NCBI RefSeq assembly: GCF_006364715.1 | Contig: NZ_CP040984.1 | Span: 421,446-453,445 of the forward strand | Reading direction: 5' to 3' | From: Candidatus Methylopumilus planktonicus | Lineage (GTDB): Bacteria > Pseudomonadota > Gammaproteobacteria > Burkholderiales > Methylophilaceae | Length of the DNA stretch: 32,000 nt | Shown: positions 1 to 32,000 of the stretch, piece by piece | How positions within the stretch are numbered: position 1 is the stretch's first letter | How the letters are laid out: each line of letters begins with the position of its first letter | Notes under the pieces: generated by a model | What the model was told of the DNA's origin: nothing | Seen by the model: the letters and a program-made list of their open reading frames with translations, nothing else | Databases searched by the model: none | Translations under genes and position numbers: made by a program

Positions 1-1998
1 TCATTGAAGGAGTTAGGATTAGCTGAAGAAGCTGAAGGTATTTTAGAATTGAGTCATGATTTAAAGAATGGCACTGATTTAAGAGTAGCACTTGATCTTA
101 ATGATCAGATTACGACATTAAAATTAACGCCAAACCGAAGTGATTGTTTAAGTCTATGGGGTGTCGCTCGAGAAGTCGCTGCCATTACCACATCTTCACT
201 TTCACCTATCGCTTATGAAGTGAATCCGATCAAGCAAAGTGAAAAGAAAAATGTTGTTGTTGAAGAAAAATCAGCATGCCCACGATACTGTGGCCGCATC
301 ATTAAGAATGTAGACAATACAAAAACATTACCTGATTGGATGGTATCAAGACTCGAACGCTCCAATATTAAATCAATCAGTCCTATTGTTGATATCACTA
401 ATTATGTGTTGCTTGAAATTGGACAACCACTTCATGCATTCGATCATGACAAATTGCAGGGTGATGTCGTAGTGAGATTTGCCAAGGCTGAAGAGCCTAT
501 TCATTTACTTAATGATACAAAAATTAAATTATCTAAAAAAGATTTGGTCATTGCAGACAGTTCAGGTGTGATTGCATTTGCCGGTGTGATGGGTGGTATG
601 CCATCGTCAGTGACTGAAACTTCTCAAACTATTTTTTTAGAGAGTGCTTTCTTTGATCCTATCGTGATCGCTGGTAAAGCAAGAGCTTATAATTTATCGA
701 CAGATTCATCTTACCGTTTTGAACGAGGCGTTGATTTTGCAAACACACGTCTTGCATTAGAGCGTGCTTCATCTCTTATGATTGAGTATTGTGGTGGTGA
801 GGCAGGTGAGATCACCGAAGTTTTAAATATTTTACCTTCGCGAAACGAAATTCACTTAAGACTGAAAAAATTAAATGCTATTCTAGGTATTGAAGTGCCG
901 AGCCAAGATGTTGAGCGTATTTTTCATCAGTTAGGTTTTGAGGTCAACAAGACAATTGAAGGATTTAAAGTTACACCACCTTCTTATCGATTTGATATTG
1001 CGATTGAAGAAGATCTTATTGAAGAAGTCGTTCGCTTGTATGGTTACGACAAAATACCTTCTCATCAACCTGTCAGCCATCAAACGATGTTACCCACTTC
1101 TGGAGTTTGTCAGCGAGATCTTAAAGAGGCACTCACATCTCGCGGCTTTTATGAAGTAGTGACTTACAGTTTTATTGAAGACGATATTGAGAAATCATTG
1201 CATGGAAATTCGAATCCCATTCAATTACAAAATCCAATTGCAAGCCAAATGTCAACGATGCGATCATCATTATGGGGCAGTCACCTGGAAGTCTTAACTT
1301 ACAATTTAAATCGACAAGTATCACGATTAAATATTTTTGAAATTGCACAAACTTTCCAAGGCACAAAAAAAGATTTTATTGAGACTGAAGTGATATCAGG
1401 ATTAAGTTACGGTAGTTTTATGCCTGAGCAATGGGCTGACAAGATACGTGATATTGATTTTTATGATATCAAAGCCCATGTTGAAGCATTAACATCTAAA
1501 CACCTCGTATTCCAAAAAACTGACAAAACACCTTTAGCCCTTCATCCAGGACAGTCGGCAGAAGTCTTTTTAGAGGGTCAGTCGATAGGTTGGGCGGGTA
1601 AATTACATCCAAAATGGCAGCAACACTTTTCTCTTCCTAAAGCCCCCTTTATCTTTGAATTAAAAATAGAGAAGCTTCTAGAGGATAAAGTGTTTAAATA
1701 CGAAGATATCTCAAAATTCTTACCTGTAAGACGAGATATTGCCGTCGTGGTAGATGAATCAGTTGAAGTAAATTCAATTTTAGATGCAGTGTATAAGGCT
1801 AAAATCCCATTCTTAAATAGGATAGCTTTATTTGATCTTTACCAAGGAAAAGGCATCGCTGAAAACAAAAAAAGTGTTGCATTTCTGATACTTATGCAGG
1901 ATACTTCAAAGACATTAGTTGATAGTGAAGCTGATTCTTCCGTATCAAAAATCGTTGAATTACTTGAAAAACAATTTGGCGCAATGCTCCGCAACTAA
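1..1998 (+). CDS. pheT: phenylalanine--tRNA ligase beta subunit, C-terminal 664 aa (5' end lies outside the window)
   Basis: The frame is open from the window edge. B3/B4, B5 and C-terminal anticodon-binding-like regions are recognisable. ihfA follows directly, as in the conserved pheST-ihfA arrangement. Confidence 0.95.
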   Translation, partial: SLKELGLAEEAEGILELSHDLKNGTDLRVALDLNDQITTLKLTPNRSDCLSLWGVAREVAAITTSSLSPIAYEVNPIKQSEKKNVVVEEKSACPRYCGRIIKNVDNTKTLPDWMVSRLERSNIKSISPIVDITNYVLLEIGQPLHAFDHDKLQGDVVVRFAKAEEPIHLLNDTKIKLSKKDLVIADSSGVIAFAGVMGGMPSSVTETSQTIFLESAFFDPIVIAGKARAYNLSTDSSYRFERGVDFANTRLALERASSLMIEYCGGEAGEITEVLNILPSRNEIHLRLKKLNAILGIEVPSQDVERIFHQLGFEVNKTIEGFKVTPPSYRFDIAIEEDLIEEVVRLYGYDKIPSHQPVSHQTMLPTSGVCQRDLKEALTSRGFYEVVTYSFIEDDIEKSLHGNSNPIQLQNPIASQMSTMRSSLWGSHLEVLTYNLNRQVSRLNIFEIAQTFQGTKKDFIETEVISGLSYGSFMPEQWADKIRDIDFYDIKAHVEALTSKHLVFQKTDKTPLALHPGQSAEVFLEGQSIGWAGKLHPKWQQHFSLPKAPFIFELKIEKLLEDKVFKYEDISKFLPVRRDIAVVVDESVEVNSILDAVYKAKIPFLNRIALFDLYQGKGIAENKKSVAFLILMQDTSKTLVDSEADSSVSKIVELLEKQFGAMLRN

Positions 1999-2033
1999 TC
2001 CCATATTTAATACCGAATTAAAAGTAGGCCGTT

Positions 2034-2336
2034 ATGACATTAACTAAAGCAGATTTATCTGAAATTCTATTTGACCGCGTAGGTTTAAATAAGCGTGAAG
2101 CCAAAGATATGGTTGAAGCTTTTTTTGAAGAAATTCGCAACGCACTGGAAAATGGCGACAGTATCAAACTATCTGGTTTTGGCAATTTTGAACTAAGAAA
2201 AAAATCAGAAAGACCAGGCCGCAATCCTAAAACGGGTGAAGAGATTCCAATCAAAGCAAGACGTGTGGTTACTTTTCACGCAAGCCAAAAACTAAAAAGC
2301 AATGTAGAAGAGAACTACTCTGGAAAGAAAGCTTAA
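2034..2336 (+). CDS. ihfA: integration host factor alpha subunit
   Basis: 100 aa with the IHF/HU arm signature [26 protein letters not shown]. It sits directly after pheT. Confidence 0.95.
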
Positions 2337-2760
2337 ATCCCCCGTCTTACCTGAAATACCTTCAAAGAGATATTTTGCAATTGGAGAGGTAAGTGAGCTT
2401 TGTCTCGTCAAAGCGCATGTGTTGCGATATTGGGAGCAGGAGTTTGATCAGCTTAAAGATGTCAAGCGACGTGGCAATCGACGTTATTATCAATTACCTG
2501 AAGTTCTTCTCATTCGTAAAATTAGAGAGCTTCTGCATGACGAAGGTTTTACTATTCAAGGCGCTAAACAGCGACTGAGTGATAAAAATTTTGTTAAAGA
2601 AGTAAAGCAAGCTGAGCCACCTAAAGAGCTTCAAGTGACTAAACAGGGTCAAGTGGAGTTGCCTTTAGAGAATCTCAATCAATCCAATTCTCTTGCCGGC
2701 CTTAATTTAAAGTCGATTAAAGACGAATTGCTCAGTATCATAGATCTGCTTAAAAAGTAA
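2320..2760 (+). CDS. MerR-family transcriptional regulator (start codon uncertain)
   Basis: The frame reads [39 protein letters not shown], a MerR-type HTH as found in the gene after ihfA in Betaproteobacteria. The ORF-track start (GTG 2419) would cut this HTH. The frame is open back to a stop at 2305-2307 but has no ATG/GTG/TTG, so CTG 2320 or ATT 2380 are the candidate starts. Confidence 0.7.
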
Positions 2761-2780
2761 TTCATCATTGTTTTAATTTT

Positions 2781-2857
2781 CGGGGCGTAGCGCAGCCTGG
2801 TAGCGTACTTGCATGGGGTGCAAGGGGTCGTGAGTTCGAATCTCACCGCTCCGACCA
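2781..2857 (+). tRNA. tRNA-Pro (anticodon GGG)
   Basis: 77-nt cloverleaf read by eye: acceptor CGGGGCG/CGCTCCG, anticodon stem CTTGC/GCAAG with loop AT-GGG-GT, T arm GTGAG-TTCGAAT-CTCAC, and an encoded CCA. Confidence 0.93.
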
Positions 2858-3020
2858 ATTAAAGCGATGAATTAGTTTTCAAAAATAGATTTCTTAGCCT
2901 TATAATTTTCATACATCATTTTTAAGCCTATTAAATTTTATCAGGTGGCCCATTATAAAATCCAATCAATCCTCTAAAAACAAAAGCACACACCATCGAA
3001 ATGGTTCGATATTAAATACG

Positions 3021-4238
3021 TTGTGGGTGAGCTTTTTCTTTATTGCTTTATTAAGTGCAATATGGAGATGGGTGGGTCAAGGTAACGCTGAAGTTTTTGC
3101 TCACATGTTGGATAGCCTTTTCTCCATGGCAAAGTTATCCGTTGAAGTGATGGTATTACTTTTTGGAACACTGACTCTTTGGCTAGGTTTTTTAAAGATT
3201 GCTGAACACGCAGGTTTAGTTGAAAAGATAGCATCTTGGCTTTCACCACTTTTTAGACGACTCATGCCCGAGGTTCCTAAAAATCACCCAGCTACAGGTC
3301 TTATCACCATGAATTTTATTGCAAATGGATTAGGTCTTGATAATGCTGCGACACCTATTGGGTTAAAAGCGATGCGATCATTGCAATCACTTAATCCGAC
3401 ACCAAAAATTGCAAGTAATGCACAGATTCTTTTTTTAGTTATGAATGCTTCATCACTTACCTTACTTCCCGTATCAATTTTTATGTATCGTGCACAGCAA
3501 GGTGCGGTAGATCCCACACTCGTATTTTTACCTATTCTTTTAGCGACAAGTGCTTCTACCATGGCCGGCTTCTTCTCAGTTGCTTTCGCTCAGCGAATTA
3601 AATTAAATGACCCGGTAGTCATAACATGGATGTTAGCAATTGCGACTTTATTAAGTACGTTTATCTTATTTTTAAGCCACTTATCAGTAGCGGCATTAGG
3701 TGCATTCTCATCTCTCTTAGGCAATGCTGTCCTTTTCGGATTGATTATTACTTTTCTACTAATAGGTATTTTAAAACGTGTGCCAGTCTACGAGTCATTC
3801 ATTGAGGGTGCTAAAGAAGGTTTTGATGTCTCTAAAAATTTACTGCCTTACCTAGTTGCGATGTTATGTGCAGTCGGTGTTCTCCGAGCATCAGGTGCGC
3901 TTGATGTTGTATTAGATATGATTCGTTATCTAGCGACTAGTTTTAACTGGGATACGCGTTTTGTAGATGCATTACCTACAGCACTTGTGAAACCATTTTC
4001 TGGAAGTGCCGCAAGAGCTATGCTCATTGATACTATGACAACACATGGTGTGGATAGCTTTCCGTCACTTTTAGCAGCAACTGTACAAGGCAGTACTGAA
4101 ACTACTTTTTATGTTTTAGCAGTTTATTTTGGTGCAGTTGGTATTCAGCGTGCACGACATGCAGTTACTTGCGCATTGTTTGCAGACCTTGTGGGCGTCT
4201 TAGCATCTATTGCTGTTTGTTATTGGTTTTTTGGATAA
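3021..4238 (+). CDS. nucleoside-recognition (Gate) domain membrane protein, SpmA/SpmB-like fusion
   Basis: 405 aa and polytopic. The segment GLGLDNAATPIGLKAMRSLQ resembles the SpmA-type Gate domain. The start is a TTG/GTG cluster at 3021-3029 and is uncertain. Confidence 0.7.
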   Translation: MWVSFFFIALLSAIWRWVGQGNAEVFAHMLDSLFSMAKLSVEVMVLLFGTLTLWLGFLKIAEHAGLVEKIASWLSPLFRRLMPEVPKNHPATGLITMNFIANGLGLDNAATPIGLKAMRSLQSLNPTPKIASNAQILFLVMNASSLTLLPVSIFMYRAQQGAVDPTLVFLPILLATSASTMAGFFSVAFAQRIKLNDPVVITWMLAIATLLSTFILFLSHLSVAALGAFSSLLGNAVLFGLIITFLLIGILKRVPVYESFIEGAKEGFDVSKNLLPYLVAMLCAVGVLRASGALDVVLDMIRYLATSFNWDTRFVDALPTALVKPFSGSAARAMLIDTMTTHGVDSFPSLLAATVQGSTETTFYVLAVYFGAVGIQRARHAVTCALFADLVGVLASIAVCYWFFG

Positions 4239-4257
4239 AATTATTTAATAGGGATAA

Positions 4258-4557
4258 ATGATGTATACATTCATGATGATTATGTATGGCGGTATTTTGT
4301 TTTTAATAGCTGCTTTTTCTCTCGCATTCCTTTCTTGGAAAATTTATCAAAAAAATAAAAAAAGTGAGCACTTAAAAAATTTATATTGGGCCCGCGTTAT
4401 TTCAGCAATCCTTTTAACTCCCTATATTTTTTTCCAATATATATTTTCTGATCTGACCTATCTTCCGATCAGAATTGCCTTTGTAGTTTTTTCTTTTATC
4501 ATTCTTTATCTCCTTGTAAGAAGATGGGGCAAAGTTGCGATAACAAAACGTAAATGA
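4258..4557 (+). CDS. small integral membrane protein
   Basis: 99 aa with three hydrophobic helices. Its stop overlaps the next start (ATGA). Confidence 0.5.
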   Translation: MMYTFMMIMYGGILFLIAAFSLAFLSWKIYQKNKKSEHLKNLYWARVISAILLTPYIFFQYIFSDLTYLPIRIAFVVFSFIILYLLVRRWGKVAITKRK

Positions 4558-4823
4558 TTACCGTTAAATTAATTAAGGGATCCGATTTTGAAGTAATGGT
4601 TGAATCGAAGTCAATTACTCATCATAAGGTTCATGTCTCAAATGATTTCTACAAACTATTAACTGATGGCAAGTTTTCTTGCGAATATTTAATTCAAGTG
4701 TCCTTTGAATTTTTGTTAGAGCGAGAATCGAATAACTCCATACTTTCTCAGTTTGATTTAAAGGTCATTTCTCACTATTTCCCCGAGTATGAAAAAGAGA
4801 TTAAGAAGCGGCTGAAGGCCTAA
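4554..4823 (+). CDS. conserved hypothetical protein
   Basis: 89 aa. The motif SFEFLLERESNNSILSQFDLKVISHYFPEYEKEIKKRL resembles a widespread uncharacterised family. It is translationally coupled to 4258..4557. Confidence 0.6.
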   Translation: MITVKLIKGSDFEVMVESKSITHHKVHVSNDFYKLLTDGKFSCEYLIQVSFEFLLERESNNSILSQFDLKVISHYFPEYEKEIKKRLKA

Positions 4824-4871
4824 GCTTTCGTATACAATAATCATTTAATCAACCAATTAAAGAGGCGATAT

Positions 4872-4940
4872 ATGGGCAGTAAAGATAAAAGAAAAGAATC
4901 TAAAGGTAAAAAACCACAACCTAAACCAGCTAAGGTTTAA
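4872..4940 (+). CDS. possible 22-aa Lys-rich peptide MGSKDKRKESKGKKPQPKPAKV
   Basis: Not in the ORF track because it is shorter than 60 aa. A good SD (AAGAGG) lies 8 nt upstream of the ATG. There is no other support. Confidence 0.3.
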   Translation: MGSKDKRKESKGKKPQPKPAKV

Positions 4941-5111
4941 TTTTATAACCTATTGATTTATATAGTTTTTTTGTAATTATCCCGGTTTAGTGTCATTTCT
5001 CTCATGATTTTCATTAGATCTCATTCATGATCCTCAAGGTGTTTACTTTTTAAGTCCGAGTAGTATTACGTTTAAGTACTTTCTCATTAACTTAATAAAA
5101 GGATCAACATC

Positions 5112-5183
5112 ATGTGGACAACTCCAGCTGCTACTGAAATGCGTTTCGGTTTCGAAGTTACAATGTATGTAATGAATAAATAA
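5112..5183 (+). CDS. pqqA: coenzyme PQQ precursor peptide
   Basis: Not in the ORF track. The 23-aa product MWTTPAATEMRFGFEVTMYVMNK carries the PqqA signature E-x3-Y (EVTMY) in a W..P...E...G.EVT.Y context. An SD (AAGGA) lies 8 nt upstream and an intrinsic terminator follows. Confidence 0.85.
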   Translation: MWTTPAATEMRFGFEVTMYVMNK

Positions 5184-5200
5184 TTATTCAGATTTAATAA

Positions 5201-5227
5201 AAAAGCCCGCTTAATGCGGGCTTTTTT
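5201..5227. terminator. bidirectional intrinsic terminator between pqqA and the convergent oxidoreductase gene
   Basis: Stem GCCCGC (5205-5210) / GCGGGC (5216-5221) with loop TTAAT. An A-run lies on one side and T6 on the other. Confidence 0.8.
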
Positions 5228-5240
5228 GTTTTTAATCATT

Positions 5241-6245
5241 TTAAAAATTAACCCAGGCTTTTGTTTTAATGGAGGCTTGAATTGCTTCTAATGTTTTTGT
5301 ATTCCAAAGCGCATCAACTAGAGAAAGTTTGGGCGCAGTGTTATTAATGATGCATTGATTAAAATGATCTATTTCAAGTGTAAAGTGATTAGCTTTTTCA
5401 ATACGCTCATTCTTTGAGCCATCTGCATCTGTTGTCATGGTTAATTGTGCCTCATCATTTTCATGTTGCCATACGGTATGACACATCAACTTCCCTTTAG
5501 ACCCAAAGACTTCAAATTGAGAGCGTCTCACACATTCAAAGCTAATATCAAATTGCGCACGTCGATTCAGACCAAAATCAATCATGCCCGAAGTAGTTAA
5601 ATCTGCCCCATGATCGTTAAGATGGCTTGTTGCAACAACTGATAAGGGGTTCTGATCAAAGCATTGTCGAATCGTATGAATAGCATAGGGTCCAATGTCC
5701 CAGAGAGCGCCACCACCATTTTCAATTGATCGATCGATACGATAAAAACGTGCAGGCTGGATTGGAAAAGAAAACATTGAATGCACATACTGAACATCAC
5801 CTAACAATCCTGAACTAATGATTTCTTTTATACGATCAAACTGTGGATGAAAGACATACATAAAACCTTCCATCACTTTGACATGATTTTTATCAGCCGC
5901 CTCCTGAATTAATTCAACTTCTTTTGAATGAAGCGTGATCGGCTTTTCTATGAGCACATGTTTTTTTTTATTGATTGCTTTAAGAGCGGGCTCAGTATGC
6001 TCTTCGTTCGAAAGTGGGATATAAATAGCGTCTATATCAGGATGATTAATTACTTCATCTAATGAATTGAAGGTTTGAACTTTGCCTACAAGTGCGGGCT
6101 GGTATTTTTCCAAGCATTCTGCTGCTGCATTCTGCCTCCTACTTCCAATAGCAACGAGCTCACCAAAAGGACTATTAGCAATAGCTGGAAGAAGGCGTTC
6201 ATTGACTCGCGCAGCTCCTAGAATGCCCCAACGCACTTTTTTCAT
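5241..6245 (-). CDS. Gfo/Idh/MocA family oxidoreductase
   Basis: 334 aa. The N-terminal Rossmann motif is VRWGILGAARVNERLLPAI, with EKP in LIEKPITL typical of the family. Confidence 0.88.
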   Translation of the reverse strand: MKKVRWGILGAARVNERLLPAIANSPFGELVAIGSRRQNAAAECLEKYQPALVGKVQTFNSLDEVINHPDIDAIYIPLSNEEHTEPALKAINKKKHVLIEKPITLHSKEVELIQEAADKNHVKVMEGFMYVFHPQFDRIKEIISSGLLGDVQYVHSMFSFPIQPARFYRIDRSIENGGGALWDIGPYAIHTIRQCFDQNPLSVVATSHLNDHGADLTTSGMIDFGLNRRAQFDISFECVRRSQFEVFGSKGKLMCHTVWQHENDEAQLTMTTDADGSKNERIEKANHFTLEIDHFNQCIINNTAPKLSLVDALWNTKTLEAIQASIKTKAWVNF

Positions 6246-6364
6246 TTTTATAATCTTAAATTAAACGATGTTTTATTATGATCAGCCTTTAGTTAATAAA
6301 CAAGCCATCATTTCTAAGTAGTTTCAGGTTGAGAAAAGAGTTATTAAATGAGATCATTTGACCC

Positions 6365-6745
6365 ATGAAATTTATAATTCTCTTCTCATTTCTTTTCCCT
6401 ATTAAGTCTTTTGCTGATTGGTCTTTAATTCATCAAGATGATGCTGATCATTACATGGATTATGCGCTGATGAGTAAAAATGGGCATAAAGCGAGAGTCT
6501 GGTATTTACAAAATTATGCCGAAATTCAGGCTATTAAAAATATCCAATATCGATCTATTAAAAATAGATCGGAGTTTGATTGTAAAACTCGAAAAATGAG
6601 AATTCTAGCTTATGCTTTGTACCCAGAACCTATGGGCCAGGGCCATGCTTTATTTAATAAAGGGGAGGCGCTCGATTGGCAGGCTGTTAAACCTAAAACG
6701 CTTAATGATTTATATTTAAAACGTGTCTGCAACAAAAAGAAATAG
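6365..6745 (+). CDS. secreted protein, surface-adhesin-E-like
   Basis: 126 aa with signal peptide MKFIILFSFLFPIKSFA. The pattern W.L...YMD...(S)EFDC..RKMRIL...P.G.G...W..V...VC resembles the adhesin E family. Confidence 0.55.
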   Translation: MKFIILFSFLFPIKSFADWSLIHQDDADHYMDYALMSKNGHKARVWYLQNYAEIQAIKNIQYRSIKNRSEFDCKTRKMRILAYALYPEPMGQGHALFNKGEALDWQAVKPKTLNDLYLKRVCNKKK

Positions 6746-6749
6746 AGTT

Positions 6750-7064
6750 TTATTTACGTCCGCGTTTAGGTAATACAACACCAAGTCTTTGAGCAGCCAT
6801 TTCATTATTACCTTCTGAGTCTGCTAAAACCCATCCAGTCATAAACATACGTGTCATATATTGTCTGTTGTATAAAAAAGCCACAATAACCTGCCATAGT
6901 CCCAGTGTGATAATTGAAAAAAGCATATGAAGAGCTGCAACACCTAATTCACCTCTAAAAAGCGGGACAAACCAACCAAAAAAAAGATAGGTCCAACTAA
7001 AGCCATAGTAACCAATTTTGATCATGCCCGAATTTGGATGTTTAATAATTACGGCAGTAGCCAT
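6750..7064 (-). CDS. small membrane protein (two TM helices)
   Basis: The track ORF (6750..7160) runs into the tRNA-Lys gene. The internal ATG at 7064 (MATAVIIKH...) has an AGGAA SD 6 nt upstream and avoids the overlap. Confidence 0.65.
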   Translation of the reverse strand: MATAVIIKHPNSGMIKIGYYGFSWTYLFFGWFVPLFRGELGVAALHMLFSIITLGLWQVIVAFLYNRQYMTRMFMTGWVLADSEGNNEMAAQRLGVVLPKRGRK

Positions 7065-7127
7065 TGTTGTTCCTTGGTTTAGAAGGTTAAATTTTAATAG
7101 AGATTGCGAGAAAAAAACTAATATTAA

Positions 7128-7203
7128 TGGTGGGGGATGCGAGGGTCGAACTCGCGACAAACGGATTAAGAGTCCGCTGCTCTACCAGCTGAGCTAATCC
7201 CCC
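7128..7203 (-). tRNA. tRNA-Lys (anticodon CUU), the only intact copy
   Basis: The reverse complement reads GGGGGATTAGCTCAGCTGGTAGAGCAGCGGACTCTTAATCCGTTTGTCGCGAGTTCGACCCTCGCATCCCCCACCA. It forms a 76-nt cloverleaf with anticodon loop CT-CTT-AA and an encoded CCA. Confidence 0.93.
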
Positions 7204-7290
7204 AGAAAAGAACATTTTACAGTATTTGTGGGGGTTGTAGAGGGGGTAGGATTGGGGATTTTGTTGGGGCTGGAATAGGGGTGTGTTAGG
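7166..7290 (-). repeat. repeat unit copy 1: tRNA-Lys positions 1-38 plus about 87 nt of G-rich (plus strand) leader
   Basis: Matches 8525-8650, 9298-9370 and 15515-15640 in direct orientation. All copies keep CAGAAA..ATTTTACAGTA next to the tRNA 5' end (TAAAAT on the tRNA strand, a likely -10). Confidence 0.85.
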
Positions 7291-7303
7291 AAATCACCAA
7301 TAG

Positions 7304-7333
7304 TTGACAACATTGGGGGGGGGTAGATATTAT
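7304..7333 (+). promoter_or_regulatory. sigma70-type promoter TTGACA-N18-TATTAT with a G9 homopolymer in the spacer
   Basis: TTGACA at 7304-7309, G9 at 7315-7323 and TATTAT at 7328-7333. It lies upstream of the 7410 HTH gene. Confidence 0.6.
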
Positions 7334-7364
7334 CTACATGCACTGTAAAAGTGCACATTGTGAT

Positions 7365-7389
7365 GCCTATTTTGATATAGGCTTATTTT
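7365..7389 (+). terminator. weak terminator-like hairpin in the leader of the 7410 gene
   Basis: Stem GCCTAT (7365-7370) / ATAGGC (7377-7382) followed by TTATTTT. It is preceded by a second hairpin TGCAC-N7-GTGCA (7339-7355). Confidence 0.4.
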
Positions 7390-7409
7390 AACCTTATCTC
7401 ATTTTTAGC

Positions 7410-7676
7410 ATGGATAATTTTGAATATAACTTTGAGCTATTAAAAGCTACACGCTTAAGTAAAAAAATCTCAGCGCAAAGTATGGCTGCTGATTTATGTT
7501 TGGCTGAACGTCAAATCATTTCTATCGAAGAAAATAGCGTTCAATATTTTCCTTCTAAATCTCTTAAATACACCAGCTTAAAAAAATACATAGCAGCACT
7601 TGGTTTAAAAAATGAGGATGTCATCTTCAATTTTAATGAAGTTGACCCCACCCCAAGTTTGTTAAAGAAGCCATAG
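7410..7676 (+). CDS. RodZ-N-terminal-like (HTH_25-type) DNA-binding protein, paralog 1
   Basis: 88 aa with the pattern LLK.TR..K.IS....A..L.L...QI..IEEN....FP......LKKYIAALGL. It is paralogous to 17498..17764 and 20450..20836. Confidence 0.7.
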   Translation: MDNFEYNFELLKATRLSKKISAQSMAADLCLAERQIISIEENSVQYFPSKSLKYTSLKKYIAALGLKNEDVIFNFNEVDPTPSLLKKP

Positions 7677-7679
7677 AGT

Positions 7680-8069
7680 ATGCGAGCATTTGGTAATCTA
7701 TTCATTATTTTAAGTATTTTCACCTCAATACTCTTTGGACTTGAGTATTTTTCTGAAGCTACAATTGTGTTCTTAGCAGTTCTTCTGTATCTCACAGGGC
7801 ATTATGTGAGGCATAATTTTACCTATCGCAATTTTAAGATAAGCAGGCGATCAAAACCTTTTTTTGAATCAATATTAAAAAATACAATACAAGCCATTGC
7901 CTATGTAACTATCTTCATTTTTGTAGGCTACATACTCCTAAAAATCTCAAAAACTGATTTTTATCTAAATAATCTCCAAAGTTTGATGCAAAGCTCTATT
8001 GATGTAATCAATGAAATAATCAGATTTTGGATTAACTTACCTAGTCAATTAATGAAGTATGGACAATAA
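7680..8069 (+). CDS. membrane protein (variable middle gene of cassette 1)
   Basis: 129 aa with three hydrophobic helices. It starts 3 nt after the previous stop and overlaps the next gene by 11 nt. Confidence 0.55.
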   Translation: MRAFGNLFIILSIFTSILFGLEYFSEATIVFLAVLLYLTGHYVRHNFTYRNFKISRRSKPFFESILKNTIQAIAYVTIFIFVGYILLKISKTDFYLNNLQSLMQSSIDVINEIIRFWINLPSQLMKYGQ

Positions 8070-8388
8070 GCATCCTTTATTGACGAGTGCTTGTGAATAT
8101 ATAGAAATAAATCTTCATCTTAAGATTTCGATGTTAGATCTCAAGCGCCATACCAATTATTCCGAACGATCTTTACAGTTAATATTTAAAAAATACTTAA
8201 ATAAAAGTCCATTTGAATATATTGAAGAGCAAAGATTGTTAAAGGCTCACGAATTGATTAAGCAGCATAAACAATCAAAGAAAACTACTCACATTGCTAC
8301 AGAAGTAGGATTTAGACATTTAGGAAGATTCTCTGTGAACTTCAAAAAAAGGTTTGGCATTCATCCTTCAGTTTTAGCTCGATCTTAA
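8059..8388 (+). CDS. stand-alone AraC/XylS-type HTH regulator (SoxS/MarA-sized), paralog 1
   Basis: 109 aa containing only the AraC double-HTH region (LQLIFKKYLNKSPFEYIEEQRLLKAHELI...GFRHLGRFSVNFKKRFGIHPS). Confidence 0.8.
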   Translation: MDNKHPLLTSACEYIEINLHLKISMLDLKRHTNYSERSLQLIFKKYLNKSPFEYIEEQRLLKAHELIKQHKQSKKTTHIATEVGFRHLGRFSVNFKKRFGIHPSVLARS

Positions 8389-8400
8389 CTTAGAGATCAC

Positions 8401-8417
8401 CGTCAAAAATTTTGACG
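8401..8417. repeat. perfect palindrome CGTCAAAA-A-TTTTGACG at the cassette 3' boundary
   Basis: 8-bp arms. Related copies occur at 18528-18544 (degenerate) and 22705-22719, each just after a stop codon. Confidence 0.6.
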
Positions 8418-8420
8418 TTC

Positions 8421-8440
8421 GGTGTGCTTAGGTGTGCTTG
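8421..8440. repeat. tandem GGTGTGCTT x2, candidate arm-type integrase binding sites
   Basis: GGTGTGCTTAGGTGTGCTTG lies about 40-55 nt from tRNA-like relic copy 2. The same GTGYGC motif recurs next to copy 4 and the integrase at 15413-15453. Confidence 0.4.
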
Positions 8441-8477
8441 CTGATTTCAATCGAGAAAAAACTTCTATCTCTGCCAC

Positions 8478-8650
8478 TGCCTGGGTCTACTAGGGTGAGA
8501 TCTCAGAAAATTTAACTGATCTGCGAGTCCGCTGCTTGACCAGCTGAGCTAATCCCCCAGAAAAGAACATTTTACAGTATTTGTCTGGGTTGCAGAGGGG
8601 GTAGGTCGGGGGATTTTGGTAGTGGTGGAATAGGGGTGTGCTACGAAATG
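8478..8650 (-). pseudogene. tRNA-Lys relic copy 2 with a decayed 3' half, plus a leader copy
   Basis: 8525-8558 matches tRNA positions 1-34 with 2 mismatches. On the tRNA strand, 8478-8504 reads GAGATCTCACCCTAGTAGACCCAGGCA against the tRNA's GAGTTCGACCCTCGCATCCCCCACCA (about 17/27 with one gap). 8559-8650 is a copy of the G-rich leader. Confidence 0.6.
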
Positions 8651-8665
8651 CTGGTTTTTTTTAGC

Positions 8666-9271
8666 TCAAATTTCTCTAATAGCCGTGCTAATGACTTTAT
8701 AGGATGAGCGTAGCAAAAAGATTGATAGTGCTAATCCCACCACGATATCTGCCCAACCACTCTGTGTAAACCACACAATAAGTGATGCAATGATGACAGC
8801 AATATTATTTGCAATATCATTTCTTGAACATTCCCAAACAGATGACATATTAATATCTTGATCTTTGTGTTTTGTAAGCAAATACAAACAAGTTAAGTTT
8901 CCTAATAATGCTATAACACCTACAACACTCATGATTTCAAATACAGGAATCGTGTGATTGATAATATGTTGGATGACTTGAAATAAAACAAATAATGCAC
9001 CGACTAATATTAATAGTCCTTTAAATAAAGCCACTTTAGCTTTAGCTTGATTGCTCTTATAGATGACAAATAAACTTAAAGCATAAGTAATCGCATCACC
9101 TAAATCATCTAAGCTTTCTGACATCAAGCCTGTTGAATGTGACATCCAACCAGAACTAAAAACAATTAAGAACAAGAACACGTTAATCGCTAAAACGATT
9201 TTTAATGTTTTTGATTGATTTACTTTTAAGGCATCAACAGCACAGCTTTTATTTTCGCAGCAATCTGACAT
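8666..9271 (-). CDS. cation diffusion facilitator-like transporter (membrane domain only)
   Basis: 201 aa with a Cys-rich N-terminus (MSDCCENKSC), a TM2-type acidic motif SESLDDLGDA, and six hydrophobic segments. Confidence 0.6.
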   Translation of the reverse strand: MSDCCENKSCAVDALKVNQSKTLKIVLAINVFLFLIVFSSGWMSHSTGLMSESLDDLGDAITYALSLFVIYKSNQAKAKVALFKGLLILVGALFVLFQVIQHIINHTIPVFEIMSVVGVIALLGNLTCLYLLTKHKDQDINMSSVWECSRNDIANNIAVIIASLIVWFTQSGWADIVVGLALSIFLLRSSYKVISTAIREI

Positions 9272-9297
9272 TTCTTATCTTATTAAGTTGAGTTTTA

Positions 9298-9370
9298 GCT
9301 GCTCTACCAACTGAGCTAATCCCCCAGAAAAGAACATTTTACAGTAATTGTCTGGGTTGTAGGGGGTTTC
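9298..9370 (-). repeat. tRNA-Lys relic copy 3: positions 1-28 plus a truncated leader
   Basis: GCTGCTCTACCAACTGAGCTAATCCCCC has 1 mismatch to the tRNA. It is followed by AGAAAAGAACATTTTACAGTAATTGTCTGGGTTGTAGGGGG, and homology then stops. Confidence 0.75.
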
Positions 9371-9484
9371 TAATGGTGTAAATCGTATTCTAAGTTTTGT
9401 TGTGCGCAAGTGAAAGTTCAAAAACCATACACAGCGTATGGAAAAAAGTATTAGAATGATTTTAATAATTTAGAAAATACTTAA

Positions 9485-10012
9485 ATGTTTAATTGGACAA
9501 AAAACTTTTACAAAAAAGATTATTCAATACCTTTAACAATGGTTTTAGTTTTTGTTGTTTATTGGTTTGTCAAGACTGCAGTTAAGCATTCAGCCGCAAC
9601 TCCTTTCGTTTGGAGCAAAGGAATTTATGACGAAATATTTTCCATAGCGTTTGTTTTTATTTTTTTTAGAGTCGTTTTCTTAAAGACAAAATCAATACAA
9701 AAATTTATCTTCTATCAACATAGTTTTTTATGGCTTCTTACTAAAATTATTTGGTTTGTAAGTATAGTGTGGCTTTGGATTTTTCTTAGTTTTGAAATTC
9801 CAAAAATTACAACCAATATAATTTACAAAGCTACAGATTTACCTGTATATGTTATTGATCCCTGTAGTTATTGGACAGAAGAGTTGGATAGATATGCAAG
9901 TTGGACAAAGGAAGAGGAAAGTGAAGCCTTAAAATTTTGGAAAATTGATGATGTTTGGGGTTTTGATTCAAAATGCGCACCACGAGAATTTGAACGAGAT
10001 GAGCAATACTAA
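9485..10012 (+). CDS. hypothetical membrane protein
   Basis: 175 aa with three or four hydrophobic helices and an acidic C-terminal tail. No family recognised. Confidence 0.45.
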   Translation: MFNWTKNFYKKDYSIPLTMVLVFVVYWFVKTAVKHSAATPFVWSKGIYDEIFSIAFVFIFFRVVFLKTKSIQKFIFYQHSFLWLLTKIIWFVSIVWLWIFLSFEIPKITTNIIYKATDLPVYVIDPCSYWTEELDRYASWTKEEESEALKFWKIDDVWGFDSKCAPREFERDEQY

Positions 10013-10027
10013 CAAATAAAAGAATCT

Positions 10028-10426
10028 ATGTTTAATTGGCTTAAAAAAATTAGATCAAGAAAGTTGATTAAATTAGTAGTTTTAAATAATTCAGTTTTAG
10101 AAATAATAATGGATATGCAAAAAATTGGATTTGAGCAAAATTTAAAGCCTATACACGGCAATGATTTTAAAGATAGTGATGAATTTATTAAATGGTTAAA
10201 AAATCGATTTGTAATCAATCACGCTATTCTTTTAAAGTTTAAAAGAGATGGAGACATTAAAGACAAAAGCTCTGTTGATTTTATTTTAAAGTTAGATAAA
10301 GAGTTAAGGAATTGGTATCGAAAATCTTCAATTAGTATATTTCAATCATATGATGATCGATACAATAAGCCTCTAAGAGGTTGGGATGATATTTGCGAGA
10401 ATTTTTTTGATGAATTACCAAATTAA
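10028..10426 (+). CDS. hypothetical protein
   Basis: 132 aa and hydrophilic. It shares only the MFNW start with the preceding gene. No family recognised. Confidence 0.45.
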   Translation: MFNWLKKIRSRKLIKLVVLNNSVLEIIMDMQKIGFEQNLKPIHGNDFKDSDEFIKWLKNRFVINHAILLKFKRDGDIKDKSSVDFILKLDKELRNWYRKSSISIFQSYDDRYNKPLRGWDDICENFFDELPN

Positions 10427-10574
10427 ATATAGTAATTTTTCTTCACATCACATAACCAATCAAACAAATTCGTAATACCACTTTTTCAATATAAAAACCT
10501 AACGATTTTGAATCAAACAACATAATTAACAGTGTGGTCAAAAATCAAGTGCGGTTGGGAAAAAGTAGTTAGCA

Positions 10575-10754
10575 CTAAAAATTATTTGCACTTAACTTTT
10601 GTAATTGTTGCTGTATTTTTTGTTGCTTTTGTTTTTTTCTTTCAGCTTTAAGTAAATTTTGTGCATTCTTAACTTGTTTTTGCAGTGAATCAATCCGAGC
10701 CTGACTTGGAGTAAGAGGTTTTTGTGGTTTGATATTAAATTCATAAAAGCGCAT
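10575..10754 (-). CDS. hypothetical 59-aa Lys/Gln-rich protein
   Basis: Not in the ORF track. The product is MRFYEFNIKPQKPLTPSQARIDSLQKQVKNAQNLLKAERKKQKQQKIQQQLQKLSANNF. It starts 9 nt downstream of the stop of 10763..11206 on the same strand. Confidence 0.4.
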   Translation of the reverse strand: MRFYEFNIKPQKPLTPSQARIDSLQKQVKNAQNLLKAERKKQKQQKIQQQLQKLSANNF

Positions 10755-10762
10755 AACATTAT

Positions 10763-11206
10763 TTACTTTTTAAATGTGTTGCGTGTTTTTTCACTAACAC
10801 TTTCAATTGCGCTATCTAATTCACCATTAAGTACAGCATCTTTTAGTGCAATAAGCGTATCGATTAGCTCTTTTTTATCTTTAACCTCAATCGCATTGCT
10901 ACCATCCTTGTTTAGGAGGAGTGTCTTTGCCCCATACTTAATTTGTAAATTTAATTTACCGCTATCATTTACCCAATACCATTTGCGTAAACGTTTGTTA
11001 ACTTCTTTTGTATAACTTTGACCGTTTTCTTTGTTAGTATATTTTTTTTCTTTGCGCACACTATAATTACTACCATTTAATTCAGCTTTAGCTATTTCTA
11101 ATTGTTCGAATAGCTTTGTACACAACTTATTACGTTTTTGTTGTATAGGATTAATGTGTAACTGTTTTGTTGCTGTAATTAGATTTAATTTTGTAATTAA
11201 ATTCAT
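10763..11206 (-). CDS. hypothetical protein (island cargo)
   Basis: 147 aa. No catalytic motif recognised. It is divergent from 11340..11648. Confidence 0.5.
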   Translation of the reverse strand: MNLITKLNLITATKQLHINPIQQKRNKLCTKLFEQLEIAKAELNGSNYSVRKEKKYTNKENGQSYTKEVNKRLRKWYWVNDSGKLNLQIKYGAKTLLLNKDGSNAIEVKDKKELIDTLIALKDAVLNGELDSAIESVSEKTRNTFKK

Positions 11207-11339
11207 TTCATACTCCTAATGTTGTTATGTTTAGTACACATTAGTTTCTGATTTGTTAATAAAGCAAGTATTTGCCCAATCTTACCAAATAATTAGTCAC
11301 ATTTAGCCATCAATTATTATCAGTGTGCTAAATAAACAT

Positions 11340-11648
11340 ATGAATTACTACAAAGCAGACATAAAAACTAATGATTGGCTTAAATCGAATGGTATAAGTG
11401 TTAAACACTTTGCTAAAACTGATAGCCAATTACTTAAGGCTCAAAAGATAGCATTCAATTTATTAAAACATCATTTAAATTTACTAAGCACACCACAAAT
11501 TAAAACATTACGAGTGTATTGCGCACAAATGGCAAGTGATAAAAAACGAAATAAGATTACAGATAACTTTGTCTACAAAGTTCTAAATATAGGCACAAAA
11601 ATAAATCGACAACTATTTAAGGCAAATAAAGAGATAAACAACTCTTAA
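11340..11648 (+). CDS. hypothetical protein (island cargo)
   Basis: The track gives a GTG start at 11325, but the ATG at 11340 (MNYYKADIK...) is more conventional. The stop lies 2 nt before the 20-bp palindrome. Confidence 0.45.
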   Translation: MNYYKADIKTNDWLKSNGISVKHFAKTDSQLLKAQKIAFNLLKHHLNLLSTPQIKTLRVYCAQMASDKKRNKITDNFVYKVLNIGTKINRQLFKANKEINNS

Positions 11649-11650
11649 CA

Positions 11651-11670
11651 AGTATTACTTAAGTAATACT
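11651..11670. repeat. perfect 20-bp palindrome AGTATTACTTAAGTAATACT, candidate recombinase site A
   Basis: Exact inverted 10-mers. The same sequence recurs at 12873-12892 in 19/20 positions. Confidence 0.75.
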
Positions 11671-12268
11671 TTAACAAAGTGTAAAAACCCAATTTGTAAT
11701 ATGACGGCTAATGAGATTGGACTTGTATACAGTTGCTGAAAAAGCTGTATATGAATAAGGTGACCGCAGATTTGACTATGGTATGAGTAGTTTGGAAGTT
11801 TTAACACATCCGTCTTCCGTAAAATCATTTTTCAGTCGTGTACTTGCTAAACAAATACACATAACGATAGCTATGTTGCTTTTTTAAACAAAGCACATAG
11901 CCGTCGTATACCTCAAAACAAATCAAAAAAAACTAAAAAAAAATTGTGCTGAGCGATAAGCGATAGCACAAGCGAACTTTAGTTCGCTATTAATGTGTAT
12001 CTGTAATTCATATTAAGGTGCTTTAAACACATAATTTGAATTTAACTGTAAGTGCGCCCCAAATTATTCAATTAAGCGTTGTAGGGCTATGTAATTGTTG
12101 TATAAAAGCCACATAAATATAAAAAGACTAAAGATTATTGTGAAATTCTTTAGTCTTTAATGTAAGTCTTTGATTTTTGGCATATCACCCCAAACATTTC
12201 AGTCGATAGGAAAATTTTTGTAAAGAATACAAACTTATACACATATTTTATTATGTGAGGAGTTAAAA

Positions 12269-12835
12269 ATGGCACAAGCAAAATCGTTAACGCAATATGA
12301 AATCGATCAAGTACTTCGTTATGTATCAACTACACGTTATCACAAACGCAATCGTGCAATTGTGCTTACAAGTTTTTGGAGTGGTATGAGGGTGGGTGAA
12401 ATTGCTAATCTAAAAATAAGTGATATACGAAACGAAGATGGAAGTGTTAAAAGTGAAATAAGATTAACTTCAGCCCAAACAAAAGGAAAGTTTGGGCGTA
12501 CGGTGTATGTAAATGAGAAATTGCGCAGTGAATTAACTAATTATTTGGTTGGTTACAAACTGATTGAACCAAGTGCACCATTATTTAAAACAGAAAAAAA
12601 CAAAGCGTTCAGCCCAAACACTTTAACGCAATGGTTTTTTTGGATGTATAAAAAAGCTGCGGTGAGTGGGGCAAGTAGTCATAGTGGACGCCGTACTTTT
12701 ATTACTACATTGGCTCAGAAGGGGGTAGGGGTGCGGGTTTTAGCCAAGCTAGCTGGGCACCGCTCTATATCCATTACACAGGTCTATATTGATGTAAACG
12801 CTGATATGATGCGTAAAGCAGCGGAGCTCATATAA
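12269..12835 (+). CDS. small catalytic-domain-only tyrosine recombinase (FimB/FimE-sized)
   Basis: 188 aa. Arg-I context is GMRVGEIANLKISDI, H-x-x-R is in HSGRRTF, and H...Y is in GHRSISITQVY. An SD (GAGGAG) lies 7 nt upstream. Confidence 0.85.
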   Translation: MAQAKSLTQYEIDQVLRYVSTTRYHKRNRAIVLTSFWSGMRVGEIANLKISDIRNEDGSVKSEIRLTSAQTKGKFGRTVYVNEKLRSELTNYLVGYKLIEPSAPLFKTEKNKAFSPNTLTQWFFWMYKKAAVSGASSHSGRRTFITTLAQKGVGVRVLAKLAGHRSISITQVYIDVNADMMRKAAELI

Positions 12836-12853
12836 AAAAGTCATACTTCTACA

Positions 12854-12936
12854 AGTATTACCTAAAAATATCAGTATTACTTAAGTAATACCTCTTTTAG
12901 TGATCTTAATAAGTAATACTTAATTTAGTATTACTT
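12854..12936. repeat. cluster of AGTATTACTT arms: half-site, 19/20 palindrome (site B), and a 10-6-10 inverted pair (site C)
   Basis: AGTATTACCT at 12854-12863; AGTATTACTTAAGTAATACC at 12873-12892; AAGTAATACT-TAATTT-AGTATTACTT at 12911-12936. Confidence 0.75.
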
Positions 12937-14100
12937 TTTACTTTTTGATTTCAACTTTTTTTTAGCCGCAGATCGCTCTCCTCTGCTGTTATATATGAAA
13001 TTTTGAAAATCTAACTCATCTTCAAATCTTGCCGCCTGTTGCTTGTCAGCCCTCAATTGGTGGGCTTTCAGAGCCTCTTCTTCCCCAGCCTCTTGTAGTC
13101 TATGTTGTAGCTCTTCGGCCCAAATTTTCTCTTCTTTTTCTCTGATTTCATTTTCGAAGTGATCAACTTTACTAACAATAAATTTGGCAAATCGGTTTAC
13201 TATCAACTCATCTAATTCAAGATTTGGGGGGAGAATTGCATTGATGTGTAAATCTGCGTAATCACTTTCTCTGTCAAATTTTCTTACTCCTGTCCCCAAC
13301 ATTACACACATTGAATTATTTTGACTGAGATAGTTTTGTAAATGACGTGCAAGCATTGTTGTAGTTGCAAATGGTTTAACTTCTCGTATTTCTAAATATT
13401 TCATAATTACAATACGAGCCCGAGCCAATCTTTCCTTATATGTTTCAGCTTGCTGTAATTCAAGTTGGCTGAGTTGCACTGCTCCAGTAATTGTTATCTC
13501 ACTAATCCATTTAGTAAAATCCTCAATTTTAATATCAGAATGTTTTGCAACTTGTAATACAGAGCCGTATTTAAAAATTTGAGCTGTACCTATATCACCA
13601 AATATAAATCTAATAATTAGTGATGCGTCAGGTGTATTAGATTGTACTTTGACGTTATGTTCTTTAAACAGCTCTCTTATTTTTGCGTATAAAAAATCAC
13701 CATTCTCAGCATTTTCTGCTTCAATAAAAATTGAATAAGCTTCACTAATAGCTTGATATCTTTGTTTTCTAAATGCTTCTTTAGCAATATTGTATTTTTT
13801 TCGAACAGCAATGATTCTTTTTAACCAATCATTTACTTGCTGTTCTTGTAGCTTCATTTTATTTTCCCACTCCGCTAATCTTTGTTTTGATGTGTCATTA
13901 AGAATAATCGGATTTGCTTCACGCTCTTTGCGCATCTGTTCTGATGCTTTACGAATTGTTTCAAAACGTTCTAATATGTCTGGGGGGAGCGTTGATTTTA
14001 ATTTTGCTAAATTAGATTTAGCATTAGCTGTTCGTGTTTGTTTTTTTTGTGGGAGTTTAGATTTATTATTTGCTTTCTTTATCGCCATAATGTAGTCCAT
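12931..14100 (-). CDS. hypothetical coiled-coil protein adjacent to the integrase
   Basis: 389 aa with Lys/Glu-rich predicted coiled-coil N- and C-terminal regions around a central globular part. No motif recognised. Its stop codon lies inside recombinase site C. Confidence 0.55.
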   Translation of the reverse strand: MDYIMAIKKANNKSKLPQKKQTRTANAKSNLAKLKSTLPPDILERFETIRKASEQMRKEREANPIILNDTSKQRLAEWENKMKLQEQQVNDWLKRIIAVRKKYNIAKEAFRKQRYQAISEAYSIFIEAENAENGDFLYAKIRELFKEHNVKVQSNTPDASLIIRFIFGDIGTAQIFKYGSVLQVAKHSDIKIEDFTKWISEITITGAVQLSQLELQQAETYKERLARARIVIMKYLEIREVKPFATTTMLARHLQNYLSQNNSMCVMLGTGVRKFDRESDYADLHINAILPPNLELDELIVNRFAKFIVSKVDHFENEIREKEEKIWAEELQHRLQEAGEEEALKAHQLRADKQQAARFEDELDFQNFIYNSRGERSAAKKKLKSKSKK

Positions 14101-14134
14101 TTATAGTTGATAAAGAAACTTTAGCATAGGTAAA

Positions 14135-15373
14135 TTAACTTTCAATTAGTTTTCGAGTTGCTAATCCACTTAATTGTTCAATTGCTTTTACAGCATCTAA
14201 GTGACTGTAATGTTTTTCAATCATTACAACTGATGTTCCCATTTGTTTTGCTAACGTGTGTATGTTTACGTTGTCATACGTCAATGCAAACGTAGCATAA
14301 GTGTGTCGTATGCTGTAAAACGAACGTGGTTTAAGTGTAATAGGGCAAATAAGCAACTTCATTTCTTTTAAATAACCAATAAACATTCTAAAAAAACTAC
14401 TTGGCTTAACCATTTTAGGTATTTGATTTAATTTTCCATTACGTTTACTGCAAAATTCTATATATCGAAAGATGTAATCTTGTTTATTTGCATTTAGTAT
14501 ATCTTCTAACGACATATTAAAATTACGTTCTGCAATTCTACGCAGAGCTTGTATTGTTGGCTCACGAGCGATTGCACGACGTTCGCCTGTTTTACTTTTC
14601 TGTATGTTAAAAATTAAATTGTGTTCGTTAGCAAATTTAATATTGCTCCATTTCAATTCAAACAACTCACGTCCAGGACGTGCACCTGTGTCTAATAAAA
14701 TAATCACATAGTCTTTTAATAGATAACGTAGTTGCATACTGTGTGTTTTTGCTTTTTGTATCCAACTATCAAATCCACTCATCATCTTTTTAATTTCTTC
14801 TAAACTAAACTCGACACGACGTTCACACTTTGCACCTTTTGCAACTAACACAGGACGCTGTGCTTCAGTCATATAGCCGTGCAATACAGCTTCATCAAAT
14901 ACACGTTTAAGCGCAGCATTGTGATTTAGTATAGTGCTCCGTTTAGGAACTTTACCCATTTTTTTAATACGAAACTTTTCTAACAACTCTAATTCTTTTA
15001 ATTTAATTTGTTCGACTGACAAGTTGCCAAGCACGGGAGTTAGATAACTTCTAATTATCATTGAGTAATCTTTGTAAATTGCTTTACCTTCATTCTGTGC
15101 AATTTCATTTTCAATTCTTTGCATTGCTAATTTTGCAACATCCTTAAATTTTTTTGACACAGGAGCGATGTTTAATTTATCTCGCACGTGTGCTTCAATT
15201 AAAATCATATTCGCACTTTGTATTGCACTTTCTAATGTGTATTCATTTGTCGAGCAACGTATCCACTCATCTTTAATTTTGTATCGACATTGCCACTTGT
15301 CACTGTTCGCTCGCTTAAACACAATTAGTTTGCGTTTAATTACTTCGTGTGTAGTTTCTATACGCTCTCTCAT
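14135..15373 (-). CDS. tyrosine-type site-specific integrase
   Basis: 412 aa. The Arg-I context is TGARPGRELFELKWSNI, with IRHTYATFAL and a C-terminal IEKHYSHL (catalytic Tyr). It lies next to a tRNA-like relic. Confidence 0.88.
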   Translation of the reverse strand: MRERIETTHEVIKRKLIVFKRANSDKWQCRYKIKDEWIRCSTNEYTLESAIQSANMILIEAHVRDKLNIAPVSKKFKDVAKLAMQRIENEIAQNEGKAIYKDYSMIIRSYLTPVLGNLSVEQIKLKELELLEKFRIKKMGKVPKRSTILNHNAALKRVFDEAVLHGYMTEAQRPVLVAKGAKCERRVEFSLEEIKKMMSGFDSWIQKAKTHSMQLRYLLKDYVIILLDTGARPGRELFELKWSNIKFANEHNLIFNIQKSKTGERRAIAREPTIQALRRIAERNFNMSLEDILNANKQDYIFRYIEFCSKRNGKLNQIPKMVKPSSFFRMFIGYLKEMKLLICPITLKPRSFYSIRHTYATFALTYDNVNIHTLAKQMGTSVVMIEKHYSHLDAVKAIEQLSGLATRKLIES

Positions 15374-15412
15374 TGCAAAAGCGTAATTTCATAACACACA
15401 AAGAGCAATCAA

Positions 15413-15453
15413 AAGTGCGCATAAGGTGTGCAAGTTAAAAAAGTGTGCGATTG
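15413..15453. repeat. three direct GTGYGC(R)A repeats between int and relic copy 4, candidate arm-type sites
   Basis: AAGTGCGCA, AGGTGTGCA and AAGTGTGCGA fall within 41 nt. The motif is shared with 8421-8440. Confidence 0.45.
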
Positions 15454-15480
15454 AAAAGTAGTGATGCCATAGAAACAGCG

Positions 15481-15640
15481 TGGCTGTAGGATGGGGTGAC
15501 TCTGAACAACGTTTTTAAGAGTCCGCTGCTCTACCAGCTGAGCTAATCCCCCAGAAAGTGATATTTTACAGTAATTGTGGGCGTTGTAGAGGGGGTAGGT
15601 GGGGGGATTTTGGCAGGGGTGGAATGGGGGTGTGTTGAAA
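15481..15640 (-). pseudogene. tRNA-Lys relic copy 4 (perfect 5' 38 nt, decayed 3' half) plus a leader copy
   Basis: 15515-15552 is identical to tRNA positions 1-38. On the tRNA strand the continuation is AAACGTTGTTCAGAGTCACCCCATCCTACAGCCA against the tRNA's TCCGTTTGTCGCGAGTTCGACCCTCGCATCCCCCACCA, with ordered blocks CGTT, GAGT, ACCC, CATCC and CCA. 15553-15640 is the G-rich leader. Confidence 0.65.
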
Positions 15641-15643
15641 AGC

Positions 15644-16393
15644 TCAATTACACTTCCAAATTGTAAATTCACTTTCTGGGCTATTTGGGGTAATTAAAAC
15701 TGTAAATCGATTTGAAGTGGCTCGAGTTACTAAAATGCCATAATCAATCAAAGAGTTTTTTGCTGCTAATTTTTCGGCAGTTTCCCAAACATGGTCCAAA
15801 TTTTTTACGTATGTAAAAATATATGCATTAAATTTATTTTTTACTTTTGGATCAATTCGAACCAAATGAACATGCAGCTGATTTTGACTGCGATGAGTTT
15901 TTGGATTTACTGCTAAAGCTATTAAATTTGGCTCAATAATTTTTTTAGAGGTTTCCCACGCAAATTGCCAGATTTCTTCTTGACGCCTTATATCTTCAAT
16001 CCCTGTCACCTCTGATCTAGGCATTGTTAAACCATGAATAAAGTCTTTAGAACAACCACACATTTTAATGTCTCGAATAGAAACAAATTGTTCATTTTCA
16101 GACCAAATTTCAGTAGTATTTTTGCAGTCTTGAGGATTTCCACAACTACTATCAATTCTAGGAGATACACATTGATTGCAATAATTTTGAGTTTTTGGAT
16201 TTATGCATTGCGTGGCAATATTTAATAGGATATCGCTTCTAGAAATTTCTAGCGCAAAACTTGGATAAATTGATCCAAGTAAAAGAATAACAAGAATAGA
16301 GCGTTGTATTTTTTTTACTATTTCGAGATAACTAATTATTTGTTTTTTTAAAAAAAATAAATGATAAAAAGAGGCTGAAATTTTTTTATACAT
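15644..16393 (-). CDS. cdh: CDP-diacylglycerol pyrophosphatase family protein
   Basis: 249 aa. AVNPKTHRSQNQLHVHLVRIDPKV matches the Cdh HIT-like motif (INS..GRTQNHFHIHISCIRPDV in E. coli Cdh). It has an N-terminal hydrophobic anchor or signal. Confidence 0.75.
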   Translation of the reverse strand: MYKKISASFYHLFFLKKQIISYLEIVKKIQRSILVILLLGSIYPSFALEISRSDILLNIATQCINPKTQNYCNQCVSPRIDSSCGNPQDCKNTTEIWSENEQFVSIRDIKMCGCSKDFIHGLTMPRSEVTGIEDIRRQEEIWQFAWETSKKIIEPNLIALAVNPKTHRSQNQLHVHLVRIDPKVKNKFNAYIFTYVKNLDHVWETAEKLAAKNSLIDYGILVTRATSNRFTVLITPNSPESEFTIWKCN

Positions 16394-16416
16394 CTGAAAT
16401 TACCGGAGATTTTGGA

Positions 16417-16449
16417 TAAAAAAATAGGGCACCTAACTTCATGCCCTAT
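16417..16449 (-). terminator. intrinsic terminator of the fasciclin gene
   Basis: Stem ATAGGGCA (16424-16431) / TGCCCTAT (16442-16449), with a T-run on the minus strand. Confidence 0.7.
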
Positions 16450-16491
16450 TAGATTATTTCTACTTAATTTTCTCTATGACAAAATTAATTA

Positions 16492-16959
16492 TTATTTAGG
16501 CATTAAAACTGTGTCAATAACGTGGATCACACCGTTAGAGGCATCAATATCAGTTGCCGTAACTTTTGACATATTAACGACAACACCATTAGCAGTCGTA
16601 ATTTTGATTGTTTTGCCATTCACTGTTGCTACATCACCAGCTTTTACATCCTTAGCCATAATTTTTCCTGGCACTACATGGTAAGTTAAAACTGCTGATA
16701 ACTTTTCTTTGTTAGCTAATAATGCATCTAAGTCAGCTTTTGGGATTTTTGCAAACGCTTCATCTGTTGGTGCAAAAACAGTAAATGGACCTTTGCCTTT
16801 TAAAGTATTTACTAAGTCAGCTGTTTTTAGCGCTACTACTAATGTTTTAAAATTACCAGCTGCAACAGCAGTATCTACAATATCCTTAGCAGCAAAAGCT
16901 GTTAGAGATGAGATAGCTAAGATTGAGCCTATGAGAATTGATGCAAAAGTGCGCTTCAT
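16492..16959 (-). CDS. secreted fasciclin (FAS1) domain protein
   Basis: 155 aa with signal peptide [26 protein letters not shown]1 motifs are [10 protein letters not shown] and [11 protein letters not shown]. Confidence 0.88.
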
Positions 16960-17391
16960 TAATTATTCCTTTTCAGTTATTAAGATTATGTTGAGTAGAT
17001 CAACATTGATAATCTATCCAAAAAGTATTTAAGATTTGTGACAGGACATTAATATTCACAGTAATTAGTTTTTTTTATAATTAAGTTATTGTAGAATTAA
17101 TTTTGTATCAGAAGTCTCCTTAAATAACCTTCGCGAACTTATTTAATAGCCCCTTCAATGGGGCTATGTCTTGTCTAATCTCTGCACATGAAAACACTTA
17201 AAACAATTCAAAAATTTATCTCTGATTATTTGCCACTAAAAATCTCAATAGAAAATATTAGATTTATTCTTATTTTTTTAATACTCTTATTTACAGCTTT
17301 GCTTTTGGCAGGCCTCATTGAATATAACAGTAAAAACTTCTGACGGTTGTTTCAAAAAGTCGTTTAAAACGAATTTTTTTGTCATCATTAA

Positions 17392-17484
17392 CTGACATAA
17401 ATATTTCATCATAATTTCACAATCAACAGATATTGTGTAAATGTTCTCCAAAGAATACTTGCCCTCGTAATGAGGGCTTTTTTT
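17392..17484 (+). promoter_or_regulatory. conserved 93-bp promoter/leader block ending in an intrinsic terminator (copy L2)
   Basis: Starts CTGACATAAATA and ends GCCCTC-GTAAT-GAGGGC-T7. It is 77/93 identical, ungapped, to 20239-20331. Confidence 0.6.
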
Positions 17485-17497
17485 ACTAGAAATATCT

Positions 17498-17764
17498 ATG
17501 AATAAACTTGAATACAATTGTGATCTACTAAAAACTACTCGCGAAAGCAAGAAGATTACAGCACATAGTATCGCCGTTGATATATGTTTAGCTGAGCGTC
17601 AGATTAAGTCTTTAGAAGAAAATAGTCTTCAATACTTTCCCTCTCAATCCATCAAATACACAGCTTTAAAAAAATATATAGCCGCACTGGGATTAAAAAT
17701 TGATGACGTTATCGTTAACATTAATCAAATTGATCCAATACCCAGCTTATTAAAGAAGAAATAA
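17498..17764 (+). CDS. RodZ-N-terminal-like HTH protein, paralog 2
   Basis: 88 aa and collinear with 7410..7676 (for example DICLAERQIKSLEENSLQYFPSQSIKYTALKKYIAALGLK). Confidence 0.7.
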   Translation: MNKLEYNCDLLKTTRESKKITAHSIAVDICLAERQIKSLEENSLQYFPSQSIKYTALKKYIAALGLKIDDVIVNINQIDPIPSLLKKK

Positions 17765-17768
17765 GCCT

Positions 17769-18179
17769 ATGAAATTTAAATATACAATTTTGCTTTTTGC
17801 ATGGGTTATAAGTTCTTCTTTATCCCATGCGTCTGATTTCGATTCCCTGTCAGAGCTTATTCAAAAAGGTAAGGAAACCGAAGCAATTGCAAAAATTAAT
17901 CGGTATATACAAAAATACCCAAACGACCCCAAGGTAAAATTTATTTATGGGGCAACCCTTGACCATTTTGGTAGGACACAAGAAGCCAAAAAAGTTTTTT
18001 TACATTTAAATCGTAAATACCCAAATAATCCTACTATTAAGAATAATCTTGGTGTTCTCTATGCAAAGCTGGGTGAATACAGTGCTGCTTATACTTTTTT
18101 TGGATCTGCCTTGAGATTGAAACCTAATTATCAAGAAGCTAAAAATAATCAATGGCTTGTTCAACAGAAGATTAACTAA
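17769..18179 (+). CDS. secreted TPR-repeat protein (variable middle gene of cassette 2)
   Basis: 136 aa with a signal peptide ending SLSHA. TPR-like repeats include NNLGVLYAKLGEYSAAYTFFGSALRLKPNYQEA. Confidence 0.7.
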   Translation: MKFKYTILLFAWVISSSLSHASDFDSLSELIQKGKETEAIAKINRYIQKYPNDPKVKFIYGATLDHFGRTQEAKKVFLHLNRKYPNNPTIKNNLGVLYAKLGEYSAAYTFFGSALRLKPNYQEAKNNQWLVQQKIN

Positions 18180-18186
18180 TTTTTAT

Positions 18187-18516
18187 ATGAGCCAAAAAGA
18201 TCCTGTATTTTTAAGTGTATGTGAATATATACAAGCTAATGTTAAATCTAAAATCACCATGTCAAATCTTGAGAGGTACGCTGCGCTTTCTGGAAGAGCT
18301 TTACAGTTAAAATTTAAGAAATATCTAAACAAAACACCCTTTCAATACATACAAGAACAAAAGATGTTAAAGGCGCATGAGTTAATTAAGGAATATCAAT
18401 GCTCTAAAACAATCTCAGAAATTGCTCTTGAATTAAAATTTAGCCATTTAGGAAGATTTTCTGTGAACTTCAAAAAAAGGTTTGGCATTTATCCTTCAGT
18501 TTTAGCTCGATCTTGA
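18187..18516 (+). CDS. stand-alone AraC/XylS-type HTH regulator, paralog 2
   Basis: ATG 18187 (MSQKDPVF...) gives 109 aa, the same length as paralog 1. The track start at 18157 overlaps the TPR gene. The last 70 nt are 68/70 identical to 8317-8386. Confidence 0.8.
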   Translation: MSQKDPVFLSVCEYIQANVKSKITMSNLERYAALSGRALQLKFKKYLNKTPFQYIQEQKMLKAHELIKEYQCSKTISEIALELKFSHLGRFSVNFKKRFGIYPSVLARS

Positions 18517-18527
18517 TTTATCTAAAC

Positions 18528-18544
18528 CGTCAAAACTTTTTACG
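18528..18544. repeat. degenerate copy of the CGTCAAAA-N-TTTTGACG palindrome
   Basis: CGTCAAAACTTTTTACG sits 12 nt after the AraC-like stop, in the same position as 8401-8417. Confidence 0.45.
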
Positions 18545-18572
18545 CTTGTTTTAATTACTTAAAGCGACTTAT

Positions 18573-18731
18573 TTAATCTTGAAATTGCGCTCTTAGTTTC
18601 ATCAGATTCTCTCTCCATTCAGCAAGGCATTCTTCTCTCAAATACCAATAATTGAGTTCATTAGCTTCATATTGCTTATAGTCAAAAACCGATGATTTAT
18701 CTGTTGAAGTTGGATTTTCAATATCACTCAT
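18573..18731 (-). CDS. hypothetical 52-aa acidic protein
   Basis: Not in the ORF track. The product is MSDIENPTSTDKSSVFDYKQYEANELNYWYLREECLAEWRENLMKLRAQFQD. It is last in a co-directional three-gene run. Confidence 0.35.
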   Translation of the reverse strand: MSDIENPTSTDKSSVFDYKQYEANELNYWYLREECLAEWRENLMKLRAQFQD

Positions 18732-18743
18732 AAAAGATCCCTA

Positions 18744-18908
18744 TTACTTCTTTTTGCCTTTGTTAAAGTGTCGATATAAGCGATTAACGCTAACTGCCAA
18801 TATAGCTAGTACATTTAATTTCATAGGATCTAAATTACTTAAATTAAAATAAACAGCAAGACCCCACAGAATACCAATGATTGCATTTACATTTTGTTCT
18901 TTAAACAT
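18744..18908 (-). CDS. hypothetical 54-aa membrane peptide
   Basis: Not in the ORF track. The product is MFKEQNVNAIIGILWGLAVYFNLSNLDPMKLNVLAILAVSVNRLYRHFNKGKKK, with two hydrophobic stretches. It starts 17 nt after the stop of the upstream gene. Confidence 0.35.
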   Translation of the reverse strand: MFKEQNVNAIIGILWGLAVYFNLSNLDPMKLNVLAILAVSVNRLYRHFNKGKKK

Positions 18909-18924
18909 TTTATAAACCTTTCAT

Positions 18925-19299
18925 TTAGTTTTGTGTTGGTGGGTTTTTAGCTGGCGTAACTTTTTTTGGTCTTTTAGCCCTTGGTTTTGCCTTAGTGCTT
19001 GATTTTGTTTTAGCTTTGGCTTTCACTGGAGCCGCAACACTTAATTTTTTAGCAATACTACTAAGTGAAGTTGTTAATGATTTAGCAAGCCTTTCTGCTT
19101 CAGCTTTTCTTTTCTTTTGTGTCACTTTGTCACTACTCTTGATAGCGCTAATGGATGCTTTTTGCTGTGCTTGCATTTCTGCTCTTAGAAAAGCATCTAA
19201 CGCTTTAGCGATATTATTAACCTTCTTATTGTTAGAAGGTTTGGTTTTACTCTTTGTTGCTACGATCTTTTTGACTACTTTTTTTGAATTTTTTTTCAT
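18925..19299 (-). CDS. Lys/Ala-rich histone H1-like nucleoid-associated protein
   Basis: 124 aa with extreme K/A content and AKxK-type repeats (PVKAKAKTKSSTKAKPRAKRPKK). Confidence 0.55.
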   Translation of the reverse strand: MKKNSKKVVKKIVATKSKTKPSNNKKVNNIAKALDAFLRAEMQAQQKASISAIKSSDKVTQKKRKAEAERLAKSLTTSLSSIAKKLSVAAPVKAKAKTKSSTKAKPRAKRPKKVTPAKNPPTQN

Positions 19300-19431
19300 G
19301 TCTTACCCCCCAGAGGATAAAAAGTCTTTATTAATAAATGTCATACTAATGTCACAATAAAAGTGTAGGGAATATTTTATAAAAAAACAATATCCGCTTG
19401 CCACTTTTAAAGCACTAAATTTTAGACTTGA

Positions 19432-19538
19432 TTGACATAAATCAATCTCATTTGATAGAGTGCGGGTTCGTTTCATATACGTCTCTGTAGTACAGCATTC
19501 CAAGTTCGTATGCAGCCCCAGCAATGGGGCTTTTTTTT
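19432..19538 (+). promoter_or_regulatory. promoter TTGACATAAAT... plus about 75-nt leader ending in a strong intrinsic terminator (L4)
   Basis: TTGACA at 19432-19437, N18, then TAGAGT. The terminator is GCCCC-AGCAAT-GGGGC followed by T8 (19515-19538). It lies 73 nt upstream of the 19612 gene. Confidence 0.5.
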
Positions 19539-19611
19539 CGTCTGTAATATTGCCTTCATATTGAGTATTTAATATAGCTGAACACTAGAAAATATAACAA
19601 AGGTTTAAGGT

Positions 19612-19800
19612 ATGAAGAAAAAAGGTTTTTATGATTATTTGAAACAACAAGCAGGCGAGGGAATTCACTATATATATTGCGCTCATTGTAAGGTCGATGC
19701 AGATTATATTGGCGACAGGCTAGAAAGACATTTACCTTCTTGCGAATATCGTATTAATAAACAAAAGACATTTGAAGAAAGTTACTCTTTTTCAGGGTAA
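19612..19800 (+). CDS. C2HC zinc-finger-like mini-protein, paralog 1
   Basis: 62 aa with C-x2-C-x13-H-x3-C. It shares the block LERHLPSCEYR with 19953..20135. Confidence 0.55.
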   Translation: MKKKGFYDYLKQQAGEGIHYIYCAHCKVDADYIGDRLERHLPSCEYRINKQKTFEESYSFSG

Positions 19801-19952
19801 ATTTTTGTCATAAAAGTTTTATATTAGTCGTGTTTAATACTCGTGAAGCTATCGGCTTCTCCTAAAAAATCTTTCTTTTATTATTAATAACCCCTGCCAA
19901 AACATTAAGGGGTTATGCCTTTATTGAAGAGTTATTTTAATGGAGAATTTAA

Positions 19953-20135
19953 ATGAGCAATCCAATATCAAGTTCAAACATTCCTAATGCTAAATGTTCT
20001 TTTTGTGGCATTGATACTGAAATTAGTAATAAACTAGAGCGTCATCTGCCTAGTTGCGAATATAGAAAAAATACTGAGCATTATATTGAAAAGATTGACC
20101 CTCATTTTAATTTTCATAGTTGGACAGAAGACTAA
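19953..20135 (+). CDS. C2HC zinc-finger-like mini-protein, paralog 2
   Basis: 60 aa with C-x2-C-x12-H-x3-C and the identical LERHLPSCEYR block. An SD (GGAGA) lies 7 nt upstream. Confidence 0.55.
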   Translation: MSNPISSSNIPNAKCSFCGIDTEISNKLERHLPSCEYRKNTEHYIEKIDPHFNFHSWTED

Positions 20136-20238
20136 TTCATTCTGCAATCAGTCAAAGAGATAAAAAATACTTTTTAGGCCAAAAAAACCCATTTAATGAC
20201 ATATGACGTTGAGAGTAGAATTGAGATGTATTTGATAG

Positions 20239-20331
20239 TTGACATAAATACTTCATCTCAAGGTCACAATCAATAGTTATTCTAGATTCGTTCTCCAAAG
20301 AATATTTGCCCTCGTAAAGAGGGCTTTTTTT
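20239..20331 (+). promoter_or_regulatory. conserved 93-bp promoter/leader/terminator block (copy L3)
   Basis: Starts TTGACATAAATA and ends GCCCTC-GTAAA-GAGGGC-T7. It is 77/93 identical to 17392-17484, and the mismatch within the terminator hairpin (position 80) falls in the loop. Confidence 0.6.
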
Positions 20332-20449
20332 CCCAAAGATTATGTCTCTAAAACATATATTACAAGGGGACGGTAGATCCAATAGTCCTTGTATTAACAA
20401 ACTCCAATACCTAGGCCTATTTAAGTAAAGAATTTCTTCTAACCTTATT

Positions 20450-20836
20450 TTGGTGTTTGATATCGATAATTTTGAATATAACTTTGAGCTTCTTAAAAAG
20501 ACGCGTGAAGATAAACAAATGAGCAAGCTCGAAATGGCTCATCAACTATGCTTATCTGTAAATCAAATTGATTCCATTGAAGAGAATAGCTTTAGATACT
20601 TTCCGGCAGAATCTATAAAGTTCGCAGCAGTCAAAAAATATGTATTAGCACTTAATTTGGATTTAGATCAGGTAATAATAAAAGAAGACGAGGTGGCTCC
20701 GCTTAATGCCCCCTCAACAGTTCCTTCATTACTCTCAAAAGAAAAAAATAAGATTAAAAAAGGCACTTACAGAAACAAAGCCAATGAATTAAGAAAAGCA
20801 TGGCAAGACTTGTTGCGTAGATTGCTTAAAAATTAA
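20450..20836 (+). CDS. RodZ-N-terminal-like HTH protein, paralog 3 (longer, basic C-terminal tail)
   Basis: 128 aa with a TTG/GTG start (20450/20453). DNFEYNFELLKKTRE...NQIDSIEENSFRYFPAESIKFAAVKKYVLALNL is collinear with paralogs 1 and 2. Confidence 0.65.
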   Translation: MVFDIDNFEYNFELLKKTREDKQMSKLEMAHQLCLSVNQIDSIEENSFRYFPAESIKFAAVKKYVLALNLDLDQVIIKEDEVAPLNAPSTVPSLLSKEKNKIKKGTYRNKANELRKAWQDLLRRLLKN

Positions 20837-20900
20837 TCGAATGACAATTAGCTATATAAATCAAAGTGCTTATATGTTTATCAAAAATTAACACACAGAC

Positions 20901-20922
20901 TTATCCACAGATTTTGTGGATA
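20901..20922. promoter_or_regulatory. inverted pair of DnaA-box-like 9-mers
   Basis: TTATCCACA (20901-20909) is a perfect consensus. After a 4-nt spacer comes TTGTGGATA (20914-20922), the reverse complement of TATCCACAA. Confidence 0.4.
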
Positions 20923-21071
20923 CATTCATTCATACAAGTATTAATCCTTTGTCATAATTCTAAAAAGCTTCTTAGCCCCGTAATCAAGCGTTCATAATTT
21001 CTTCTCTAAAACATCACAATTCATTACTAATATAGGTATTACTGATTAATTAACTTTAAAGGCTCCTACCT

Positions 21072-21464
21072 ATGACAACCCTTGCTGAAATACTAGTAAA
21101 TTCCAAAAGAAAATTCTTTAACAACGTGATCCGTCAGGAATTAGATCATTTCCCAATATCACCAAAGCTTATTCAGGAAATCGATGATGTATATACTCTT
21201 GATTTTTTAGAACCTAGCTTTAAGGATCTTGAGCGAATAAAAAAACCTACACCTTATATGATTGTTGAGATGATGGAAGAGTGGGTAGCGGTATCTAATT
21301 TAGATGAGTATCTATATAACAACTATCCAAAAGACTGGTCAGCCATACAAGATATTATTTTCTTTAACTTAAGAGATGAGTTATTGAATGCGCATCACAC
21401 CTTCCATCAAGAAACAAAATTTGATGATGATTACGGATTAAATGAAATGGCTTTTTACTTCTAA
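21072..21464 (+). CDS. hypothetical acidic protein, tandem paralog A
   Basis: 130 aa, collinear with the next gene (L..L....K.F......EL..F..S.KL..EID..Y..D.LE..F..LE... NY..DW.AI.D.I..NL..EL.NAH). Confidence 0.5.
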   Translation: MTTLAEILVNSKRKFFNNVIRQELDHFPISPKLIQEIDDVYTLDFLEPSFKDLERIKKPTPYMIVEMMEEWVAVSNLDEYLYNNYPKDWSAIQDIIFFNLRDELLNAHHTFHQETKFDDDYGLNEMAFYF

Positions 21465-21806
21465 GTGGAGTCTTTAGCCAAACTTCTTATCAAGCATAAA
21501 AATAAATACTTTATGCGAGAGTTAGAGAGCGAGTTATCTGAGTTCAAGGCTTCAAAGAAATTGATGAAAGAAATCGATGAAGCCTACTCAAAAGATTTGT
21601 TAGAAAAATGTTTTAGTGGACTTGAGCATAAGAAGCAATTCTCTCAAAAAAGTGCTGATCTTATGATTGAGCTTTGGTTTGATCTCTCAGGGTTTCAGAA
21701 ATACATTCAAAAAAATTATAGTGATGATTGGGTAGCCATTCACGATGTTATTCATCTTAATTTAAGTGAAGAGCTCATGAATGCGCATTATGATATTCAT
21801 AATTAA
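21465..21806 (+). CDS. hypothetical acidic protein, tandem paralog B
   Basis: 113 aa. The GTG start immediately follows the stop of paralog A. Confidence 0.5.
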   Translation: MESLAKLLIKHKNKYFMRELESELSEFKASKKLMKEIDEAYSKDLLEKCFSGLEHKKQFSQKSADLMIELWFDLSGFQKYIQKNYSDDWVAIHDVIHLNLSEELMNAHYDIHN

Positions 21807-21844
21807 ATGAATTAAGTCATCTTGTTTTATTTTATAATGATTGA

Positions 21845-22699
21845 ATGGAATTACAGTTCTTAGATAGCATAGAAATACTAGCCCATCGCTTGGGTACTTC
21901 TATGTCTACACTCTTTAAGATCACAGCCATTATTGTGATCGCTCTTATTTTAACTAATCTTATTCGTCGTGCAATTAACTTGTTTAGTTCCGAGATAGCC
22001 AAGAACTCTTCAGGACGAGATGCTGCAACAAGGGTGAATACTTTAGGTAGAGTTTTTAGATATATCGCATCCGTTATCATTTACTTAATCGCTTTTATGC
22101 TGATCTTAAGTGAATTGAAGATTAATATTGCCCCCATTTTAGGTGCTGCGGGTATTGTTGGTGTAGCGATTGGATTTGGAGCACAATCTTTAGTTAAAGA
22201 CTATGTAGGCGGTTTATTTATTCTGATCGAAGATCAAATAAGACAAGGTGACACTATAAAAGTCGAAGGCTATGAAGGTTCAGTTGAAGAAATTACACTC
22301 CGCTATGTAAGACTCAGGGATTACGATGGATTTGTGCACTTTATTCCTAATGGACAAATTCGTATTGTCACCAATATGGGTCGAGATTTTTCATATGCAA
22401 CATTTGATATTACGTTAGGTTATGAAGTTAATCTCGATAAAGTAATTAAGCTTATGCAAGAGACAAGTCAAAAGTTAAGAAAATCTCTAGTCTATAAAAC
22501 TTCAGTGCTGTCTGATATTGAGATTTCTGGTATAGATCGTCTGAATGAATCTAATCTGGTAATTAAAGCAAGAATTAAGACACAAGCTATGGAACATTCA
22601 AACATTAAACGTGAATATTTGCGCTTGATGAAGCTGGCATTTCAAAAGGCAAAAATTAAGCCGCCTTATTCCCAAATTGTCGTGCACCGACCAAGGTAA
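21845..22699 (+). CDS. MscS-family mechanosensitive ion channel
   Basis: 284 aa. Three N-terminal TM helices include the pore-helix-like stretch GAAGIVGVAIGFGAQSLVKDYVGGLFILIEDQIRQGD. A beta-domain follows. Confidence 0.88.
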   Translation: MELQFLDSIEILAHRLGTSMSTLFKITAIIVIALILTNLIRRAINLFSSEIAKNSSGRDAATRVNTLGRVFRYIASVIIYLIAFMLILSELKINIAPILGAAGIVGVAIGFGAQSLVKDYVGGLFILIEDQIRQGDTIKVEGYEGSVEEITLRYVRLRDYDGFVHFIPNGQIRIVTNMGRDFSYATFDITLGYEVNLDKVIKLMQETSQKLRKSLVYKTSVLSDIEISGIDRLNESNLVIKARIKTQAMEHSNIKREYLRLMKLAFQKAKIKPPYSQIVVHRPR

Positions 22700-22704
22700 T
22701 TAAG

Positions 22705-22719
22705 GTCAAAAGTTTTGAC
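22705..22719. repeat. palindrome GTCAAAA-G-TTTTGAC (third copy of the cassette-boundary palindrome)
   Basis: 7-bp arms, 5 nt after the MscS stop codon. Confidence 0.45.
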
Positions 22720-22735
22720 ACTTCAGTAAGTAAAA

Positions 22736-22761
22736 AGCCACATTTAACCGTGGCTTTTTTT
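22736..22761 (+). terminator. intrinsic terminator after the MscS gene
   Basis: Stem AGCCAC / GTGGCT with an 8-nt loop, followed by T7. Confidence 0.75.
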
Positions 22762-22832
22762 ATGTGTGGTGTGTTCTGCTGTAAAACATCCGGAATCCGG
22801 AGATTTGGAATAATTAAGTTTTAATTGCAAAT

Positions 22833-22856
22833 AAAAAAAGCCACTCAAAAGTGGCT
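22833..22856 (-). terminator. intrinsic terminator of the 22895..23152 gene
   Basis: Stem AGCCAC (22839-22844) / GTGGCT (22851-22856), with T7 on the minus strand. Confidence 0.7.
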
Positions 22857-22894
22857 TTAATAAGTAACTATTAAGTTATGAATTAAATTTAATA

Positions 22895-23152
22895 TTACTT
22901 ACTTTCATATTCAGATCCAGGGTTAAAGCCACCATTGCCACCAATCAATAATGCATCTGTAGGGTGAAATGGTTTAAAGTCAGGTTCTACTTCAACCTTA
23001 TTTCCATATTCAGTGCCAGGATTAAAGCCACCATTACCACCAATCAATAATGCATCTGTGGGATGAAAGGGTTTAAAACCTAAATCTTCTTCTGCGAAAA
23101 GAGGAACGCTCAAGAAAGAAAGTAAAAAAACAAAAGCTAATATTTTTTTCAT
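22895..23152 (-). CDS. small secreted protein with two near-identical repeats
   Basis: 85 aa with signal peptide MKKILAFVFLLSFLSVPLFA. FKPFHPTDALLIGGNGGFNPG then occurs twice, 21/21 identical. A GGAG SD lies 8 nt upstream. Confidence 0.6.
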   Translation of the reverse strand: MKKILAFVFLLSFLSVPLFAEEDLGFKPFHPTDALLIGGNGGFNPGTEYGNKVEVEPDFKPFHPTDALLIGGNGGFNPGSEYESK

Positions 23153-23460
23153 AATACTTACTCCGGTAATTTAAACAAATCTAAATGTGCAAAATATTGA
23201 ATATTTTTTGACCTTTAGAAAATAATCGTATGCCTGAGTTATCGAGATGTCAACAATAAACAACAATTTGATTGAATATGTCTCTTTAGGAGCTTAAGGA
23301 CGGGGATTTTGCCAGGGAAGCTATTTTGGTGGAGGAGAAAAAGAAGCGTGTAAGCAACACCATAAAAAACAAGTAAAATAATACCTATGAAACTCCATCT
23401 CAAATTACTCTCTTAAATTCACCACAAGTTAATATTTTTAAGAGCTTAAAAGGTGCAAAT

Positions 23461-24198
23461 ATGAAAAAAGCATTAATCACTGGTGCAACTGGTGGCTTAG
23501 CCCAATCATTGGCTGAAAACTTAACTAAAAATAACTGGCAGCTAGTTTTAGTGAGTAGAAATTCAAAAAAACTTCAAGAAATATACGGGGATAAGCACAC
23601 TCAAATTATTGCCGACTGCTCAAGTTTCCAGGGAGTTAAACAAATATTTGATGAAATTGCAGAAAGAAACATAATCTTAGATAGCTTAGCGCATTGTGTT
23701 GGCAATATCAGGCTTGGATCACTTCATAGAACGTCCGAAGCTGATTTCTTTGATTGCATATCAGTAAATTTATTTAGTGCATTATTCACATTGTCAGGTT
23801 TTGTAGATCATTTAAAAAAATCATCTACTCATGGGTCAGCAGTTTTTGTCTCATCAGCAGCTGCCAGCATAGGCATTTCCAATCACGAACTCATATCAGC
23901 AGCAAAGGGAGGGCTTGAGGCACTTGTAAGGAGCTCTGCTGCTTCATATGCTGCTTCAAATATTCGTATTAATGCAGTTTCCCCTGGAATTTTGGATACC
24001 CCCGCTTCAGCAAATCTTTTATCAAGTGATCTAATGAGAGAAATAGCTGCGAAACAGTACCCAATTAAAGGTATTGGAAGTGTTGAAGAAGTTGCTGATT
24101 TAATGGCTTGGCTGTTATCTGAAAAAGCTCAAAGAGTCACAGGTCAAGTTTGGCCTATTGATGGTGGCTTTTCAAGTATAAGACCTTTAGTAAAATAG
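23461..24198 (+). CDS. short-chain dehydrogenase/reductase family protein (atypical active site)
   Basis: 245 aa with TGATGGLA glycine motif and IRINAVSPG. The position four residues before the catalytic Lys reads Ile (LISAAKGG) rather than Tyr. Confidence 0.8.
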   Translation: MKKALITGATGGLAQSLAENLTKNNWQLVLVSRNSKKLQEIYGDKHTQIIADCSSFQGVKQIFDEIAERNIILDSLAHCVGNIRLGSLHRTSEADFFDCISVNLFSALFTLSGFVDHLKKSSTHGSAVFVSSAAASIGISNHELISAAKGGLEALVRSSAASYAASNIRINAVSPGILDTPASANLLSSDLMREIAAKQYPIKGIGSVEEVADLMAWLLSEKAQRVTGQVWPIDGGFSSIRPLVK

Positions 24199-24253
24199 TT
24201 TTTTAGCAGCATAACCTAAAAAAATCTAAGCAATTTGCCATAGAAACGCGCTA

Positions 24254-25534
24254 TCAGTTGAGCCACATTTTTTTATAGGTATTATTAGGGTCGTATTCAA
24301 GGTTCTGTTTTTTTGTGTTAAATTTTCTTCCTCCTCTTGGATCTGTTCCAAGCCCAGCAATATATAGCCAATTTCCTTGATTACTATATACGTCATAATC
24401 AATTAATTGAGACTCAAACCATAAGGCGCCTTTTCTCCAGTCACAACTAAGATCGTAAATTAAATAACTTGCTACGATTTGCCTCATTCTATTGGAAAGA
24501 TAACCAGTAAATCTTAATTCTTTCATGCCAGCATCTATTAAATCATTTCCTGTTTCACCCTGAATCCACTTATTAAAATTTTCATCATTATGGTTTATCA
24601 AATTATTATTATTACTCAGGCCATTTTTAGAGTAGAGCTTTTTTCCAAATTTAAAATGAATAAATCTAAAATAATCACGCCATAAGAGCTCAAACCATAT
24701 CCAATATGAGCTTTCGTTTGCACCATGCTGATCTTCAAATTCTTTTATTCTGAATGCAATATATCTTGCTGAAATCGAGCCTAAAGATAACCAGGGTGAA
24801 AATTTTGTTGAGAAATTTACTCCAAATAGTTGATTGCGTGTTTCCTTATATGTGTGTGGCAGTTTTTGTAGTAAATAATTTTCAAGATGAGCTAATGCAT
24901 TTTTTTCCCCACCATGGAATTGATTCTCGAGGTAAGGAAAAGAAGCATGTTTATATTTGAGACTTGTAGGAAAATTAGTATTTGAACTAAACTCAATATT
25001 TTTATCCGGTAAAGGTGGAAGCTTTTCTGGAAGTGGTGTTGGTGCTTTAACTATAATTTTTTTCGATTCAATTAATTTTCTGAATTCTGTAAAAATATCT
25101 GGCATATTTTTTAAATCAAATGGAAGTTCATTTACTTCTATCATTGAAGACTGCCAAAACGTTTCAACAGGAATACCTAGGCTTCTAATTGATATTTCTT
25201 CATCTTGCTCTTCCGGACTGATAATTTTCTCGAAGATGATTTTAGTTGCACCAATTACCTCTGATATTTTCTTAATTTGTTCACAAATATTGCCATGCAC
25301 TTCAAGAAGATCTGAATTATGAGACTTAAGATTTTCTTTTAATTGATTTAATGCTTGCCGTAAAAAAGTTTGCCTATGAATACCAACTCTTTGGATATTC
25401 TTATAAATTGACTGATTATCTGGATGACAGAACAATGGTAGTAAAACATCACTTTCAAGAGAGGCTTTTAGAAAGGCTGTGTTATCGAATAAGCGTAAGT
25501 CATTCCTAAAACAGTAAATAGTAATATTTTTCAC
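24254..25534 (-). CDS. cryptochrome/photolyase family protein (Cry-DASH-like)
   Basis: 426 aa. The N-terminus FRNDLRLFDNTAF is photolyase-like. The FAD-domain motifs are TGYLSNRMRQIVASYL and NWLYIAGLGTDPRGGR. Confidence 0.85.
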   Translation of the reverse strand: MKNITIYCFRNDLRLFDNTAFLKASLESDVLLPLFCHPDNQSIYKNIQRVGIHRQTFLRQALNQLKENLKSHNSDLLEVHGNICEQIKKISEVIGATKIIFEKIISPEEQDEEISIRSLGIPVETFWQSSMIEVNELPFDLKNMPDIFTEFRKLIESKKIIVKAPTPLPEKLPPLPDKNIEFSSNTNFPTSLKYKHASFPYLENQFHGGEKNALAHLENYLLQKLPHTYKETRNQLFGVNFSTKFSPWLSLGSISARYIAFRIKEFEDQHGANESSYWIWFELLWRDYFRFIHFKFGKKLYSKNGLSNNNNLINHNDENFNKWIQGETGNDLIDAGMKELRFTGYLSNRMRQIVASYLIYDLSCDWRKGALWFESQLIDYDVYSNQGNWLYIAGLGTDPRGGRKFNTKKQNLEYDPNNTYKKMWLN

Positions 25535-25698
25535 TTATTTTCTATCTTTTTTGTGGATTAATGCAAAAAAACGCATCAGAGTTAATGTTATTAATGTTAC
25601 TAGATTTATAGGGTTTTAAGATAGTTTGAGAAGGTCAAAAGTAGCTAGGTTAAAAAACTGGTGTGGTAAAACCTTATCAATTCTATAAAATTAAGATT

Positions 25699-27006
25699 AT
25701 GAAAAAAATTATAAGTATTTTTTTATTGGGCATCCTCTTTGCTTGCCAAACAATACCTTCTGCAGATTCGCCCGCTTTGAGTTTGGGTAAAGACCCTCAA
25801 TTACCTGAACCAAGCTCATCAATTATCCCTACAGTAAATATTGCTAAAGCTTCGCAATGGCCAGAAGGTATCACGCCTAAAGTTAAAGAGAACTTTAGGA
25901 TAAATCTTTATTCGAAGGAACTAACACATCCTCGCTGGCTATACGTTTTACCTAACGGGGATGTTCTGGTTGCGCAAAGTAATAAACAATCCCCTAAAAA
26001 AACACAGGGTTTAAAAGATCTTATAGCTAGATACATTATGAAACGTGCTGGAGCAGGCAATGACAGCCCAGACAAAATTACAATACTTCGAGATGAAAAT
26101 GACGATGGAGTTGCTGAATTAGCCAACGATTTTTTAACTAATTTACATTCACCCTTTGGTATGACGTTAATTGGTAATGATTTATATGTAGCTAATACTG
26201 ATGCTGTTATGCGCTTTCATTATGAGATGGGCGATATAAAAATTGACACTAAAAAACACCCCCCAGAAAAAATTGTAGATTTACCAGAGGGAGAGATTAA
26301 TGCACATTGGACCAAAAACATTATTGCATCTCTGGATGGAACAAAGCTTTACGTAACAGTTGGTTCAAATAGTAATATTGGTGAGCATGGGTTAGATCAA
26401 GAAAAAGATAGGGCAGTAATTATAGAAATTGATCTTAAAACAAAACAAAAAAGAATTTATGCATCAGGTCTGAGAAATCCAAATGGTCTTGCATGGCAAC
26501 CATCTTCAGATAAGTTATGGACAGTAGTTAATGAAAGAGATGAATTAGGTAATGATTTAGTGCCTGACTATTTAACTTCCGTCAATGATGGCGATTTTTT
26601 TGGATGGCCATATGTCTATTTCAAAGACCGTAAAGACCCTCGCGTTAAAGGGTCTATGCCAGATAAGTTAAAACCTCGTTCACCCGATTATGCATTAGGG
26701 GCTCATGTTGCAGCTTTAGGTTTAGTTTTTTCTAATACTTCACAATTTAAAGCACCCTATGACAGTGGTGTGTTTATAAGCGAACATGGCTCATGGAATA
26801 GAAAGCCACGAAGTGGCTACAAAGTTGTTTTTATATCTTTTAAGAATAGTGAACCTCAAGGATTGCCGGTTGATATCGTCACTGATTTTGTAATCGAGGA
26901 TGAAGCCTATGGAAGGCCAGTAGGTTTAGCTATTGATAAAAAAGGAAATCTTCTTATTGCAGATGATGTGGGTAATCGCGTTTGGAGAATTTCTTCAAAA
27001 GAATAA
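25699..27006 (+). CDS. PQQ-dependent sugar (sorbosone-type) dehydrogenase lipoprotein
   Basis: ATG 25699 gives MKKIISIFLLGILFAC with a lipobox. Beta-propeller motifs GSNSNIGEHG, GLRNPNGLAW and GRPVGLAIDKKGNLLIADD are present. The track start at 25663 is probably too early. Confidence 0.8.
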   Translation: MKKIISIFLLGILFACQTIPSADSPALSLGKDPQLPEPSSSIIPTVNIAKASQWPEGITPKVKENFRINLYSKELTHPRWLYVLPNGDVLVAQSNKQSPKKTQGLKDLIARYIMKRAGAGNDSPDKITILRDENDDGVAELANDFLTNLHSPFGMTLIGNDLYVANTDAVMRFHYEMGDIKIDTKKHPPEKIVDLPEGEINAHWTKNIIASLDGTKLYVTVGSNSNIGEHGLDQEKDRAVIIEIDLKTKQKRIYASGLRNPNGLAWQPSSDKLWTVVNERDELGNDLVPDYLTSVNDGDFFGWPYVYFKDRKDPRVKGSMPDKLKPRSPDYALGAHVAALGLVFSNTSQFKAPYDSGVFISEHGSWNRKPRSGYKVVFISFKNSEPQGLPVDIVTDFVIEDEAYGRPVGLAIDKKGNLLIADDVGNRVWRISSKE

Positions 27007-27137
27007 GTAATTTAAGTATAAAACTTTTAGCATTACATGCAGTTCTGATGACATTCACTAATGATTTTTTGCTTGACAATAGCTAGTTTAAAAATACATG
27101 CTAACATCATATTTTTGAATTATAAGAAAATGGCTTT

Positions 27138-27332
27138 ATGAGTTTTAGAAAAAGTATCGCTCGTGTTACATTTTTATTAGCATTAATTTCACTAGCATGG
27201 TTAATTTTAGGGATTTTAGAACTAGCTCCCTTAATAATCCATATACCTGGTGAAACAAACTTAAGAGCCCACGCATCTGTAACTCTTTTATTCTTGCTTT
27301 TAGCTTCTTGGGCTTTTTGGAATGAAAAATAG
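27138..27332 (+). CDS. small membrane protein (64 aa)
   Basis: Two hydrophobic helices. First of three consecutive tiny membrane ORFs. Confidence 0.45.
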   Translation: MSFRKSIARVTFLLALISLAWLILGILELAPLIIHIPGETNLRAHASVTLLFLLLASWAFWNEK

Positions 27333-27361
27333 TAATAATCTATTAATGATAAGGAGAAGTT

Positions 27362-27532
27362 ATGCTTAAAATGTCTGATATATGTATTTTATTGTCTGTC
27401 TTTGTGGCTTTTATTACCACAGCTTATTTATGGTTTACTGGCCAACAGCAAGAAGGGTTATTTACTGCTACATGGATTCCTTCTATTTTAACTTTTGCAA
27501 TTTACTTTAAAGTTATTTCCAGAAAGGGATAA
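27362..27532 (+). CDS. small membrane protein (56 aa)
   Basis: Not in the ORF track. The product is MLKMSDICILLSVFVAFITTAYLWFTGQQQEGLFTATWIPSILTFAIYFKVISRKG. A GGAGAAG SD lies upstream. Confidence 0.45.
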   Translation: MLKMSDICILLSVFVAFITTAYLWFTGQQQEGLFTATWIPSILTFAIYFKVISRKG

Positions 27533-27534
27533 AA

Positions 27535-27663
27535 ATGACTAATACAATATTATTTAGTACAGGTTTATTCTGTTTTTTTCTTGCAATTGTTGGTGTTGTT
27601 TTAACAGTTCAAGAATTTAAAAATATGGAACTAAAAGAAAAATTAAAAGATAAGAAAAAATAA
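27535..27663 (+). CDS. small membrane peptide (42 aa)
   Basis: Not in the ORF track. The product is MTNTILFSTGLFCFFLAIVGVVLTVQEFKNMELKEKLKDKKK. It starts 2 nt after the previous stop. Confidence 0.4.
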   Translation: MTNTILFSTGLFCFFLAIVGVVLTVQEFKNMELKEKLKDKKK

Positions 27664-27700
27664 GTCGATACATTGTGGCGTTGCATACTTAAAATAGCCC

Positions 27701-28753
27701 TTATCGTTTAATTACTGTATTTTTATAAATCATTGCATTGAGAATACTTTCAGAGGCTTCTTTAATATTTGTAGGGTCATATCCACCTTCCAAAACAAAT
27801 AATACGCGGTTAGAAGCATATTTATTTGCAATTGTAGATAGAATATCTGTAGCTTCTTTGTAACCATTATTTGAATATTTTAATTGACCTAGCAAATCAT
27901 TTTCATGCGCATCAAACCCTGCTGACACCAATATAAATTCTGGCTTAAATTTTTCCATAGCAGGAATTAATTGGTTTTTTAAACCATGAATAAATTCTTT
28001 ATCACCAGCTCCTTCTGGTAAATCTATATTTAATGTATACCCATAACCTTCACCACTACCTTTTTCATTCGGGCGTCCTGTGCCAGGATAGAAGGGGTGT
28101 TGATGGATACTGAAATAGAAAACTGTATTATCGCTATAAAAAATATCCTGCGTTCCGTTACCGTGATGAACATCAAAATCAACGATCAATATTCGGTTGA
28201 TACCATATTTTTTCTGTAGATATTTTGCTGCAATTGCGACATTATTAAAAATACAGAATCCCATACCCTTATCTTTAGTTGCATGATGTCCAGGTGGTCT
28301 TGAGAATACAAAGCCACTTGAAGCCTTACCCTTCATGATTTGATCAACCCCTTCAGTGACTGCGCCGACAGATTTTCTGGCAACTTGATATGAGTATTTT
28401 GATATTACAGTGTCGCCCGTGCTTAATTTTGCAATTGATTTAGTCAGCGCTTCAGATTCTTGTTTAACAAGATGAATATATTCTTTTGAATGTGCGAGGT
28501 TTATGACATCAATAGACGCATAACCAAATGTCGGCCAAATTAAATTAGGCTTTAATTTAGAGTCATTTTTGAGAAAGTTGATTGTACTTGATATTCGATC
28601 AGAATTTTCTGGATGATTAGGCCCGGTATCATGAAGAAGAAATTGCTCATCATAAAGAATTGCAATTTTTAGCCCACTTCTTTCTGATTCAGCAATAAGA
28701 TTTATCGGCTGAGAAAGTGAGAGGATAAGTAAAAAGTTGAAAATGTATTTCAT
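27701..28753 (-). CDS. histone deacetylase-family amidohydrolase with an N-terminal signal-like peptide
   Basis: 350 aa with SRPPGHHA, DFDVHHGNGTQ and EGGY motifs. The N-terminus MKYIFNFLLILSLSQPINLIA looks like a Sec signal. It is co-directional with the TonB receptor and 35 nt downstream of it. Confidence 0.85.
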   Translation of the reverse strand: MKYIFNFLLILSLSQPINLIAESERSGLKIAILYDEQFLLHDTGPNHPENSDRISSTINFLKNDSKLKPNLIWPTFGYASIDVINLAHSKEYIHLVKQESEALTKSIAKLSTGDTVISKYSYQVARKSVGAVTEGVDQIMKGKASSGFVFSRPPGHHATKDKGMGFCIFNNVAIAAKYLQKKYGINRILIVDFDVHHGNGTQDIFYSDNTVFYFSIHQHPFYPGTGRPNEKGSGEGYGYTLNIDLPEGAGDKEFIHGLKNQLIPAMEKFKPEFILVSAGFDAHENDLLGQLKYSNNGYKEATDILSTIANKYASNRVLFVLEGGYDPTNIKEASESILNAMIYKNTVIKR

Positions 28754-28788
28754 TGATATGAGTTGTAATCATCATCTTTCTTGTATTT

Positions 28789-30933
28789 TTAAAAAGTATA
28801 CGTTAGCGTCGCTCTAGCAGTAAGAGGATAACCATACATAATATTATTATTGTTGTGAGCCGATTGATAGTAAGTTTTATCAAGTAAATTTTCTATATTT
28901 AATTGAAGTTTAGTTTGTTTGTTAATATTTGCATAAATGGCTGCATCTAATCTAGCGTATCCAGGAAGTTTTACTGCGGTTGATGTGGTTGGGGTCGCAG
29001 CAAACATATCACTTCGACTTATAACCCCTAAAGCCGCACTCCATGTTTCATTCATTTCATATTTATTCCATAACGAAAATGTATGTTTTGGTACATGACC
29101 TAATGGTGTGCCTGAAGTAATTTGTGCGTCTCCAGTGCCTTGGTTTTTTGTTATTTCTGCATCTTGATAAGTGTAGCCACCATACATGCTGTATGAGTCA
29201 AATAATTTACCTGCAACACCTAATTCAAAACCTTTTGTAACTTGACCATCAACAATAATAGTATTTGTAGGGCTTGAAGGATCTGTAATTGCCATCTTAG
29301 ACCTTTCTAATCGGTAAATAGAAGAGCTAATTGAAAAACTTTGTAATAAGTCATACTTAATCCCAGCTTCAATGTTTGTAAATTTTTCTGGATCAAATGA
29401 TTTAATGCTAGACGTAAGGGAGGTTAATTGTTCCCCAGTTCTTGGGAGATAACTTAAGCTATAGTTTGTGTATAAAGATACGGGCTCAATAGGCTTATAT
29501 ACTAAACCAACTCTAGGAGAAATAAATTGATCATTGATGGTAGCGCTATTTGCAATAGTAACGCTATCATTAAATTTAGTTTTAAATTTGTCATAACGTA
29601 AGCCTGCGATAATTTGAAATTGTTCATTCAAATATATTTGATCTTGTAAATATATAGCTTGATTAGAAATGTCAGTGGATGTATTTCGACTTCTAGAAGA
29701 ATTAAATGTTAGCAATGCAAATGGATTGGAAGCTAAAGGCGTAGGGTCAGTGCCACTATTTACAATTCTATAATTTTGATTTTCTTGTAATCCAATTTCT
29801 AAACCCGTTAGCAGTTTATGTGAAACAGAACCAGTCTTAAAGTTATATGTTAAGTCTGTTTGATTGAAAAAATTTTGTCTTTGAGTATTGTCATAATAAC
29901 CATCAATCGTGAAAGTGCCGTTAGCTTGAACTGAACTATTTGCATATACGTTTTGATAATATTTATCGTAGTCAGAAAATCTTGTGGTGTTTTTAACGCT
30001 CATACCGTTGTCGAAGGTGTGGTCAATAATTGCATAGCCATTTTTAACTATGGCTTCATTTGGACTTTGTGATGCGTTTCCAAAAAAAGTTGATCGGCTT
30101 GTTGAGAAGGGGCGGCTCTGAAGTCCATTACTAACAGAGGGAATGCCTCTATCATTCGTTCTTTTATCATTAAAATATTCCATACCTACAACAATTTTTG
30201 TTTTGTCTGATGGTTTAAATGTGAAAGTAGGATTAATAGCCTTTTTTTCACTTTCAACTCCCTGCCTAAAGCTACCCGAGTCTTCAATCATAGCGTTGAT
30301 TCTTACAGCGAGTGTTTCATTAATGCCGCTATTAAGATCTATGGATGAGCGTTTATGGTCATAGGTACCACCTTGCATTCTTAATTCATTCTTATTTTCC
30401 CAATGAGCCTCTTTGGTGACGCGATTAATTACTCCCCCAACACCGCCGCGACCGAAAATCATGCCATTAGGCCCCATTAATACTTCAACACGATCTATAT
30501 TGTAGAGATCTCGGTAATATTGAACATCATCTCTTACGCTATCTACAAATAAGTCTGATGTGCTTTGGTTACCTCTAAACCAAACACTATCTCGATTGCC
30601 TTCGCCTTGTCCTGCCATAACACCGGGGGAGTATTTAATTGCGTCCGTTAAACCTAAAAGAGACTGATCTTTTATTTGTTCTTCAGTAATGACTGAAATG
30701 GATTGAGGAATATCTCGAATACGCGTATCTGTTTTTGTTGCACTGCTTATTCTTTTTTTAAGATATGTCCTAGCCACATTGTCTTTAACTTCAATTTCAA
30801 TCAATTCAATTTTCTTCTCATCTGGACTATTTTTTTCTGACGTATTAGCAATCGAAATGCTAGGTAGTAAGCTTCCTAGCAAGATATAAGTAATTGTTTT
30901 TATGAGATATTTTGACTTAATGCATATTTCCAT
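28789..30933 (-). CDS. TonB-dependent (siderophore-type) outer-membrane receptor
   Basis: 714 aa with a signal peptide, a plug domain (IPQSISVITEEQIKDQS), a beta-barrel, and a C-terminal TYTF. Confidence 0.9.
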   Translation of the reverse strand: MEICIKSKYLIKTITYILLGSLLPSISIANTSEKNSPDEKKIELIEIEVKDNVARTYLKKRISSATKTDTRIRDIPQSISVITEEQIKDQSLLGLTDAIKYSPGVMAGQGEGNRDSVWFRGNQSTSDLFVDSVRDDVQYYRDLYNIDRVEVLMGPNGMIFGRGGVGGVINRVTKEAHWENKNELRMQGGTYDHKRSSIDLNSGINETLAVRINAMIEDSGSFRQGVESEKKAINPTFTFKPSDKTKIVVGMEYFNDKRTNDRGIPSVSNGLQSRPFSTSRSTFFGNASQSPNEAIVKNGYAIIDHTFDNGMSVKNTTRFSDYDKYYQNVYANSSVQANGTFTIDGYYDNTQRQNFFNQTDLTYNFKTGSVSHKLLTGLEIGLQENQNYRIVNSGTDPTPLASNPFALLTFNSSRSRNTSTDISNQAIYLQDQIYLNEQFQIIAGLRYDKFKTKFNDSVTIANSATINDQFISPRVGLVYKPIEPVSLYTNYSLSYLPRTGEQLTSLTSSIKSFDPEKFTNIEAGIKYDLLQSFSISSSIYRLERSKMAITDPSSPTNTIIVDGQVTKGFELGVAGKLFDSYSMYGGYTYQDAEITKNQGTGDAQITSGTPLGHVPKHTFSLWNKYEMNETWSAALGVISRSDMFAATPTTSTAVKLPGYARLDAAIYANINKQTKLQLNIENLLDKTYYQSAHNNNNIMYGYPLTARATLTYTF

Positions 30934-30935
30934 AT

Positions 30936-30968
30936 CTAAATGATAATCATTCTCATTTAAAATAGCAA
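30936..30968 (-). promoter_or_regulatory. Fur box overlapping a sigma70-type promoter of the TonB receptor gene
   Basis: The plus strand CTAAATGATAATCATTCTC (30936-30954) matches GATAATGATAATCATTATC at 15/19, and at 14/15 over the core. On the minus strand the promoter reads TTGCTA-N17-TATCAT, and the -10 ends 6 nt before the ATG. Confidence 0.7.
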
Positions 30969-31112
30969 GGTAAACTATTTTCGAGTAGTTTTAAAAGCGA
31001 GCATTTTGTATCACTTGGGATAGCGCTTGTTACATGCATTCAACAGTATTGAACTTTGAAGGAATGAATAGCATCAAAGAAATATTGATTAAATTAATAG
31101 GTAACGCTAAGA

Positions 31113-31616
31113 ATGGCTAATGAGACGGTATATTTAGCAGGTGGATGCTACTGGGGTTTTGAAGATCTCTTAAGCAAAATACCAGGTGTCATTGAGACGG
31201 CTGTGGGTTTCTCTGGCGGACATGTTAAAAATGTCAGTTATCGAGAGGTTTCTTCAGGAACTACAGGGCATGCTGAAACGGTAAAAGTTATTTTTAATTC
31301 CGATATTTTAAGCTTTACCGATTTACTTACATTTTTTTTCAAAATGCATAATCCAACGACACTGAATCAGCAGGGCAATGATATTGGAACGCAATATCGA
31401 TCGGCAATTTTTGCGACAACGGACGAGCAAATTTTATTAGCCGAGGAATTAATTAAAAAGATTGATTCATTAGGAGTTTTAACAAAAAAAATTACTACCG
31501 AAGTTAATACATTTAATACATTTTTTCTTGCTGAAGACAATCATCAGAAATATTTAGAGAAATATCCAGATGGCTATACATGCCATTTCATTAGGGATAT
31601 TAATTTATCAGTTTAA
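31113..31616 (+). CDS. msrA: peptide-methionine (S)-S-oxide reductase
   Basis: 167 aa with the active-site motif GGCYWG (LAGGCYWGFE) and conserved GHAETVKV. Confidence 0.92.
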   Translation: MANETVYLAGGCYWGFEDLLSKIPGVIETAVGFSGGHVKNVSYREVSSGTTGHAETVKVIFNSDILSFTDLLTFFFKMHNPTTLNQQGNDIGTQYRSAIFATTDEQILLAEELIKKIDSLGVLTKKITTEVNTFNTFFLAEDNHQKYLEKYPDGYTCHFIRDINLSV

Positions 31617-31665
31617 TTGATAATGATTTATTCTATTTTCCTCAAATATCATATAATTTATCACT

Positions 31666-31830
31666 ATGGAAGATAAAAGATGCTGTGGTTCCGGGGTATG
31701 CATTATTAACTCAGAAGGAATATGTTGGTGTGGGCAAAAATGGGATGGAGATAAGCTATTAAAGCCAGAATCTAGCGAGGAAAAATTAAATACTTCCGCA
31801 AGTCCTAAAGCACCTAAAAAAATTAAATAA
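31666..31830 (+). CDS. Cys-rich small protein (54 aa)
   Basis: Not in the ORF track. The product is MEDKRCCGSGVCIINSEGICWCGQKWDGDKLLKPESSEEKLNTSASPKAPKKIK, with six Cys in the first 22 residues. Confidence 0.4.
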   Translation: MEDKRCCGSGVCIINSEGICWCGQKWDGDKLLKPESSEEKLNTSASPKAPKKIK

Positions 31831-31859
31831 TTTTTTAAATGTCTTTCTTTTAATTGAAT

Positions 31860-32000
31860 CTACTTAAGAAGCAGATGAAGCATTAAGCCAAAGTATAGAA
31901 AAGCAAAAATAGCCACAATCCAAAAAACCTTAAGCATATTAGAATTAATGTCTGCGAGTGTTTGATGAATTTTTTCTAGCAGTGCTTCTTGTTTATTTTT
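31860..32000 (-). CDS. C-terminal 46 codons of a membrane-anchored protein (the rest is outside the window)
   Basis: The frame is open from the window edge to TAG at 31860-31862. It ends ...NMLKVFWIVAIFAFLYFGLMLHLLLK. Confidence 0.3.
   Translation of the reverse strand, partial: KNKQEALLEKIHQTLADINSNMLKVFWIVAIFAFLYFGLMLHLLLK

Follow-up and report, generated by a model that had tools for sequence, protein, structure and literature searches.

How the front half of a tRNA gene and the DNA upstream of it came to be repeated, with other genes in between, is the question raised by a locus in "Candidatus Methylopumilus planktonicus" that we analyzed within a stretch of 32,000 nucleotides (the window). 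The sole intact tRNA-Lys(CUU) gene lies at 7128 to 7203 on the minus strand (ARAGORN; Rfam tRNA, 70.1 bits), and a repeat finder placed a 125-nt direct-repeat family (D1) at 7170 to 7294, 8525 to 8649 (89% identity), 9292 to 9416 (66%), and 15519 to 15643 (85%). A 30-nt probe made of "CT" and tRNA positions 1 to 28 had exactly four matches in the window, with 0, 2, 1, and 0 mismatches (shuffle expectation, 0 matches); the 42-nt 3' half had no second copy in the window with up to three mismatches allowed. Three relics, each consisting of a leader of ~90 nt and a 5' tRNA part (positions 1 to 34, 1 to 28, and 1 to 38), are co-oriented with the intact gene. ARAGORN, Rfam, the repeat finder, and the probe agree with a sequence-only reading of the locus, which had described one intact gene, three repeats of its 5' part plus leader, a 3' end that never recurs, and the same tRNA parts (34, 28, and 38 nt; 2, 1, and 0 mismatches). 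Its leader of ~90 nt per relic holds overall but not for the middle relic (leader C), where good conservation extends over only ~45 to 70 nt. We consider it probable that reversed-polarity integrative elements and their remnants form a tandem array here, in a single tRNA-Lys(CUU) gene.

Organization of the array

The conserved downstream flank is a gene for a 104-amino-acid (aa) membrane protein (6750 to 7064, minus strand), 63 nt past the tRNA gene and in the same orientation; the exact protein occurs in 1046 collection blocks and adjoins tRNA-Lys in every complete "Ca. Methylopumilus" genome returned. The intact tRNA gene would be an attR-type junction, joining a native 3' half to an array-derived 5' half. 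Its leader A (7204 to 7294, minus strand; repeat family D1), apparently supplied by an element, carries a promoter-like TCTACA-16-TAAAAT site (promoter scan, 7241 to 7214; a consensus match only). Cassette A (7295 to 8524) lacks an integrase and includes, beside relic B, a conserved "type II" start region that occurred 22 times in our metagenome survey. Its genes, all on the plus strand, span 7410 to 8388 and encode an HTH_25 protein (7410 to 7676; Pfam), a 129-aa membrane protein (7680 to 8069), and an AraC-type regulator (8059 to 8388; Pfam). The same cassette adjoins the tRNA gene in another complete genome, L004 (88.5% identity).

Unit B (8525 to 8649, minus strand) comprises leader B (8559 to 8649) and tRNA positions 1 to 34 (8525 to 8558), with two D-arm mismatches and then a 9-nt insertion within the anticodon loop. 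Cassette B (8650 to 9297, minus strand) encodes a 201-aa CDF cation-efflux protein (8666 to 9271, minus strand; PF01545, E = 6e-24), whose gene starts 27 nt past relic C and is co-oriented with the promoter-like site of that relic. This CDF cassette is a discrete module of 766 to 767 nt, found in seven arrays with differing neighbors, and it reassorts even though its upstream relic has no anticodon loop. That relic belongs to unit C (9298 to 9416, minus strand; cassette-start cluster 3), with leader C at 9326 to 9416, well conserved only from 9326 to ~9370, and tRNA positions 1 to 28 at 9298 to 9325 (one mismatch).

Directly upstream of leader C, a terminator-like hairpin (9425 to 9441, minus strand) ends the cargo of element C (9417 to 14134, mixed strands; Pfam, PHROG, and open reading frame [ORF] calls), across which GC content dips to 0.28 to 0.30. 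The cargo includes proteins of unknown function of 175 and 132 aa, a DUF6641 protein (10763 to 11206, minus strand), a 107-aa ORF, a 188-aa tyrosine recombinase with a catalytic domain only (12269 to 12835, plus strand), and a 389-aa protein of unknown function (12931 to 14100, minus strand). The 412-aa tyrosine integrase follows (14135 to 15373, minus strand; PF00589, E = 4.7e-9; phrog_1 integrase, E = 1.3e-29). Between its gene and the putative crossover lies an element-side arm with a "type I" start (15374 to 15514, minus strand), which begins AAACGTTGTTCAGAGTC and is the same in L009, L165, and L102 (cassette-start cluster 8). The attL-type unit D (15515 to 15643, minus strand) combines a leader (15553 to ~15640) with tRNA positions 1 to 38 (15515 to 15552), identical at 38 of 38 positions, and its leader has the promoter-like TCTACA-16-TAAAAT site (again a consensus match only). 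A CDH-like gene (15644 to 16393, minus strand; PF02611) forms the distal flank; elsewhere, in other strains, it is a cassette preceded by a relic (cassette-start cluster 9).

Pfam and the ORF calls bear out the cargo assignments of the sequence-only reading (regulator cassette, CDF transporter, and integrase element) and its placement of the integrase beside the most distal relic, the gene lying 142 nt past relic D and co-oriented with it. Its statement that each relic keeps the core sequence fails, as relic C ends at position 28 and the loop of relic B carries the insertion; only relic D keeps positions 1 to 38, leaving two of the three relics in the window without an intact core.

Empty and differently filled sites in relatives

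In L002, a relative with a flank 99.76% identical, the CDH gene, a relic-D-type leader, the intact tRNA gene, and the downstream flank seen in the window follow one another without any insert. A chimeric join in L002 is unlikely because the exact identity between unit D and the tRNA unit spans ~50 nt, far below the assembler k of 141. Leader D equals the leader before the intact tRNA gene at this empty site, supporting the view that the most distal relic carries the preinsertion leader; leader A is unlike it, in keeping with the earlier proposal that the working tRNA uses an element-supplied 5' half and leader. Single-unit sites occur in three complete genomes (L003, L005, and L006), two units are present in each of three others (L004, L007, and L009), and a further complete genome (L008) has four units and no integrase; fillings at the locus differ among L001, L004, L007, L008, L009, and L165. 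Comparison with close relatives thus yields both an empty site and other fillings.

Our metagenome survey recovered 133 relics and 40 intact genes, with 36 cassette-start types. The intact tRNA gene was the last unit on all 15 contigs with both unit types, and integrase genes were scarce (6 full-length and 3 fragments among ~140 contigs). The repeats might instead descend from a native family of full-length tRNA-Lys genes in tandem, of which only one kept its 3' half while genes accumulated between them. Some start regions do resemble a decayed tRNA 3' half: weakly for type I (shuffle test, z = 3.0, P = 0.012) and also for the L117 type (z = 4.0), which ends in CCACCA, with a Stouffer Z of ~3 over the 36 types; a terminator hairpin also follows some relics, much as it would a genuine tRNA gene (cassette-start clusters 4, 14, and 23). 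However, most start types show little or none of this resemblance, and attachment sites descended from canonical ones carrying the 3' half would explain it equally well. The empty sites already contradict such a family: the 99.8%-identical relative carries a lone gene without an array, only one unit is present in each of three complete genomes, near-identical strains differ in array content, and more than one intact gene was found on no contig. We therefore regard a native tandem family as extremely improbable.

In L165, the same integrase element lies nearest the tRNA gene and older cassettes are distal, which fits the tRNA-nearest position predicted for a recent insertion. The integrase element of the window lies farthest from the tRNA gene, and relic C has no loop, so simple stepwise insertion does not explain the order. 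Nor can element C excise alone, since the loop is missing from relic C, its right-hand unit. All 8.4 kb of the window array may have come in together as one composite; the L002 comparison fits the arrival or loss of the whole array as a single composite and a stepwise history equally well, and the order of events in this array is tentative. Of the growing-array model in the sequence-only reading, insertion into the tRNA gene is supported; four stepwise insertions at this locus are not required.

One integrase family with two geometries

In a 17-sequence alignment of the integrase, R232, K261, R356, H357, and Y389 are invariant, and identity is 98.8% for the integrases of L009 and L165; the 412-aa enzyme may still be active. 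No excisionase was recognized in element C with Pfam and PHROG profiles, and neither an attP nor an excised circle turned up for integrases of this type. We surveyed 80 genome loci with relatives of the integrase. In ~34 of them, the integrase gene is preceded at 120 to 250 nt by a full tRNA gene (Lys, Met, Phe, Leu, or Gln) in the same orientation, and, where the contig permits, a 3' fragment starting at position 30 to 33 (~32 to 76) lies at the far end. The loci L020, L021, L071, and L009 and the window are reversed: a 5' fragment (1 to 38) lies directly upstream of the integrase gene and the full tRNA gene downstream, except that the L021 contig ends before that point. The search for homologs of this integrase beside 5' tRNA duplications thus returned four loci besides the window. 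In a neighbor-joining tree, those reversed integrases that could be placed (the window, L009, L020, and L021) form a single clade, sister to canonical tRNA-Lys integrases and nested within a canonical family, showing the reversed geometry to be a real, clade-specific property of this Methylophilaceae group.

When relics and full genes are aligned in L020, L071, and L009, 45 to 105 nt of leader and positions 1 to 38 are common, and identity stops at the loop TTAA. Canonical fragments begin at 30 to 33 and relics end at 38, so the anticodon loop is the sole common segment; the 3' (32 to 76) and 5' (1 to 38) fragments would together place the crossover within this 7-nt loop, and strand exchange there is what the two geometries suggest. 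With the empty site and the differing fillings, the clade-specific geometry supports the earlier reading of insertion into the tRNA gene with reversed polarity; that reading's interpretation as a whole is partly supported.

The array could be built as follows. The element attachment site would comprise the ~90-nt upstream region of a tRNA, with its predicted promoter, and positions 1 to 38, upstream of the crossover, with the integrase gene just downstream. The tyrosine integrase would exchange strands in the loop (positions 32 to 38), flanked by the anticodon-stem arms. Insertion would leave the old leader and 5' half as a dead relic beside the integrase gene and join the leader and 5' half of the element to the native 3' half as the working tRNA gene. 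Since this rebuilding would restore a complete target, newcomers could insert at the same gene, displacing earlier elements upstream, and the array could grow without relic cores. Integrase-less units, which make up most of the population, would be decayed or hitchhiking cassettes, and repeats of at least 125 nt would serve as substrates for homologous recombination or gene conversion, leaving cassettes reassorted and repeats mosaic.

Recombination among repeats and cassettes

Part of the turnover is clearly due to homologous recombination at the long repeats. One odd D-arm variant has nine different upstream and seven different downstream neighbors, proximal leader variants reassort among units, and the L165 attR has the proximal leader of its own attL, i.e., a host-type leader. 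Given mosaic repeats and cassettes that mostly lack an integrase, the array is also reshuffled by homologous recombination; moreover, the regulator cassette is inverted in L007, and its occurrence in both orientations relative to the tRNA gene is a state that site-specific insertion alone cannot produce. It could then be argued that the repeats are only RecA homology anchors for cassette exchange after DNA uptake, with the integrase as a passenger, as the independent reassortment of leader and D-arm variants and that of the CDF module despite its loopless upstream relic would also suggest. Such a scheme leaves the origin of the first extra leader and 5'-half copies unexplained. The tRNA match breaks off abruptly at position 38 or 39 in the majority of relics, and it does so in many cassette types unrelated to one another; three distinct integrase types lie directly downstream of this boundary, co-oriented (cassette-start clusters 5, 8, and 11). 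It also does not account for the loop as sole overlap with the canonical fragments or for a circular contig, L013 (~7.36 kb, 127-nt terminal overlap), with an attP-integrase arrangement in which an unrelated P4-like integrase lies directly downstream of a leader plus positions 1 to 39. Homologous recombination as the only process is, in our estimation, unlikely. The circle of L013 represents a different integrase lineage, and an assembly graph could equally be closed by a tandem duplication; the internal cargo of L013 is the CDF cassette plus a truncated relic, so that this cassette rides inside an integrase-bearing element.

The cassettes are discrete and short (0.5 to 7 kb), with conserved units as bounds, the relic −10 element is essentially invariant, and integrase, CDF, CDH-like, OYE-like, and UmuC-like genes start just past a relic, co-oriented. 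These features would suit an integron-like platform, in which a trans-acting integrase moves integrase-less cassettes at loop sites and relic tRNA promoters drive them. Yet for about two-thirds of the cassette types that we examined, either the leading gene opposes the relic promoter or the relic is followed by a terminator, and several relics have no intact loop. No integron integrase is present (best NCBIfam integron-integrase score, 39 bits; cutoff, 265), attC-like sites are absent, and bona fide integrons were not found in a published study, as far as its main text reports (PMC10872708). A platform of this kind seems quite improbable, and we retain the array of reversed-polarity elements, reshuffled by recombination.

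Comparison with known systems

The window locus is the published island fGI-2, as described in the main text of Layoun et al. (2024, ISME J, PMC10872708): an additive flexible genomic island of "Ca. Methylopumilus planktonicus" and "Ca. M. universalis" beside tRNA-Lys(ctt) at 0.4 to 0.5 Mb, varying from 330 bp to 42 kb, with recurring ACCAGCTGAGCTAATCCCCC repeats and cargo including msrA and ion transporters. The window flanks are 90 to 95% identical to those "Ca. Methylopumilus" genomes. Those authors describe the repeat as the "last 20 nt" of the tRNA, whereas here ACCAGCTGAGCTAATCCCCC is the reverse complement of positions 1 to 20, the 5' end; a term search of their main text returned no mention of the integrase family, of where the crossover falls, of the polarity, or of a leader and promoter repeated along with the tRNA part. 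Their tycheposon island in Methylophilaceae is another locus, at tRNA-Met (fGI-3; PMC10872708). In the Prochlorococcus tycheposons, as far as described by Hackl et al. (bioRxiv 10.1101/2020.12.28.424599), elements insert at the island tRNA and displace older ones, degenerate elements and partial tRNAs accumulate, and integrases are few relative to islands. This is the same model of island growth as for the window array, likewise in a streamlined planktonic bacterium, although the hallmark replication module (helicase or primase) was not detected in the window element with Pfam and PHROG profiles.

The mirror-image polarity pointed out in the sequence-only reading is not unprecedented; it is rare but already known. 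Among 3919 islands in Islander, 159 have a 5' tDNA fragment versus 3760 with a 3' fragment, and 2083 use an anticodon-centered site (Hudson, Lau and Williams 2015, PMC4383910). The 5'-fragment minority resembles the window, with a tyrosine-integrase island, an intact tDNA, a co-oriented upstream 5' fragment, and an anticodon-centered crossover; the integrase and 2-kb size filters of Islander would drop integrase-less cassettes (PMC4383910). New relative to that source are the polarity as a trait derived in one clade of an integrase family that is otherwise canonical, the use of the same reversed site by another, unrelated integrase, the co-duplicated ~90-nt leader with its predicted promoter, and the dozens of integrase-less cassette types accumulated at the site.

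The canonical anticodon-loop integrases of Polynucleobacter, Gallionella, Methylophilaceae, and Rhodobacterales are 36 to 50% identical to the window integrase and share its tRNA-to-integrase gap of 120 to 250 nt, co-orientation, loop crossover, and even tandem arrays (L023). They retain the host 5' half and promoter and supply ~32 to 76, whereas the window clade supplies the leader and 1 to 38 and, unlike them, leaves a 5' fragment beside the integrase gene. The CIMEs of Streptococcus thermophilus ICESt1 and ICESt3 are integrase-less, cis-mobilizable, att-bounded segments in tandem with an integrase element. By analogy, the window may be a similar accretion of integrase-less segments and an integrase-bearing element at one target, with joint excision possible, although here cassette mobilization is putative and two of three relics are without an intact core. 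The locus is best read as an island in a freshwater methylotroph built by elements that would replace the front half and promoter of tRNA-Lys.

Structure of the repeat array

ARAGORN placed the sole tRNA-Lys(CUU) gene of the window at 7128-7203 on the minus strand; Rfam agreed (70 bits) and, at E ≤ 0.1, found nothing besides this tRNA in the region 6500-16500. A repeat finder resolved a four-member family of 125-nt direct repeats (7170-7294, 8525-8649, 9292-9416, and 15519-15643), and a 30-nt probe made of the last two leader bases and tRNA positions 1 to 28 gave exactly four matches, with 0, 2, 1, and 0 mismatches, and none in shuffled sequences. Aligned in the tRNA orientation, all copies share about 90 nt of leader, including the invariant ACTGTAAAAT, followed in the partial copies by tRNA positions 1 to 34 (relic B, 8525-8558), 1 to 28 (relic C, 9298-9325), and 1 to 38 (relic D, 15515-15552, the most distal). 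These fragments are all co-oriented with the tRNA and lie on its upstream side, and a second copy of the 42-nt tRNA 3' half was not found in the window with up to three mismatches allowed. These searches confirmed the copy positions of the sequence-only reading and its statement that the 3' end does not recur.

The cargo was also as that reading had assigned it. The tRNA is separated from relic B by genes for an HTH_25 protein, a 129-aa protein, and an AraC regulator, and relic B from relic C by one for a 201-aa CDF protein; a 6.2-kb segment (element C) between relics C and D holds a 412-aa integrase and a 188-aa catalytic-domain-only tyrosine recombinase. No function was assigned by Pfam and PHROGs to the 389-, 175-, and 132-aa proteins, or by PHROGs to a 107-aa ORF; promoter and terminator calls are consensus matches only. 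Each relic had been supposed to keep the core sequence for further insertions. Relic C is without the anticodon loop and the loop of relic B carries an insertion, so that the core is intact in only one of the three; the growth model does not need relic cores.

The regulator cassette (7410-8392) has paralogues, 75 to 78% identical, that lie within this flexible region but outside the array (17498-18520 and about 20462-20520). Beyond relic D (15644-22700) the DNA is itself flexible: it holds a CDH-like gene, a fasciclin gene, a TPR/AraC cassette, and many small ORFs, and is rearranged among the strains L004, L007, and L008. No further 5'-half copy survives distal to relic D in the window; in other contigs a relic lies directly ahead of the CDH-like gene. 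Because the distal DNA is flexible and the CDH-like gene is preceded by a relic elsewhere, the island reaches past the reported interval. Farther on, at 22898-23092, a 96-nt sequence is duplicated in tandem at a spacing of 99 nt (83% identity), apparently inside coding sequence.

Empty and differently filled sites

Alignment with relatives, which the sequence-only reading had proposed, recovered both an empty site and other fillings. The empty-site contig L002 is 99.76% identical to the window from 17184 to 15515 and then runs straight on to the 3' half of the tRNA and the downstream flank seen in the window, giving the order CDH-like gene, relic D-type leader, intact tRNA, and flank. Since unit D and the tRNA unit match exactly over no more than about 50 nt, well under the assembler k of 141, this join is not thought to be chimeric. 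Three complete genomes (L003, L005, and L006) carry a single unit; in these and in L002 the insert is precisely absent and the tRNA uninterrupted, a feature that Islander uses as a criterion. Two units are present in L004 and L007, and four, with no integrase, in L008. L009 holds a single element of 5.2 kb; its integrase shares 98.8% identity with that of the window and again follows the distal relic. In L001, the distal flank is as in the window (99.2%), but another cassette follows the relic. Exact matches to the flanking-gene proteins occur in CP040974, CP040976, CP040977, and OZ2390xx/OZ2391xx, which places the window in 'Ca. Methylopumilus', in agreement with the published account of this locus.

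Based on these empty and alternatively filled sites, the array is an insertion polymorphism within the tRNA gene, and accretion at one site is borne out. These sites also support the earlier proposal that the working tRNA uses an element-supplied leader and 5' half: both come from the array, and relic D is the displaced earlier copy. Stepwise insertion in place, as originally envisaged, does not follow, since the L002 comparison cannot separate one arrival from three. By analogy with the circular contig L013 described below, a single composite may account for elements B and C, or for all 8.4 kb of the array.

The integrase of element C

The 412-aa integrase gene (14135-15373; PF00589, 36.7 bits against a cutoff of 27.1; phrog_1 integrase, E = 1.3e-29) starts 142 nt past relic D and is co-oriented with it, confirming that the integrase sits beside the distal relic. 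Residues R232, K261, R356, H357, and Y389 are invariant among 17 homologues, giving the tyrosine recombinase with catalytic residues that Islander looks for. As this integrase adjoins a 5' fragment and the tRNA 3' half is unique, the element lies outside the canonical, 3'-regenerating definition. The protein had zero NCBIfam matches, no match in a PDB sequence search, and no matching contig in an exact-protein look-up, and no excisionase was recognized in the window's element.

A 20-bp perfect palindrome, AGTATTACTTAAGTAATACT, lies inside element C at 11651-11670, with a second copy at 12873-12892 (1 mismatch). The two copies bracket the 188-aa recombinase gene (12269-12835), whose product resembles FimB/FimE invertases, and the bracketed segment may be invertible or separately excisable. 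The palindrome was absent from all 219 comparison loci.

Two polarities in one integrase family

More than 2000 homologues of the integrase were found at E ≤ 1e-10, mostly in freshwater metagenomes. We retrieved 80 genome loci via a 17-sequence alignment and mapped the tRNA genes and fragments in each. In about 34 of the 80, a complete co-oriented tRNA (Lys-UUU, Lys-CUU, Met, Phe, Leu, or Gln) lies 120 to 250 nt upstream of the integrase gene and, contig permitting, a 3' fragment starting at position 30 to 33 lies several kilobases downstream, as at L024, L026, L036, L053, L072, L077, L089, and L097. At these canonical loci, the element supplies the tRNA 3' part. The window, L009, and three loci in Methylophilaceae MAGs (L020, Lys-UUU; L021 and L071, Lys-CUU) instead have a 5' fragment, positions 1 to 38, where canonical loci have the complete tRNA. 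Homologues of this integrase beside 5' tRNA fragments, for which the sequence-only reading had proposed a search, therefore do exist. The complete tRNA follows 5 to 8 kb downstream in L020, L071, L009, and the window; the L021 contig ends before that point. Between relic and gene, L020, L071, and L009 have 45 to 105 nt of leader plus positions 1 to 38 in common and diverge directly past the loop TTAA.

In a neighbor-joining tree without support values, from which L071 was left out because of its interrupted reading frame, the reversed integrases (window, L009, L020, and L021) form one clade that is sister to canonical tRNA-Lys integrases and nested in the canonical family. The side and orientation of the integrase gene are identical in both polarities, and the polarity change lies in which attP flank bears the tRNA sequence. 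The reversed polarity is thus real. It is rare but not novel in itself: in Islander, 5' fragments bound 159 islands and 3' fragments 3760 (PMC4383910).

Two loci from this set are of separate interest. In L020, the tRNA-Lys(UUU) gene (17552-17627) has apparently been used from both sides: upstream is the reversed element, with the 5' fragment 1 to 38 beside the integrase gene (9829-9866), and 3.5 kb away downstream is a 3' fragment, positions 54 to 76 (21106-21128), as left by a canonical 3'-end island. In Polynucleobacter sp. UK-Mo-2m-Kol15 (L057, 5439-5731), a group I intron (Rfam RF00028, 56.8 bits, 5463-5684) interrupts the anticodon loop of a tRNA-Met(CAT) gene that ARAGORN missed, and an extra 5' fragment of this tRNA lies about 230 nt upstream; the same pattern occurs in L058 to L063 and L066.

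Predicted position of the crossover

Identity starts at 30 to 33 in canonical loci and runs to 38 in reversed ones, and the only common segment is the 7-nt anticodon loop (32 to 38), which has the inverted arms of the anticodon stem on either side. We infer that this loop would be the overlap region. The anticodon loop is a classical sublocation for integration. Upon excision, the junction of the predicted circle would read element leader, tRNA 1 to 38, AAACGTTGTTCAGAGTC, and integrase gene.

The 141-nt stretch separating relic D from the integrase gene bears a weak likeness to a decayed tRNA 3' half (z = 3.0, p = 0.012), which would fit descent from a canonical attP, a weak signal on which we do not rely. 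Across 36 cassette types the same test gave z > 2 in 5, with a Stouffer Z of about 3 against −1.2 for the reversed-sequence control, a weak hint that some cassette types may retain a decayed 3' half. A reading of every relic as a whole decayed tRNA gene, with a full pseudo-tRNA as attP, was rejected, since per-type shuffle tests were mostly nonsignificant.

The proposed search for excised circles yielded one candidate, L013 (JGI 3300071642, Ga0620606_008547), the only circular contig found. The two ends of this 7486-nt contig overlap exactly over 127 nt, which corresponds to a circle of about 7.36 kb, with a P4-like integrase (Arm-DNA-bind_3 plus PF00589) spanning the contig junction and a unit of leader plus tRNA 1 to 39 directly upstream of the integrase. 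Its cargo comprises AlpA, an AAA_25 protein, an HMA protein, and the CDF cassette along with its truncated relic. L013 resembles an excised reversed element and is supportive of the mechanism, although a tandem duplication could close the assembly graph likewise. It differs from the window in integrase type and shares the site. Taken at face value, it would show that this kind of site also serves a second, unrelated integrase lineage and that an element can carry the CDF cassette internally. For the 412-aa type (cluster 8 of the cassette-start survey), no circle was seen among the matches listed.

Population survey of units

A metagenome scan for the promoter plus 5'-end pattern returned at least 120 contigs, and the counts describe a sample. 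Including the earlier loci, there were at least 198 units, of which, among the matches listed, 173 were usable (133 relics and 40 intact genes). Among these listed matches, most relics follow the tRNA sequence as far as position 38 or 39. The "type II" family, with its 9- to 10-nt loop insertion, does so only to 34, a further family to 31, and the CDF type to 28. Among the same matches, units are spaced 0.5 to 8 kb apart, and the intact gene is the last unit in all 15 contigs with both kinds. The relics fall into at least 36 cassette-start types. Among the matches listed, a co-oriented integrase directly follows three of these types, belonging to the 412-aa family in clusters 5 and 8 and being P4-like in cluster 11. 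Full-length genes of the 412-aa family occur in at least six sequences, with at least three further fragments. In contig L165, the window's integrase element is nearest the tRNA and two integrase-less cassettes are distal; a recent insertion would be expected to leave this arrangement, and the window shows the reverse. A general role of relic promoters in driving the cassettes, as in an integron, was rejected: about two-thirds of first genes are antisense or behind terminators.

Homologous recombination among the repeats

Homologous recombination had been omitted from the sequence-only account. The CDF module is a discrete unit of 766 to 767 nt found in at least seven arrays with differing upstream cassettes, and the relic upstream of it has no loop for an integrase to use. 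A multibase D-arm variant, AAAGGGTCAAGC, absent from the intact genes, has nine different upstream and seven different downstream neighbors among the matches listed, and proximal-leader variants reassort. At the intact-tRNA junction (attR) of L165, the proximal leader is that of its own attL and the distal leader comes from the element. In L007, the regulator cassette lies in inverted orientation with respect to the tRNA. Given this CDF reassortment, the mixing of D-arm and leader variants, and the L007 inversion, the repeats are also substrates for recombination and gene conversion.

The D-arm variant GCTCAAAGGGTCAAGC or GCTCAGAGGGTCAAGC was confined to relics (0 of 40 intact genes among the matches listed), including those of L015, L115, L140, L146, L154, L156, L165, and L180, and its neighbors on both sides are diverse. 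From the first 19 loci, 5'-half variants (T17 and TCAAGC) had seemed linked to the cassette downstream. This did not hold in the larger survey, as T17 is also present in 9 of 40 intact genes and the variants mix with all neighbors among the matches listed. The leader is homologous between empty-site genomes and cassettes from about −88 onward, and its conservation, across 152 distinct variants, is highest at AACACACCCCTATTCCA and the promoter. Phased C-runs in the leaders were considered as element-specific integrase arm sites or G-quadruplex signals and dismissed, because the native empty-site leader has homologous sequence.

Relation to the published island and significance

The locus is fGI-2, which Layoun et al. 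(2024) described as an additive flexible genomic island next to tRNA-Lys(ctt), with sizes from 330 bp to 42 kb (PMC10872708). The repeat string given there is the reverse complement of GGGGGATTAGCTCAGCTGGT, tRNA positions 1 to 20; the authors read the plus strand, and the repeat is therefore the gene's 5' end. Polarity, the co-repeated leader, the crossover, and the integrase family are not discussed in the part of the main text available (PMC10872708). This corrects the published account of a major flexible island carried by an abundant freshwater bacterium: the repeat is the 5' end plus promoter, not the last 20 nt. The island also gains a concrete mechanism with a predicted 7-nt crossover.

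No new class of mobile element is revealed. Compared with the sources consulted, what appears to be new is the corrected polarity of the published island and its co-duplicated, promoter-bearing leader, the clade-level polarity switch within a canonical family, the sharing of one reversed site with a second integrase lineage, and the scale of integrase-less cassette diversity. Sister clades with the same anticodon-loop site and opposite polarity offer a natural comparison of which tRNA half integrases regenerate. A reversed element has to bring a working tRNA promoter with it, so the spread of such elements puts host tRNA expression under element-supplied control, which is testable in cultured strains. 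A broader reading, in which the units form a cassette platform peculiar to streamlined Methylophilaceae, a functional integron analogue made from half a tRNA gene, strikes us as improbable. Under it, an occasional integrase from either of two unrelated lineages would work in trans at anticodon-loop sites, excising and inserting integrase-less cassettes, and the duplicated tRNA promoters would drive those cassettes that share their orientation. The reversed polarity may have been favored because canonical insertion would part the tRNA from its tightly linked downstream gene.

Comparison with known systems

The intact tDNA with a co-oriented 5' fragment upstream is a boundary of the kind that Islander recognizes, since an upstream 5' fragment is explicitly allowed by its filters (PMC4383910). 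The array is not an integron: its repeats are tRNA derived rather than attC-like, the window contains no IntI-type integrase and no attC sites, and the best integron-integrase score, from the small recombinase, is 39.2 bits against a cutoff of 265. The published survey likewise reported no integrons (PMC10872708).

Integrative elements are known to accrete with integrase-less cis-mobilizable elements (CIMEs). The growth of the array resembles CIME accretion; flanking units exist, but the loop is absent from relic C and interrupted in relic B. A tycheposon combines a tRNA-specific tyrosine recombinase, inserted at the island-proximal tRNA, with a PICI-like or replication module. The recombinase and the proximal insertion are present here; neither a helicase nor a primase turned up in the element of the window, and the L013 element has AlpA and AAA_25. 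The growth of the array matches the model proposed for tRNA-proximal islands and tycheposons in Prochlorococcus.

Follow-up and report, generated by a model that had tools for sequence, protein, structure and literature searches.

The window, by which we mean the whole 32 kb stretch of DNA analysed here, contains a three-gene cassette that reads away from a tRNA-Lys(ctt) gene and is headed by a promoter-like site in which nine consecutive G residues lie between the -35 and -10 hexamers (Table 1). The cassette of helix-turn-helix (HTH), membrane and AraC genes at 7410-8388, which a sequence-only reading of the window had placed behind this promoter, is present as described, and the distance from promoter to operon start is 76 nt. 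The HTH_25 protein encoded by gene 1 has homologues in more than 250 clusters at 90% identity, all named members of which come from Ca. Methylopumilus (universalis and planktonicus), and the exact protein of the window is also encoded on the 1.3-Mb chromosome CP040970. A phage origin of this protein was considered and rejected, as it has no relative in the viral contig collection.

Gene 3 overlaps gene 2 by 11 nt, and the AraC-family domain PF12833 spans residues 30-108 of its 109-residue product, which gives full-length matches to RamA (7bef) and MarA (1bl0). This is the architecture of the MarA/SoxS/RamA-like regulators, proteins of about 110-130 residues that consist only of the double-HTH AraC DNA-binding domain. 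Because its scores fall below the NCBIfam cut-offs of each named orthologue, the match is one of family type and does not point to a specific orthologue. The possibility that the genes form a defence system was also rejected, with PADLOC returning only a weak generic HTH match and NCBIfam only generic AraC matches under the cut-offs.

Table 1. Positions in the window of the cassette genes, the promoter and the neighbouring elements
Feature	Position	Strand	Remarks
tRNA-Lys(ctt), island anchor	7128..7203	-	divergent from the cassette
Repeat D1, copy 1, 125 nt: 5' half of tRNA-Lys and G-rich upstream region	7170..7294	+	
-35 hexamer TTGACA	7304..7309	+	TTGACA in 60/61 related promoters, TTGATA in 1
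5' part of the spacer, ACATT	7310..7314	+	variable in relatives: ACAAT, ACACT, ACAGC, ACATTAT and others
G9 homopolymer, hypermutable element	7315..7323	+	G7-G11 in relatives; G7, G9 and G10 in an identical promoter haplotype
TAGA (YAGA) between tract and -10 box	7324..7327	+	TAGA 45, CAGA 15, CTGA 1 (n = 61)
-10 hexamer TATTAT, family pattern TAnnnT	7328..7333	+	T1 33/33, A2 33/33, T6 32/33 haplotypes; middle variable
Inverted repeat TGCAC-N7-GTGCA	7339..7355	+	at the predicted transcription start (~7340)
Terminator-like hairpin GCCTAT-N6-ATAGGC with T-rich tail	7365..7389	+	inside the leader
Gene 1, 88-aa HTH_25 (XRE/RodZ-N-type) DNA-binding protein	7410..7676	+	PF13413, E = 4.5e-8
Gene 2, 129-aa predicted membrane protein without family assignment	7680..8069	+	variable middle gene of the cassette family
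Gene 3, 109-aa AraC-family DNA-binding domain alone, MarA/RamA/SoxS size	8059..8388	+	PF12833, E = 1.3e-19

The layout of the promoter proposed in the sequence-only reading, with TTGACA, an 18-nt spacer containing G9, and TATTAT, was confirmed from the sequence, the spacer being made up of ACATT, the tract GGGGGGGGG and TAGA. A consensus scan gave this site 11 of 12 consensus matches and ranked it as the top promoter-like site within 6000-9500. The G+C content of the window, judged by eye to be about one-third, was computed as 33.9%. The G9 tract is the sole run of G or C of at least 7 across the 32 kb, and the expected number of G runs of at least 9 in the window is 0.004. The generalised motif TTGACAACA-N-YAGATAYWMT has one match in the window and none in 100 shuffles.

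The cassette sits beside tRNA-Lys(ctt) in the additive flexible island fGI-2 of "Ca. Methylopumilus". This island has been described in Ca. Methylopumilus planktonicus/universalis by its signature of tRNA-Lys(ctt) followed by recurring copies of ACCAGCTGAGCTAATCCCCC that bound variable cargo (PMC10872708), and the window has the same boundaries: the 20-mer ACCAGCTGAGCTAATCCCCC recurs four times with variable cargo between, at 7184, 8539, 9306 (one mismatch) and 15533 (15533-15552). A term search of the main text of PMC10872708 found no mention of homopolymer, AraC, helix-turn-helix or cassette. The modules of the island are bounded by D1 repeats, with further copies at 8525-8649 and 9292-9416, and the promoter module begins immediately 3' of the first copy. 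In addition, the island contains two genes for integrases and two more paralogous cassettes, whose HTH genes lie at 17498 and 20462. The four related genome loci all come from Ca. Methylopumilus or Methylophilaceae.

Upstream of tRNA-Lys, a G-rich stretch (7230-7281) contains five runs of 4-5 G spaced 7-8 nt apart, similar on the + strand to a G-quadruplex motif. This stretch is repeated in the second D1 copy and partly in the third, and in one related locus (L091) one of its runs has expanded to G9. On CP040970 the cassette occurs as a tandem duplicate (L001 3001-3979 and 4495-5473) in which each copy has its own G9 promoter, the second with TTGATA as its -35 box. Where CP040970 has this second copy, the window has a cation-efflux gene (8666-9271).

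Conservation of the promoter across cassettes

The comparison set consisted of 139 related loci, given below by L numbers, which were drawn from complete genomes, metagenome-assembled genomes and metagenome contigs. These contain 61 promoters of the same layout (TTGACA, 5-7 variable nucleotides, G7-G11, YAGA, TAnnnT), each with a homopolymer of at least about 7 between recognisable -35 and -10 elements. Among 33 distinct haplotypes, conservation of the -35 box reaches 99%, whereas the flanks are far less conserved, with 62% identity over the 20 nt upstream and 49% over the 30 nt downstream. Such a profile of hexamers against flanks is the footprint expected of a sigma-70-type promoter, and the hexamers proposed from the window behave in this comparison as those of a real promoter.

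The position of the G tract has remained unchanged while the HTH protein behind the 61 promoters has diverged to about 77% identity, and an identical promoter was found in front of HTH proteins sharing only 60% identity. In distant homologues (60-65% protein identity), G9, G8 or G7CGGG stands before MAGATATAMT (G9 or G8 before CAGATATACT), with a -35-like box 17 nt upstream in two of the three. The promoter forms the 5' edge of a recombining unit. Depending on the genome, this unit lies behind the tRNA repeat or behind a terminator, and at its gene end the homology shared by cassettes from different contexts sets in at the start codon. A role for the tract as a recombination or attachment core was rejected, as on the promoter side this homology begins shortly before the -35 box ("TAGTTGACA") and not at the tract.

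Over 303 kb of related loci, every G/C run of at least 7 falls into a few types of intergenic site, with 46 of the runs at this promoter. The tract is pure in all 61 promoters, next to non-hexamer sequence that has diverged by 40-50%, a count that is partly circular because the search pattern demanded a pure run of at least 6 G. Interrupted tracts are few, comprising GGGGAGGGG in L007, GGGGACGG in L008 and in the third cassette of the window (20366), and G7CGGG in L083. The persistence of the tract at 34% G+C argues for selection, acting either on the tract itself or on its mutability.

Tract length among relatives

The number of G residues in the 61 promoters is seven in 5, eight in 24, nine in 25, ten in 6 and eleven in 1, and the spacer measures 16 nt in 3, 17 nt in 22, 18 nt in 25, 19 nt in 7, 20 nt in 2, and 21 and 22 nt in one each. 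An invariant G9 had been set beforehand as the outcome that would speak against a switch; what was found is a range of G7 to G11 across relatives, metagenome contigs included. When a haplotype is defined by an identical -35 box, 5' spacer and 60 nt downstream, the G number is polymorphic in all seven exact haplotypes that have more than one copy. The haplotype of the window itself occurs with G7 (L129, and also L134 with one extra substitution), with G9 (five copies including the window) and with G10 (L132). Tract length therefore varies among close relatives while the flanks stay identical. The longest such comparison sets L107 and L108 against L111 over 1080 nt without a substitution, the sole difference being G10 against G9. 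L129 and L131 have no substitutions over 888 nt and differ by G7 against G9 and one T-run indel, and L132 and L134 have two substitutions over 752 nt and G10 against G7.

All of these tract comparisons come from consensus assemblies, and homopolymer length in short-read assemblies carries some error. The polymorphism could on this account reflect errors of sequencing or assembly at a homopolymer that is hard to read and whose true length is stable, and it fits such an account that the comparison data are all consensus contigs of short-read assemblies, several of which start or stop at or near the tract (for example L010, L037, L059, L117 and L118). However, differences of 2-3 nt separate contigs that are otherwise identical, and these are unlikely to be consensus errors. 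The lengths are also reproducible, with G8 in five of five independent assemblies of one haplotype and G10 in four of six of another set. Complete isolate genomes carry long tracts as well, G9 occurring twice in CP040970, and a related poly-C tract has lengths of C17 and C9 in two Ca. M. universalis genomes. Taken together, an artefact appears highly improbable.

Control tracts, defined as runs matched by identical 10-nt flanks, allow this instability to be compared with that of other homopolymers. Among A/T runs of modal length 7, one of 35 is polymorphic; at modal length 8 this rises to five of eight (7 of 43 copies off the mode), and G/C runs of modal length 8-9 are polymorphic in four of four (9 of 26 copies off the mode), the last two being small numbers. 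Within these small samples the trend is the expected one, towards the G tract as the run that slips most and over the widest span of lengths, and the G tract is also the run whose position should make its length count. In the same intergenic regions, T runs behind terminator hairpins also vary between otherwise identical contigs, with T8, T10 and T9 in L020, L021 and L024, T9 or T10 in L129-L134, and T5/T7 and T6/T7 in L087-L096. Instability is thus not unique to the G tract, because long T runs (8-10) behind nearby hairpins vary too, and homopolymer slippage seems to be generally frequent in these populations. The genome paper (PMC6794327) makes no mention of mutS or mutL.

Compensation between the two parts of the spacer was sought, and haplotypes with a 7-nt 5' spacer have no shorter G tracts, so that their spacers reach 18-22 nt. 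Total spacer length therefore seems to be weakly constrained, and selection for a constant 17-nt spacer is not evident. In a further explanation, the tract is kept for something other than its mutability, for example as a binding site or as an element of DNA structure, and its changes in length are noise from slippage that is tolerated and hardly affects expression. The conservation of the flanking ACA...T and YAGA together with the tract would suit such an account, as would the 77% of alleles at 17-18 nt and the occurrence of slippage in long T runs. But tracts of 7 to 11 G move the flanks by up to 4 bp, which would be intolerable for a site of fixed geometry, and known promoter physics predicts an effect from spacers of 16 to 22 nt. 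Nor is a candidate binding protein known, and we regard this explanation as rather unlikely.

Leaders and sister cassettes

The leader between the -10 box and the start codon contains two further elements (Table 1). The inverted repeat TGCAC-N7-GTGCA is found in most promoter haplotypes, not all, and could serve as an operator or form the initial hairpin of the 5' untranslated region. The terminator-like hairpin downstream of it has a z-score of -2.4 and keeps its six pairs in 16 leaders, one pair showing compensatory AU/UA changes in five sequences, and is a possible attenuator. Because this hairpin lies between the promoter and the start codon, promoter activity may not equal operon expression, and the palindrome and conserved hairpin together suggest that attenuation may act on top of the promoter. 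A described RNA element was rejected, as an Rfam scan of 6500-10000 at a permissive threshold gave the tRNA only.

Such a leader raises the possibility that the hexamers are not the promoter of the operon. The tract would then lie in a transcribed leader, or the site would drive an RNA of about 50 nt ending at the hairpin, and the operon would be transcribed from elsewhere. This would explain a conserved terminator-like hairpin behind the promoter, and it accords with the strong terminator that lies 17 nt before the ATG in sister cassettes lacking the tract; terminators in sister leaders do, in turn, suggest that read-through control is a trait of the family. Against this, the two hexamers are conserved in the way expected of -35 and -10 boxes, the cassette begins at its 5' end with the promoter module behind several unrelated upstream sequences, and the stretch between hairpin and ATG contains no alternative promoter. 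We consider it very unlikely that the operon is driven from elsewhere.

The island in the window carries three paralogous cassettes (7410-8388, 17498-18516 and 20462-21806) built to a common plan. An HTH_25 gene comes first and is followed by a middle gene that differs between cassettes (for a membrane protein, a TPR protein or a protein of no assigned type); the third gene is an AraC DNA-binding domain in cassettes 1 and 2 and has no Pfam match in cassette 3. Upstream of the third cassette (20366-20378) lies GGGGACGG-TAGAT, where no -35 box can be recognised; a similar site occurs in L008, and GGGGAGGGG in L007. This site looks like a decayed, locked or degenerate relative of the poly-G promoter.

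The leader of the second cassette (17388-17497) belongs to a class without a tract, present in about 30 loci (e.g. L035, L040 and L097-L106). It combines the promoter-like TTAACT-16-CATAAT with a conserved leader of about 70 nt and the strong terminator GCCCTCGTAATGAGGGC followed by T7 (17461-17484), just 17 nt before the ATG. With a terminator in this position the operon needs read-through, which hints at control by an attenuator or a riboswitch-like element, or at a small RNA; the class has no Rfam family match.

Two other tracts occur in this family of loci. A second poly-G site in the island, TATCCTCT-Gn-TAAGAC-ATG, has its tract at 19306-19311, read as C6 on the + strand and as G6 on the - strand, and precedes a minus-strand gene (18925-19299). 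This gene encodes a Lys/Ala-rich basic protein of 124 aa that resembles histone H1. Between the tract and its start codon lie 6 nt, which places the tract at the ribosome-binding region and not in a promoter spacer, and the tract is G6 in the window, G7 in L040, G8 in L051 and L069, and G9 in L055. In a sister upstream class, a cassette with a 98% identical HTH protein lies behind a histidine kinase and a LuxR-type response regulator, and a poly-C tract of 8-17 separates the stop codon of the response regulator from the HTH gene (L004 ~2935-2951; also L017, L018, L028, L029, L033, L034, L036, L038, L039 and L139). This tract is C17 in CP040953 and C9 in OZ239115, and the copy in L066 is interrupted. 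A possible promoter for the class is TAGTCT-A-Cn-GCAATAC-TATACT, which has a 17-nt spacer at the modal C9.

A candidate switch and its known counterparts

The conservation of the hexamers, the retention of the tract and the variation of its length make it reasonably likely that the site is a sigma-70-type promoter with a slippage-prone poly-G tract in its spacer that tunes or switches the operon. In the proposed mechanism, replication slippage (slipped-strand mispairing) would add or remove G residues. With the -35 box (TTGACA) and the -10 box (TAnnnT) both fixed, their separation and relative rotational phase would change. Promoter strength would shift as a result, and transcription of the operon for the HTH_25 protein, the membrane protein and the MarA/RamA-like AraC-domain protein would be tuned or switched. 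G8 would give the optimal 17-nt spacer, and the earlier statement that loss of one G in the window leads to this length is arithmetically sound. The G9 of the window, at 18 nt, would probably be on yet below the maximum, while G10-G11, or nine and more G behind a 7-nt 5' spacer, would give 19-22 nt and a promoter that is weak or off.

The effect of tract length on transcription is predicted here from the 17 ± 1 nt spacing rule only. Since 47 of the 61 alleles have spacers of 17 or 18 nt, both normally functional, graded tuning is as likely as on/off switching; clearly off alleles are rare among the 61, and the tuning could be modest.

The suggestion of the sequence-only reading that expression of the cassette may be phase-variable has gained support in every part that sequence can address. 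In this free-living bacterium of reduced genome, the poly-G tract is thus a strong candidate for an expression switch driven by slippage; its transcription start, an influence on expression, reversibility within a clonal lineage and any adaptive value are inferred. As a recombining fGI-2 cassette has this promoter at its 5' edge, a population would be expected to carry mixed expression states of an accessory regulator. Since two DNA-binding proteins are encoded together with a small membrane protein, a single switch could affect many target genes at once.

The bacteria of this lineage are abundant in fresh water, free-living and oligotrophic, with few regulators in a 1.3-Mb genome, and two-component systems and sigma factors are greatly reduced in number in planktonic Methylophilaceae (PMC6794327). 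We tentatively raise the possibility that these reduced-genome bacteria hold an fGI-2 family of mobile regulator cassettes with contingency-switch promoters that partly replace lost environmental sensing. The spacer poly-G, the poly-C of 8-17 of the sister class and the poly-G at the ribosome-binding region of the neighbouring gene might all be members of such a family. If the switch is real, accessory regulators would undergo stochastic, heritable switching in one of the most abundant freshwater bacterial lineages. If tract length sets expression, the microdiversity of the plankton would include heritable expression states that are missed by comparisons of gene content. In practical terms, assemblies of fGI-2 and pangenome analyses should take these tracts as real variation and not as error.

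Literature searches combining Methylopumilus or bacterioplankton with phase variation returned nothing relevant, and no prior report was found at this locus. The mechanism itself is of a known kind; what is new is the organism, the accessory regulator cassette as its target, and its conservation across the cassette family. The closest counterparts are porA of N. meningitidis (poly-G) and fetA of N. gonorrhoeae (poly-C), which show phase variation through the promoter spacer (van der Ende 1995 and Carson 2000, as cited in PMC5320596). According to PMC5320596, spacer homopolymers modulate the transcription of these genes, which backs the Neisseria part of the precedent claimed for spacer homopolymer control. 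Both systems share with the promoter described here a G/C homopolymer of strain-variable length between the -35 and -10 boxes. In porA and fetA this length sets the spacing and facing of the boxes and hence transcription in graded steps, which is proposed for the present promoter by analogy. The settings differ, with a free-living freshwater methylotroph of reduced genome here and a host-adapted pathogen there, as do the targets, which are cytoplasmic regulators with a small membrane protein in place of an outer-membrane antigen. Unlike porA and fetA, the present promoter is known from its sequence alone, travels with an additive-island cassette and recurs on many paralogous cassettes.

Repeat-driven contingency loci have been studied mostly in host-adapted pathogens. 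Here the same device recurs in dozens of variants of the cassette, and in natural populations its polymorphism is plain to see. In fim2 and fim3 of Bordetella pertussis, a poly-C tract separates the site of the activator BvgA from the -10 box, and in hifA and hifB of Haemophilus influenzae a TA dinucleotide repeat lies in overlapping divergent promoters. These resemble the present promoter in that a repeat tract within a promoter alters the spacing of its elements, and differ in that the tract here is a mononucleotide run between canonical -35 and -10 boxes. Phase-variable regulators are also known, among them the homopolymers of flgS and flgR in Campylobacter jejuni, the poly-C of bvgS in Bordetella and the Mod phasevarions, all of which act by frameshift through tracts in coding sequence. 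With these the cassette shares a regulator as the switched product, so that one tract could switch many target genes, whereas its tract lies in the promoter and not in coding sequence.

Follow-up and report, generated by a model that had tools for sequence, protein, structure and literature searches.

The marRAB, soxRS and ramRA systems encode AraC-type activators which consist of the DNA-binding domain only, and each activator is controlled by an HTH regulator of its own; marRAB also encodes MarB, a small protein of the periplasm. AraC-family activators are also bound by small proteins of the ANR (Aar) type. RodZ is a cell-shape protein made up of HTH_25, a single TM segment and a C-terminal periplasmic domain (DUF4115); its HTH_25 domain is known to bind MreB rather than DNA. 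Among mobile units, small ones without an integrase are likened to cis-mobilisable elements (CIMEs). Ca. Methylopumilus (LD28) ranks with the most abundant bacterioplankton of fresh waters. Its streamlined genome of ~1.3 Mb encodes few regulators, about 80% of the genes of its additive island are without assigned function, and bona fide integrons have not been reported in it (PMC10872708). One additive flexible genomic island, fGI-2, is marked by tRNA-Lys(ctt) end repeats (Layoun et al. 2024, PMC10872708). In tycheposon-type stacking, partial tRNAs separate units that stem from successive integrations (Hackl et al., bioRxiv 10.1101/2020.12.28.424599).

Here, we describe an operon-like cassette of an HTH_25 gene, a middle gene and an araC gene in a 32,000-nt stretch of DNA of Ca. 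Methylopumilus planktonicus (the window). In the accessible part of PMC10872708 and its supplements, the HTH/AraC cassette is not mentioned. A first, sequence-only reading of the window had not recognised it as a described system and, indeed, the literature searched gave no account of an HTH_25/AraC unit or of an XRE + AraC fusion.

Results

The window carries the same three-gene layout twice, at 7410-8388 (copy A, copy 1) and at 17498-18516 (copy B, copy 2; Table 1). This shared architecture had been claimed by the sequence-only reading, and open reading frames were indeed found at these positions, with homologous proteins at both ends. The HTH proteins of the two copies are 71% identical (BLASTP E=6e-47) and the AraC proteins 62% (E=1e-51), which is far above chance; both regions were also detected as DNA repeats D2 and D3. 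The middle proteins, claimed to be a 3-TM protein in one copy and an unrelated secreted TPR protein in the other, gave E=4.6 in BLASTP and are unrelated. As start of the AraC protein of copy B the ATG annotated by NCBI was used; the mechanical ORF begins at a TTG at 18157. In copy A, the HTH and TM129 genes are separated by 3 nt and the TM129 and araC genes overlap by 11 nt; in copy B, the gaps are 4 nt (HTH-TPR) and 7 nt (TPR-AraC). This tight spacing, also seen in the type D loci described below, points to an operon character. The sequence-only reading had considered a simple recent segmental duplication as an alternative origin, but dS between the copies is 0.9-1.7, which rules against a recent origin. 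The dN/dS values of all three cassette genes are 0.15-0.25 (copy A: 0.20 among alleles of the HTH gene, 0.25 for TM129, 0.17 for araC); the TPR gene of copy B has 0.57. Judged by these substitution rates, copies A and B are old paralogs under purifying selection.

Table 1 Features of the HTH/AraC cassettes and their surroundings (positions in the window)
Feature	Position	Strand	Remarks
Intact tRNA-Lys(CTT), anchor of the additive island	7128..7203	-	ARAGORN; Rfam tRNA 70.1 bits
Repeat copy 1, left boundary of cassette A	7170..7294	-	direct-repeat family D1
Candidate promoter of cassette A	7304..7336	+	TTGACA, 18-nt spacer, TATTAT; promoter scan 11/12
HTH_25 protein (RodZ-type/Xre-fold), copy A	7410..7676	+	88 aa; Pfam HTH_25 33.2 bits (cut-off 24.6)
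TM129, middle gene of copy A	7680..8069	+	129 aa; 3-TM by hydropathy; no Pfam family
AraC-family protein, copy A	8059..8388	+	109 aa; HTH_18 E=1.3e-19, residues 30-108
Hairpin/palindrome CACCGTCAAAAATTTTGACGTTCGGTG after the AraC stop	8398..8424	+	sequence; blastn junctions
Repeat copy 2 (truncated), right boundary of cassette A	8525..8649	-	D1
Tyrosine integrase	14135..15373	-	Pfam Phage_integrase; adjoins the most distal repeat, 15519-15643
Non-coding element, about 95 nt	17393..17493	+	repeat D5; directly upstream of HTH copy B
HTH_25 protein, copy B	17498..17764	+	88 aa; Pfam HTH_25
TPR protein, middle gene of copy B	17769..18179	+	136 aa; several TPR Pfam families
AraC-family protein, copy B	18187..18516	+	109 aa; Pfam HTH_18 E=1.4e-17
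95-nt element, second copy	20240..20340	+	hairpin 20308-20324; upstream of third HTH paralog
Third HTH_25 paralog, type C	20450..20836	+	128 aa; 56% identical; no AraC partner

The AraC protein of copy A scored 70.7 bits with HTH_18 (cut-off 33.6) and 29.0 bits with HTH_AraC (cut-off 26.6), that of copy B 64.1 bits with HTH_18. The double helix-turn-helix domain of about 100 aa that marks the AraC/XylS family is present, and the fold of a fused homolog fits DNA-binding domains of the AraC type (TM-scores of 0.76-0.86, normalised to the target). With its 109 aa, the protein lies in the range of the MarA/SoxS/RamA subgroup, whose members are DNA-binding domains only (about 105-130 aa), and the nearest solved structures were 3oio, RamA, MarA and SoxS. 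Orthology to SoxS, MarA or RamA was not found with the NCBIfam models, as the scores stayed far below the cut-offs (31.3 vs 174, 25.8 vs 250 and 35.8 vs 180 bits, respectively).

The three HTH_25 paralogs of the window scored 33.2, 31.9 and 29.7 bits with the Pfam model (cut-off 24.6), and the domain shows the classical Xre sequence pattern including the recognition helix. The AlphaFold model of the stand-alone 88-aa protein had a mean pLDDT of 77.7 with helices 2 and 3 merged and gave no meaningful fold matches in the PDB. For the fold comparison it was replaced by the fused homolog P0379, whose HTH part is 48% identical to the HTH protein of the window (E=8e-25). The P0379 model has the five-helix fold of Xre/cI proteins, with helices in residues 8-73 (pLDDT 82-96 per 10-residue block) and target-normalised TM-scores of 0.71 with SinR, 0.76 with the 434 repressor and 0.71 with YmfM. 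The split HTH proteins share a conserved D-P-x-P-S-L-L-K-K tail. In the JGI annotation, HTH proteins of this type are called "RodZ", but the NCBIfam model for rodZ equivalogs scored 16.6 against a cut-off of 375, and true RodZ proteins (262-296 aa; L075-L081) form a separate outgroup. The sequence-only reading had described both end proteins as DNA-binding only and without sensor domain. This applies to AraC, which is a DNA-binding domain alone, but that the HTH_25 protein binds DNA, too, is an assumption made from its fold.

The third HTH paralog at 20450, which had been said to head another gene set, is real and its gene set is a different one: type C is followed by a paralog pair (21072-21464 and 21465-21806) and a gene encoding an MscS channel (21845-22699), and this gene order was found again in about 22 loci.

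Next to the window copies, about 115 related loci were surveyed. HTH and AraC occur in five layouts: as adjacent genes, with the TM protein or the TPR protein between them, as an HTH-TM fusion followed by AraC, and as a single HTH_25-linker-AraC protein. The adjacent layout without a middle gene (type D, zero spacing between the HTH and araC genes) belongs to the core genome, where it follows the genes for an outer-membrane protein and a two-component system. Every AraC homolog of a first census (38 of 38) was encoded directly 3' of an HTH_25 gene or of a gene for an HTH-TM fusion, and the same rule held for loci retrieved through AraC instead of HTH. The pairing was found again in dozens of Methylopumilus-type genomes and contigs from metagenomes, so that it extends beyond the genome in which it had been noticed. 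The family was found to be restricted to pelagic Methylophilaceae, mainly by an exhaustive HMMER search; a scan of the genome collection with narrow peptide patterns yielded 8 loci only, and a search of viral contigs with the HTH profile gave no relatives. The proposal of a modular two-regulator unit stands insofar as the pairing is conserved with differing middle genes or none, but the pair is not obligatory, since the HTH protein also occurs on its own: AraC was lost from type B', a variant of type B, and is missing from all members of the third HTH subfamily (type C) and from solo HTH copies. Furthermore, loci L004 and L053 encode AraC proteins 86-88% identical to that of the window with HTH proteins only 55-59% identical; these incongruent histories argue against tight co-evolution.

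Among the fused forms are ~232-aa proteins with HTH_25, linker and AraC, which fall into more than 50 clusters. The AraC part of P0379 is 56% identical to AraC of the window (E=1e-41), and in the AlphaFold model of the fused homolog, about 50 aa of disordered linker connect two domains of high confidence (pLDDT about 90-95). Relatives of 183 aa consist of an HTH domain (67% identical to the HTH of the window), a linker and a TM segment, and have no DUF4115; the gene is followed by araC with an overlap of 11 nt, as in copy A. Together, the HTH-AraC and HTH-TM fusions suggest that HTH and AraC physically work together.

The hydropathy plot of TM129 shows three segments that are hydrophobic, and residues 42-68 form a basic loop. 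All 556 homologs found are 129 aa long and Methylopumilus-type, none has a Pfam family, and no informative distant relative was among these matches; an assignment to DUF5687 was rejected as the Pfam score was under the cut-off. The C-terminal end of TM129 resembles that of the HTH-TM fusions (compared with P0376), albeit weakly (48% over 23 residues, E=5e-4), and this likeness may come in part from the overlapping araC start codon. The TPR protein of copy B starts with a hydrophobic, signal-peptide-like segment and is predicted to be secreted; since it is thereby predicted to be periplasmic, direct contact with cytoplasmic partners is not expected. The middle gene had been taken for an exchangeable payload, but between the two regulators of the related loci only TM129, TPR or no gene occurs, and two families are not much of an exchange. 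Because relatives carry HTH-TM and HTH-AraC fusions, the middle protein is likelier a working partner than cargo, and more likely a membrane tether or sensor than a payload.

The candidate promoter of cassette A, predicted to be strong, contains a G9 tract in its spacer (7315-7323), and a 13-bp palindrome, TAGATATTATCTA (7324-7336), covers the -10 box. Similar AGAT-N3-ATCT palindromes are present in other alleles, and TAGATATTATCTA is a candidate operator. The length of the G tract is 7-9 nt across alleles: G7, G8 and G9 stand between the same flanking sequences in L020, L023 and L019, and isolates have G8-G9. A C tract lies between the genes for the response regulator and the HTH protein; three Ca. 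M. universalis genomes, all of them complete, have C9, C18 and C9 with identical flanks, and C7-C17 occurs elsewhere, so that the G/C homopolymer tracts of cassette promoters span 7-18 nt overall. As in contingency loci, tract length differs between near-identical strains, which suggests population-level bet-hedging in a free-living oligotroph.

On the 3' side, copies A and B are homologous as far as the hairpin CACCGTCAAAAATTTTGACGTTCGGTG, and a related sequence follows copy B; in strain MMS-RVI-51, CACCGTCAAAAATTTTGACGTTCGGTG is the junction of the inverted arrangement. The conserved 95-nt element at copy B ends in the hairpin GCCCTCGTAATGAGGGC (17461-17477) and a T7 run. In 36 loci it precedes an HTH gene, either a solo one or one of types A, B, B' and C; an anti-terminator alternative to its hairpin was not evident, and Rfam gave no match beyond chance level for the element or the truncated tRNAs (gathering and E-value thresholds).

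The sequence-only reading had placed copy A inside a tRNA-Lys array. Indeed, the intact tRNA is accompanied by three truncated copies (8525-8649, 9292-9416 and 15519-15643), and copy A is the sole content between the first two repeats. Each repeat consists of the 5' half of the tRNA and about 90 nt of C-rich upstream sequence, and identity stops at the anticodon loop. Copy A is thus flanked by tRNA-Lys(ctt) 5'-end repeats like the cassettes of fGI-2; its boundaries are tRNA fragments, not the attC sites of integron cassettes. The same boundary arrangement was found in L003, L087 and L093. Island cassettes have ~1.3-1.5 kb (copy A ~1.3 kb) and contain no integrase. Copy B is without flanking repeats in the window, unlike the B-type units of L032 and L042; in many strains, A- and B-type units lie between tRNA-Lys repeats. 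Between strains, cassettes stack, invert and exchange HTH alleles. An integrase 98.8% identical to that of the window is encoded at the same position in L093, where an HTH-TM/AraC cassette lies between the repeats; the integrase of the window is a likely source of cassette mobility in trans. In strain MMS-RVI-51 (L002), the whole OMP-HK-RR-HTH-TM-AraC cluster is located between tRNA-Lys repeats in opposite orientation; this orientation is not accounted for by a simple inversion involving two copies of the cassette.

In many genomes, the pair occupies a fixed core locus without repeats or integrase in the order PGM-OMP-HK-RR-HTH-(TM129)-AraC, directly behind the gene of an outer-membrane protein and those of a two-component system (histidine kinase and FixJ/NarL-type response regulator). 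The absence of a sensor, extended to the whole unit, does not hold here, since the core copy adjoins a kinase and a response regulator. Recurrent neighbours with a relation to the envelope are TM129, TPR, a secreted protein of ~150 aa, a convergent PG-binding lipoprotein and outer-membrane proteins. In L030, the HTH gene heads an operon of DUF2946 and a TonB-dependent receptor. The right end of the window was considered as a core type D locus and rejected; it encodes a TonB-dependent receptor (28789-30933) and MsrA (31113-31616).

Discussion

We propose, with about even confidence, that the cassette encodes a multi-part transcription switch specific to one lineage, the pelagic Methylophilaceae; a link to the envelope is most likely, and from the sequences we infer a physical HTH-AraC interaction, autoregulation and envelope-related targets. 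In this switch, AraC, which like MarA, SoxS and RamA has nothing but a DNA-binding domain, would act as the output. The HTH_25 protein would be its dedicated partner, taking the place of the usual N-terminal regulatory or dimerisation domain, and probably represses the promoter of its own operon via the short palindrome over the -10 box. The middle protein would be the envelope-located partner, in type A a membrane tether or sensor. At the core locus, the outer-membrane channel and the histidine kinase/FixJ-type response regulator may supply the signal; in the island (fGI-2), the cassette is self-contained, with its own candidate promoter, and can be stacked, inverted and recombined between strains. 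A more far-reaching version, in which a split, tethered or fused factor of a hitherto undescribed kind, with a RodZ-type HTH instead of the AraC sensor domain, is switched stochastically by hypermutable promoter tracts, spreads in extra copies from strain to strain as integrase-less cassettes at tRNA-Lys and diversifies envelope expression, is tentative and rather doubtful. If it is true, a planktonic bacterium with a streamlined genome and very few regulators varies envelope expression among the cells of one population via a phase-variable, mobile regulator.

Unlikely, by comparison, are ordinary paralogous operons, descended from a duplicated ancestral HTH-AraC gene pair into which unrelated middle genes were inserted; the two regulators would act independently, on different promoters, and the middle genes would merely be co-expressed as an envelope payload. 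Several observations fit such operons: type D has no middle gene in the core genome, there are just two middle-gene families, HTH alleles are exchanged independently of AraC, and HTH genes stand alone or head other operons (L030 with DUF2946 and the TonB-dependent receptor; type C). However, repeated and conserved HTH-AraC and HTH-TM fusions are unexpected for independent regulators, and gene order and tight coupling persist across about 50% protein divergence.

Somewhat less probable still is a sequestration switch similar to anti-activator or partner-switching systems, in which the HTH_25 protein binds AraC instead of DNA and holds it at the membrane via TM129 until an envelope signal frees it. 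The HTH_25 family is dominated by RodZ, the HTH-TM fusions mirror its layout of cytoplasmic HTH, linker and TM, the HTH-AraC fusions place both domains together and the tail of the split HTH proteins is conserved, all of which would suit sequestration. But the classical Xre pattern and fold, recognition helix included, and the palindromes at the HTH promoters speak for DNA as ligand, and a permanent tether in the fused proteins would make simple sequestration pointless.

The location of cassettes between att-like tRNA-Lys repeats, often nearest to the tRNA, the variant cassette in an integrase-bearing array and the common control of mobile elements by Xre-type regulators raise the question of whether the proteins regulate excision, integration or maintenance of tRNA-Lys-targeting elements, with the cassettes as decayed remnants. 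This is improbable in view of the stable core locus beside a two-component system, which in many genomes is without repeats or integrase, the purifying selection on genes of integrase-less cassettes and the lack of matches in viral contigs and in defence or phage libraries. A toxin-antitoxin-like or defence module of Xre-type antitoxin and small membrane toxin is highly improbable: the gene for a small membrane protein does follow an Xre-like HTH gene, and both lie in a flexible island, but the only PADLOC match was a weak one to a generic HTH model and none of the other genes matched a defence model, viral contigs held no relatives, AraC has no role in such systems, and a TM protein that is absent, replaced by TPR or fused to HTH in relatives is a misfit for a toxin.

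The preferred reading, a multi-part transcription switch, would turn one recurrent, strain-variable island unit into a coherent regulatory module with a fixed counterpart in the core genome at a two-component system, and the HTH/AraC module offers a concrete way into the question of how streamlined cells adjust the functions of their envelope. Occurring both fused and split, the proteins are a natural Rosetta-stone case with a new partner domain for AraC-type DNA-binding domains. Bet-hedging by homopolymer tracts, if true, would be unusual outside host-associated bacteria. Should the regulatory readings fail, the clean annotation of an operon family that is specific to this lineage is still gained.

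Compared to known systems, the HTH_25 domain is shared with RodZ, as it scores over the Pfam cut-off, and the 183-aa relatives have the HTH-linker-TM layout in common with it; the HTH proteins of the window differ in having 88 aa, no TM segment and no DUF4115, and HTH_25 is tied here to AraC, not to the cell-shape machinery. Like ToxR/ToxS, TcpP/TcpH and CadC, the cassette brings a cytoplasmic DNA-binding module to the membrane, by fusion or, as proposed, by TM129, and a small envelope protein that would report envelope conditions is encoded adjacent to it; the module of those systems is an OmpR-type winged helix, and tethering of the module described here is deduced from the fusion variants alone. 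Restriction-modification C proteins are also small Xre-fold proteins heading a mobile operon with a palindrome at their own promoter, but their weak sequence and fold matches to the HTH_25 protein are at the level of the general fold, and the cassette has no restriction-modification genes. With ANR proteins, the HTH_25 protein shares that a small protein is encoded with an AraC-family regulator and is proposed to bind it; ANR proteins are not HTH proteins, are not fused to their targets and have no sequence relationship to it.

As to mobility, copy A lies inside the published island among tRNA-Lys(ctt) repeats, and the units of the window are separated by partial tRNAs, as in tycheposon-type stacking; small units are without integrase. 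The repeat determined here has about 125 nt (upstream sequence and 5' half), in contrast to 20 nt in the published description, and unlike fGI-2 cassettes, the HTH-AraC operon exists as a fixed core locus, too.

The closest likeness in content is to marRAB, soxRS and ramRA: AraC of the window has about 110 aa, is sensor-less, has RamA, MarA and SoxS among its nearest structures and shares its operon with genes for two further small proteins, one with an HTH and one of the envelope. If the analogy holds, the amount of activator made would set the output. The partner is different, since the first gene encodes an HTH_25 protein with Xre fold and not MarR as in marRAB-type operons (MarR, MerR or TetR in the three systems), the gene order differs, and the fusion of partner and AraC is without counterpart there.

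Two cassettes with shared regulators and unrelated middle genes

The open reading frames of the sequence-only reading were all recovered, and its claim that one architecture occurs at two sites with unrelated middle genes was confirmed: the HTH proteins of copies A and B are 71% identical (E=6e-47) and the AraC proteins 62% (E=1e-51), while protein comparison revealed no relationship between the middle proteins. Neighbouring genes of a cassette lie 3-7 nt apart or share an 11-nt overlap. Likewise, a third HTH paralog indeed heads a different set of genes, two paralogs without assigned function and an MscS channel gene. Identical proteins of both cassettes are encoded in NCBI genomes of Ca. M. 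planktonicus/universalis, e.g. QDD10705-QDD10720 on a 1,303,609-bp chromosome.

Features of the window; (-), minus strand
Feature	Position	Size	Remarks
tRNA-Lys(CTT)	7128-7203 (-)		single intact copy
tRNA-Lys repeat	7170-7294	~125 nt
Copy A promoter (candidate)	7304-7333		TTGACA, 18-nt spacer, TATTAT
G9 run	7315-7323		in promoter spacer
Copy A HTH gene	7410-7676	88 aa	HTH_25
Copy A middle gene (TM129)	7680-8069	129 aa	no family; three hydrophobic segments and basic loop
Copy A AraC gene	8059-8388	109 aa	HTH_18 across residues 30-108
tRNA-Lys repeat	8525-8649	~125 nt	truncated tRNA
CDF/czcD-type gene	8666-9271 (-)		cation efflux
tRNA-Lys repeat	9292-9416	~125 nt	truncated tRNA
Tyrosine recombinase gene	12269-12835	188 aa	catalytic domain only
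Tyrosine integrase gene	14135-15373	412 aa	full-length
tRNA-Lys repeat	15519-15643	~125 nt	truncated tRNA
Upstream element	17393-17493	~95 nt	non-coding
Copy B HTH gene	17498-17764	88 aa	HTH_25
Copy B middle gene	17769-18179		TPR protein, signal-like N-terminal segment
Copy B AraC gene	18187-18516		HTH_18
Lysine-rich gene	18925-19299 (-)	124 aa	beside cassette B
CxxC paralogs	19612-19800, 19953-20135	~60 aa	zinc-ribbon-like
Upstream element	20240-20340	~95 nt	non-coding
Third HTH paralog	20450-20836
Paralog pair	21072-21464, 21465-21806		no known family
ORF with tandem duplication	22895-23152 (-)		no family match; duplication 22898-23092

The adjoining paralogs behind the third HTH gene are 40% identical (E=2e-28), and their position between the type C HTH and mscS genes is kept in ~22 loci. 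The two ~60-aa paralogs share the motif CxxC...LERHLPSCEYR and are conserved at many loci, 5' of the operon that a type C HTH gene heads. The duplication further downstream is a 99-nt tandem repeat with 83% identity.

A recent segmental duplication, which would have undermined the sequence-only reading, is ruled out by the dS between the copies, which reaches 1.7 in the HTH and 0.9 in the AraC gene. Among alleles of other genomes and metagenomes, dN/dS amounted to 0.20 (HTH), 0.25 (TM129) and 0.17 (AraC) for copy A and to 0.23 (HTH), 0.57 (TPR) and 0.15 (AraC) for copy B. Judged by these substitution rates, copies A and B are old paralogs in which all genes are functional.

Layouts and distribution of the module

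Eight genome and 73 metagenome loci were retrieved with the HTH profile. HMMs built from the HTH and AraC proteins of the window then served to score their ORFs; further loci came from exact-protein look-ups.

Layouts of HTH_25 units in the census; numbers after HTH and AraC are lengths in aa
Type	Layout	Units or loci
A	HTH88 - TM129 - AraC109-112	23 (first census)
B	HTH88 - TPR - AraC	9
B'	HTH88 - TPR; convergent PG-binding lipoprotein gene in place of AraC	7
C	HTH125-129 - two paralogs - MscS; AraC never present	~22
D	HTH81 - AraC112, zero-nt gap	5, plus 6 retrieved through AraC
F	183-aa HTH-linker-TM fusion, 11-nt overlap with AraC118	L093-L096
G	~232-aa HTH_25-linker-AraC protein, then secreted ~150-aa protein	L089-L092, L097-L099

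In addition, a few solo HTH genes were found, and at one locus (L030) an HTH gene precedes genes for a DUF2946 protein and a TonB-dependent receptor. The pairing of HTH and AraC extends in several layouts across Methylophilaceae loci beyond the genome of the window. The proposed exchangeability of the middle gene holds in so far as this gene differs or is absent among layouts, but only two gene families were seen between the regulators in the census loci. Some alleles have decayed or varied, with a ~24-aa internal duplication in HTH (L035 1974-2312), a frameshift-split AraC (L026 4650-4987) or a divergent, elongated AraC C-terminus (L040 683-1114).

An exhaustive HMMER search of 1.84 billion cluster representatives with the HTH profile gave no more than 135 proteins at E<=1e-3, of which 17 reached E<=1e-10; the weaker matches were mostly of RodZ length. 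TM129 has 556 relatives, all of 129 aa and without domain assignment. Housekeeping proteins on contigs with the fused form share 90%-identity clusters with Ca. Methylopumilus proteins, and the accession of one protein in the HTH-TM fusion cluster looks like that of a marine metagenome. As far as the searches reach, the module thus appears limited to pelagic Methylophilaceae and widespread within this lineage, so that neither observation named as refuting the sequence-only reading was made.

Mosaic evolution and an upstream element

The AraC proteins of loci L004 and L053 are 86-88% identical to that of copy A, whereas for HTH the identity to the window proteins drops to 55-59% and is higher to type D (60-64%). 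The HTH protein of L024 is equidistant from copies A (80%) and B (81%). Together, this mismatch and the intermediate protein indicate an exchange of HTH alleles among paralogs. Most HTH paralogs have a non-coding element of ~95 nt on their 5' side. It was seen with types A, B, B' and C as well as with solo genes (36 related loci), at one of two fixed distances (~-37 or ~-154 from the start codon), and ends with an invariant hairpin (GCCCTCGTAAnGAGGGC) and a T run. It is more conserved than the adjoining coding sequence, matched no Rfam family and is missing from copy A of the window. The element appears to travel with the HTH "head"; it may be an insulating terminator, a leader or a small RNA.

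Fusion proteins

P0379, a 232-aa HTH-AraC fusion, shares 48% identity with the window HTH in its N-terminus (E=8e-25) and 56% with the window AraC in its C-terminus (E=1e-41). Such fusions form more than 50 clusters, mutually 45-93% identical, in which both domains are kept and the charged linker varies. In the AlphaFold model of P0379, the N-terminal domain folds into five helices (residues 8-73), residues 76-124 form a disordered linker (pLDDT <50) and the AraC domain has seven helices (pLDDT ~95). Foldseek matches of the C-terminal domain were AraC-type DNA-binding domains, MarA, SoxS and RamA among them; those of the N-terminal domain were SinR, 434 repressor, HipB, a C protein and YmfM, which is RodZ-like. 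The 183-aa HTH-TM fusion P0376 is 67% identical to the window HTH and ends in a TM segment; its tail (...PSLLMKYGK) resembles that of TM129 (...PSQLMKYGQ), and the overlap of its gene with araC is exactly that of the TM129 gene. By the "Rosetta stone" argument, these fusions suggest that the HTH, TM and AraC proteins probably act as a single machine.

In L089 and L097-L099, the fused HTH-AraC gene (7001-7696 / 5001-5699) lies directly 3' of a cluster of T2SS-F-like, pilin-like (N_methyl) and paired STAS/anti-sigma kinase genes and directly 5' of thiD/thiE, which may hint at pilus or secretion genes as targets.

Island cassettes and their core counterpart

Each truncated tRNA-Lys copy consists of ~90 nt of C-rich upstream sequence and the tRNA 5' half, with identity ending at the anticodon loop. 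Since the C-rich region is the promoter region, incoming elements would bring a new promoter and 5' half; elements integrating at tRNA genes more usually supply the 3' part. The additive island fGI-2 of Ca. M. planktonicus/universalis was recognised by ACCAGCTGAGCTAATCCCCC repeats and is reported to carry mostly genes without assigned function besides mscS, czcD, msrA and photolyase (PMC10872708). ACCAGCTGAGCTAATCCCCC is the reverse complement of the tRNA-Lys 5' end and all four named genes are present in the window; the array is the published fGI-2. The repeat unit of the window is ~125 nt, compared with 20 nt in the literature. HTH/AraC genes are not mentioned in PMC10872708 or its supplements.

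Between the first two repeats only copy A is found, and the next segment (8650-9291) holds only the czcD-type gene, a complete one-gene cassette; L014, L107 and L110, from other strains, also have this gene beside a type A cassette. The third segment closes with the full-length integrase beside the distal repeat. This largest segment also encodes the 188-aa recombinase, and the pair recurs in L093-L095. Stacked elements with partial tRNAs between them are known from successive integrations at tRNA genes (bioRxiv 10.1101/2020.12.28.424599). In many contigs A- or B-type units are flanked by tRNA-Lys repeats, e.g. in the order A / repeat / B / repeat (L032) or repeat / B / repeat directly beside the tRNA flank (L042). 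CP040970 has two type A cassettes stacked among three repeats; being 87% identical in DNA, they are two alleles and no fresh duplication. In L093, an integrase 98.8% identical to that of the window is followed by repeat-bounded cassettes, one of them the HTH-TM/AraC variant. Ten sites with an identical HTH protein share the cassette and a convergent PG-binding lipoprotein gene, and the sequence beyond differs in each. Strain MMS-RVI-51 carries an entire OMP-HK-RR-HTH-TM-AraC cluster between repeats, in opposite orientation relative to the tRNA. From these arrangements, the island copies are seen to behave as discrete cassettes.

The convergent lipoprotein (129-142 aa, PG_binding_1 domain, lipobox L-E/Q-G-C) repeatedly adjoins the 3' side of type A, type B' and fused units (L001 1298-1687, L003 6892-7320, L090 8184-8573, L106-L115 ~3492-3881); its gene is missing beside both window copies.

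A counterpart occupies a fixed core context: phosphoglucomutase, outer-membrane protein (Phenol_MetA_deg family), histidine kinase, FixJ/NarL-type response regulator, HTH, (TM129) and AraC, followed by TauE, a radical-SAM protein and CorA. The occupant is type D or, in other populations, type A, and no tRNA repeats were found at this locus. In complete Ca. M. universalis genomes it lies at ~0.46-0.48 Mb, ~30-50 kb from the tRNA-Lys island (~0.42-0.44 Mb). The sequence-only reading had regarded the two regulators as devoid of sensor domains. This holds for the AraC protein, which is a DNA-binding domain alone, but the core unit stands behind a two-component system and is therefore not sensor-less in that setting.

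Promoter and homopolymer tracts

The candidate promoter of copy A is near consensus and its -10 box is overlain by the palindrome TAGATATTATCTA; similar AGAT-N3-ATCT palindromes occur in other alleles. The G9 run in its spacer is the sole G or C run of at least 7 nt in the 32-kb window (~33% G+C). Alleles with identical flanks have G7, G8 and G9 (L020, L023 and L019, respectively) and isolates G8 or G9. The core locus has a C tract that follows the stop codon of the response-regulator gene and precedes the HTH gene; three complete genomes whose flanks are identical have C9, C18 and C9, and other sequences C7-C17. Among the tracts at the promoters of HTH-AraC units are those at ~3690-3710 in L100-L105 and at 3927 in L002. 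Lengths from metagenome contigs may include assembly errors. The G/C tracts have the signature of hypermutable tracts and could change promoter spacing; the length variation between near-identical sequences may represent phase variation, which, if true, would be notable in a planktonic bacterium with a streamlined genome. Directly before the start of the lysine-rich 124-aa gene there is one more homopolymer of variable length (plus strand C7-9; L021 4043, L029 4049, L048 1859, L052 2777).

Proposed mechanism and comparison with known systems

In the mechanism we propose, the AraC protein is a lone DNA-binding domain comparable to MarA, SoxS and RamA, and the HTH_25 protein stands in for the N-terminal companion domain. 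The latter might allow dimerisation or provide a third DNA-reading head, and might repress its own promoter via the -10 palindrome. TM129 could tether or gate the complex at the membrane, and the two-component system could be the signal source at the core locus. The recurrent neighbours (TPR protein, secreted 150-aa protein, PG-binding lipoprotein, outer-membrane proteins and MscS) suggest envelope-related inputs or targets.

Membership in the MarA/SoxS/RamA equivalogs was rejected: the AraC protein stays below the NCBIfam cut-offs and is therefore a structural analogue, no ortholog. Membership tests also placed the HTH_25 protein outside RodZ, and the unit outside integron cassettes and known defence or toxin-antitoxin systems. 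A literature search returned no published description of the HTH-AraC unit, in line with the sequence-only reading. The architecture and the series of fusions are unusual; the taxonomic range is narrow. In sum, the setting of the island copies is a known island type, and the closest working likeness of the unit would be a marRAB/soxRS-type circuit combined with a membrane-tethered regulator; what is new is the pairing of a RodZ-type HTH with an AraC DNA-binding domain, which occurs split, tethered or fused and is partly mobile.

Follow-up and report, generated by a model that had tools for sequence, protein, structure and literature searches.

The 1.3-kb stretch around rec, the gene of a small tyrosine recombinase in 'Candidatus Methylopumilus planktonicus', forms the conserved core of an island that is small (~6.2 kb) and integrated at tRNA-Lys(ctt), and our tentative view is that the palindromes found there are boxes of the neighbouring p389 module and not the ends of a fim-type invertible promoter segment. 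The core further carries a large structured RNA between p107 and rec, which very probably represents a class that has neither a match in Rfam nor a description in the literature searched. Positions refer to the 32-kb stretch of DNA that was analysed (the window) and are collected in Table 1; numbers such as L141 denote related loci and contigs.

Table 1. Features of the island and its core, in window coordinates.
Feature	Position	Strand	Description
tRNA-Lys(ctt)	7128-7203	-	
Left island boundary	9292..9416	none	partial copy of the tRNA-Lys 5' half and its upstream sequence
p59	10575-10754	-	conserved backbone gene, divergent from p107
DUF6641 protein	10763-11206	-	PF20346, E 1.3e-7; backbone, divergent from p107
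p107	11340..11648	+	102-aa all-helical protein, ATG at 11340
Palindrome A	11650..11671	none	perfect 22-bp palindrome, two AGTAWTACT boxes 11 bp apart
Structured RNA	11672..12110	+	~440 nt, pseudoknotted; 5' domain 11672-11910
RNA helix P1	11689-95/11714-20	+	
RNA helix P2	11726-32/11745-51	+	
RNA pseudoknot	11734-43 with 11828-38	+	P2 loop (11734-43) with 11828-38
RNA helix P4	11794-98/11814-18	+	
RNA helix P5	11839-42/11856-59	+	
RNA helix P6	11864-74/11897-11907	+	
Additional RNA hairpins	11946-69, 11971-88	+	
Leader inverted repeat/hairpin	12124..12157	+	AAGACTAAAGA ... TCTTTAGTCTT, ~145 bp upstream of the rec ATG
rec	12269..12835	+	188-aa tyrosine recombinase, catalytic domain only
Box array	12838..12936	none	six AGTAWTACT boxes between the convergent rec and p389 3' ends: single boxes 12839-47 and 12854-62, sites B and C
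Half-site	12854-12863		AGTATTACCT
Site B	12873-12892		19/20 copy of the palindrome A core
Site C	12911-12936		AAGTAATACT-TAATTT-AGTATTACTT, 10-6-10 layout
p389	12931..14100	-	389 aa, lysine-rich N-terminus, no known fold
int	14135..15373	-	412-aa island integrase; PF00589 E 4.7e-9, phrog_1 integrase E 1.3e-29
Right island boundary	15519..15643	none	copy of the same 125-nt D1 repeat, adjoining int

The island core and its small recombinase

An earlier reading of the same DNA, made from the letters alone (the sequence-only reading), had placed rec within an island, and this is borne out by an integrase gene that stands beside direct repeats of a partial tRNA gene, the arrangement by which tRNA-integrating islands are recognised. 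The repeats belong to a 125-nt family (D1), which forms both boundaries and has further copies at 7170-7294 and 8525-8649. The backbone runs in the order p107, structured RNA of ~440 nt, leader of ~160 nt with an inverted repeat, and rec; the DUF6641 gene and p59 accompany the RNA at 87 and 27 of 125 loci, respectively. Tandem cassettes separated by repeats of the tRNA-Lys(ctt) end likewise make up the additive flexible island of 'Ca. Methylopumilus' at tRNA-Lys(ctt), and streamlined freshwater genomes are the common setting in a comparison with that island and with tycheposons; the passages of the article matched by a term search mention neither the p107-RNA-rec backbone nor the palindromes or the RNA (PMC10872708).

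PF00589 is the sole Pfam match of Rec (residues 6-178, E 2.9e-25), the N-terminal core-binding domain is missing, and the residues R41, K72, H138, R141, H164 and Y173 are invariant among 26 aligned family members, so that the earlier description of a FimB/FimE-sized recombinase with a catalytic domain only and a full active site was accurate. Assignment to the FimB/FimE family itself finds no support, as Rec scores 44.9 and 28 bits with the respective NCBIfam models NF007370 and NF007371, whose cut-offs are 221 and 222. In fact Rec stays below every NCBIfam cut-off, and its best matches are the C-terminal halves of XerA (85.8 bits, cut-off 220), XerC (76.1, cut-off 335) and XerD (74.9, cut-off 330); the matches to the PDB chains 4a8e and 5hxy are confined to the C-terminal halves of these chains, too. 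The family is large, with at least 7,925 homologues, the best 120 of which are 64-99% identical.

Upstream of rec, the conserved leader (~160 nt, 12111-12268) houses a single copy of an inverted repeat, and the region of this repeat is the least variable stretch within the lineage (0.032 per site). Many members of the rec family carry a comparable repeat at about -140 to -155, in which 4-8 bp separate two arms of 10-14 bp (for example AGGTAAAGAAAA-TTACAC-TTTTCTTAACCT), and it is also found at rec loci that have no structured RNA. Some family members show no clear repeat at this position, and in L012 the integrase is flanked by two copies that differ in their spacers. The leader repeat can equally be read as an RNA hairpin in the 5' untranslated region of rec. 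At two loci (L139 and L059) the position of rec is taken by a serine resolvase (PF00239, E 2.8e-39), which has its own helix-turn-helix domain and stands downstream of an intact RNA and an intact hairpin designated P0.

Multimers and cointegrates are resolved by cassettes such as Cre-loxP, ResD-rfsF, TnpI-IRS and the Tn3-type resolvase-res systems. As in these cassettes, a position-conserved inverted repeat with a short spacer was found upstream of the recombinase gene; the window element carries it once, and either a tyrosine or a serine enzyme can fill the same position. The differences are that Rec has no core-binding domain, that the repeat may be an RNA hairpin and that L012 contains two copies. 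Judging from this arrangement, the most likely role of Rec would be that of a resolvase-type maintenance recombinase working on the single inverted repeat of its own leader.

The structured RNA and its neighbour p107

The ORF-free stretch between p107 and rec spans ~600 bp, of which the RNA occupies ~440 nt. In the earlier reading this stretch had been taken for non-coding DNA, whereas covariation and comparison reveal a conserved structured RNA followed by the conserved rec leader, and no promoter cassette. The RNA motif ATATGACGGCTAATG-N40-65-CCGCAGA was found in more than 120 metagenome contigs (mostly freshwater) and in 2 IMG/VR contigs, and a protein identical to Rec is indexed in 237 blocks of a public assembly collection, which makes the element an abundant one.

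RNAalifold predicted 27 base pairs, and compensatory changes were present at 14 of these. Across 56 sequences and 28 pairs, 98.0% of the cells were paired, compared with 35-56% in slid controls, and double changes were seen in 218 cells at 15 pairs, compared with 6-30 cells in slid controls; none of 500 shuffles reached 218. Folding of the single sequence gave z = -6.4. The RNA was assigned to the + strand since G-U pairs are dominant at four positions. When the 4,227 models of Rfam 15 were searched, tRNAs alone matched in the window at the gathering score and nothing relevant appeared in 11500-13000 at E <= 5, nor in 10 homologous loci; in 17 related loci no matching family was obtained at either gathering or permissive thresholds. 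The module of p107, RNA and rec is likewise undescribed in the literature searched, which covered RNA-guided tyrosine recombinases, DUF6641, recombinase-associated structured RNAs and tycheposons.

Among the Rfam families, ROOL and GOLLD are large structured RNAs carried by prophages and mobile elements. The RNA described here shares with them its large size, the many helices, the invariant loops and the carriage by phages and integrated elements, but it matches neither family, is smaller (core ~270-440 nt) and has a fixed protein neighbour. This neighbour, a p107 homologue (99-112 aa as called), lies directly 5' of the RNA motif at 110 of 125 loci, and a distant homologue precedes the RNA in the phage contig L161 (hhalign E 8e-5). 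The AlphaFold model of p107 has a pLDDT of 93.3; fold searches against PDB and BFVD gave no significant match, and a sequence search of PDB was likewise empty. Almost none of the backbone parts has been described: they comprise this confidently modelled 102-aa protein of novel fold, the DUF6641 protein, p389 and the RNA with its pseudoknot and invariant loops. As the RNA class is well supported, common to islands and phages and equipped with a fixed protein neighbour, it is directly amenable to testing.

The P0 hairpin is lost in the window and intact in L044, L126 and L141, where the same palindrome as in the window is found at the stop codon of p107, upstream of P0. Two ideas about this hairpin were considered and dropped, namely that palindrome A is its homologue, as those three loci carry both elements, and that it is a site for Rec, as it is intact in front of the serine resolvase and lost in the window.

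Palindromes and the p389 gene family

Direct reading of the sequence showed the palindrome, its 19/20 copy, the half-site and the 10-6-10 site exactly where they had been reported, and the stop codon of the p389 ORF indeed falls within site C. The palindrome A core AGTATTACTTAAGTAATACT (11651-11670) extends to 22 bp of perfect palindromy, beginning 2 nt past the p107 stop codon and ending immediately 5' of the conserved RNA. With up to one mismatch, the 10-mer matches 16 times in the window compared with 4.45 expected matches, a count that none of 100 shuffles reached, and 11 of the 16 fall in 11650-11671 and 12838-12936. Some of these matches are counted twice, because the true unit is the self-complementary 9-mer AGTAWTACT. 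Its units start at 11651, 11662, 12839, 12854, 12873, 12884, 12912 and 12927, with one mismatch each at 12839, 12854 and 12884, and the boxes inside A and B lie 2 bp apart. The look-alikes that had been pointed out near 5062 and 20933 turned out to be single one-mismatch units, which in the motif count over the window is chance level. Within the window lineage, the boxes are no better conserved than the sequence that flanks them. Palindrome A overlaps a weak sigma-70-like match (TTAACA at 11645-50, a 16-nt spacer and TACTTT at 11667-72), which was noticed on manual reading and is absent from the scan output; the scans for intrinsic terminators and sigma-70 promoters over 11150-13000 gave none above chance.

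By comparison of sequences, the palindromes appear to follow the p389 gene family and not rec. They are carried by the window lineage (L151, L125, L163, L168-L178), by L141/L126 and by L006, and in degenerate form by L164/L165, all of which have close p389 homologues, and about 100 other loci bearing the rec family lack them. Close homologues of p389 occur in L141, L126, L006, L163, L164, L166 and L167. L163, whose p389 is 83% identical, keeps the box arrangement and has a perfect B. In L141 and L006, 16-31 nt separate one palindrome copy from the p389 start downstream of it, while in L164 and L165 a cluster of about eight AAGyrwTrCTT boxes lies 3' of the p389 stop codon, at loci that have no rec, p107 or RNA. 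The upstream copy of L006 is the symmetric variant AGTGTTACTTAAGTAACACT, which is compatible with hairpin pairing and with protein binding alike. The rec genes of the palindrome-bearing loci encode proteins that are 47-65% identical to that of the window and scattered through the family, with an identical half-site. Among the ~75 loci compared, repeats common to the regions upstream of the RNA and downstream of rec are found in the window lineage alone. The single palindrome match in IMG/VR, L162, has no p389 homologue and was set aside as unrelated.

Not every locus conforms: L044 has the palindrome, but the p389-like gene there is distant (E 6e-9), and L167 has a p389 homologue and no box. 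Together with the bracketing of rec in three lineages and the core-like geometry of site C, these two exceptions are among the counterpoints to an assignment of the boxes to p389, as are the ordinary conservation of the boxes within the lineage and the lack of a recognisable DNA-binding fold in p389.

The p389 protein itself gave no match in sequence searches of Pfam, NCBIfam, PHROG and PDB, and its model (pLDDT 73) revealed neither a fold match nor a recognisable DNA-binding fold in PDB and BFVD; the exact protein was absent from the records on look-up. At its N-terminus, the homologue in L141 matches the histone H1-like family HC2 below threshold. From our point of view, the palindromes could represent putative protein-binding boxes of the p389 module, which would be bound by p389 or a partner. 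They would border transcription units, lying over the possible RNA promoter and between the 3' ends of rec and p389, and in relatives they would stand in front of p389. In such positions they would likely control or insulate transcription, or serve as iteron- or centromere-like sites of an excised circle, and they are probably not crossover sites.

Alternative roles of the palindromes, the recombinase and the RNA

The FimB and FimE recombinases of E. coli, which are ~190-200 aa long, act on the invertible element fimS. Rec belongs to the same size class, consists of the catalytic domain only and has short inverted repeats near its gene; it differs in its HMM scores, which are far below the invertase cut-offs, in the flanked DNA, which is a structured RNA plus the rec gene and no promoter cassette, and in repeats that follow p389. 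The same element was compared in at least 20 independent contigs from metagenomes, none of which carries the unit inverted or deleted, as far as assemblies, which show the majority arrangement only, can tell. Within this set, 14 contigs align to 11301-13000 as one collinear match (96-99.6% identity), and the gene order is identical in all 10 further contigs with the exact p107 protein. The fim-like switch that the sequence-only reading had proposed, inverting or excising the DNA between A and B, thus finds no support in the related sequences, in which neither a second orientation nor a deleted form was seen and the palindromes track p389. As such, perfect palindromes around a small recombinase are insufficient to call an invertible switch, and the comparative context moves them to another gene. 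In Acinetobacter plasmids, pdif modules are gene modules between inverted XerC/D sites, and they resemble the locus in their gene units between short palindromic sites and in the arm-6-arm layout of site C. Here, by contrast, the recombinase is element-encoded and not XerC/D, and there is no sign of module movement; the AGTAWTACT boxes presumably bear no evident resemblance to dif.

One could still imagine that the palindromes are crossover sites of Rec and that the unit they flank (RNA and rec here, rec and p389 in L141 and L006) is inverted or excised, either of which would be possible since the sites are symmetric. This is rather unlikely in our opinion. The proposed tie between palindromes and recombinase holds in so far as palindrome copies stand on both sides of rec in the window, L141 and L006; it fails for the ~100 loci with a rec of the same family and no palindrome and for L164, which has the palindrome and no rec. 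The arms in L141 are 23 nt long, 100% complementary and 3.2 kb apart, the 10-6-10 layout of site C is the geometry of a tyrosine-recombinase core site, and Rec is catalytically complete, yet the boxes of A and B stand too close together for a crossover region of 6-8 bp, palindrome A carries an uncompensated change (G>T at 11663) in 4 of 14 window-lineage members, and the leader offers a candidate site across much of the family. Gene order around rec does vary, with rec inverted relative to the RNA in L095 and DUF6641/p59 inverted in L008, L013 and L017, which favours crossover activity, against the collinearity of the contigs described above; the L095 inversion shows no convincing boundary repeats and has no close uninverted reference. 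A similarly doubtful, and slightly less probable, proposal is that the palindromes act as RNA hairpins (terminating, processing or stabilising) where the transcripts of p107, RNA-rec and p389 end, and have no dedicated binding protein. Their exact coincidence with gene ends (stop codon of p107, gap between the convergent genes) would fit, as would the sequences that follow B (UCUUUU) and, on the + strand, C (UUUUACUUUUU), the preservation of pairing by the symmetric variant of L006, and the unrelated palindromes that stand right after the rec stop codon in other lineages, both of the TGTCGTTTTAAACGACA type and in the form of GC-rich terminator-like hairpins. The 10-mer, however, stays the same between elements with a protein identity of just 31-49%, which counts against hairpins since mere pairing would need no fixed sequence; the copy in L141 and L006 lies upstream of the p389 start and not at a 3' end, the terminator scan returned none, and the single boxes at 12839 and 12854 are unable to form hairpins. 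Still less probable, though conceivable, is that p389 serves the excised circle in replication or partition, acting on the box array as an iteron- or centromere-like site, and that Rec resolves the resulting multimers. At least six boxes in the AT-rich gap beside p389, the comparable array in L164, the capacity of a serine resolvase to hold the position of rec as in plasmid multimer-resolution systems, and the basic N-terminus of the L141 homologue with its histone-like match all point that way. Against it stand the lack of similarity to Rep, ParB or primase in sequence or fold, the organisation of the boxes as inverted pairs and not direct repeats, and the fact that most p389-bearing relatives have one or two palindromes only.

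Large conserved RNAs beside the enzymes of mobile elements have repeatedly proved to be functional partners, for example the IscB omega-RNA and the IS110 bridge RNA. That the structured RNA guides or scaffolds Rec, as a tyrosine-recombinase counterpart of the latter, is hardly credible to us all the same, even though Rec has no N-terminal DNA-binding domain and its gene directly follows the large conserved RNA, on the same strand, at ~75 loci. The likeness to the IS110 bridge RNA or seekRNA (PMC11208160) is that of a structured non-coding RNA directly upstream of a mobile-element recombinase gene, and the differences are that Rec is a tyrosine and not a DEDD recombinase and that RNA and rec are separable in nature. 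Instead of the obligate co-occurrence that would be expected of an RNA-guided recombinase, we found 35 loci with rec and no RNA, and the RNA without rec at ~12 island loci and in phage contigs, and the resolvase that replaces rec behind an intact RNA brings its own helix-turn-helix domain. Nor does the RNA share an exact match of at least 12 nt with the rest of the window or the island ends, palindrome A excepted, in a search to which short split guides are invisible.

With regard to what p107 and the RNA do, one could speculate, as a long shot, that they form a phage-type ribonucleoprotein common to the tRNA-Lys islands and podophage-like viruses, or acquired by the former from the latter. 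The RNA might serve in assembly, packaging or helper interference, or alternatively associate with itself via the invariant complementary elements GACGGCUA and UAGCCGUC. Should the phage-type reading be true, the islands would represent a new kind of phage satellite, with the p389 palindromes as a layer of control particular to the lineage and Rec as a maintenance enzyme.

A conserved RNA in the island backbone

The best-supported reading of the stretch is that it represents the backbone of a tRNA-Lys island. This backbone would combine a p107-RNA unit of phage type, in which a 102-aa helical protein (p107) is encoded 5' of a structured RNA, with the self-contained unit of a small tyrosine recombinase, which would probably resolve multimers at an inverted repeat in its own leader. 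The palindromes around the recombinase gene would be lineage-specific, putative protein-binding boxes at transcription-unit borders and part of the module of p389, a 389-aa protein; the identity of the protein that would bind them and their presumed regulatory role are, like the resolvase role, what we infer. What the analysis itself demonstrates is the pattern of co-occurrence, the collinearity and the structure of the RNA.

What the sequence-only reading had taken for non-coding DNA between the palindromes turns out, by covariation, to encode a conserved structured RNA. The gap 5' of the recombinase gene is conserved in Orrella daihaiensis and a deltaproteobacterium, and the RNA motif (ATATGACGGCTAATG-N40-65-CCGCAGA) occurs in at least 120 metagenome contigs and 2 IMG/VR contigs; in about 75 loci the recombinase starts 570-880 nt 3' of the motif on the same strand. 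RNAalifold (56 sequences) yielded 27 pairs, with compensatory changes at 14, and a pseudoknot in which a local hairpin loop pairs with a segment some 90 nt further 3'. Covariation was counted on a four-helix, 28-pair model with slid partners and shuffles as controls: 98.0% of the cells are paired compared to 35-56% with slid partners, and 218 cells carry double changes compared to 6-30 in the slid controls, with none of 500 shuffles reaching as high a count. Since G-U pairs predominate at four positions, the folded strand is the plus strand; the window sequence folded alone gives z = -6.4. No family of Rfam 15 matches the RNA, even with permissive thresholds and with homologs included, and no description of it was found in the searched literature. 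Taken singly, the kinds of feature have precedents: tRNA islands, small tyrosine recombinases and palindromes resembling operators. Novelty seems to lie in the conserved module, chiefly in its RNA, which is large and pseudoknotted, has invariant loops, keeps a novel-fold protein as its neighbour, is common to islands and phages and is abundant in freshwater metagenomes.

Of 125 RNA loci, 110 have a p107 homolog directly 5' of the motif and 87 have DUF6641, a conserved backbone gene of the island. The link between RNA and recombinase is much looser: 35 genome loci with a recombinase 53-66% identical to that of the window have neither the RNA 5' domain nor p107, and some 12 RNA loci offer sufficient downstream sequence for a recombinase but have none. 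We therefore conclude that the partner of the RNA is p107 rather than the recombinase; RNA guidance of the recombinase is unlikely. The RNA 5' domain is also found in viral contigs of IMG/VR (L161:2803-3259; L160:280-347), with no recombinase among the examined ORFs 3' of the RNA in either. In L161, the Gp77 adaptor of a podophage is encoded (E 5.7e-18), together with a distant p107 homolog directly 5' of the RNA (hhalign E 8e-5); the other viral contig has a gene for a tail fibre (phrog_5616, E 3.7e-51). The novel fold of p107 is confidently modelled as all-helical (pLDDT 93), with no match in PDB or BFVD.

A homing-endonuclease-like gene also lies near the RNA in L161/L160. In most loci, three to six AGGCA repeats, about 10-11 bp apart, are found at and after the 3' end of p107, 5' of the hairpin P0 that precedes the RNA in other lineages (L004:4160-4215, L053, L047, L098 and others); the window has only one, and some of the repeats are coding (INRQLFK motif). 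Within the RNA, the invariant GACGGCUA of the P1 loop (11703-11710) is almost a second copy of the P6 5' strand (11867-11874) and is complementary to the invariant UAGCCGUC of the P6 3' strand (11898-11905), which suggests an alternative or intermolecular pairing. Loci without the main RNA carry, at the same general position, another element that is conserved and non-coding ("type B", about 450 nt shared; L164:7102-7887, L167:1988-2434, L005 about 3150-3560, L028-L034 about 3350-3730). It has no Rfam match, and L164 and L032 differ in how it is oriented towards DUF6641.

The small recombinase and its leader

The recombinase (188 aa, ORF 12269-12835) indeed consists of a catalytic domain only, with PF00589 as its sole match, and retains its active site, as R41, K72, H138, R141, H164 and Y173 are invariant among 26 family members. 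It has at least 7,925 homologs, the best 120 of which are mostly 187-222 aa long, 64-99% identical to the window protein and spread over several proteobacterial classes; an index of public assemblies lists the identical protein in 237 blocks. It reaches the cut-off of no curated NCBIfam family, the best matches being the C-terminal halves of XerA, XerC and XerD (76-86 bits vs cut-offs of 220-335). Membership of the FimB/FimE type did not hold either, with invertase models giving 44.9 and 28 bits against cut-offs of 221 and 222.

In L139 and L059, the position 3' of the P0 hairpin and the RNA, both intact, is taken by a serine resolvase of 190-198 aa (PF00239, E 2.8e-39, and HTH_7), the ORF of which begins 548 nt past the RNA motif. 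Because it replaces the recombinase, the position suggests itself as a slot for a small enzyme of resolution or inversion. The recombinase gene is preceded, also in loci without the RNA, by some 160 nt of conserved leader, which in many family members contains an inverted repeat with arms of 10-14 bp and a spacer of 4-8 bp, located around -140 to -155 (for example AGGTAAAGAAAA-TTACAC-TTTTCTTAACCT); in some members no clear repeat is seen at this position. Known resolution cassettes have the same layout, namely a tyrosine-recombinase core site 5' of its own gene. The repeat is as such a putative core site, but could equally be a 5'-UTR hairpin.

In L012 (Methylophilaceae ME-M6 chromosome), two leader-type repeats (TAGGTAAAGAAAAT..ATTTTCTTTACCTA, at 2705-2734 and 3847-3876) with different spacers (TAGC, ACAT) flank a 344-aa island integrase, one copy lying at the junction with a chromosomal transporter gene.

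Palindromic boxes and p389

All features listed in the sequence-only reading were found in the window at the positions given there, including the overlap of site C with the end of the p389 gene. Allowing at most one mismatch, their 10-mer matches 16 times in the window vs 4.45 expected, a number reached in none of 100 shuffles, and 11 of the 16 matches fall within two clusters. The matches overlap on both strands because the basic unit, the 9-mer AGTAWTACT, is self-complementary; two such boxes are located at A and six across 12839-12935.

Positions of features in the window
Feature	Position	Remark
tRNA-Lys(ctt)	7128-7203	
125-nt repeat, four copies	7170, 8525, 9292, 15519	5' half of the tRNA and DNA upstream of it
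Last island unit	about 9417-15643	holds 412-aa integrase adjoining right-hand repeat
Palindrome A, AGTATTACTTAAGTAATACT	11651-11670	extends to perfect 22-bp palindrome 11650-11671
Leader inverted repeat, window copy	12124-12157	
Half-site	12854-12863	
Site B, 19/20 palindrome copy	12873-12892	
Site C, 10-6-10 layout	12911-12936	includes stop codon of minus-strand ORF 12931..14100 (p389)

The palindromes co-occur with p389. Among about 75 family loci, it is solely in the window lineage that the upstream hairpin sequence is repeated 3' of the recombinase, but a few other lineages have the palindrome as well. L163, with a p389 83% identical to that of the window, retains A, B and C. L141 has a second palindrome copy 16 nt 5' of the start of its p389 homolog (arms 100% complementary, 3.2 kb apart), and L006 has one palindrome 31 nt 5' of its p389 homolog and a symmetric variant about 300 nt 5' of the recombinase. 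In L164 and L165, where p389 is 46% identical and recombinase, p107 and RNA are all absent, about eight related AAGyrwTrCTT boxes directly follow the p389 stop codon, and L166 has three single box units. As the recombinases of palindrome-bearing loci are divergent (47-65% identical to that of the window) and scattered through the family, we conclude that the boxes follow p389 and not the recombinase. No domain or fold is recognisable in p389; in its L141 homolog, the lysine-rich N-terminus matches a histone H1-like family with a score below threshold. An identity of palindrome A with P0, which is lost in the window, was rejected because L044, L126 and L141 carry the palindrome, at the p107 stop codon, 5' of an intact P0.

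It is possible, albeit with low probability, that the recombinase acts on the palindromes themselves in a fim-like inversion or excision switch, as had been proposed. The gene is bracketed by boxes in three lineages, and site C has the geometry of a core site. However, each of 14 window-lineage contigs gave a single collinear match to 11301-13000 (96-99.6% identity), and gene order was unchanged in 10 contigs with the exact p107 protein. Since at least one of the latter duplicates one of the former, at least 20 independent contigs are covered, and all are free of inversions, deletions and p107-p389 junctions. Within the lineage, the variability of the boxes is similar to that of their surroundings, and 4 of 14 lineage sequences carry an uncompensated G>T change at 11663 in A; the most conserved parts are the RNA 5' domain, the recombinase leader and the recombinase coding sequence (0.053, 0.032 and 0.041 variable sites per position). 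The palindromes may also act as a hairpin or terminator, in line with the unrelated palindromes found directly past the recombinase stop codon in other lineages.

In the 2.3-kb contig L095 (850-2120), recombinase and leader have the reverse orientation with respect to the RNA 5' domain. Neither clear boundary repeats nor a close uninverted reference were found for this arrangement, which may reflect a true inversion or an assembly error. A different palindrome, of TGTCGTTTTAAACGACA type, lies within about 10 nt past the recombinase stop codon in L042, L051, L062, L069 (three copies), L089, L094 and L098, and GC-rich terminator-like hairpins follow this stop codon in other lineages.

The island at tRNA-Lys

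The stretch sits within a small island at tRNA-Lys(ctt). A repeat array of the same kind at this tRNA is described as an additive flexible genomic island of freshwater Methylophilaceae, and the window cassettes match the additive island reported there for 'Ca. Methylopumilus' (PMC10872708). The four tandem copies of the 125-nt repeat at 7128-9416 and 15519-15643 bound small cassettes, among whose genes are one of AraC-type HTH and one for cation efflux. In related islands, the cargo is of a defence or modification kind and comprises a type I restriction-modification system, a methylase together with a nuclease of GmrSD/HNH type, and a DNA methylase (L164:1714-6026; L166:2246-4424; L169:238-1137).

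Duplicated modules, 75-78% identical, lie at 7410-8392 vs 17498-18520, and 20462-20520. Both terminate in a small AraC-family HTH_18 gene (8059-8388; 18157-18516), and similar small AraC genes border the island in L163, L175 and L176. At 22898-23092, a 96-nt segment is repeated in tandem with 83% identity and a period of 99 nt.

Follow-up and report, generated by a model that had tools for sequence, protein, structure and literature searches.

A 32,000-nt stretch of the genome of Candidatus Methylopumilus planktonicus (NZ_CP040984.1, positions 421,446 to 453,445; hereafter the window) very probably holds an array of three integrative units at the sole tRNA-Lys(CTT) gene, built by a lineage of lambda-type integrases that acts with reversed polarity at or near the anticodon loop. 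The islands of this locus appear to supply a new promoter and the front half of the tRNA, which almost all such elements do not. The tRNA-Lys(CTT) gene is single in the genome according to ARAGORN, and the window contains four copies of a leader joined to the 5′ half, the fragments upstream of the gene covering tRNA positions 1-28, 1-34 or 1-38; a search for 3′ tRNA fragments found none. The features, numbered from the first letter of the window, are as follows.

7128-7203, minus strand: live tRNA-Lys(CTT) gene (ARAGORN; Rfam tRNA model, 70.1 bits).
7166-7294, minus strand: copy 1, the putative P′ arm of the proximal unit, with tRNA positions 1-38 and a C-rich leader.
7241-7214, minus strand: promoter-like TCTACA-16-TAAAAT of copy 1, from sequence.
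7281-7286, minus strand: ACACAC site of copy 1, at -83.
7410-8388, plus strand: genes carried by the proximal unit, which has no integrase (HTH_25, an AraC-type HTH and a small membrane-like protein; Pfam).
8421-8440, minus strand: two candidate arm-type sites in tandem on the P arm of copy-2 type, AAGCACACC-T-AAGCACACC, with 10-nt spacing, conserved in 12 copy-2-type modules.
8441-8524, minus strand: copy-2 relic, a putative degenerate tRNA-Lys 3′ half (from position 35) with GGCAGTGGCAG, a T-run and AAATCAGC.
8525-8649, minus strand: copy 2, leader and tRNA positions 1-34 with two D-arm mismatches; putative P′ arm of the cation-efflux unit.
8636-8641: GCACAC site of copy 2.
8666-9271, minus strand: cation-diffusion-facilitator (CDF) gene, 201 aa (Pfam/NCBIfam).
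9298-9462, minus strand: copy 3, putative P′ arm of the integrase element, with hairpin and T-run, promoter and tRNA positions 1-28.
9402-9407: GCGCAC site of copy 3.
9463-14100, no strand assigned: cargo of the integrase element, unknown ORFs, 95% collinear with loci L147 and L148 down to 10490.
12269-12835: small tyrosine recombinase, 188 aa, within that cargo.
12931-14100: unknown ORF, 389 aa, within that cargo.
14135-15373, minus strand: tyrosine integrase, 412 aa (PF00589, 4.7e-9; phrog_1).
15415-15450, minus strand: three candidate arm-type sites of the copy-4 P arm, from sequence.
15450-15443, minus strand: the first of these, TCGCACAC.
15433-15426 and 15422-15415, minus strand: their tandem pair, TTGCACAC and ATGCGCAC, with 11-nt spacing.
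15451-15514, minus strand: copy-4 relic, 34 nt of putative degenerate 3′ half, then 30 nt containing a weak hairpin and the remains of a T-run.
15515-15643, minus strand: copy 4, the displaced older leader with tRNA positions 1-38; left junction of the integrase element.
15590-15563: promoter-like site of copy 4.
15630-15635: ACACAC of copy 4.

The 3′ half of the live gene (about 7128-7165) is chromosomal, whereas the unit added last contributed its promoter and 5′ half. Tested against the tRNA gene, copy 4 is identical at 38/38 positions (15552-15515), and it is this copy that the integrase gene adjoins, as originally noted; the coordinates and sequences first reported for copies 2 and 4 also proved correct. 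The array has the layout sought by Islander, with an intact tDNA at 7128-7203, fragments at 8525, 9298 and 15515, and the integrase gene (14135-15373) between them, and it is of the 5′-replacing kind, since what has been displaced is a 5′ fragment, found upstream of the intact tRNA gene. An empty-type site (genome G022) contains a single copy whose leader is alike for only 41 nt, the leader of copy 1 beyond -41 being missing there. Copy 3 lacks positions 29-38, including the crossover region, and is homologous to the P′ arm whose neighbour is the live tRNA in metagenome contig L150 and a copy-2-type relic in L146. We considered whether copy 3 might itself end in a relic and rejected this, because its continuation is the start region of the cation-efflux gene, which is fused 21 nt past tRNA position 28, and the same junction is duplicated at 646 kb. 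As the integrase element has lost its own P′ core (copy 3 ends at position 28) and the loop of copy 2 is changed, the element is probably immobile in this genome except as a composite between copies 4 and 1.

The PF00589 match of the integrase spans residues 193-393 (E=4.7e-9), its phrog_1 match reaches 1.3e-29, and R232, K261, R356-H357 and H388-Y389 are invariant in 27 relatives; judged by sequence, it possesses the tyrosine recombinase catalytic domain of a lambda-type (heterobivalent) integrase. An AF2 model (pLDDT 87) places strands at residues 8-12, 16-20, 27-33 and 36-41 and a helix at 47-66 with pLDDT of about 85-92, and thus predicts an extra N-terminal, lambda-Int-like domain of arm-binding type over residues 8-66. 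The Foldseek matches of this model to Tn1549 Int, lambda Int, XerH and Cre all had a probability of 1.00, and Foldseek aligned it to full-length lambda Int (1z1g) over 393-397 columns. None of the Pfam arm-domain models matched the integrase, NCBIfam had no model for it, and a profile search of PDB sequences returned no match. The possibility that the locus is an integron was set aside: the 412-aa integrase had no NCBIfam integron match, the 188-aa recombinase scored 39 bits against the integrase_gron model (cutoff 265 bits), and the repeats derive from a tRNA. Layoun et al. (PMC10872708) likewise report no bona fide integrons.

Related loci give the ends of the element. L150 and L145 are single-element cases of the Islander layout, each with one element of about 5.2 kb directly at the live tRNA and core flank. 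At one end of the 5.25-kb element of L150 stand an old leader and 5′ half followed by relic, repeats and integrase; at the other, a copy-3-type leader and 5′ half continue into the native 3′ half and core flank. In this contig the element's copy-3-type P′ leader, with TAAAAT, stands directly before the full tRNA, which suggests that the element supplies the promoter-like leader of the rebuilt gene. The same layout recurs in L027, L087, L107 and L145, bearing out the earlier proposal that the elements carry a leader and 5′ half that end up in the live gene. In L027 the repeat is 112 nt long (74 nt of leader and 38 nt of tRNA), 100% identical, and the live tRNA lies 7.5 kb past the integrase; in L107, at a tRNA-Phe gene, the repeat is 101 nt. 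Loci L037 and L052 were taken to hold an intron-split tRNA, a guess we dropped when no Rfam family reached its gathering score.

Eight metagenome contigs, L150 and L145 among them, were found by an exact 24-nt pattern and carry the copy-4 P arm in differing left and right contexts; 5/8 encode an intact integrase of 412-413 aa. Their identity to the window is about 50% far upstream, 75-81% in the leader, 97-100% in the 5′ half and 94-96% in the P arm, where the search pattern by itself forces identity over the first 17 nt of the relic. Read at the level of sequence, these loci and contigs show how the junctions are built and where the element ends, and they document insertions that arose independently in natural populations as well as the conservation of motif and spacing; the exact crossover position and the current activity of the element are what we infer.

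The original prediction held that the sequences following the 5′-half copies are decayed tRNA 3′ halves, and this part is upheld only in some of the alignments. Local alignment of the relics to the 3′ half was not significant against dinucleotide shuffles (p=0.10 for copy 4, p=0.13 for copy 2), whereas alignments anchored at the breakpoint beat the shuffles, weakly for each copy (p=0.03 and p=0.012; p=0.008 for copy 2 when downstream sequence was included). A Fisher combination over six relics gave p=0.008. The consensus of 12 distinct copy-2-type relics of the genus reached z=4.8 against the 3′ half plus 30 nt downstream (0/3000 shuffles) and z=3.2 against the 3′ half alone. The covariance model suggested for this comparison did not discriminate: the Rfam tRNA model gave 13.5 bits for copy 4 and 12.6 bits for a control made of a natural 5′ half with a non-similar tail (genome 645 kb), with 17.5 bits at a further junction and no match for copy 2. 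In the 34-nt part of the copy-4 relic (AAACG...GCCA, 15514-15481) 6/7 acceptor-stem pairs are possible, and copy 2 continues past position 34 as GAGATCTC...GGCA (8504-8478). Taken alone, the resemblance of the copy-4 relic to the tRNA must be called marginal. The relics are not functional tRNA genes, as ARAGORN finds the live gene alone and the 13.5 bits of copy 4 fall below the 29-bit cutoff.

One may postulate that the sequence past the breakpoint was never a tRNA 3′ half and is an unrelated spacer, its tRNA-like blocks owing to chance or to the needs of the integrase core site. The non-significant local alignments and the near-equal score of the control junction fit this view, as do the relics of L027, L028 and the 645-kb copy, none significantly similar to the tRNA 3′ half, and that of a Phe-type element compared with its own tRNA (p=0.26). 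Nevertheless, we consider it improbable, given that the copy-2-type consensus is collinear with the 3′ half and the T-run downstream, and that anchored p values of 0.012-0.03 recur in three lineages. Comparative evidence also stands against it. In standard relatives, which have a 45-57-nt repeat of the 3′ part, the integrase is preceded by a 3′ half, a terminator and tandem repeats. Among the tRNA-Lys integrases of the sister clade, the homologous position is filled by the sequence from the anticodon loop to the 3′ end, a terminator, tandem repeats and the integrase gene, so that a true 3′ half and terminator lie in the corresponding place and equally far from the repeats. The 3′ half, terminator and AAAATCnGC of the standard relatives are matched collinearly by the copy-2 relic, this last motif standing ahead of the tandem pair in copy-2-type modules and standard relatives alike, and homology also links the P arms of copy 4 and L087 (p=0.0015). 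By these comparisons, the relic sits where the real 3′ half sits in sister elements, consistent with the complete tRNA-like attP proposed at the outset.

The further proposal, that this 3′ half is never used and decays, needs correcting. Among elements the copy-4 relic is identical at 116-119/124 positions (93-96%), compared with 86-88% DNA identity of the integrase genes, and its length fixes the distance between loop and tandem pair at 83 nt. Because it is more conserved than the integrase gene and the core-to-arm spacing of the family (83 nt) is kept, the relic appears, on sequence grounds, not to decay freely and to be retained as a length-constrained part of attP.

The repeats read as GTGYGC on the forward strand are real and their arrangement is clearly more than chance. 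The hexamer itself is common in the window (14 on the plus and 8 on the minus strand), with occurrences at 15415-15420, 15426-15431 and 15443-15448 beside copy 4 and at 8422-8427 and 8432-8437 beside copy 2. Tandem [ACG]CRCAC pairs spaced 10-11 nt, searched on both strands, occur only twice in the window, each after a tRNA 5′-half copy. That of copy 4 ends 41 nt before the integrase ATG. Comparison of related elements, as had been proposed, recovered the tandem motif upstream of the integrase under a strict pattern in 21/86 relative loci, against 0/56 and 3/73 control stretches, and never on the opposite strand in relatives. Across the family, RCRCAC repeats lie 38-189 nt upstream of the integrase in a single orientation; pairs occur also on the P′ arm of standard relatives. 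Every leader copy in the window bears a single RCRCAC site at -83, a site that is on the element side only in L027 and L107 and is also found on the element side in L150. Loop and pair are 83 nt apart in both window copies, while relatives have 81, 91-93 or 102-105 nt, and the copy-4 P-arm sites show RCRCAC-preserving changes in 6 metagenome contigs. Since arm-type sites are recognised by their presence on both arms, these patterns support the earlier suggestion that the repeats behave as such sites. They occur on both arms of attP, distinct from the core, and the integrase may bind them through its predicted N-terminal domain.

The same repeats might instead serve an excisionase or some regulator as operators, or belong to the promoter of the integrase gene. 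Their constant position 38-189 nt upstream of the integrase in one orientation would suit that role, and in lambda-type systems directionality factors and integrase promoters do lie in the P arm. We regard it as quite unlikely, however: the motif is paired on the other arm, 5-10 kb from the integrase and adjoining the core, and present at -83 of each leader, the integrase has a matching extra N-terminal domain in prediction, and no excisionase-like gene was recognised in the window by Pfam or phrog.

The segment 7204-8524 was originally thought to be the remnant of a related element that had lost its integrase. It does carry a P arm and no integrase; by sequence, it belongs to a widespread type of unit and is not a one-off remnant. 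Copy-2-type modules occur in 9/18 other genomes of the genus, in several copies and with varied cargo, and no integrase of the family stood beside them at the ten genus loci checked. In every copy the tRNA identity ends at position 34, which agrees poorly with an overlap of 7 nt that coincides with the anticodon loop. In viral contigs a copy-2-type 26-mer had no match, and an 18-mer had three matches, all unrelated.

Such units could have spread mainly by homologous recombination or gene conversion, after DNA uptake, between the conserved modules of leader, 5′ half and relic (about 250 nt), in which case the conserved relic would be a homogenised repeat and not a functional site. The multicopy occurrence of the modules with different cargo, the ten loci without integrase, the constant end at position 34 and the intact integrase in only 1/19 genus genomes all agree with this account of the array, chiefly of its copy-2-type units, as does the duplicate of the [leader, CDF gene, leader] unit at genome 645.2-646.1 kb (87.6% identity), a locus that is not tRNA-Lys. 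Yet copy-2-type units keep the tandem pair, spacing and AAAATCnGC of the family, which would be unexpected for a mere homology arm; in L146 and L148 a copy-2-type relic meets the 5′ half of the integrase element itself, always at one position, which is what accretion would lead one to expect; and integrase fragments remain in the arrays of G126 and G135. We therefore judge homologous recombination as the main route to be rather unlikely, and observe that it and site-specific integration are not mutually exclusive.

Under site-specific integration, the P′ arm of the free attP would consist of a hairpin, one RCGCAC site, the tRNA promoter and tRNA-Lys positions 1-38, the crossover coming next; its P arm would hold, in order, a degenerate 3′ half of about 34 nt, a degenerate terminator of about 30 nt and three RCRCAC sites, including the 11-nt-spaced tandem pair, before the integrase gene. 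On integration, the promoter and 5′ half of the element would be linked with the 3′ half in the chromosome, making the live gene; the promoter and 5′ half that served there before would be cut off beside the relic and integrase, as copy 4. Repeated insertions would displace older units outward, where they could later lose integrase or core sequences, as in copies 2 and 3. The original attP-type reading holds, with two corrections, because the repeats, the sister 3′ halves and the element ends agree.

In the integrase tree, the 5′-type Lys clade (100/99) is sister to the standard tRNA-Lys clade (100/99), within standard tRNA-Met/Lys integrases, and the Phe 5′-type lineage is separately sister to the standard Met clade. 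The relic probably descends from the functional 3′ half and terminator still present in sister elements, no longer making tRNA and retained as a length-constrained part of attP; an ancestral intermediate with a whole tRNA gene would have preceded it, and no example with two intact tRNA copies was found. Our broader interpretation is offered tentatively, as possible rather than probable: one integrase family would have switched at least twice (in tRNA-Lys and tRNA-Phe lineages of Methylophilaceae) from replacing the 3′ half to replacing promoter and 5′ half, via a whole-tRNA-gene attP, and selection would now maintain the fossil 3′ half and terminator as a spacer that holds core and arm sites in helical phase.

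Arm-type sites on both the P and P′ arms, bound by the N-terminal domain, are known from the attP of lambda Int and mycobacteriophage L5 Int. The window family likewise has short direct repeats on both arms, helically phased from the core, and the predicted three-domain window integrase aligns with lambda Int over its full length; however, sequence identity to lambda Int is only about 18%, and the RCRCAC motif and layout are specific to the window integrase family. A 2002 paper by Zhao and Williams (J Bacteriol 184:859) is reportedly about integrative elements whose recombination target is the 5′ part of a tRNA gene. Among such 5′-part elements we know of no described case with a 3′-half fossil, two independent switches in one integrase family, or integrase-less arrays. 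Archaeal cases of recombination with the 5′ part are listed in PMC6563490, and the reversed target orientation is common to those elements and ours. Tandem arrays at one tDNA, an integrase beside attP, anticodon-loop crossover and a tRNA-identical segment that restores the gene are shared with the anticodon-loop tRNA integrases (Williams 2002, Nucleic Acids Res 30:866; Islander, PMC4383910), and close relatives of the window integrase insert in this way at tRNA-Lys, -Met, -Phe and -Leu. Here, in contrast, the restoring segment is promoter plus 5′ half, the displaced piece is a 5′ fragment with about 90 nt of leader, and the 3′-half place in attP is taken by a non-functional relic.

Streptococcal ICESt1/3 and their CIMEs provide a precedent for accretion and for the persistence of integrase-less, cis-mobilisable units flanked by att sites. 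In tycheposon islands (Hackl et al., bioRxiv 2020.12.28.424599), insertion likewise occurs beside a tRNA and older units are pushed outward with partial tRNAs between them; the window repeat differs from both in being a 5′ half with promoter. In actinobacteriophages with tRNA-dependent lysogeny (Guerrero-Bustamante and Hatfull 2024, PMC10865867), the integrase-side junction also lacks a functional tRNA and the element compensates, there with about 10 bp in common with attB and a separate complete tRNA gene, whereas in the window it is at the other junction that the gene is restored, by the promoter and 5′ half of the element.

The locus and the phenomenon have been published before. The array is the fGI-2 of Layoun et al. 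(2024, PMC10872708), an additive flexible genomic island of Ca. Methylopumilus planktonicus and universalis that varies in size and cargo and was recognised via recurring ACCAGCTGAGCTAATCCCCC repeats of tRNA-Lys(ctt). That 20-mer is the reverse complement of tRNA positions 1-20, and is called the 'last 20 bp' there; the passages of that paper on tRNA, integrase and additive islands name no integrase or att architecture, and no leader or promoter transfer, relic or arm repeats.

Our analysis offers a mechanism for fGI-2, which ranks among the three main flexible islands in this abundant methylotroph of fresh waters and was previously recognised by a 20-bp repeat only. It also provides a rare natural series for a change in attachment-site polarity, as standard, reversed and decayed forms occur within one integrase family. 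For annotators, arrays of promoter-bearing 5′ tRNA fragments are att scars and not pseudogene families, and the compact integrase with its attP and attB could be tried as an integration tool in streamlined freshwater bacteria. An essential host tRNA can come to rely on an element-borne promoter: if our reading is true, the sole tRNA-Lys(CUU) gene of most Methylopumilus species would be transcribed from the promoter of a mobile element, displaced promoters may drive the integrase or cargo, such as the cation-efflux gene fused at tRNA position 28, and copy-2-type units would be an integron-like, trans-mobilised cassette platform in a streamlined genome.

The complete 1.30-Mb genome (37% G+C; window G000:C1:421446-453445, G000 being the genome of the window) has one tRNA-Lys(CTT) gene, the sole one that ARAGORN identified genome-wide, located on the minus strand of the window at 7128-7203. 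Its 5′ half, together with about 90 nt of leader, forms a direct repeat of 125 nt that occurs four times in the window, and the integrase gene that had been noted as coming next after the outermost copy is indeed found there:

7170-7294: copy 1, belonging to the live tRNA gene
8525-8649: copy 2, 89% identity
9292-9416: copy 3, similarity limited to tRNA positions 1-28 and about 41 nt of leader
15519-15643: copy 4, 85% identity
14135-15373, minus strand: tyrosine integrase of 412 aa, its start 41 nt past the last GTGYGC repeat behind copy 4

On the tRNA strand, the last position identical to the live gene is 38 in copy 4 (ending CTCTTAA), 34 in copy 2 and 28 in copy 3. Between copies 4 and 3, the integrase gene is accompanied by ORFs without assigned function and by a gene for a small recombinase of 188 aa. 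Downstream of copy 2 there follow, in order, a degenerate sequence resembling a tRNA 3′ half (the relic, 8504-8478; that of copy 4 spans 15514-15481), a tandem repeat pair, a palindrome and an HTH/AraC cassette. The palindrome, GTCAAAA(G/T)TTTTGAC (window 8399-8417; loci L133, L134, L136 and L141), follows copy-2-type pairs in many genomes and is also present at the end of AraC-type cassettes. No terminator-like sites were predicted in 15350-15700. All sequences quoted in the original prediction were found at their coordinates.

We searched metagenome contigs for the copy-4 junction using an exact 24-nt pattern and recovered eight contigs, five of which encode an intact integrase of 412-413 aa that is 88-98.5% identical to that of the window. 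Far upstream of the breakpoint these contigs are about 50% identical to the window, as unrelated sequences would be; identity then steps to 75-81% for the leader and 97-100% for the 5′ half, and is 94-96% across the P arm (the relic and repeats on the integrase side of attP). Contigs L150 and L145 each have one 5.2-kb element immediately at the live tRNA-Lys gene and its conserved flank, and in L150 the far end of the element is a copy-3-type leader homologous to window 9298-9462; this far end is found next to a copy-2-type relic in contigs L146 and L148, indicating that a later unit was added. One element type is thus present in at least five left and at least three right contexts, with the break at the same nucleotide throughout. 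At the level of sequence, these contigs show independent insertions of the copy-4-type element.

The identification of the relics as tRNA 3′ halves was borne out in part. Local alignment to the tRNA 3′ half did not separate them from dinucleotide shuffles (p = 0.10 for copy 4 and 0.13 for copy 2), and the same procedure found no similarity for the continuation of copy 3. Alignment anchored at the breakpoint, which is what a true relic requires, was more favorable (p = 0.03 for copy 4 and 0.012 for copy 2), and inclusion of downstream sequence brought copy 2 to p = 0.008 because GTTTTTTCTCG is also found behind the real tRNA gene. The Rfam tRNA model does not discriminate relics: copy 4 scored 13.5 bits, with 6 of 7 acceptor pairs possible, but a natural control (a copy at 645 kb whose tail has no similarity) scored 12.6 bits and copy 2 had no match; the junction of L027, a related element, scored 17.5 bits, and that of another, L087, had no match. 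Comparison of P arms shows that elements of standard polarity, which replace the tRNA 3′ part, are collinear with copies 2 and 4 in the order loop, 3′ half or relic, hairpin region, T-run, AAAATCnGC and repeat pair. Copy-2-type P arms are present in 9 of the 18 other genus genomes, often in multiple copies, at 73-91% identity, and the consensus of 12 distinct copies matches the live 3′ half extended by 30 nt of downstream sequence with z = 4.8 (0 of 3000 shuffles) and the 3′ half alone with z = 3.2. L087, with an integrase of 55% identity, has a P arm homologous to that of copy 4 (p = 0.0015); the degenerate state was therefore inherited with the element lineage and not formed in place. The proposal that an unused 3′ half decays is corrected by the metagenome contigs: past the searched pattern, 116-119 of 124 P-arm positions match, including in contigs whose integrase gene has 86-88% DNA identity, so that relic and repeats prove to be conserved rather than drifting.

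The window contains GTGYGC 14 times on its plus and 8 times on its minus strand, with clusters of three copies in 15415-15448 and two in 8422-8437. On the tRNA strand, the copy-4 repeats read TCGCACAC, then TTGCACAC-N3-ATGCGCAC, and the copy-2 repeats AAGCACACC-T-AAGCACACC; as predicted, they lie behind these two copies, and a scan of both strands of the window found two [ACG]CRCAC hexamers spaced 10-11 nt only there. The motif also recurs in homologous elements, with a strict tandem pair upstream of the integrase at 21 of 86 loci (compared with 0 of 56 and 3 of 73 control stretches, and none on the opposite strand) and one degenerate half of the pair at many further loci. On the far arm of standard relatives the motif is paired once more, with the displaced tRNA fragment following after 45-65 nt (e.g., GCT[ACACAC]CTTACT[ACACAC]C). 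Each leader copy in the window has one site at -83 (ACACAC, GCACAC, GCGCAC and ACACAC), which is confined to the element side in the single-element cases L027, L107 and L150. In relatives (L029-L100), the anticodon-loop end and the pair are 81, 91-93 or 102-105 nt apart, compared with 83 nt in both window copies; distance classes stepping by about one helical turn suggest a phased core-arm geometry across the integrase family. In the AlphaFold model of the integrase (pLDDT 87), residues 8-66 fold into four strands and a helix at the N terminus, preceding the core-binding and catalytic domains, and Foldseek aligned the model to Tn1549 Int, and to full-length lambda Int over 393-397 columns. The family-wide pair, far-arm pair, spacing and predicted N-terminal domain fit the earlier suggestion of arm-type sites, putatively those of a heterobivalent integrase. 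At three more distant loci (L082, L085 and L089; 38-40% identity), the region upstream of the integrase has a tRNA-Met 3′ half on the other strand and inverted repeats (AAGTGTGTAGGAAAGTGTGTAAG), a layout that puts the integrase on the other attP arm.

Searching genomes at the family level and scanning 185,579 species genomes yielded 93 loci with relatives of the integrase. Upstream of the integrase most have a complete tRNA (Lys-CTT, Lys-TTT, Met, Phe, Leu or Gln), and tandem arrays the tRNA 3′ part alone, from the anticodon loop on; in most relatives the tRNA is followed by a terminator hairpin, a tandem 8-mer pair such as CTTACACACCGCTTACACAC or CTACGCACACACTACGCAC, and the integrase gene. 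The direct repeat of standard relatives is a 45-57-nt tRNA 3′ part. The closest relatives, all Methylophilaceae, share the 5′-type layout of the window, in which the promoter and 5′ half are replaced. In L027 the repeat is 112 nt and 100% identical, comprising 74 nt of leader and positions 1-38 of tRNA-Lys(TTT), with the live tRNA 7.5 kb past the integrase; L087 has the same layout at tRNA-Lys(CTT), and L028 has the same integrase-proximal junction, although its far repeat and live tRNA were not found on a contig that stops short of the element's far end. L107, from a more distant Methylophilaceae lineage, has a 101-nt repeat (62 nt of leader plus 39 nt) at tRNA-Phe. In a maximum likelihood tree of 86 integrases, the three Lys 5′-type proteins form one clade (100/99) that is sister to a standard tRNA-Lys clade (100/99) and nested in standard Met/Lys groups, while the Phe 5′-type integrase is placed separately as sister to a standard tRNA-Met clade (100/99). 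The tree has a midpoint root only; with that caveat, reversed polarity would be derived and have arisen at least twice.

Other arrangements were also observed among these loci. About 100-380 nt upstream of the integrase, L037 and L052 have a D-arm of tRNA type that is separated by about 240 nt from a tRNA 3′ half; an intron-split tRNA was suspected, but none of the Rfam families scored at gathering level. L081 has a 159-nt unit in about five tandem repeats of 100% identity, about 180-1000 nt upstream of the integrase and just upstream of tRNA-Met. In the window genome, a second, distant tyrosine integrase (25% identity; genome 866519-867864 and 852170-852245) adjoins one of two tRNA-Arg(CCT) genes, probably as part of another tRNA island.

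The tRNA-Lys locus is present in all 19 genus genomes, most with several leader/5′-half copies. Genome G022 has a single copy whose leader resembles the others for 41 nt only (promoter-like TCTACA-16-TAAAAT) and a homologue of the window gene at 24270-25528 about 1 kb upstream of the locus; it approximates an unoccupied site. Among the 19 genomes an intact integrase of this family is found in the window genome only, with fragments in G126 and G135, and the copy-4-type P arm is absent from all 18 others. In G135 (L108, G135:C38, 1293-3400), two tRNA-Lys leader/5′-half copies come head-on after a tRNA-Phe 5′ half and a truncated Phe-type integrase, so that one species carries adjacent units from two different lineages of reversed polarity. 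G108 and G072 have the conserved flank followed by the tRNA 3′ part only, with the full tRNA 14-21 kb beyond; standard-polarity elements appear to use the tRNA-Lys gene as well.

Copy 3 is fused to cargo: a 201-aa cation-efflux gene (MSDCCENKSC...) has its ATG 21 nt downstream of the leader and tRNA positions 1-28 (window 9272-9325), and the identical junction recurs 215 kb away (genome 645978-646040; L026, about 5978-6040). This looks like a tRNA promoter captured by a cargo gene. The unit of leader, cation-efflux gene and leader is duplicated at 645.2-646.1 kb with 87.6% identity, near tRNA-Ser(TGA) and metal-related genes. Besides the cation-efflux duplicate, that locus (L026, genome 644.8-650 kb) has two tRNA-Lys leader/5′-half copies and encodes an HMA-domain protein as well as an AAA_25 protein; it lies next to tRNA-Ser(TGA), has no tRNA-Lys gene, and is either a secondary insertion or rearranged array units.

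From outside to inside, the window would consist of copy 4 as the old leader and 5′ half; the integrase element, from 15514 to about 9298, its own P′ core later deleted at position 28; the cation-efflux unit, down to 8525; a unit of the copy-2 type holding the AraC cassette (8524-7166), with a leader and 5′ half that would now drive the live tRNA gene; and, innermost, the chromosomal tRNA 3′ half. Sequence comparison demonstrates the anatomy, arm homology and conservation; we further infer that the integrase N-terminal domain would bind RCRCAC, that crossover falls within about tRNA positions 28-38, and that the elements originated via an attP holding a whole tRNA gene. Read-through from displaced promoters into the integrase may also occur. 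Copy-2-type junctions, where tRNA identity stops at position 34, are an awkward fit to a loop-sized overlap, and integrase-less units could have moved in trans or via homologous recombination.

This region is the additive island fGI-2 of Layoun et al. 2024 (PMC10872708), who identify it by its repeats of ACCAGCTGAGCTAATCCCCC (tRNA-Lys positions 1-20 in reverse complement); the passages retrieved from that paper name no integrase or att structure for it. Recombination with the 5′ part of tRNA genes is documented yet rare (archaeal cases are listed in PMC6563490), and Islander (PMC4383910) provides for 5′ fragments. Accretion beside tRNAs is as in the tycheposon model (Hackl et al., bioRxiv 2020.12.28.424599), and tRNA-dependent lysogeny (PMC10865867) is a different answer to a non-restoring junction than that of the window elements. 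New here are the attP anatomy underlying fGI-2, a derived and repeated polarity switch inside one integrase family, and a fossil 3′ half that is kept conserved.

Follow-up and report, generated by a model that had tools for sequence, protein, structure and literature searches.

A conserved non-coding block precedes regulator genes in a flexible island

The window analysed here is a 32,000-nt stretch of the Candidatus Methylopumilus planktonicus genome (contig NZ_CP040984.1, positions 421,446 to 453,445). The region corresponds to the published additive island fGI-2, which adjoins tRNA-Lys and some 80% of whose proteins lack an assigned function (PMC10872708). A 93-bp non-coding block occurs twice in the window, at 17392-17484 (copy A) and 20239-20331 (copy B), each time upstream of an HTH gene. 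Features at the two copies are listed below; promoter and transcript features are predictions.

17360-17380, plus strand: weak hairpin and T-run (TCGTT-taa-AACGA, A, T7) ending the upstream 51-aa ORF (17188-17343)
17392-17420, plus strand: copy A half-sites CTGACAT (17392-98), ATTTCAT (17403-09) and ATTTCAC (17414-20), 11-bp period; predicted Pho-box-like activator site
17431-17436, plus strand: copy A predicted -10, TATTGT, 10 bp past the third half-site
17443-17484, plus strand: copy A predicted transcript of about 42 nt, with probable start near G17443, single-stranded CCAAAGAAUACUUG (17448-17461), hairpin GCCCUCG-uaa-UGAGGGC (17461-17477) and U7 (17478-17484)
17498-18516, plus strand: operon downstream of copy A, with an 88-aa HTH_25 protein (17498-17764), a 136-aa TPR protein (17769-18179) and an AraC-type HTH_18 protein (ORF 18157-18516)
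20239-20267, plus strand: copy B half-sites TTGACAT (20239-45), ACTTCAT (20250-56, weak) and AGGTCAC (20261-67)
20278-20283, plus strand: copy B predicted -10, TATTCT, 10 bp past the third half-site
20290-20331, plus strand: copy B predicted transcript of about 42 nt, with CCAAAGAAUAUUUG (20295-20308), hairpin (20308-20324) and U7 (20325-20331)
20450-20836, plus strand: 128-aa long HTH_25/HTH_19 paralog, 118 nt after the copy B T-run

Pairwise alignment within the window shows the two blocks to be identical at 77 of 93 positions without gaps, and the only difference within the terminator, T/A at block position 80, lies in the loop. The distance from the block end to the start codon is 13 nt in copy A (ATG at 17498) and 118 nt in copy B (TTG at 20450). 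The HTH_25 proteins downstream share only 47% identity, so that conservation of the non-coding block exceeds that of the genes behind it. On each of these points the alignment agrees with a sequence-only reading of the same DNA that preceded this analysis. An in-frame TGA (17471-17473) excludes a longer HTH ORF in copy A.

Within the 1,301,023-bp genome, the sole significant BLAST match of copy A is copy B (E = 1.3e-22). Relatives were searched by BLAST and with a covariance model built from eight block copies: 4 of 18 congeneric species carry one or two copies each (G007, G008, G014 and G015), and none turned up in 140 further genomes of the family. Two weak covariance-model matches, in G018 and G014, were rejected as unrelated terminators. 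A pattern scan located the block on 48 freshwater or estuarine metagenome contigs and on no viral contig, giving 56 copies with 23 distinct sequences in total. Neither copy in the window matched an Rfam covariance model when the full window was scanned at E <= 1.

All copies lie in the island and are oriented like the next gene. Occurring at one or two copies per genome and, in the genomes searched, confined to the genus and the island, the block is therefore a lineage-restricted, island-bound element and not a dispersed repeat. A MITE or other mobile repeat was rejected on the same grounds and because the block ends carry no inverted repeats; the scattered repeat that the sequence-only reading had itself raised as a possible source of the similarity is not supported, given that the search returned no third copy in this genome and, among the family genomes searched, further copies in congeners only. 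A relic of the tRNA-Lys leader or attachment repeat was also rejected, since 7204-7300 shows no similarity to the block. Minus-strand ORFs span both copies in the same frame (17287-17550 and 20152-20526); they were rejected as coding because of a TGA in G008 and a +1 insertion in the loop of G008_b.

Conservation was measured on the eight copies from five genomes, which form an unbiased set; the metagenome copies had been retrieved by a pattern inside the repeat region. Mean pairwise identity is 0.71-0.94 over the repeats and their spacers, falls to 0.42 over columns 48-59 (the 12 nt after the -10, that is, the discriminator and the first bases predicted to be transcribed), and is 0.90 over CCAAAGAATATTTG. 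Conservation had previously been placed in the first 19 and last 42 nt; its concentration at both ends holds, and the conserved parts measure about 40 and 36 nt instead. This segment-wise pattern, with high repeats, a low discriminator and a high segment at the 5' end of the predicted RNA, agrees with a promoter that leads into a transcript.

The 5' part of the block resembles a Pho-box promoter

Every copy contains three 7-nt direct repeats with an 11-bp period. The TCAY core of the repeats is kept in all genome-derived copies, except in the first repeat of the two copies of this genome, which reads ACAT. Exactly 10 bp separate the third repeat from the predicted -10, which has the form TAnnnT in 21 of 21 scored variants: the T, A and final T are invariant, and positions 3-5 vary across seven hexamers (TATTGT, TATTCT, TATTTT, TAAAAT, TAAAGT, TAATGT and TAAGAT). 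TAnnnT is the signature of the sigma-70 -10 element. The would-be -35 position reads ATCATA or ATCTCA.

The sequence-only reading had taken TTGACA at the 5' edge as a sigma-70 -35 that starts a 60-70-nt RNA covering most of the block. Copy B does have a perfect TTGACA, and a third occurrence of TTGACATAAAT, at 19432, sits in a good promoter (TTGACA-18-TAGAGT). By chance alone, however, the window should contain that 11-mer 2.7 times, and the rest of the 19432 unit is unrelated to the block. Copy A reads CTGACA at the edge and the relatives read CCGTCA, CCATCA or CTGTCA, and no copy has a TAnnnT 16-18 bp downstream, so that a -35 at this position is not borne out and the arrangement as a whole seems to us very improbable. 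Two other promoter candidates were rejected: TTAACT-16-CATAAT, found in copy A by the promoter scanner, loses both hexamers in copy B and the relatives, and TTGTCA-17-TATTTC, upstream of the block, lacks the final T of the -10 and is absent from copy B and G015_b. An additional TTGTCAY motif lies at 17379-17385, 13 bp (not 11) upstream of the first half-site and thus out of phase with the repeats; it is found in two of the three upstream contexts described below. The sequence favours reading the conserved 5' part at the DNA level, as three Pho-box-type half-sites, over reading it as RNA.

The Pho-box consensus is CTGTCATAWAWCTGTCAY, and the box ends 10 bp before the -10. The 10-bp spacing is reproduced by the pstS promoter of this genome. 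Phosphorylated PhoB binds the direct repeats of Pho-box promoters, and strict spacing to the core promoter is needed (PMC10294691). We outlined the Pho regulon of this genome computationally, and the identities of the pstS, Porin_O_P, phoB and metallophosphoesterase genes were confirmed by Pfam. Loci are given in genome order.

C1 261020-261706: PhoB (TIGR02154, 351 bits against a cut-off of 296)
C1 261768, minus strand: phoB promoter, three perfect half-sites
C1 910856: ppk/ppx divergent region
C1 914351, minus strand: PAP2 phosphatase
C1 915085: metallophosphoesterase; promoter with four sites including GTGACAC and CTTTCAC, 10 bp, TTTAAT
C1 923192, minus strand: Porin_O_P gene; promoter TTGTCACATATGTGTCAT, 10 bp, TAAAAT
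C1 926637: pstS; promoter CTGTCATATATATGTCAC, 10 bp, TAGACT

Five of the six regulon loci cluster at 910-927 kb, and the pairing of PAP2 with metallophosphoesterase suggests lipid remodelling under phosphate stress. The 10-bp gap between box and -10 is common to the block and to the pstS, porin and metallophosphoesterase promoters. PhoB is one of only two OmpR-family regulators encoded, the other being OmpR-like.

A strict matrix was made from seven half-sites of the pstS, phoB and porin promoters only and scored over three consecutive 11-bp units. Among 2.6 million genome positions, copy A ranks 12 and copy B 27; the training loci fill the top, and the best positions outside them are metallophosphoesterase, the ppk/ppx intergenic region, one other site and then copy A. 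When the metallophosphoesterase sites were added (11-site matrix), copy A moved to rank 5 and copy B to rank 22. All variants from relatives score inside the top 4-22 of this genome. The middle half-site scores poorly (-5.7 to 6.5 bits) and the rank of copy B depends on sites 1 and 3; half-sites 2 and 3 mostly read TTCA, against GTCA in the consensus. At the sequence level, the block thus combines the repeats and the box-to--10 spacing of a Pho box in a genome that encodes PhoB. Its repeats are most likely a Pho-box-like site for a PhoB-type activator taking the place of a -35.

A regulator other than PhoB could nevertheless bind the repeats, either the OmpR-like protein or, by autoregulation, the HTH_25 or AraC protein of the cassette; the likeness to a Pho box would then reflect no more than a general OmpR/PhoB-family or AT-rich look. 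Sites 2 and 3 have an invariant TTCAY in place of GTCAY, as if selected for a non-PhoB consensus, the unit usually adjoins HTH/AraC cassettes, and CAAAGAATATTTG, an imperfect palindrome just past the predicted start, is a possible autorepressor site. The presumed Pho promoters of the genome, on the other hand, hold the same variants (GTGACAC, CTTTCAC, and TTTCACAAT upstream of the PAP2 gene) together with the same 10-bp gap, and the strict matrix, too, ranks the block high. Non-HTH genes are also found behind the unit, and CCAAAGAATATTTG occurs nowhere else in the genome, including the promoter of cassette copy 1. We therefore regard another regulator as improbable and keep to a PhoB-type site.

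A separate, near-perfect Pho box, ATGTCATACTAATGTCAC, lies at 19338-19355 and has the third-best two-site score of the genome. It is intergenic, between a minus-strand Lys-rich gene (18925-19299) and the TTGACA-18-TAGAGT unit with its terminator (19432-19540), and its 20-mer is identical on nine metagenome contigs. The hexamer 10 bp past it is TAGGGA, without the final T.

The 3' part encodes a predicted terminated transcript of about 42 nt

The start of transcription was placed about 7 nt after the -10, at G17443 in copy A and G20290 in copy B. A terminator scan identifies a canonical intrinsic terminator at the end of the block (GCCCTCG-loop-GAGGGC followed by T7), and the predicted folds have energies of -13.1 kcal/mol (z = -3.85) for copy A and -13.9 kcal/mol (z = -3.90) for copy B. 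No part of the transcript is better conserved (0.90) than the 14-nt segment CCAAAGAAUAUUUG, which is predicted to be unpaired near the 5' end. A short terminated transcript or leader, as proposed by the sequence-only reading, is still the best interpretation, and its -35, RNA length and antiterminator have to be revised. The only conserved -10 candidate (17431-17436 and 20278-20283) gives an RNA of about 42 nt and not 60-70 nt. Nor does the proposed GUUCUC:GAGGGC antiterminator hold: it maps to the segment that varies most, and G008_b, G015_a, G015_b and G007 have lost the pairing. The stem hardly varies and so offers no covariation support. The G014 species-representative copy (L031 7596-7688) has a decayed hairpin, ACCTTC...GAGAGC; the metagenome relatives of G014 type (L051 and L072) keep GCCCTC...GAGGGC and have a better -10, TAAAAT.

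Among the block copies compared there is no conserved antiterminator, leader peptide or covarying helix. A candidate leader peptide, xFSKEYLPS*, ending in the hairpin loop was rejected because its start codon is not conserved. Long-range pairing of AAAUAUUU with GAAUAUUU and an ACAAU/AUUGU hairpin were rejected because substitutions break the pairs without compensation, and a repeated operator was rejected because CCAAAGAATATTTG is present in the genome only within the two blocks.

Hfq is encoded in the genome. Targets were sought by genome-wide complement matching and by duplex energy over 1,322 translation start regions, and none exceeded what shuffled seeds achieve. The best duplex match, at C1 339661 (minus strand), belongs to a 103-aa protein of KPAAKK(K/R) repeats (Lys/Ala) and reaches -16.4 kcal/mol, with shuffled seeds reaching -19; there, ATTCTTTGGAG over the ribosome-binding site has 11-12 nt complementary to the predicted RNA 5' end.

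The unit recombines as one module between contexts

The flanks of all copies were sorted. Upstream, the copies fall into three unrelated contexts: the end of the tRNA-Lys repeat with a TCCGGAATCCGGA-T5 hairpin, the 51-aa ORF with another hairpin (copy A), and a position after two zinc-finger mini-genes (copy B). The TCCGGAATCCGGA-T5 hairpin of other copies differs from that of copy A and stands at the same place. Since these separate upstream hairpins already stop transcription, the terminator of the unit would serve the unit's own transcript. Directly after the T-run, five unrelated contexts are found.

13 nt, then the ATG of a short HTH gene: copy A, both G008 copies, G015_b and many metagenome contigs
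118 nt with a decayed poly-G-spacer promoter, then a long HTH gene: copy B
Intact TTGACA-N18(G9)-TATTAT promoter, leader, then an HTH gene: G015_a and L067
Another promoter and a 117-aa secreted protein: G014 type
About 180 nt, then a 427-aa gene: G007

The operon of copy A, which begins 13 nt past the T-run, lacks its own promoter. In copy B, the decayed promoter in the 118-nt spacer is ATTACAAGGGGACGGTAGATCC, recognised by comparison with 7305-7335. Two of the five downstream contexts have their own sigma-70 promoter, and two lead to non-HTH genes. Core types and contexts are mixed: L042 has a B-type core in the 13-nt context and L065 a G008-type core in the 118-nt context. Homology between contexts stops at the T-run. 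The unit accordingly spans the first repeat to the T-run, its boundaries coinciding with recombination boundaries, and these boundaries are as expected if promoter plus transcript form the functional unit. It recombines as one module between contexts. That the unit is independent of the ORF behind it, as the sequence-only reading had proposed, is strengthened by these comparative data.

Cassette copy 1 (7283-7300) has the flanks of G015_a without the unit. Compared with L030 6320-6460, it lacks the unit of about 137 bp (hairpin plus block) that G015 has there, and AG/AAAA at both junctions of this comparison suggests gain or loss via microhomology.

Such mosaic recombination between cassettes is frequent, and it could be argued that the block is a non-functional relic, a duplicated intergenic piece homogenised by gene conversion between island cassettes; the decayed hairpin of the G014 copy would agree with this. 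Conservation of the block is, however, patterned by segment and not uniform, TAnnnT is kept across the seven hexamers, and the block persists in five species and 23 variants, with hairpins intact in the G014-type relatives. We find a relic hardly credible in view of this pattern.

A second alternative is that the unit acts only in cis, as the promoter and 5' leader of the downstream genes. The hairpin and U7 would then form a constitutive or protein-controlled attenuator that keeps the regulators low, and the short RNA would be a by-product. An HTH gene exactly 13 nt past the T-run and no other promoter (in copy A, both G008 copies, G015_b and many metagenome contigs) is what such an arrangement would look like, and the lack of a significant trans target is in keeping with it. 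A plain attenuator, however, leaves the 0.90 conservation of a 14-nt unpaired segment unexplained; neither an alternative pairing nor a leader peptide is conserved; and a leader would serve no purpose in three downstream contexts, where the unit is followed by a separate promoter or by long spacers with unrelated genes. A purely cis function is in our view unlikely, if less so than a different regulator at the repeats.

A proposed PhoB-activated small RNA that may double as a leaky leader

Our best composite explanation, held with moderate confidence, is that the block is a self-contained, portable transcription unit whose small RNA is activated by PhoB and doubles as a leaky leader. When phosphate is limiting, phosphorylated PhoB would bind the three repeats and bring in RNA polymerase; the first transcribed base would lie near 17443 in copy A and near 20290 in copy B, and the GC hairpin with U7 would end most transcripts after about 42 nt. 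Such a product would be laid out like a base-pairing sRNA of the Hfq type: its conserved 5' segment is predicted to be unpaired, A and U dominate the stretch ahead of the hairpin, and the 3' end is a U-tail. In the 13-nt contexts, read-through of the terminator would supply the mRNA of the HTH-TPR-AraC operon; since the operon has no promoter of its own there, the unit would also be a phosphate-responsive attenuated leader in these contexts. A terminator about 20 nt past the start of a promoter that also feeds an operon, with no conserved antiterminator, is awkward for this proposal.

A more specific version can be put forward only tentatively, as a possibility that we would not ourselves expect to hold: a gene for an Hfq-type sRNA of about 42 nt, activated by PhoB and recombining at the heads of fGI-2 cassettes, which acts in trans and, via leaky termination, as the only promoter of HTH-AraC operons. 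If true, it would be among the shortest stand-alone bacterial sRNA genes, and phosphate scarcity would activate functions of the island that are specific to individual strains.

Ca. Methylopumilus, an abundant freshwater methylotroph with a streamlined genome, is a dominant bacterium of lakes, where growth is often limited by phosphorus. A unit apparently driven by a Pho box before island regulator cassettes would connect the flexible gene pool to phosphate limitation in a concrete way that can be tested, and the second canonical Pho box, at 19338, strengthens this connection. The analysis also provides a first computational outline of the Pho regulon for this organism, with pstS, phoB, an OprO/P-type porin, ppk/ppx, metallophosphoesterase and PAP2 genes. 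Should the RNA exist, it would represent an unusually small, mobile sRNA family absent from Rfam.

Comparison with known systems

Like Pho-box promoters such as those of E. coli pstS and phoA, the block has 7-nt direct repeats with an 11-bp period, A/T-rich 4-nt spacers and 10 bp to TAnnnT, and no -35. It differs from them in having TTCA in sites 2 and 3, in having three half-sites and not two or four, and in driving a predicted terminated RNA of about 42 nt and not a phosphate-acquisition gene.

OmrA/OmrB-like sRNAs are Hfq-type RNAs activated by OmpR-family regulators. The block shares with them a response-regulator promoter (predicted here), a conserved 5' seed and a terminator combined with a variable part, and duplication in one genome. 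Its RNA would be about half as long, and the variable part lies before the start site and not inside the RNA.

Small RNAs under a phosphate two-component regulator, as predicted for the block, have been described elsewhere. EsrL was reported to be bound by PhoB in enteropathogenic E. coli, a finding that ChIP-seq in K-12 did not confirm (PMC10294691); in Bacillus, PhoS is stimulated by PhoP and encoded in the 3' UTR of phoPR (PMC11522486). The block has no sequence relationship to either; it stands alone, is much shorter, and lies in a flexible island directly before regulator genes.

Terminator attenuators, for instance the Thr, Trp and Leu leaders of Rfam, likewise place an intrinsic terminator between promoter and first ORF, as in copy A, where it ends 13 nt before the ATG. 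In contrast to them, the block conserves neither an antiterminator nor the start of a leader peptide, leaves about 20 nt before the hairpin, and also occurs where it is not a leader. On these comparisons, we would file the block as a putative regulator-dependent small-RNA or leader gene, unusual in its tiny size and in behaving as a recombining module in a flexible island.
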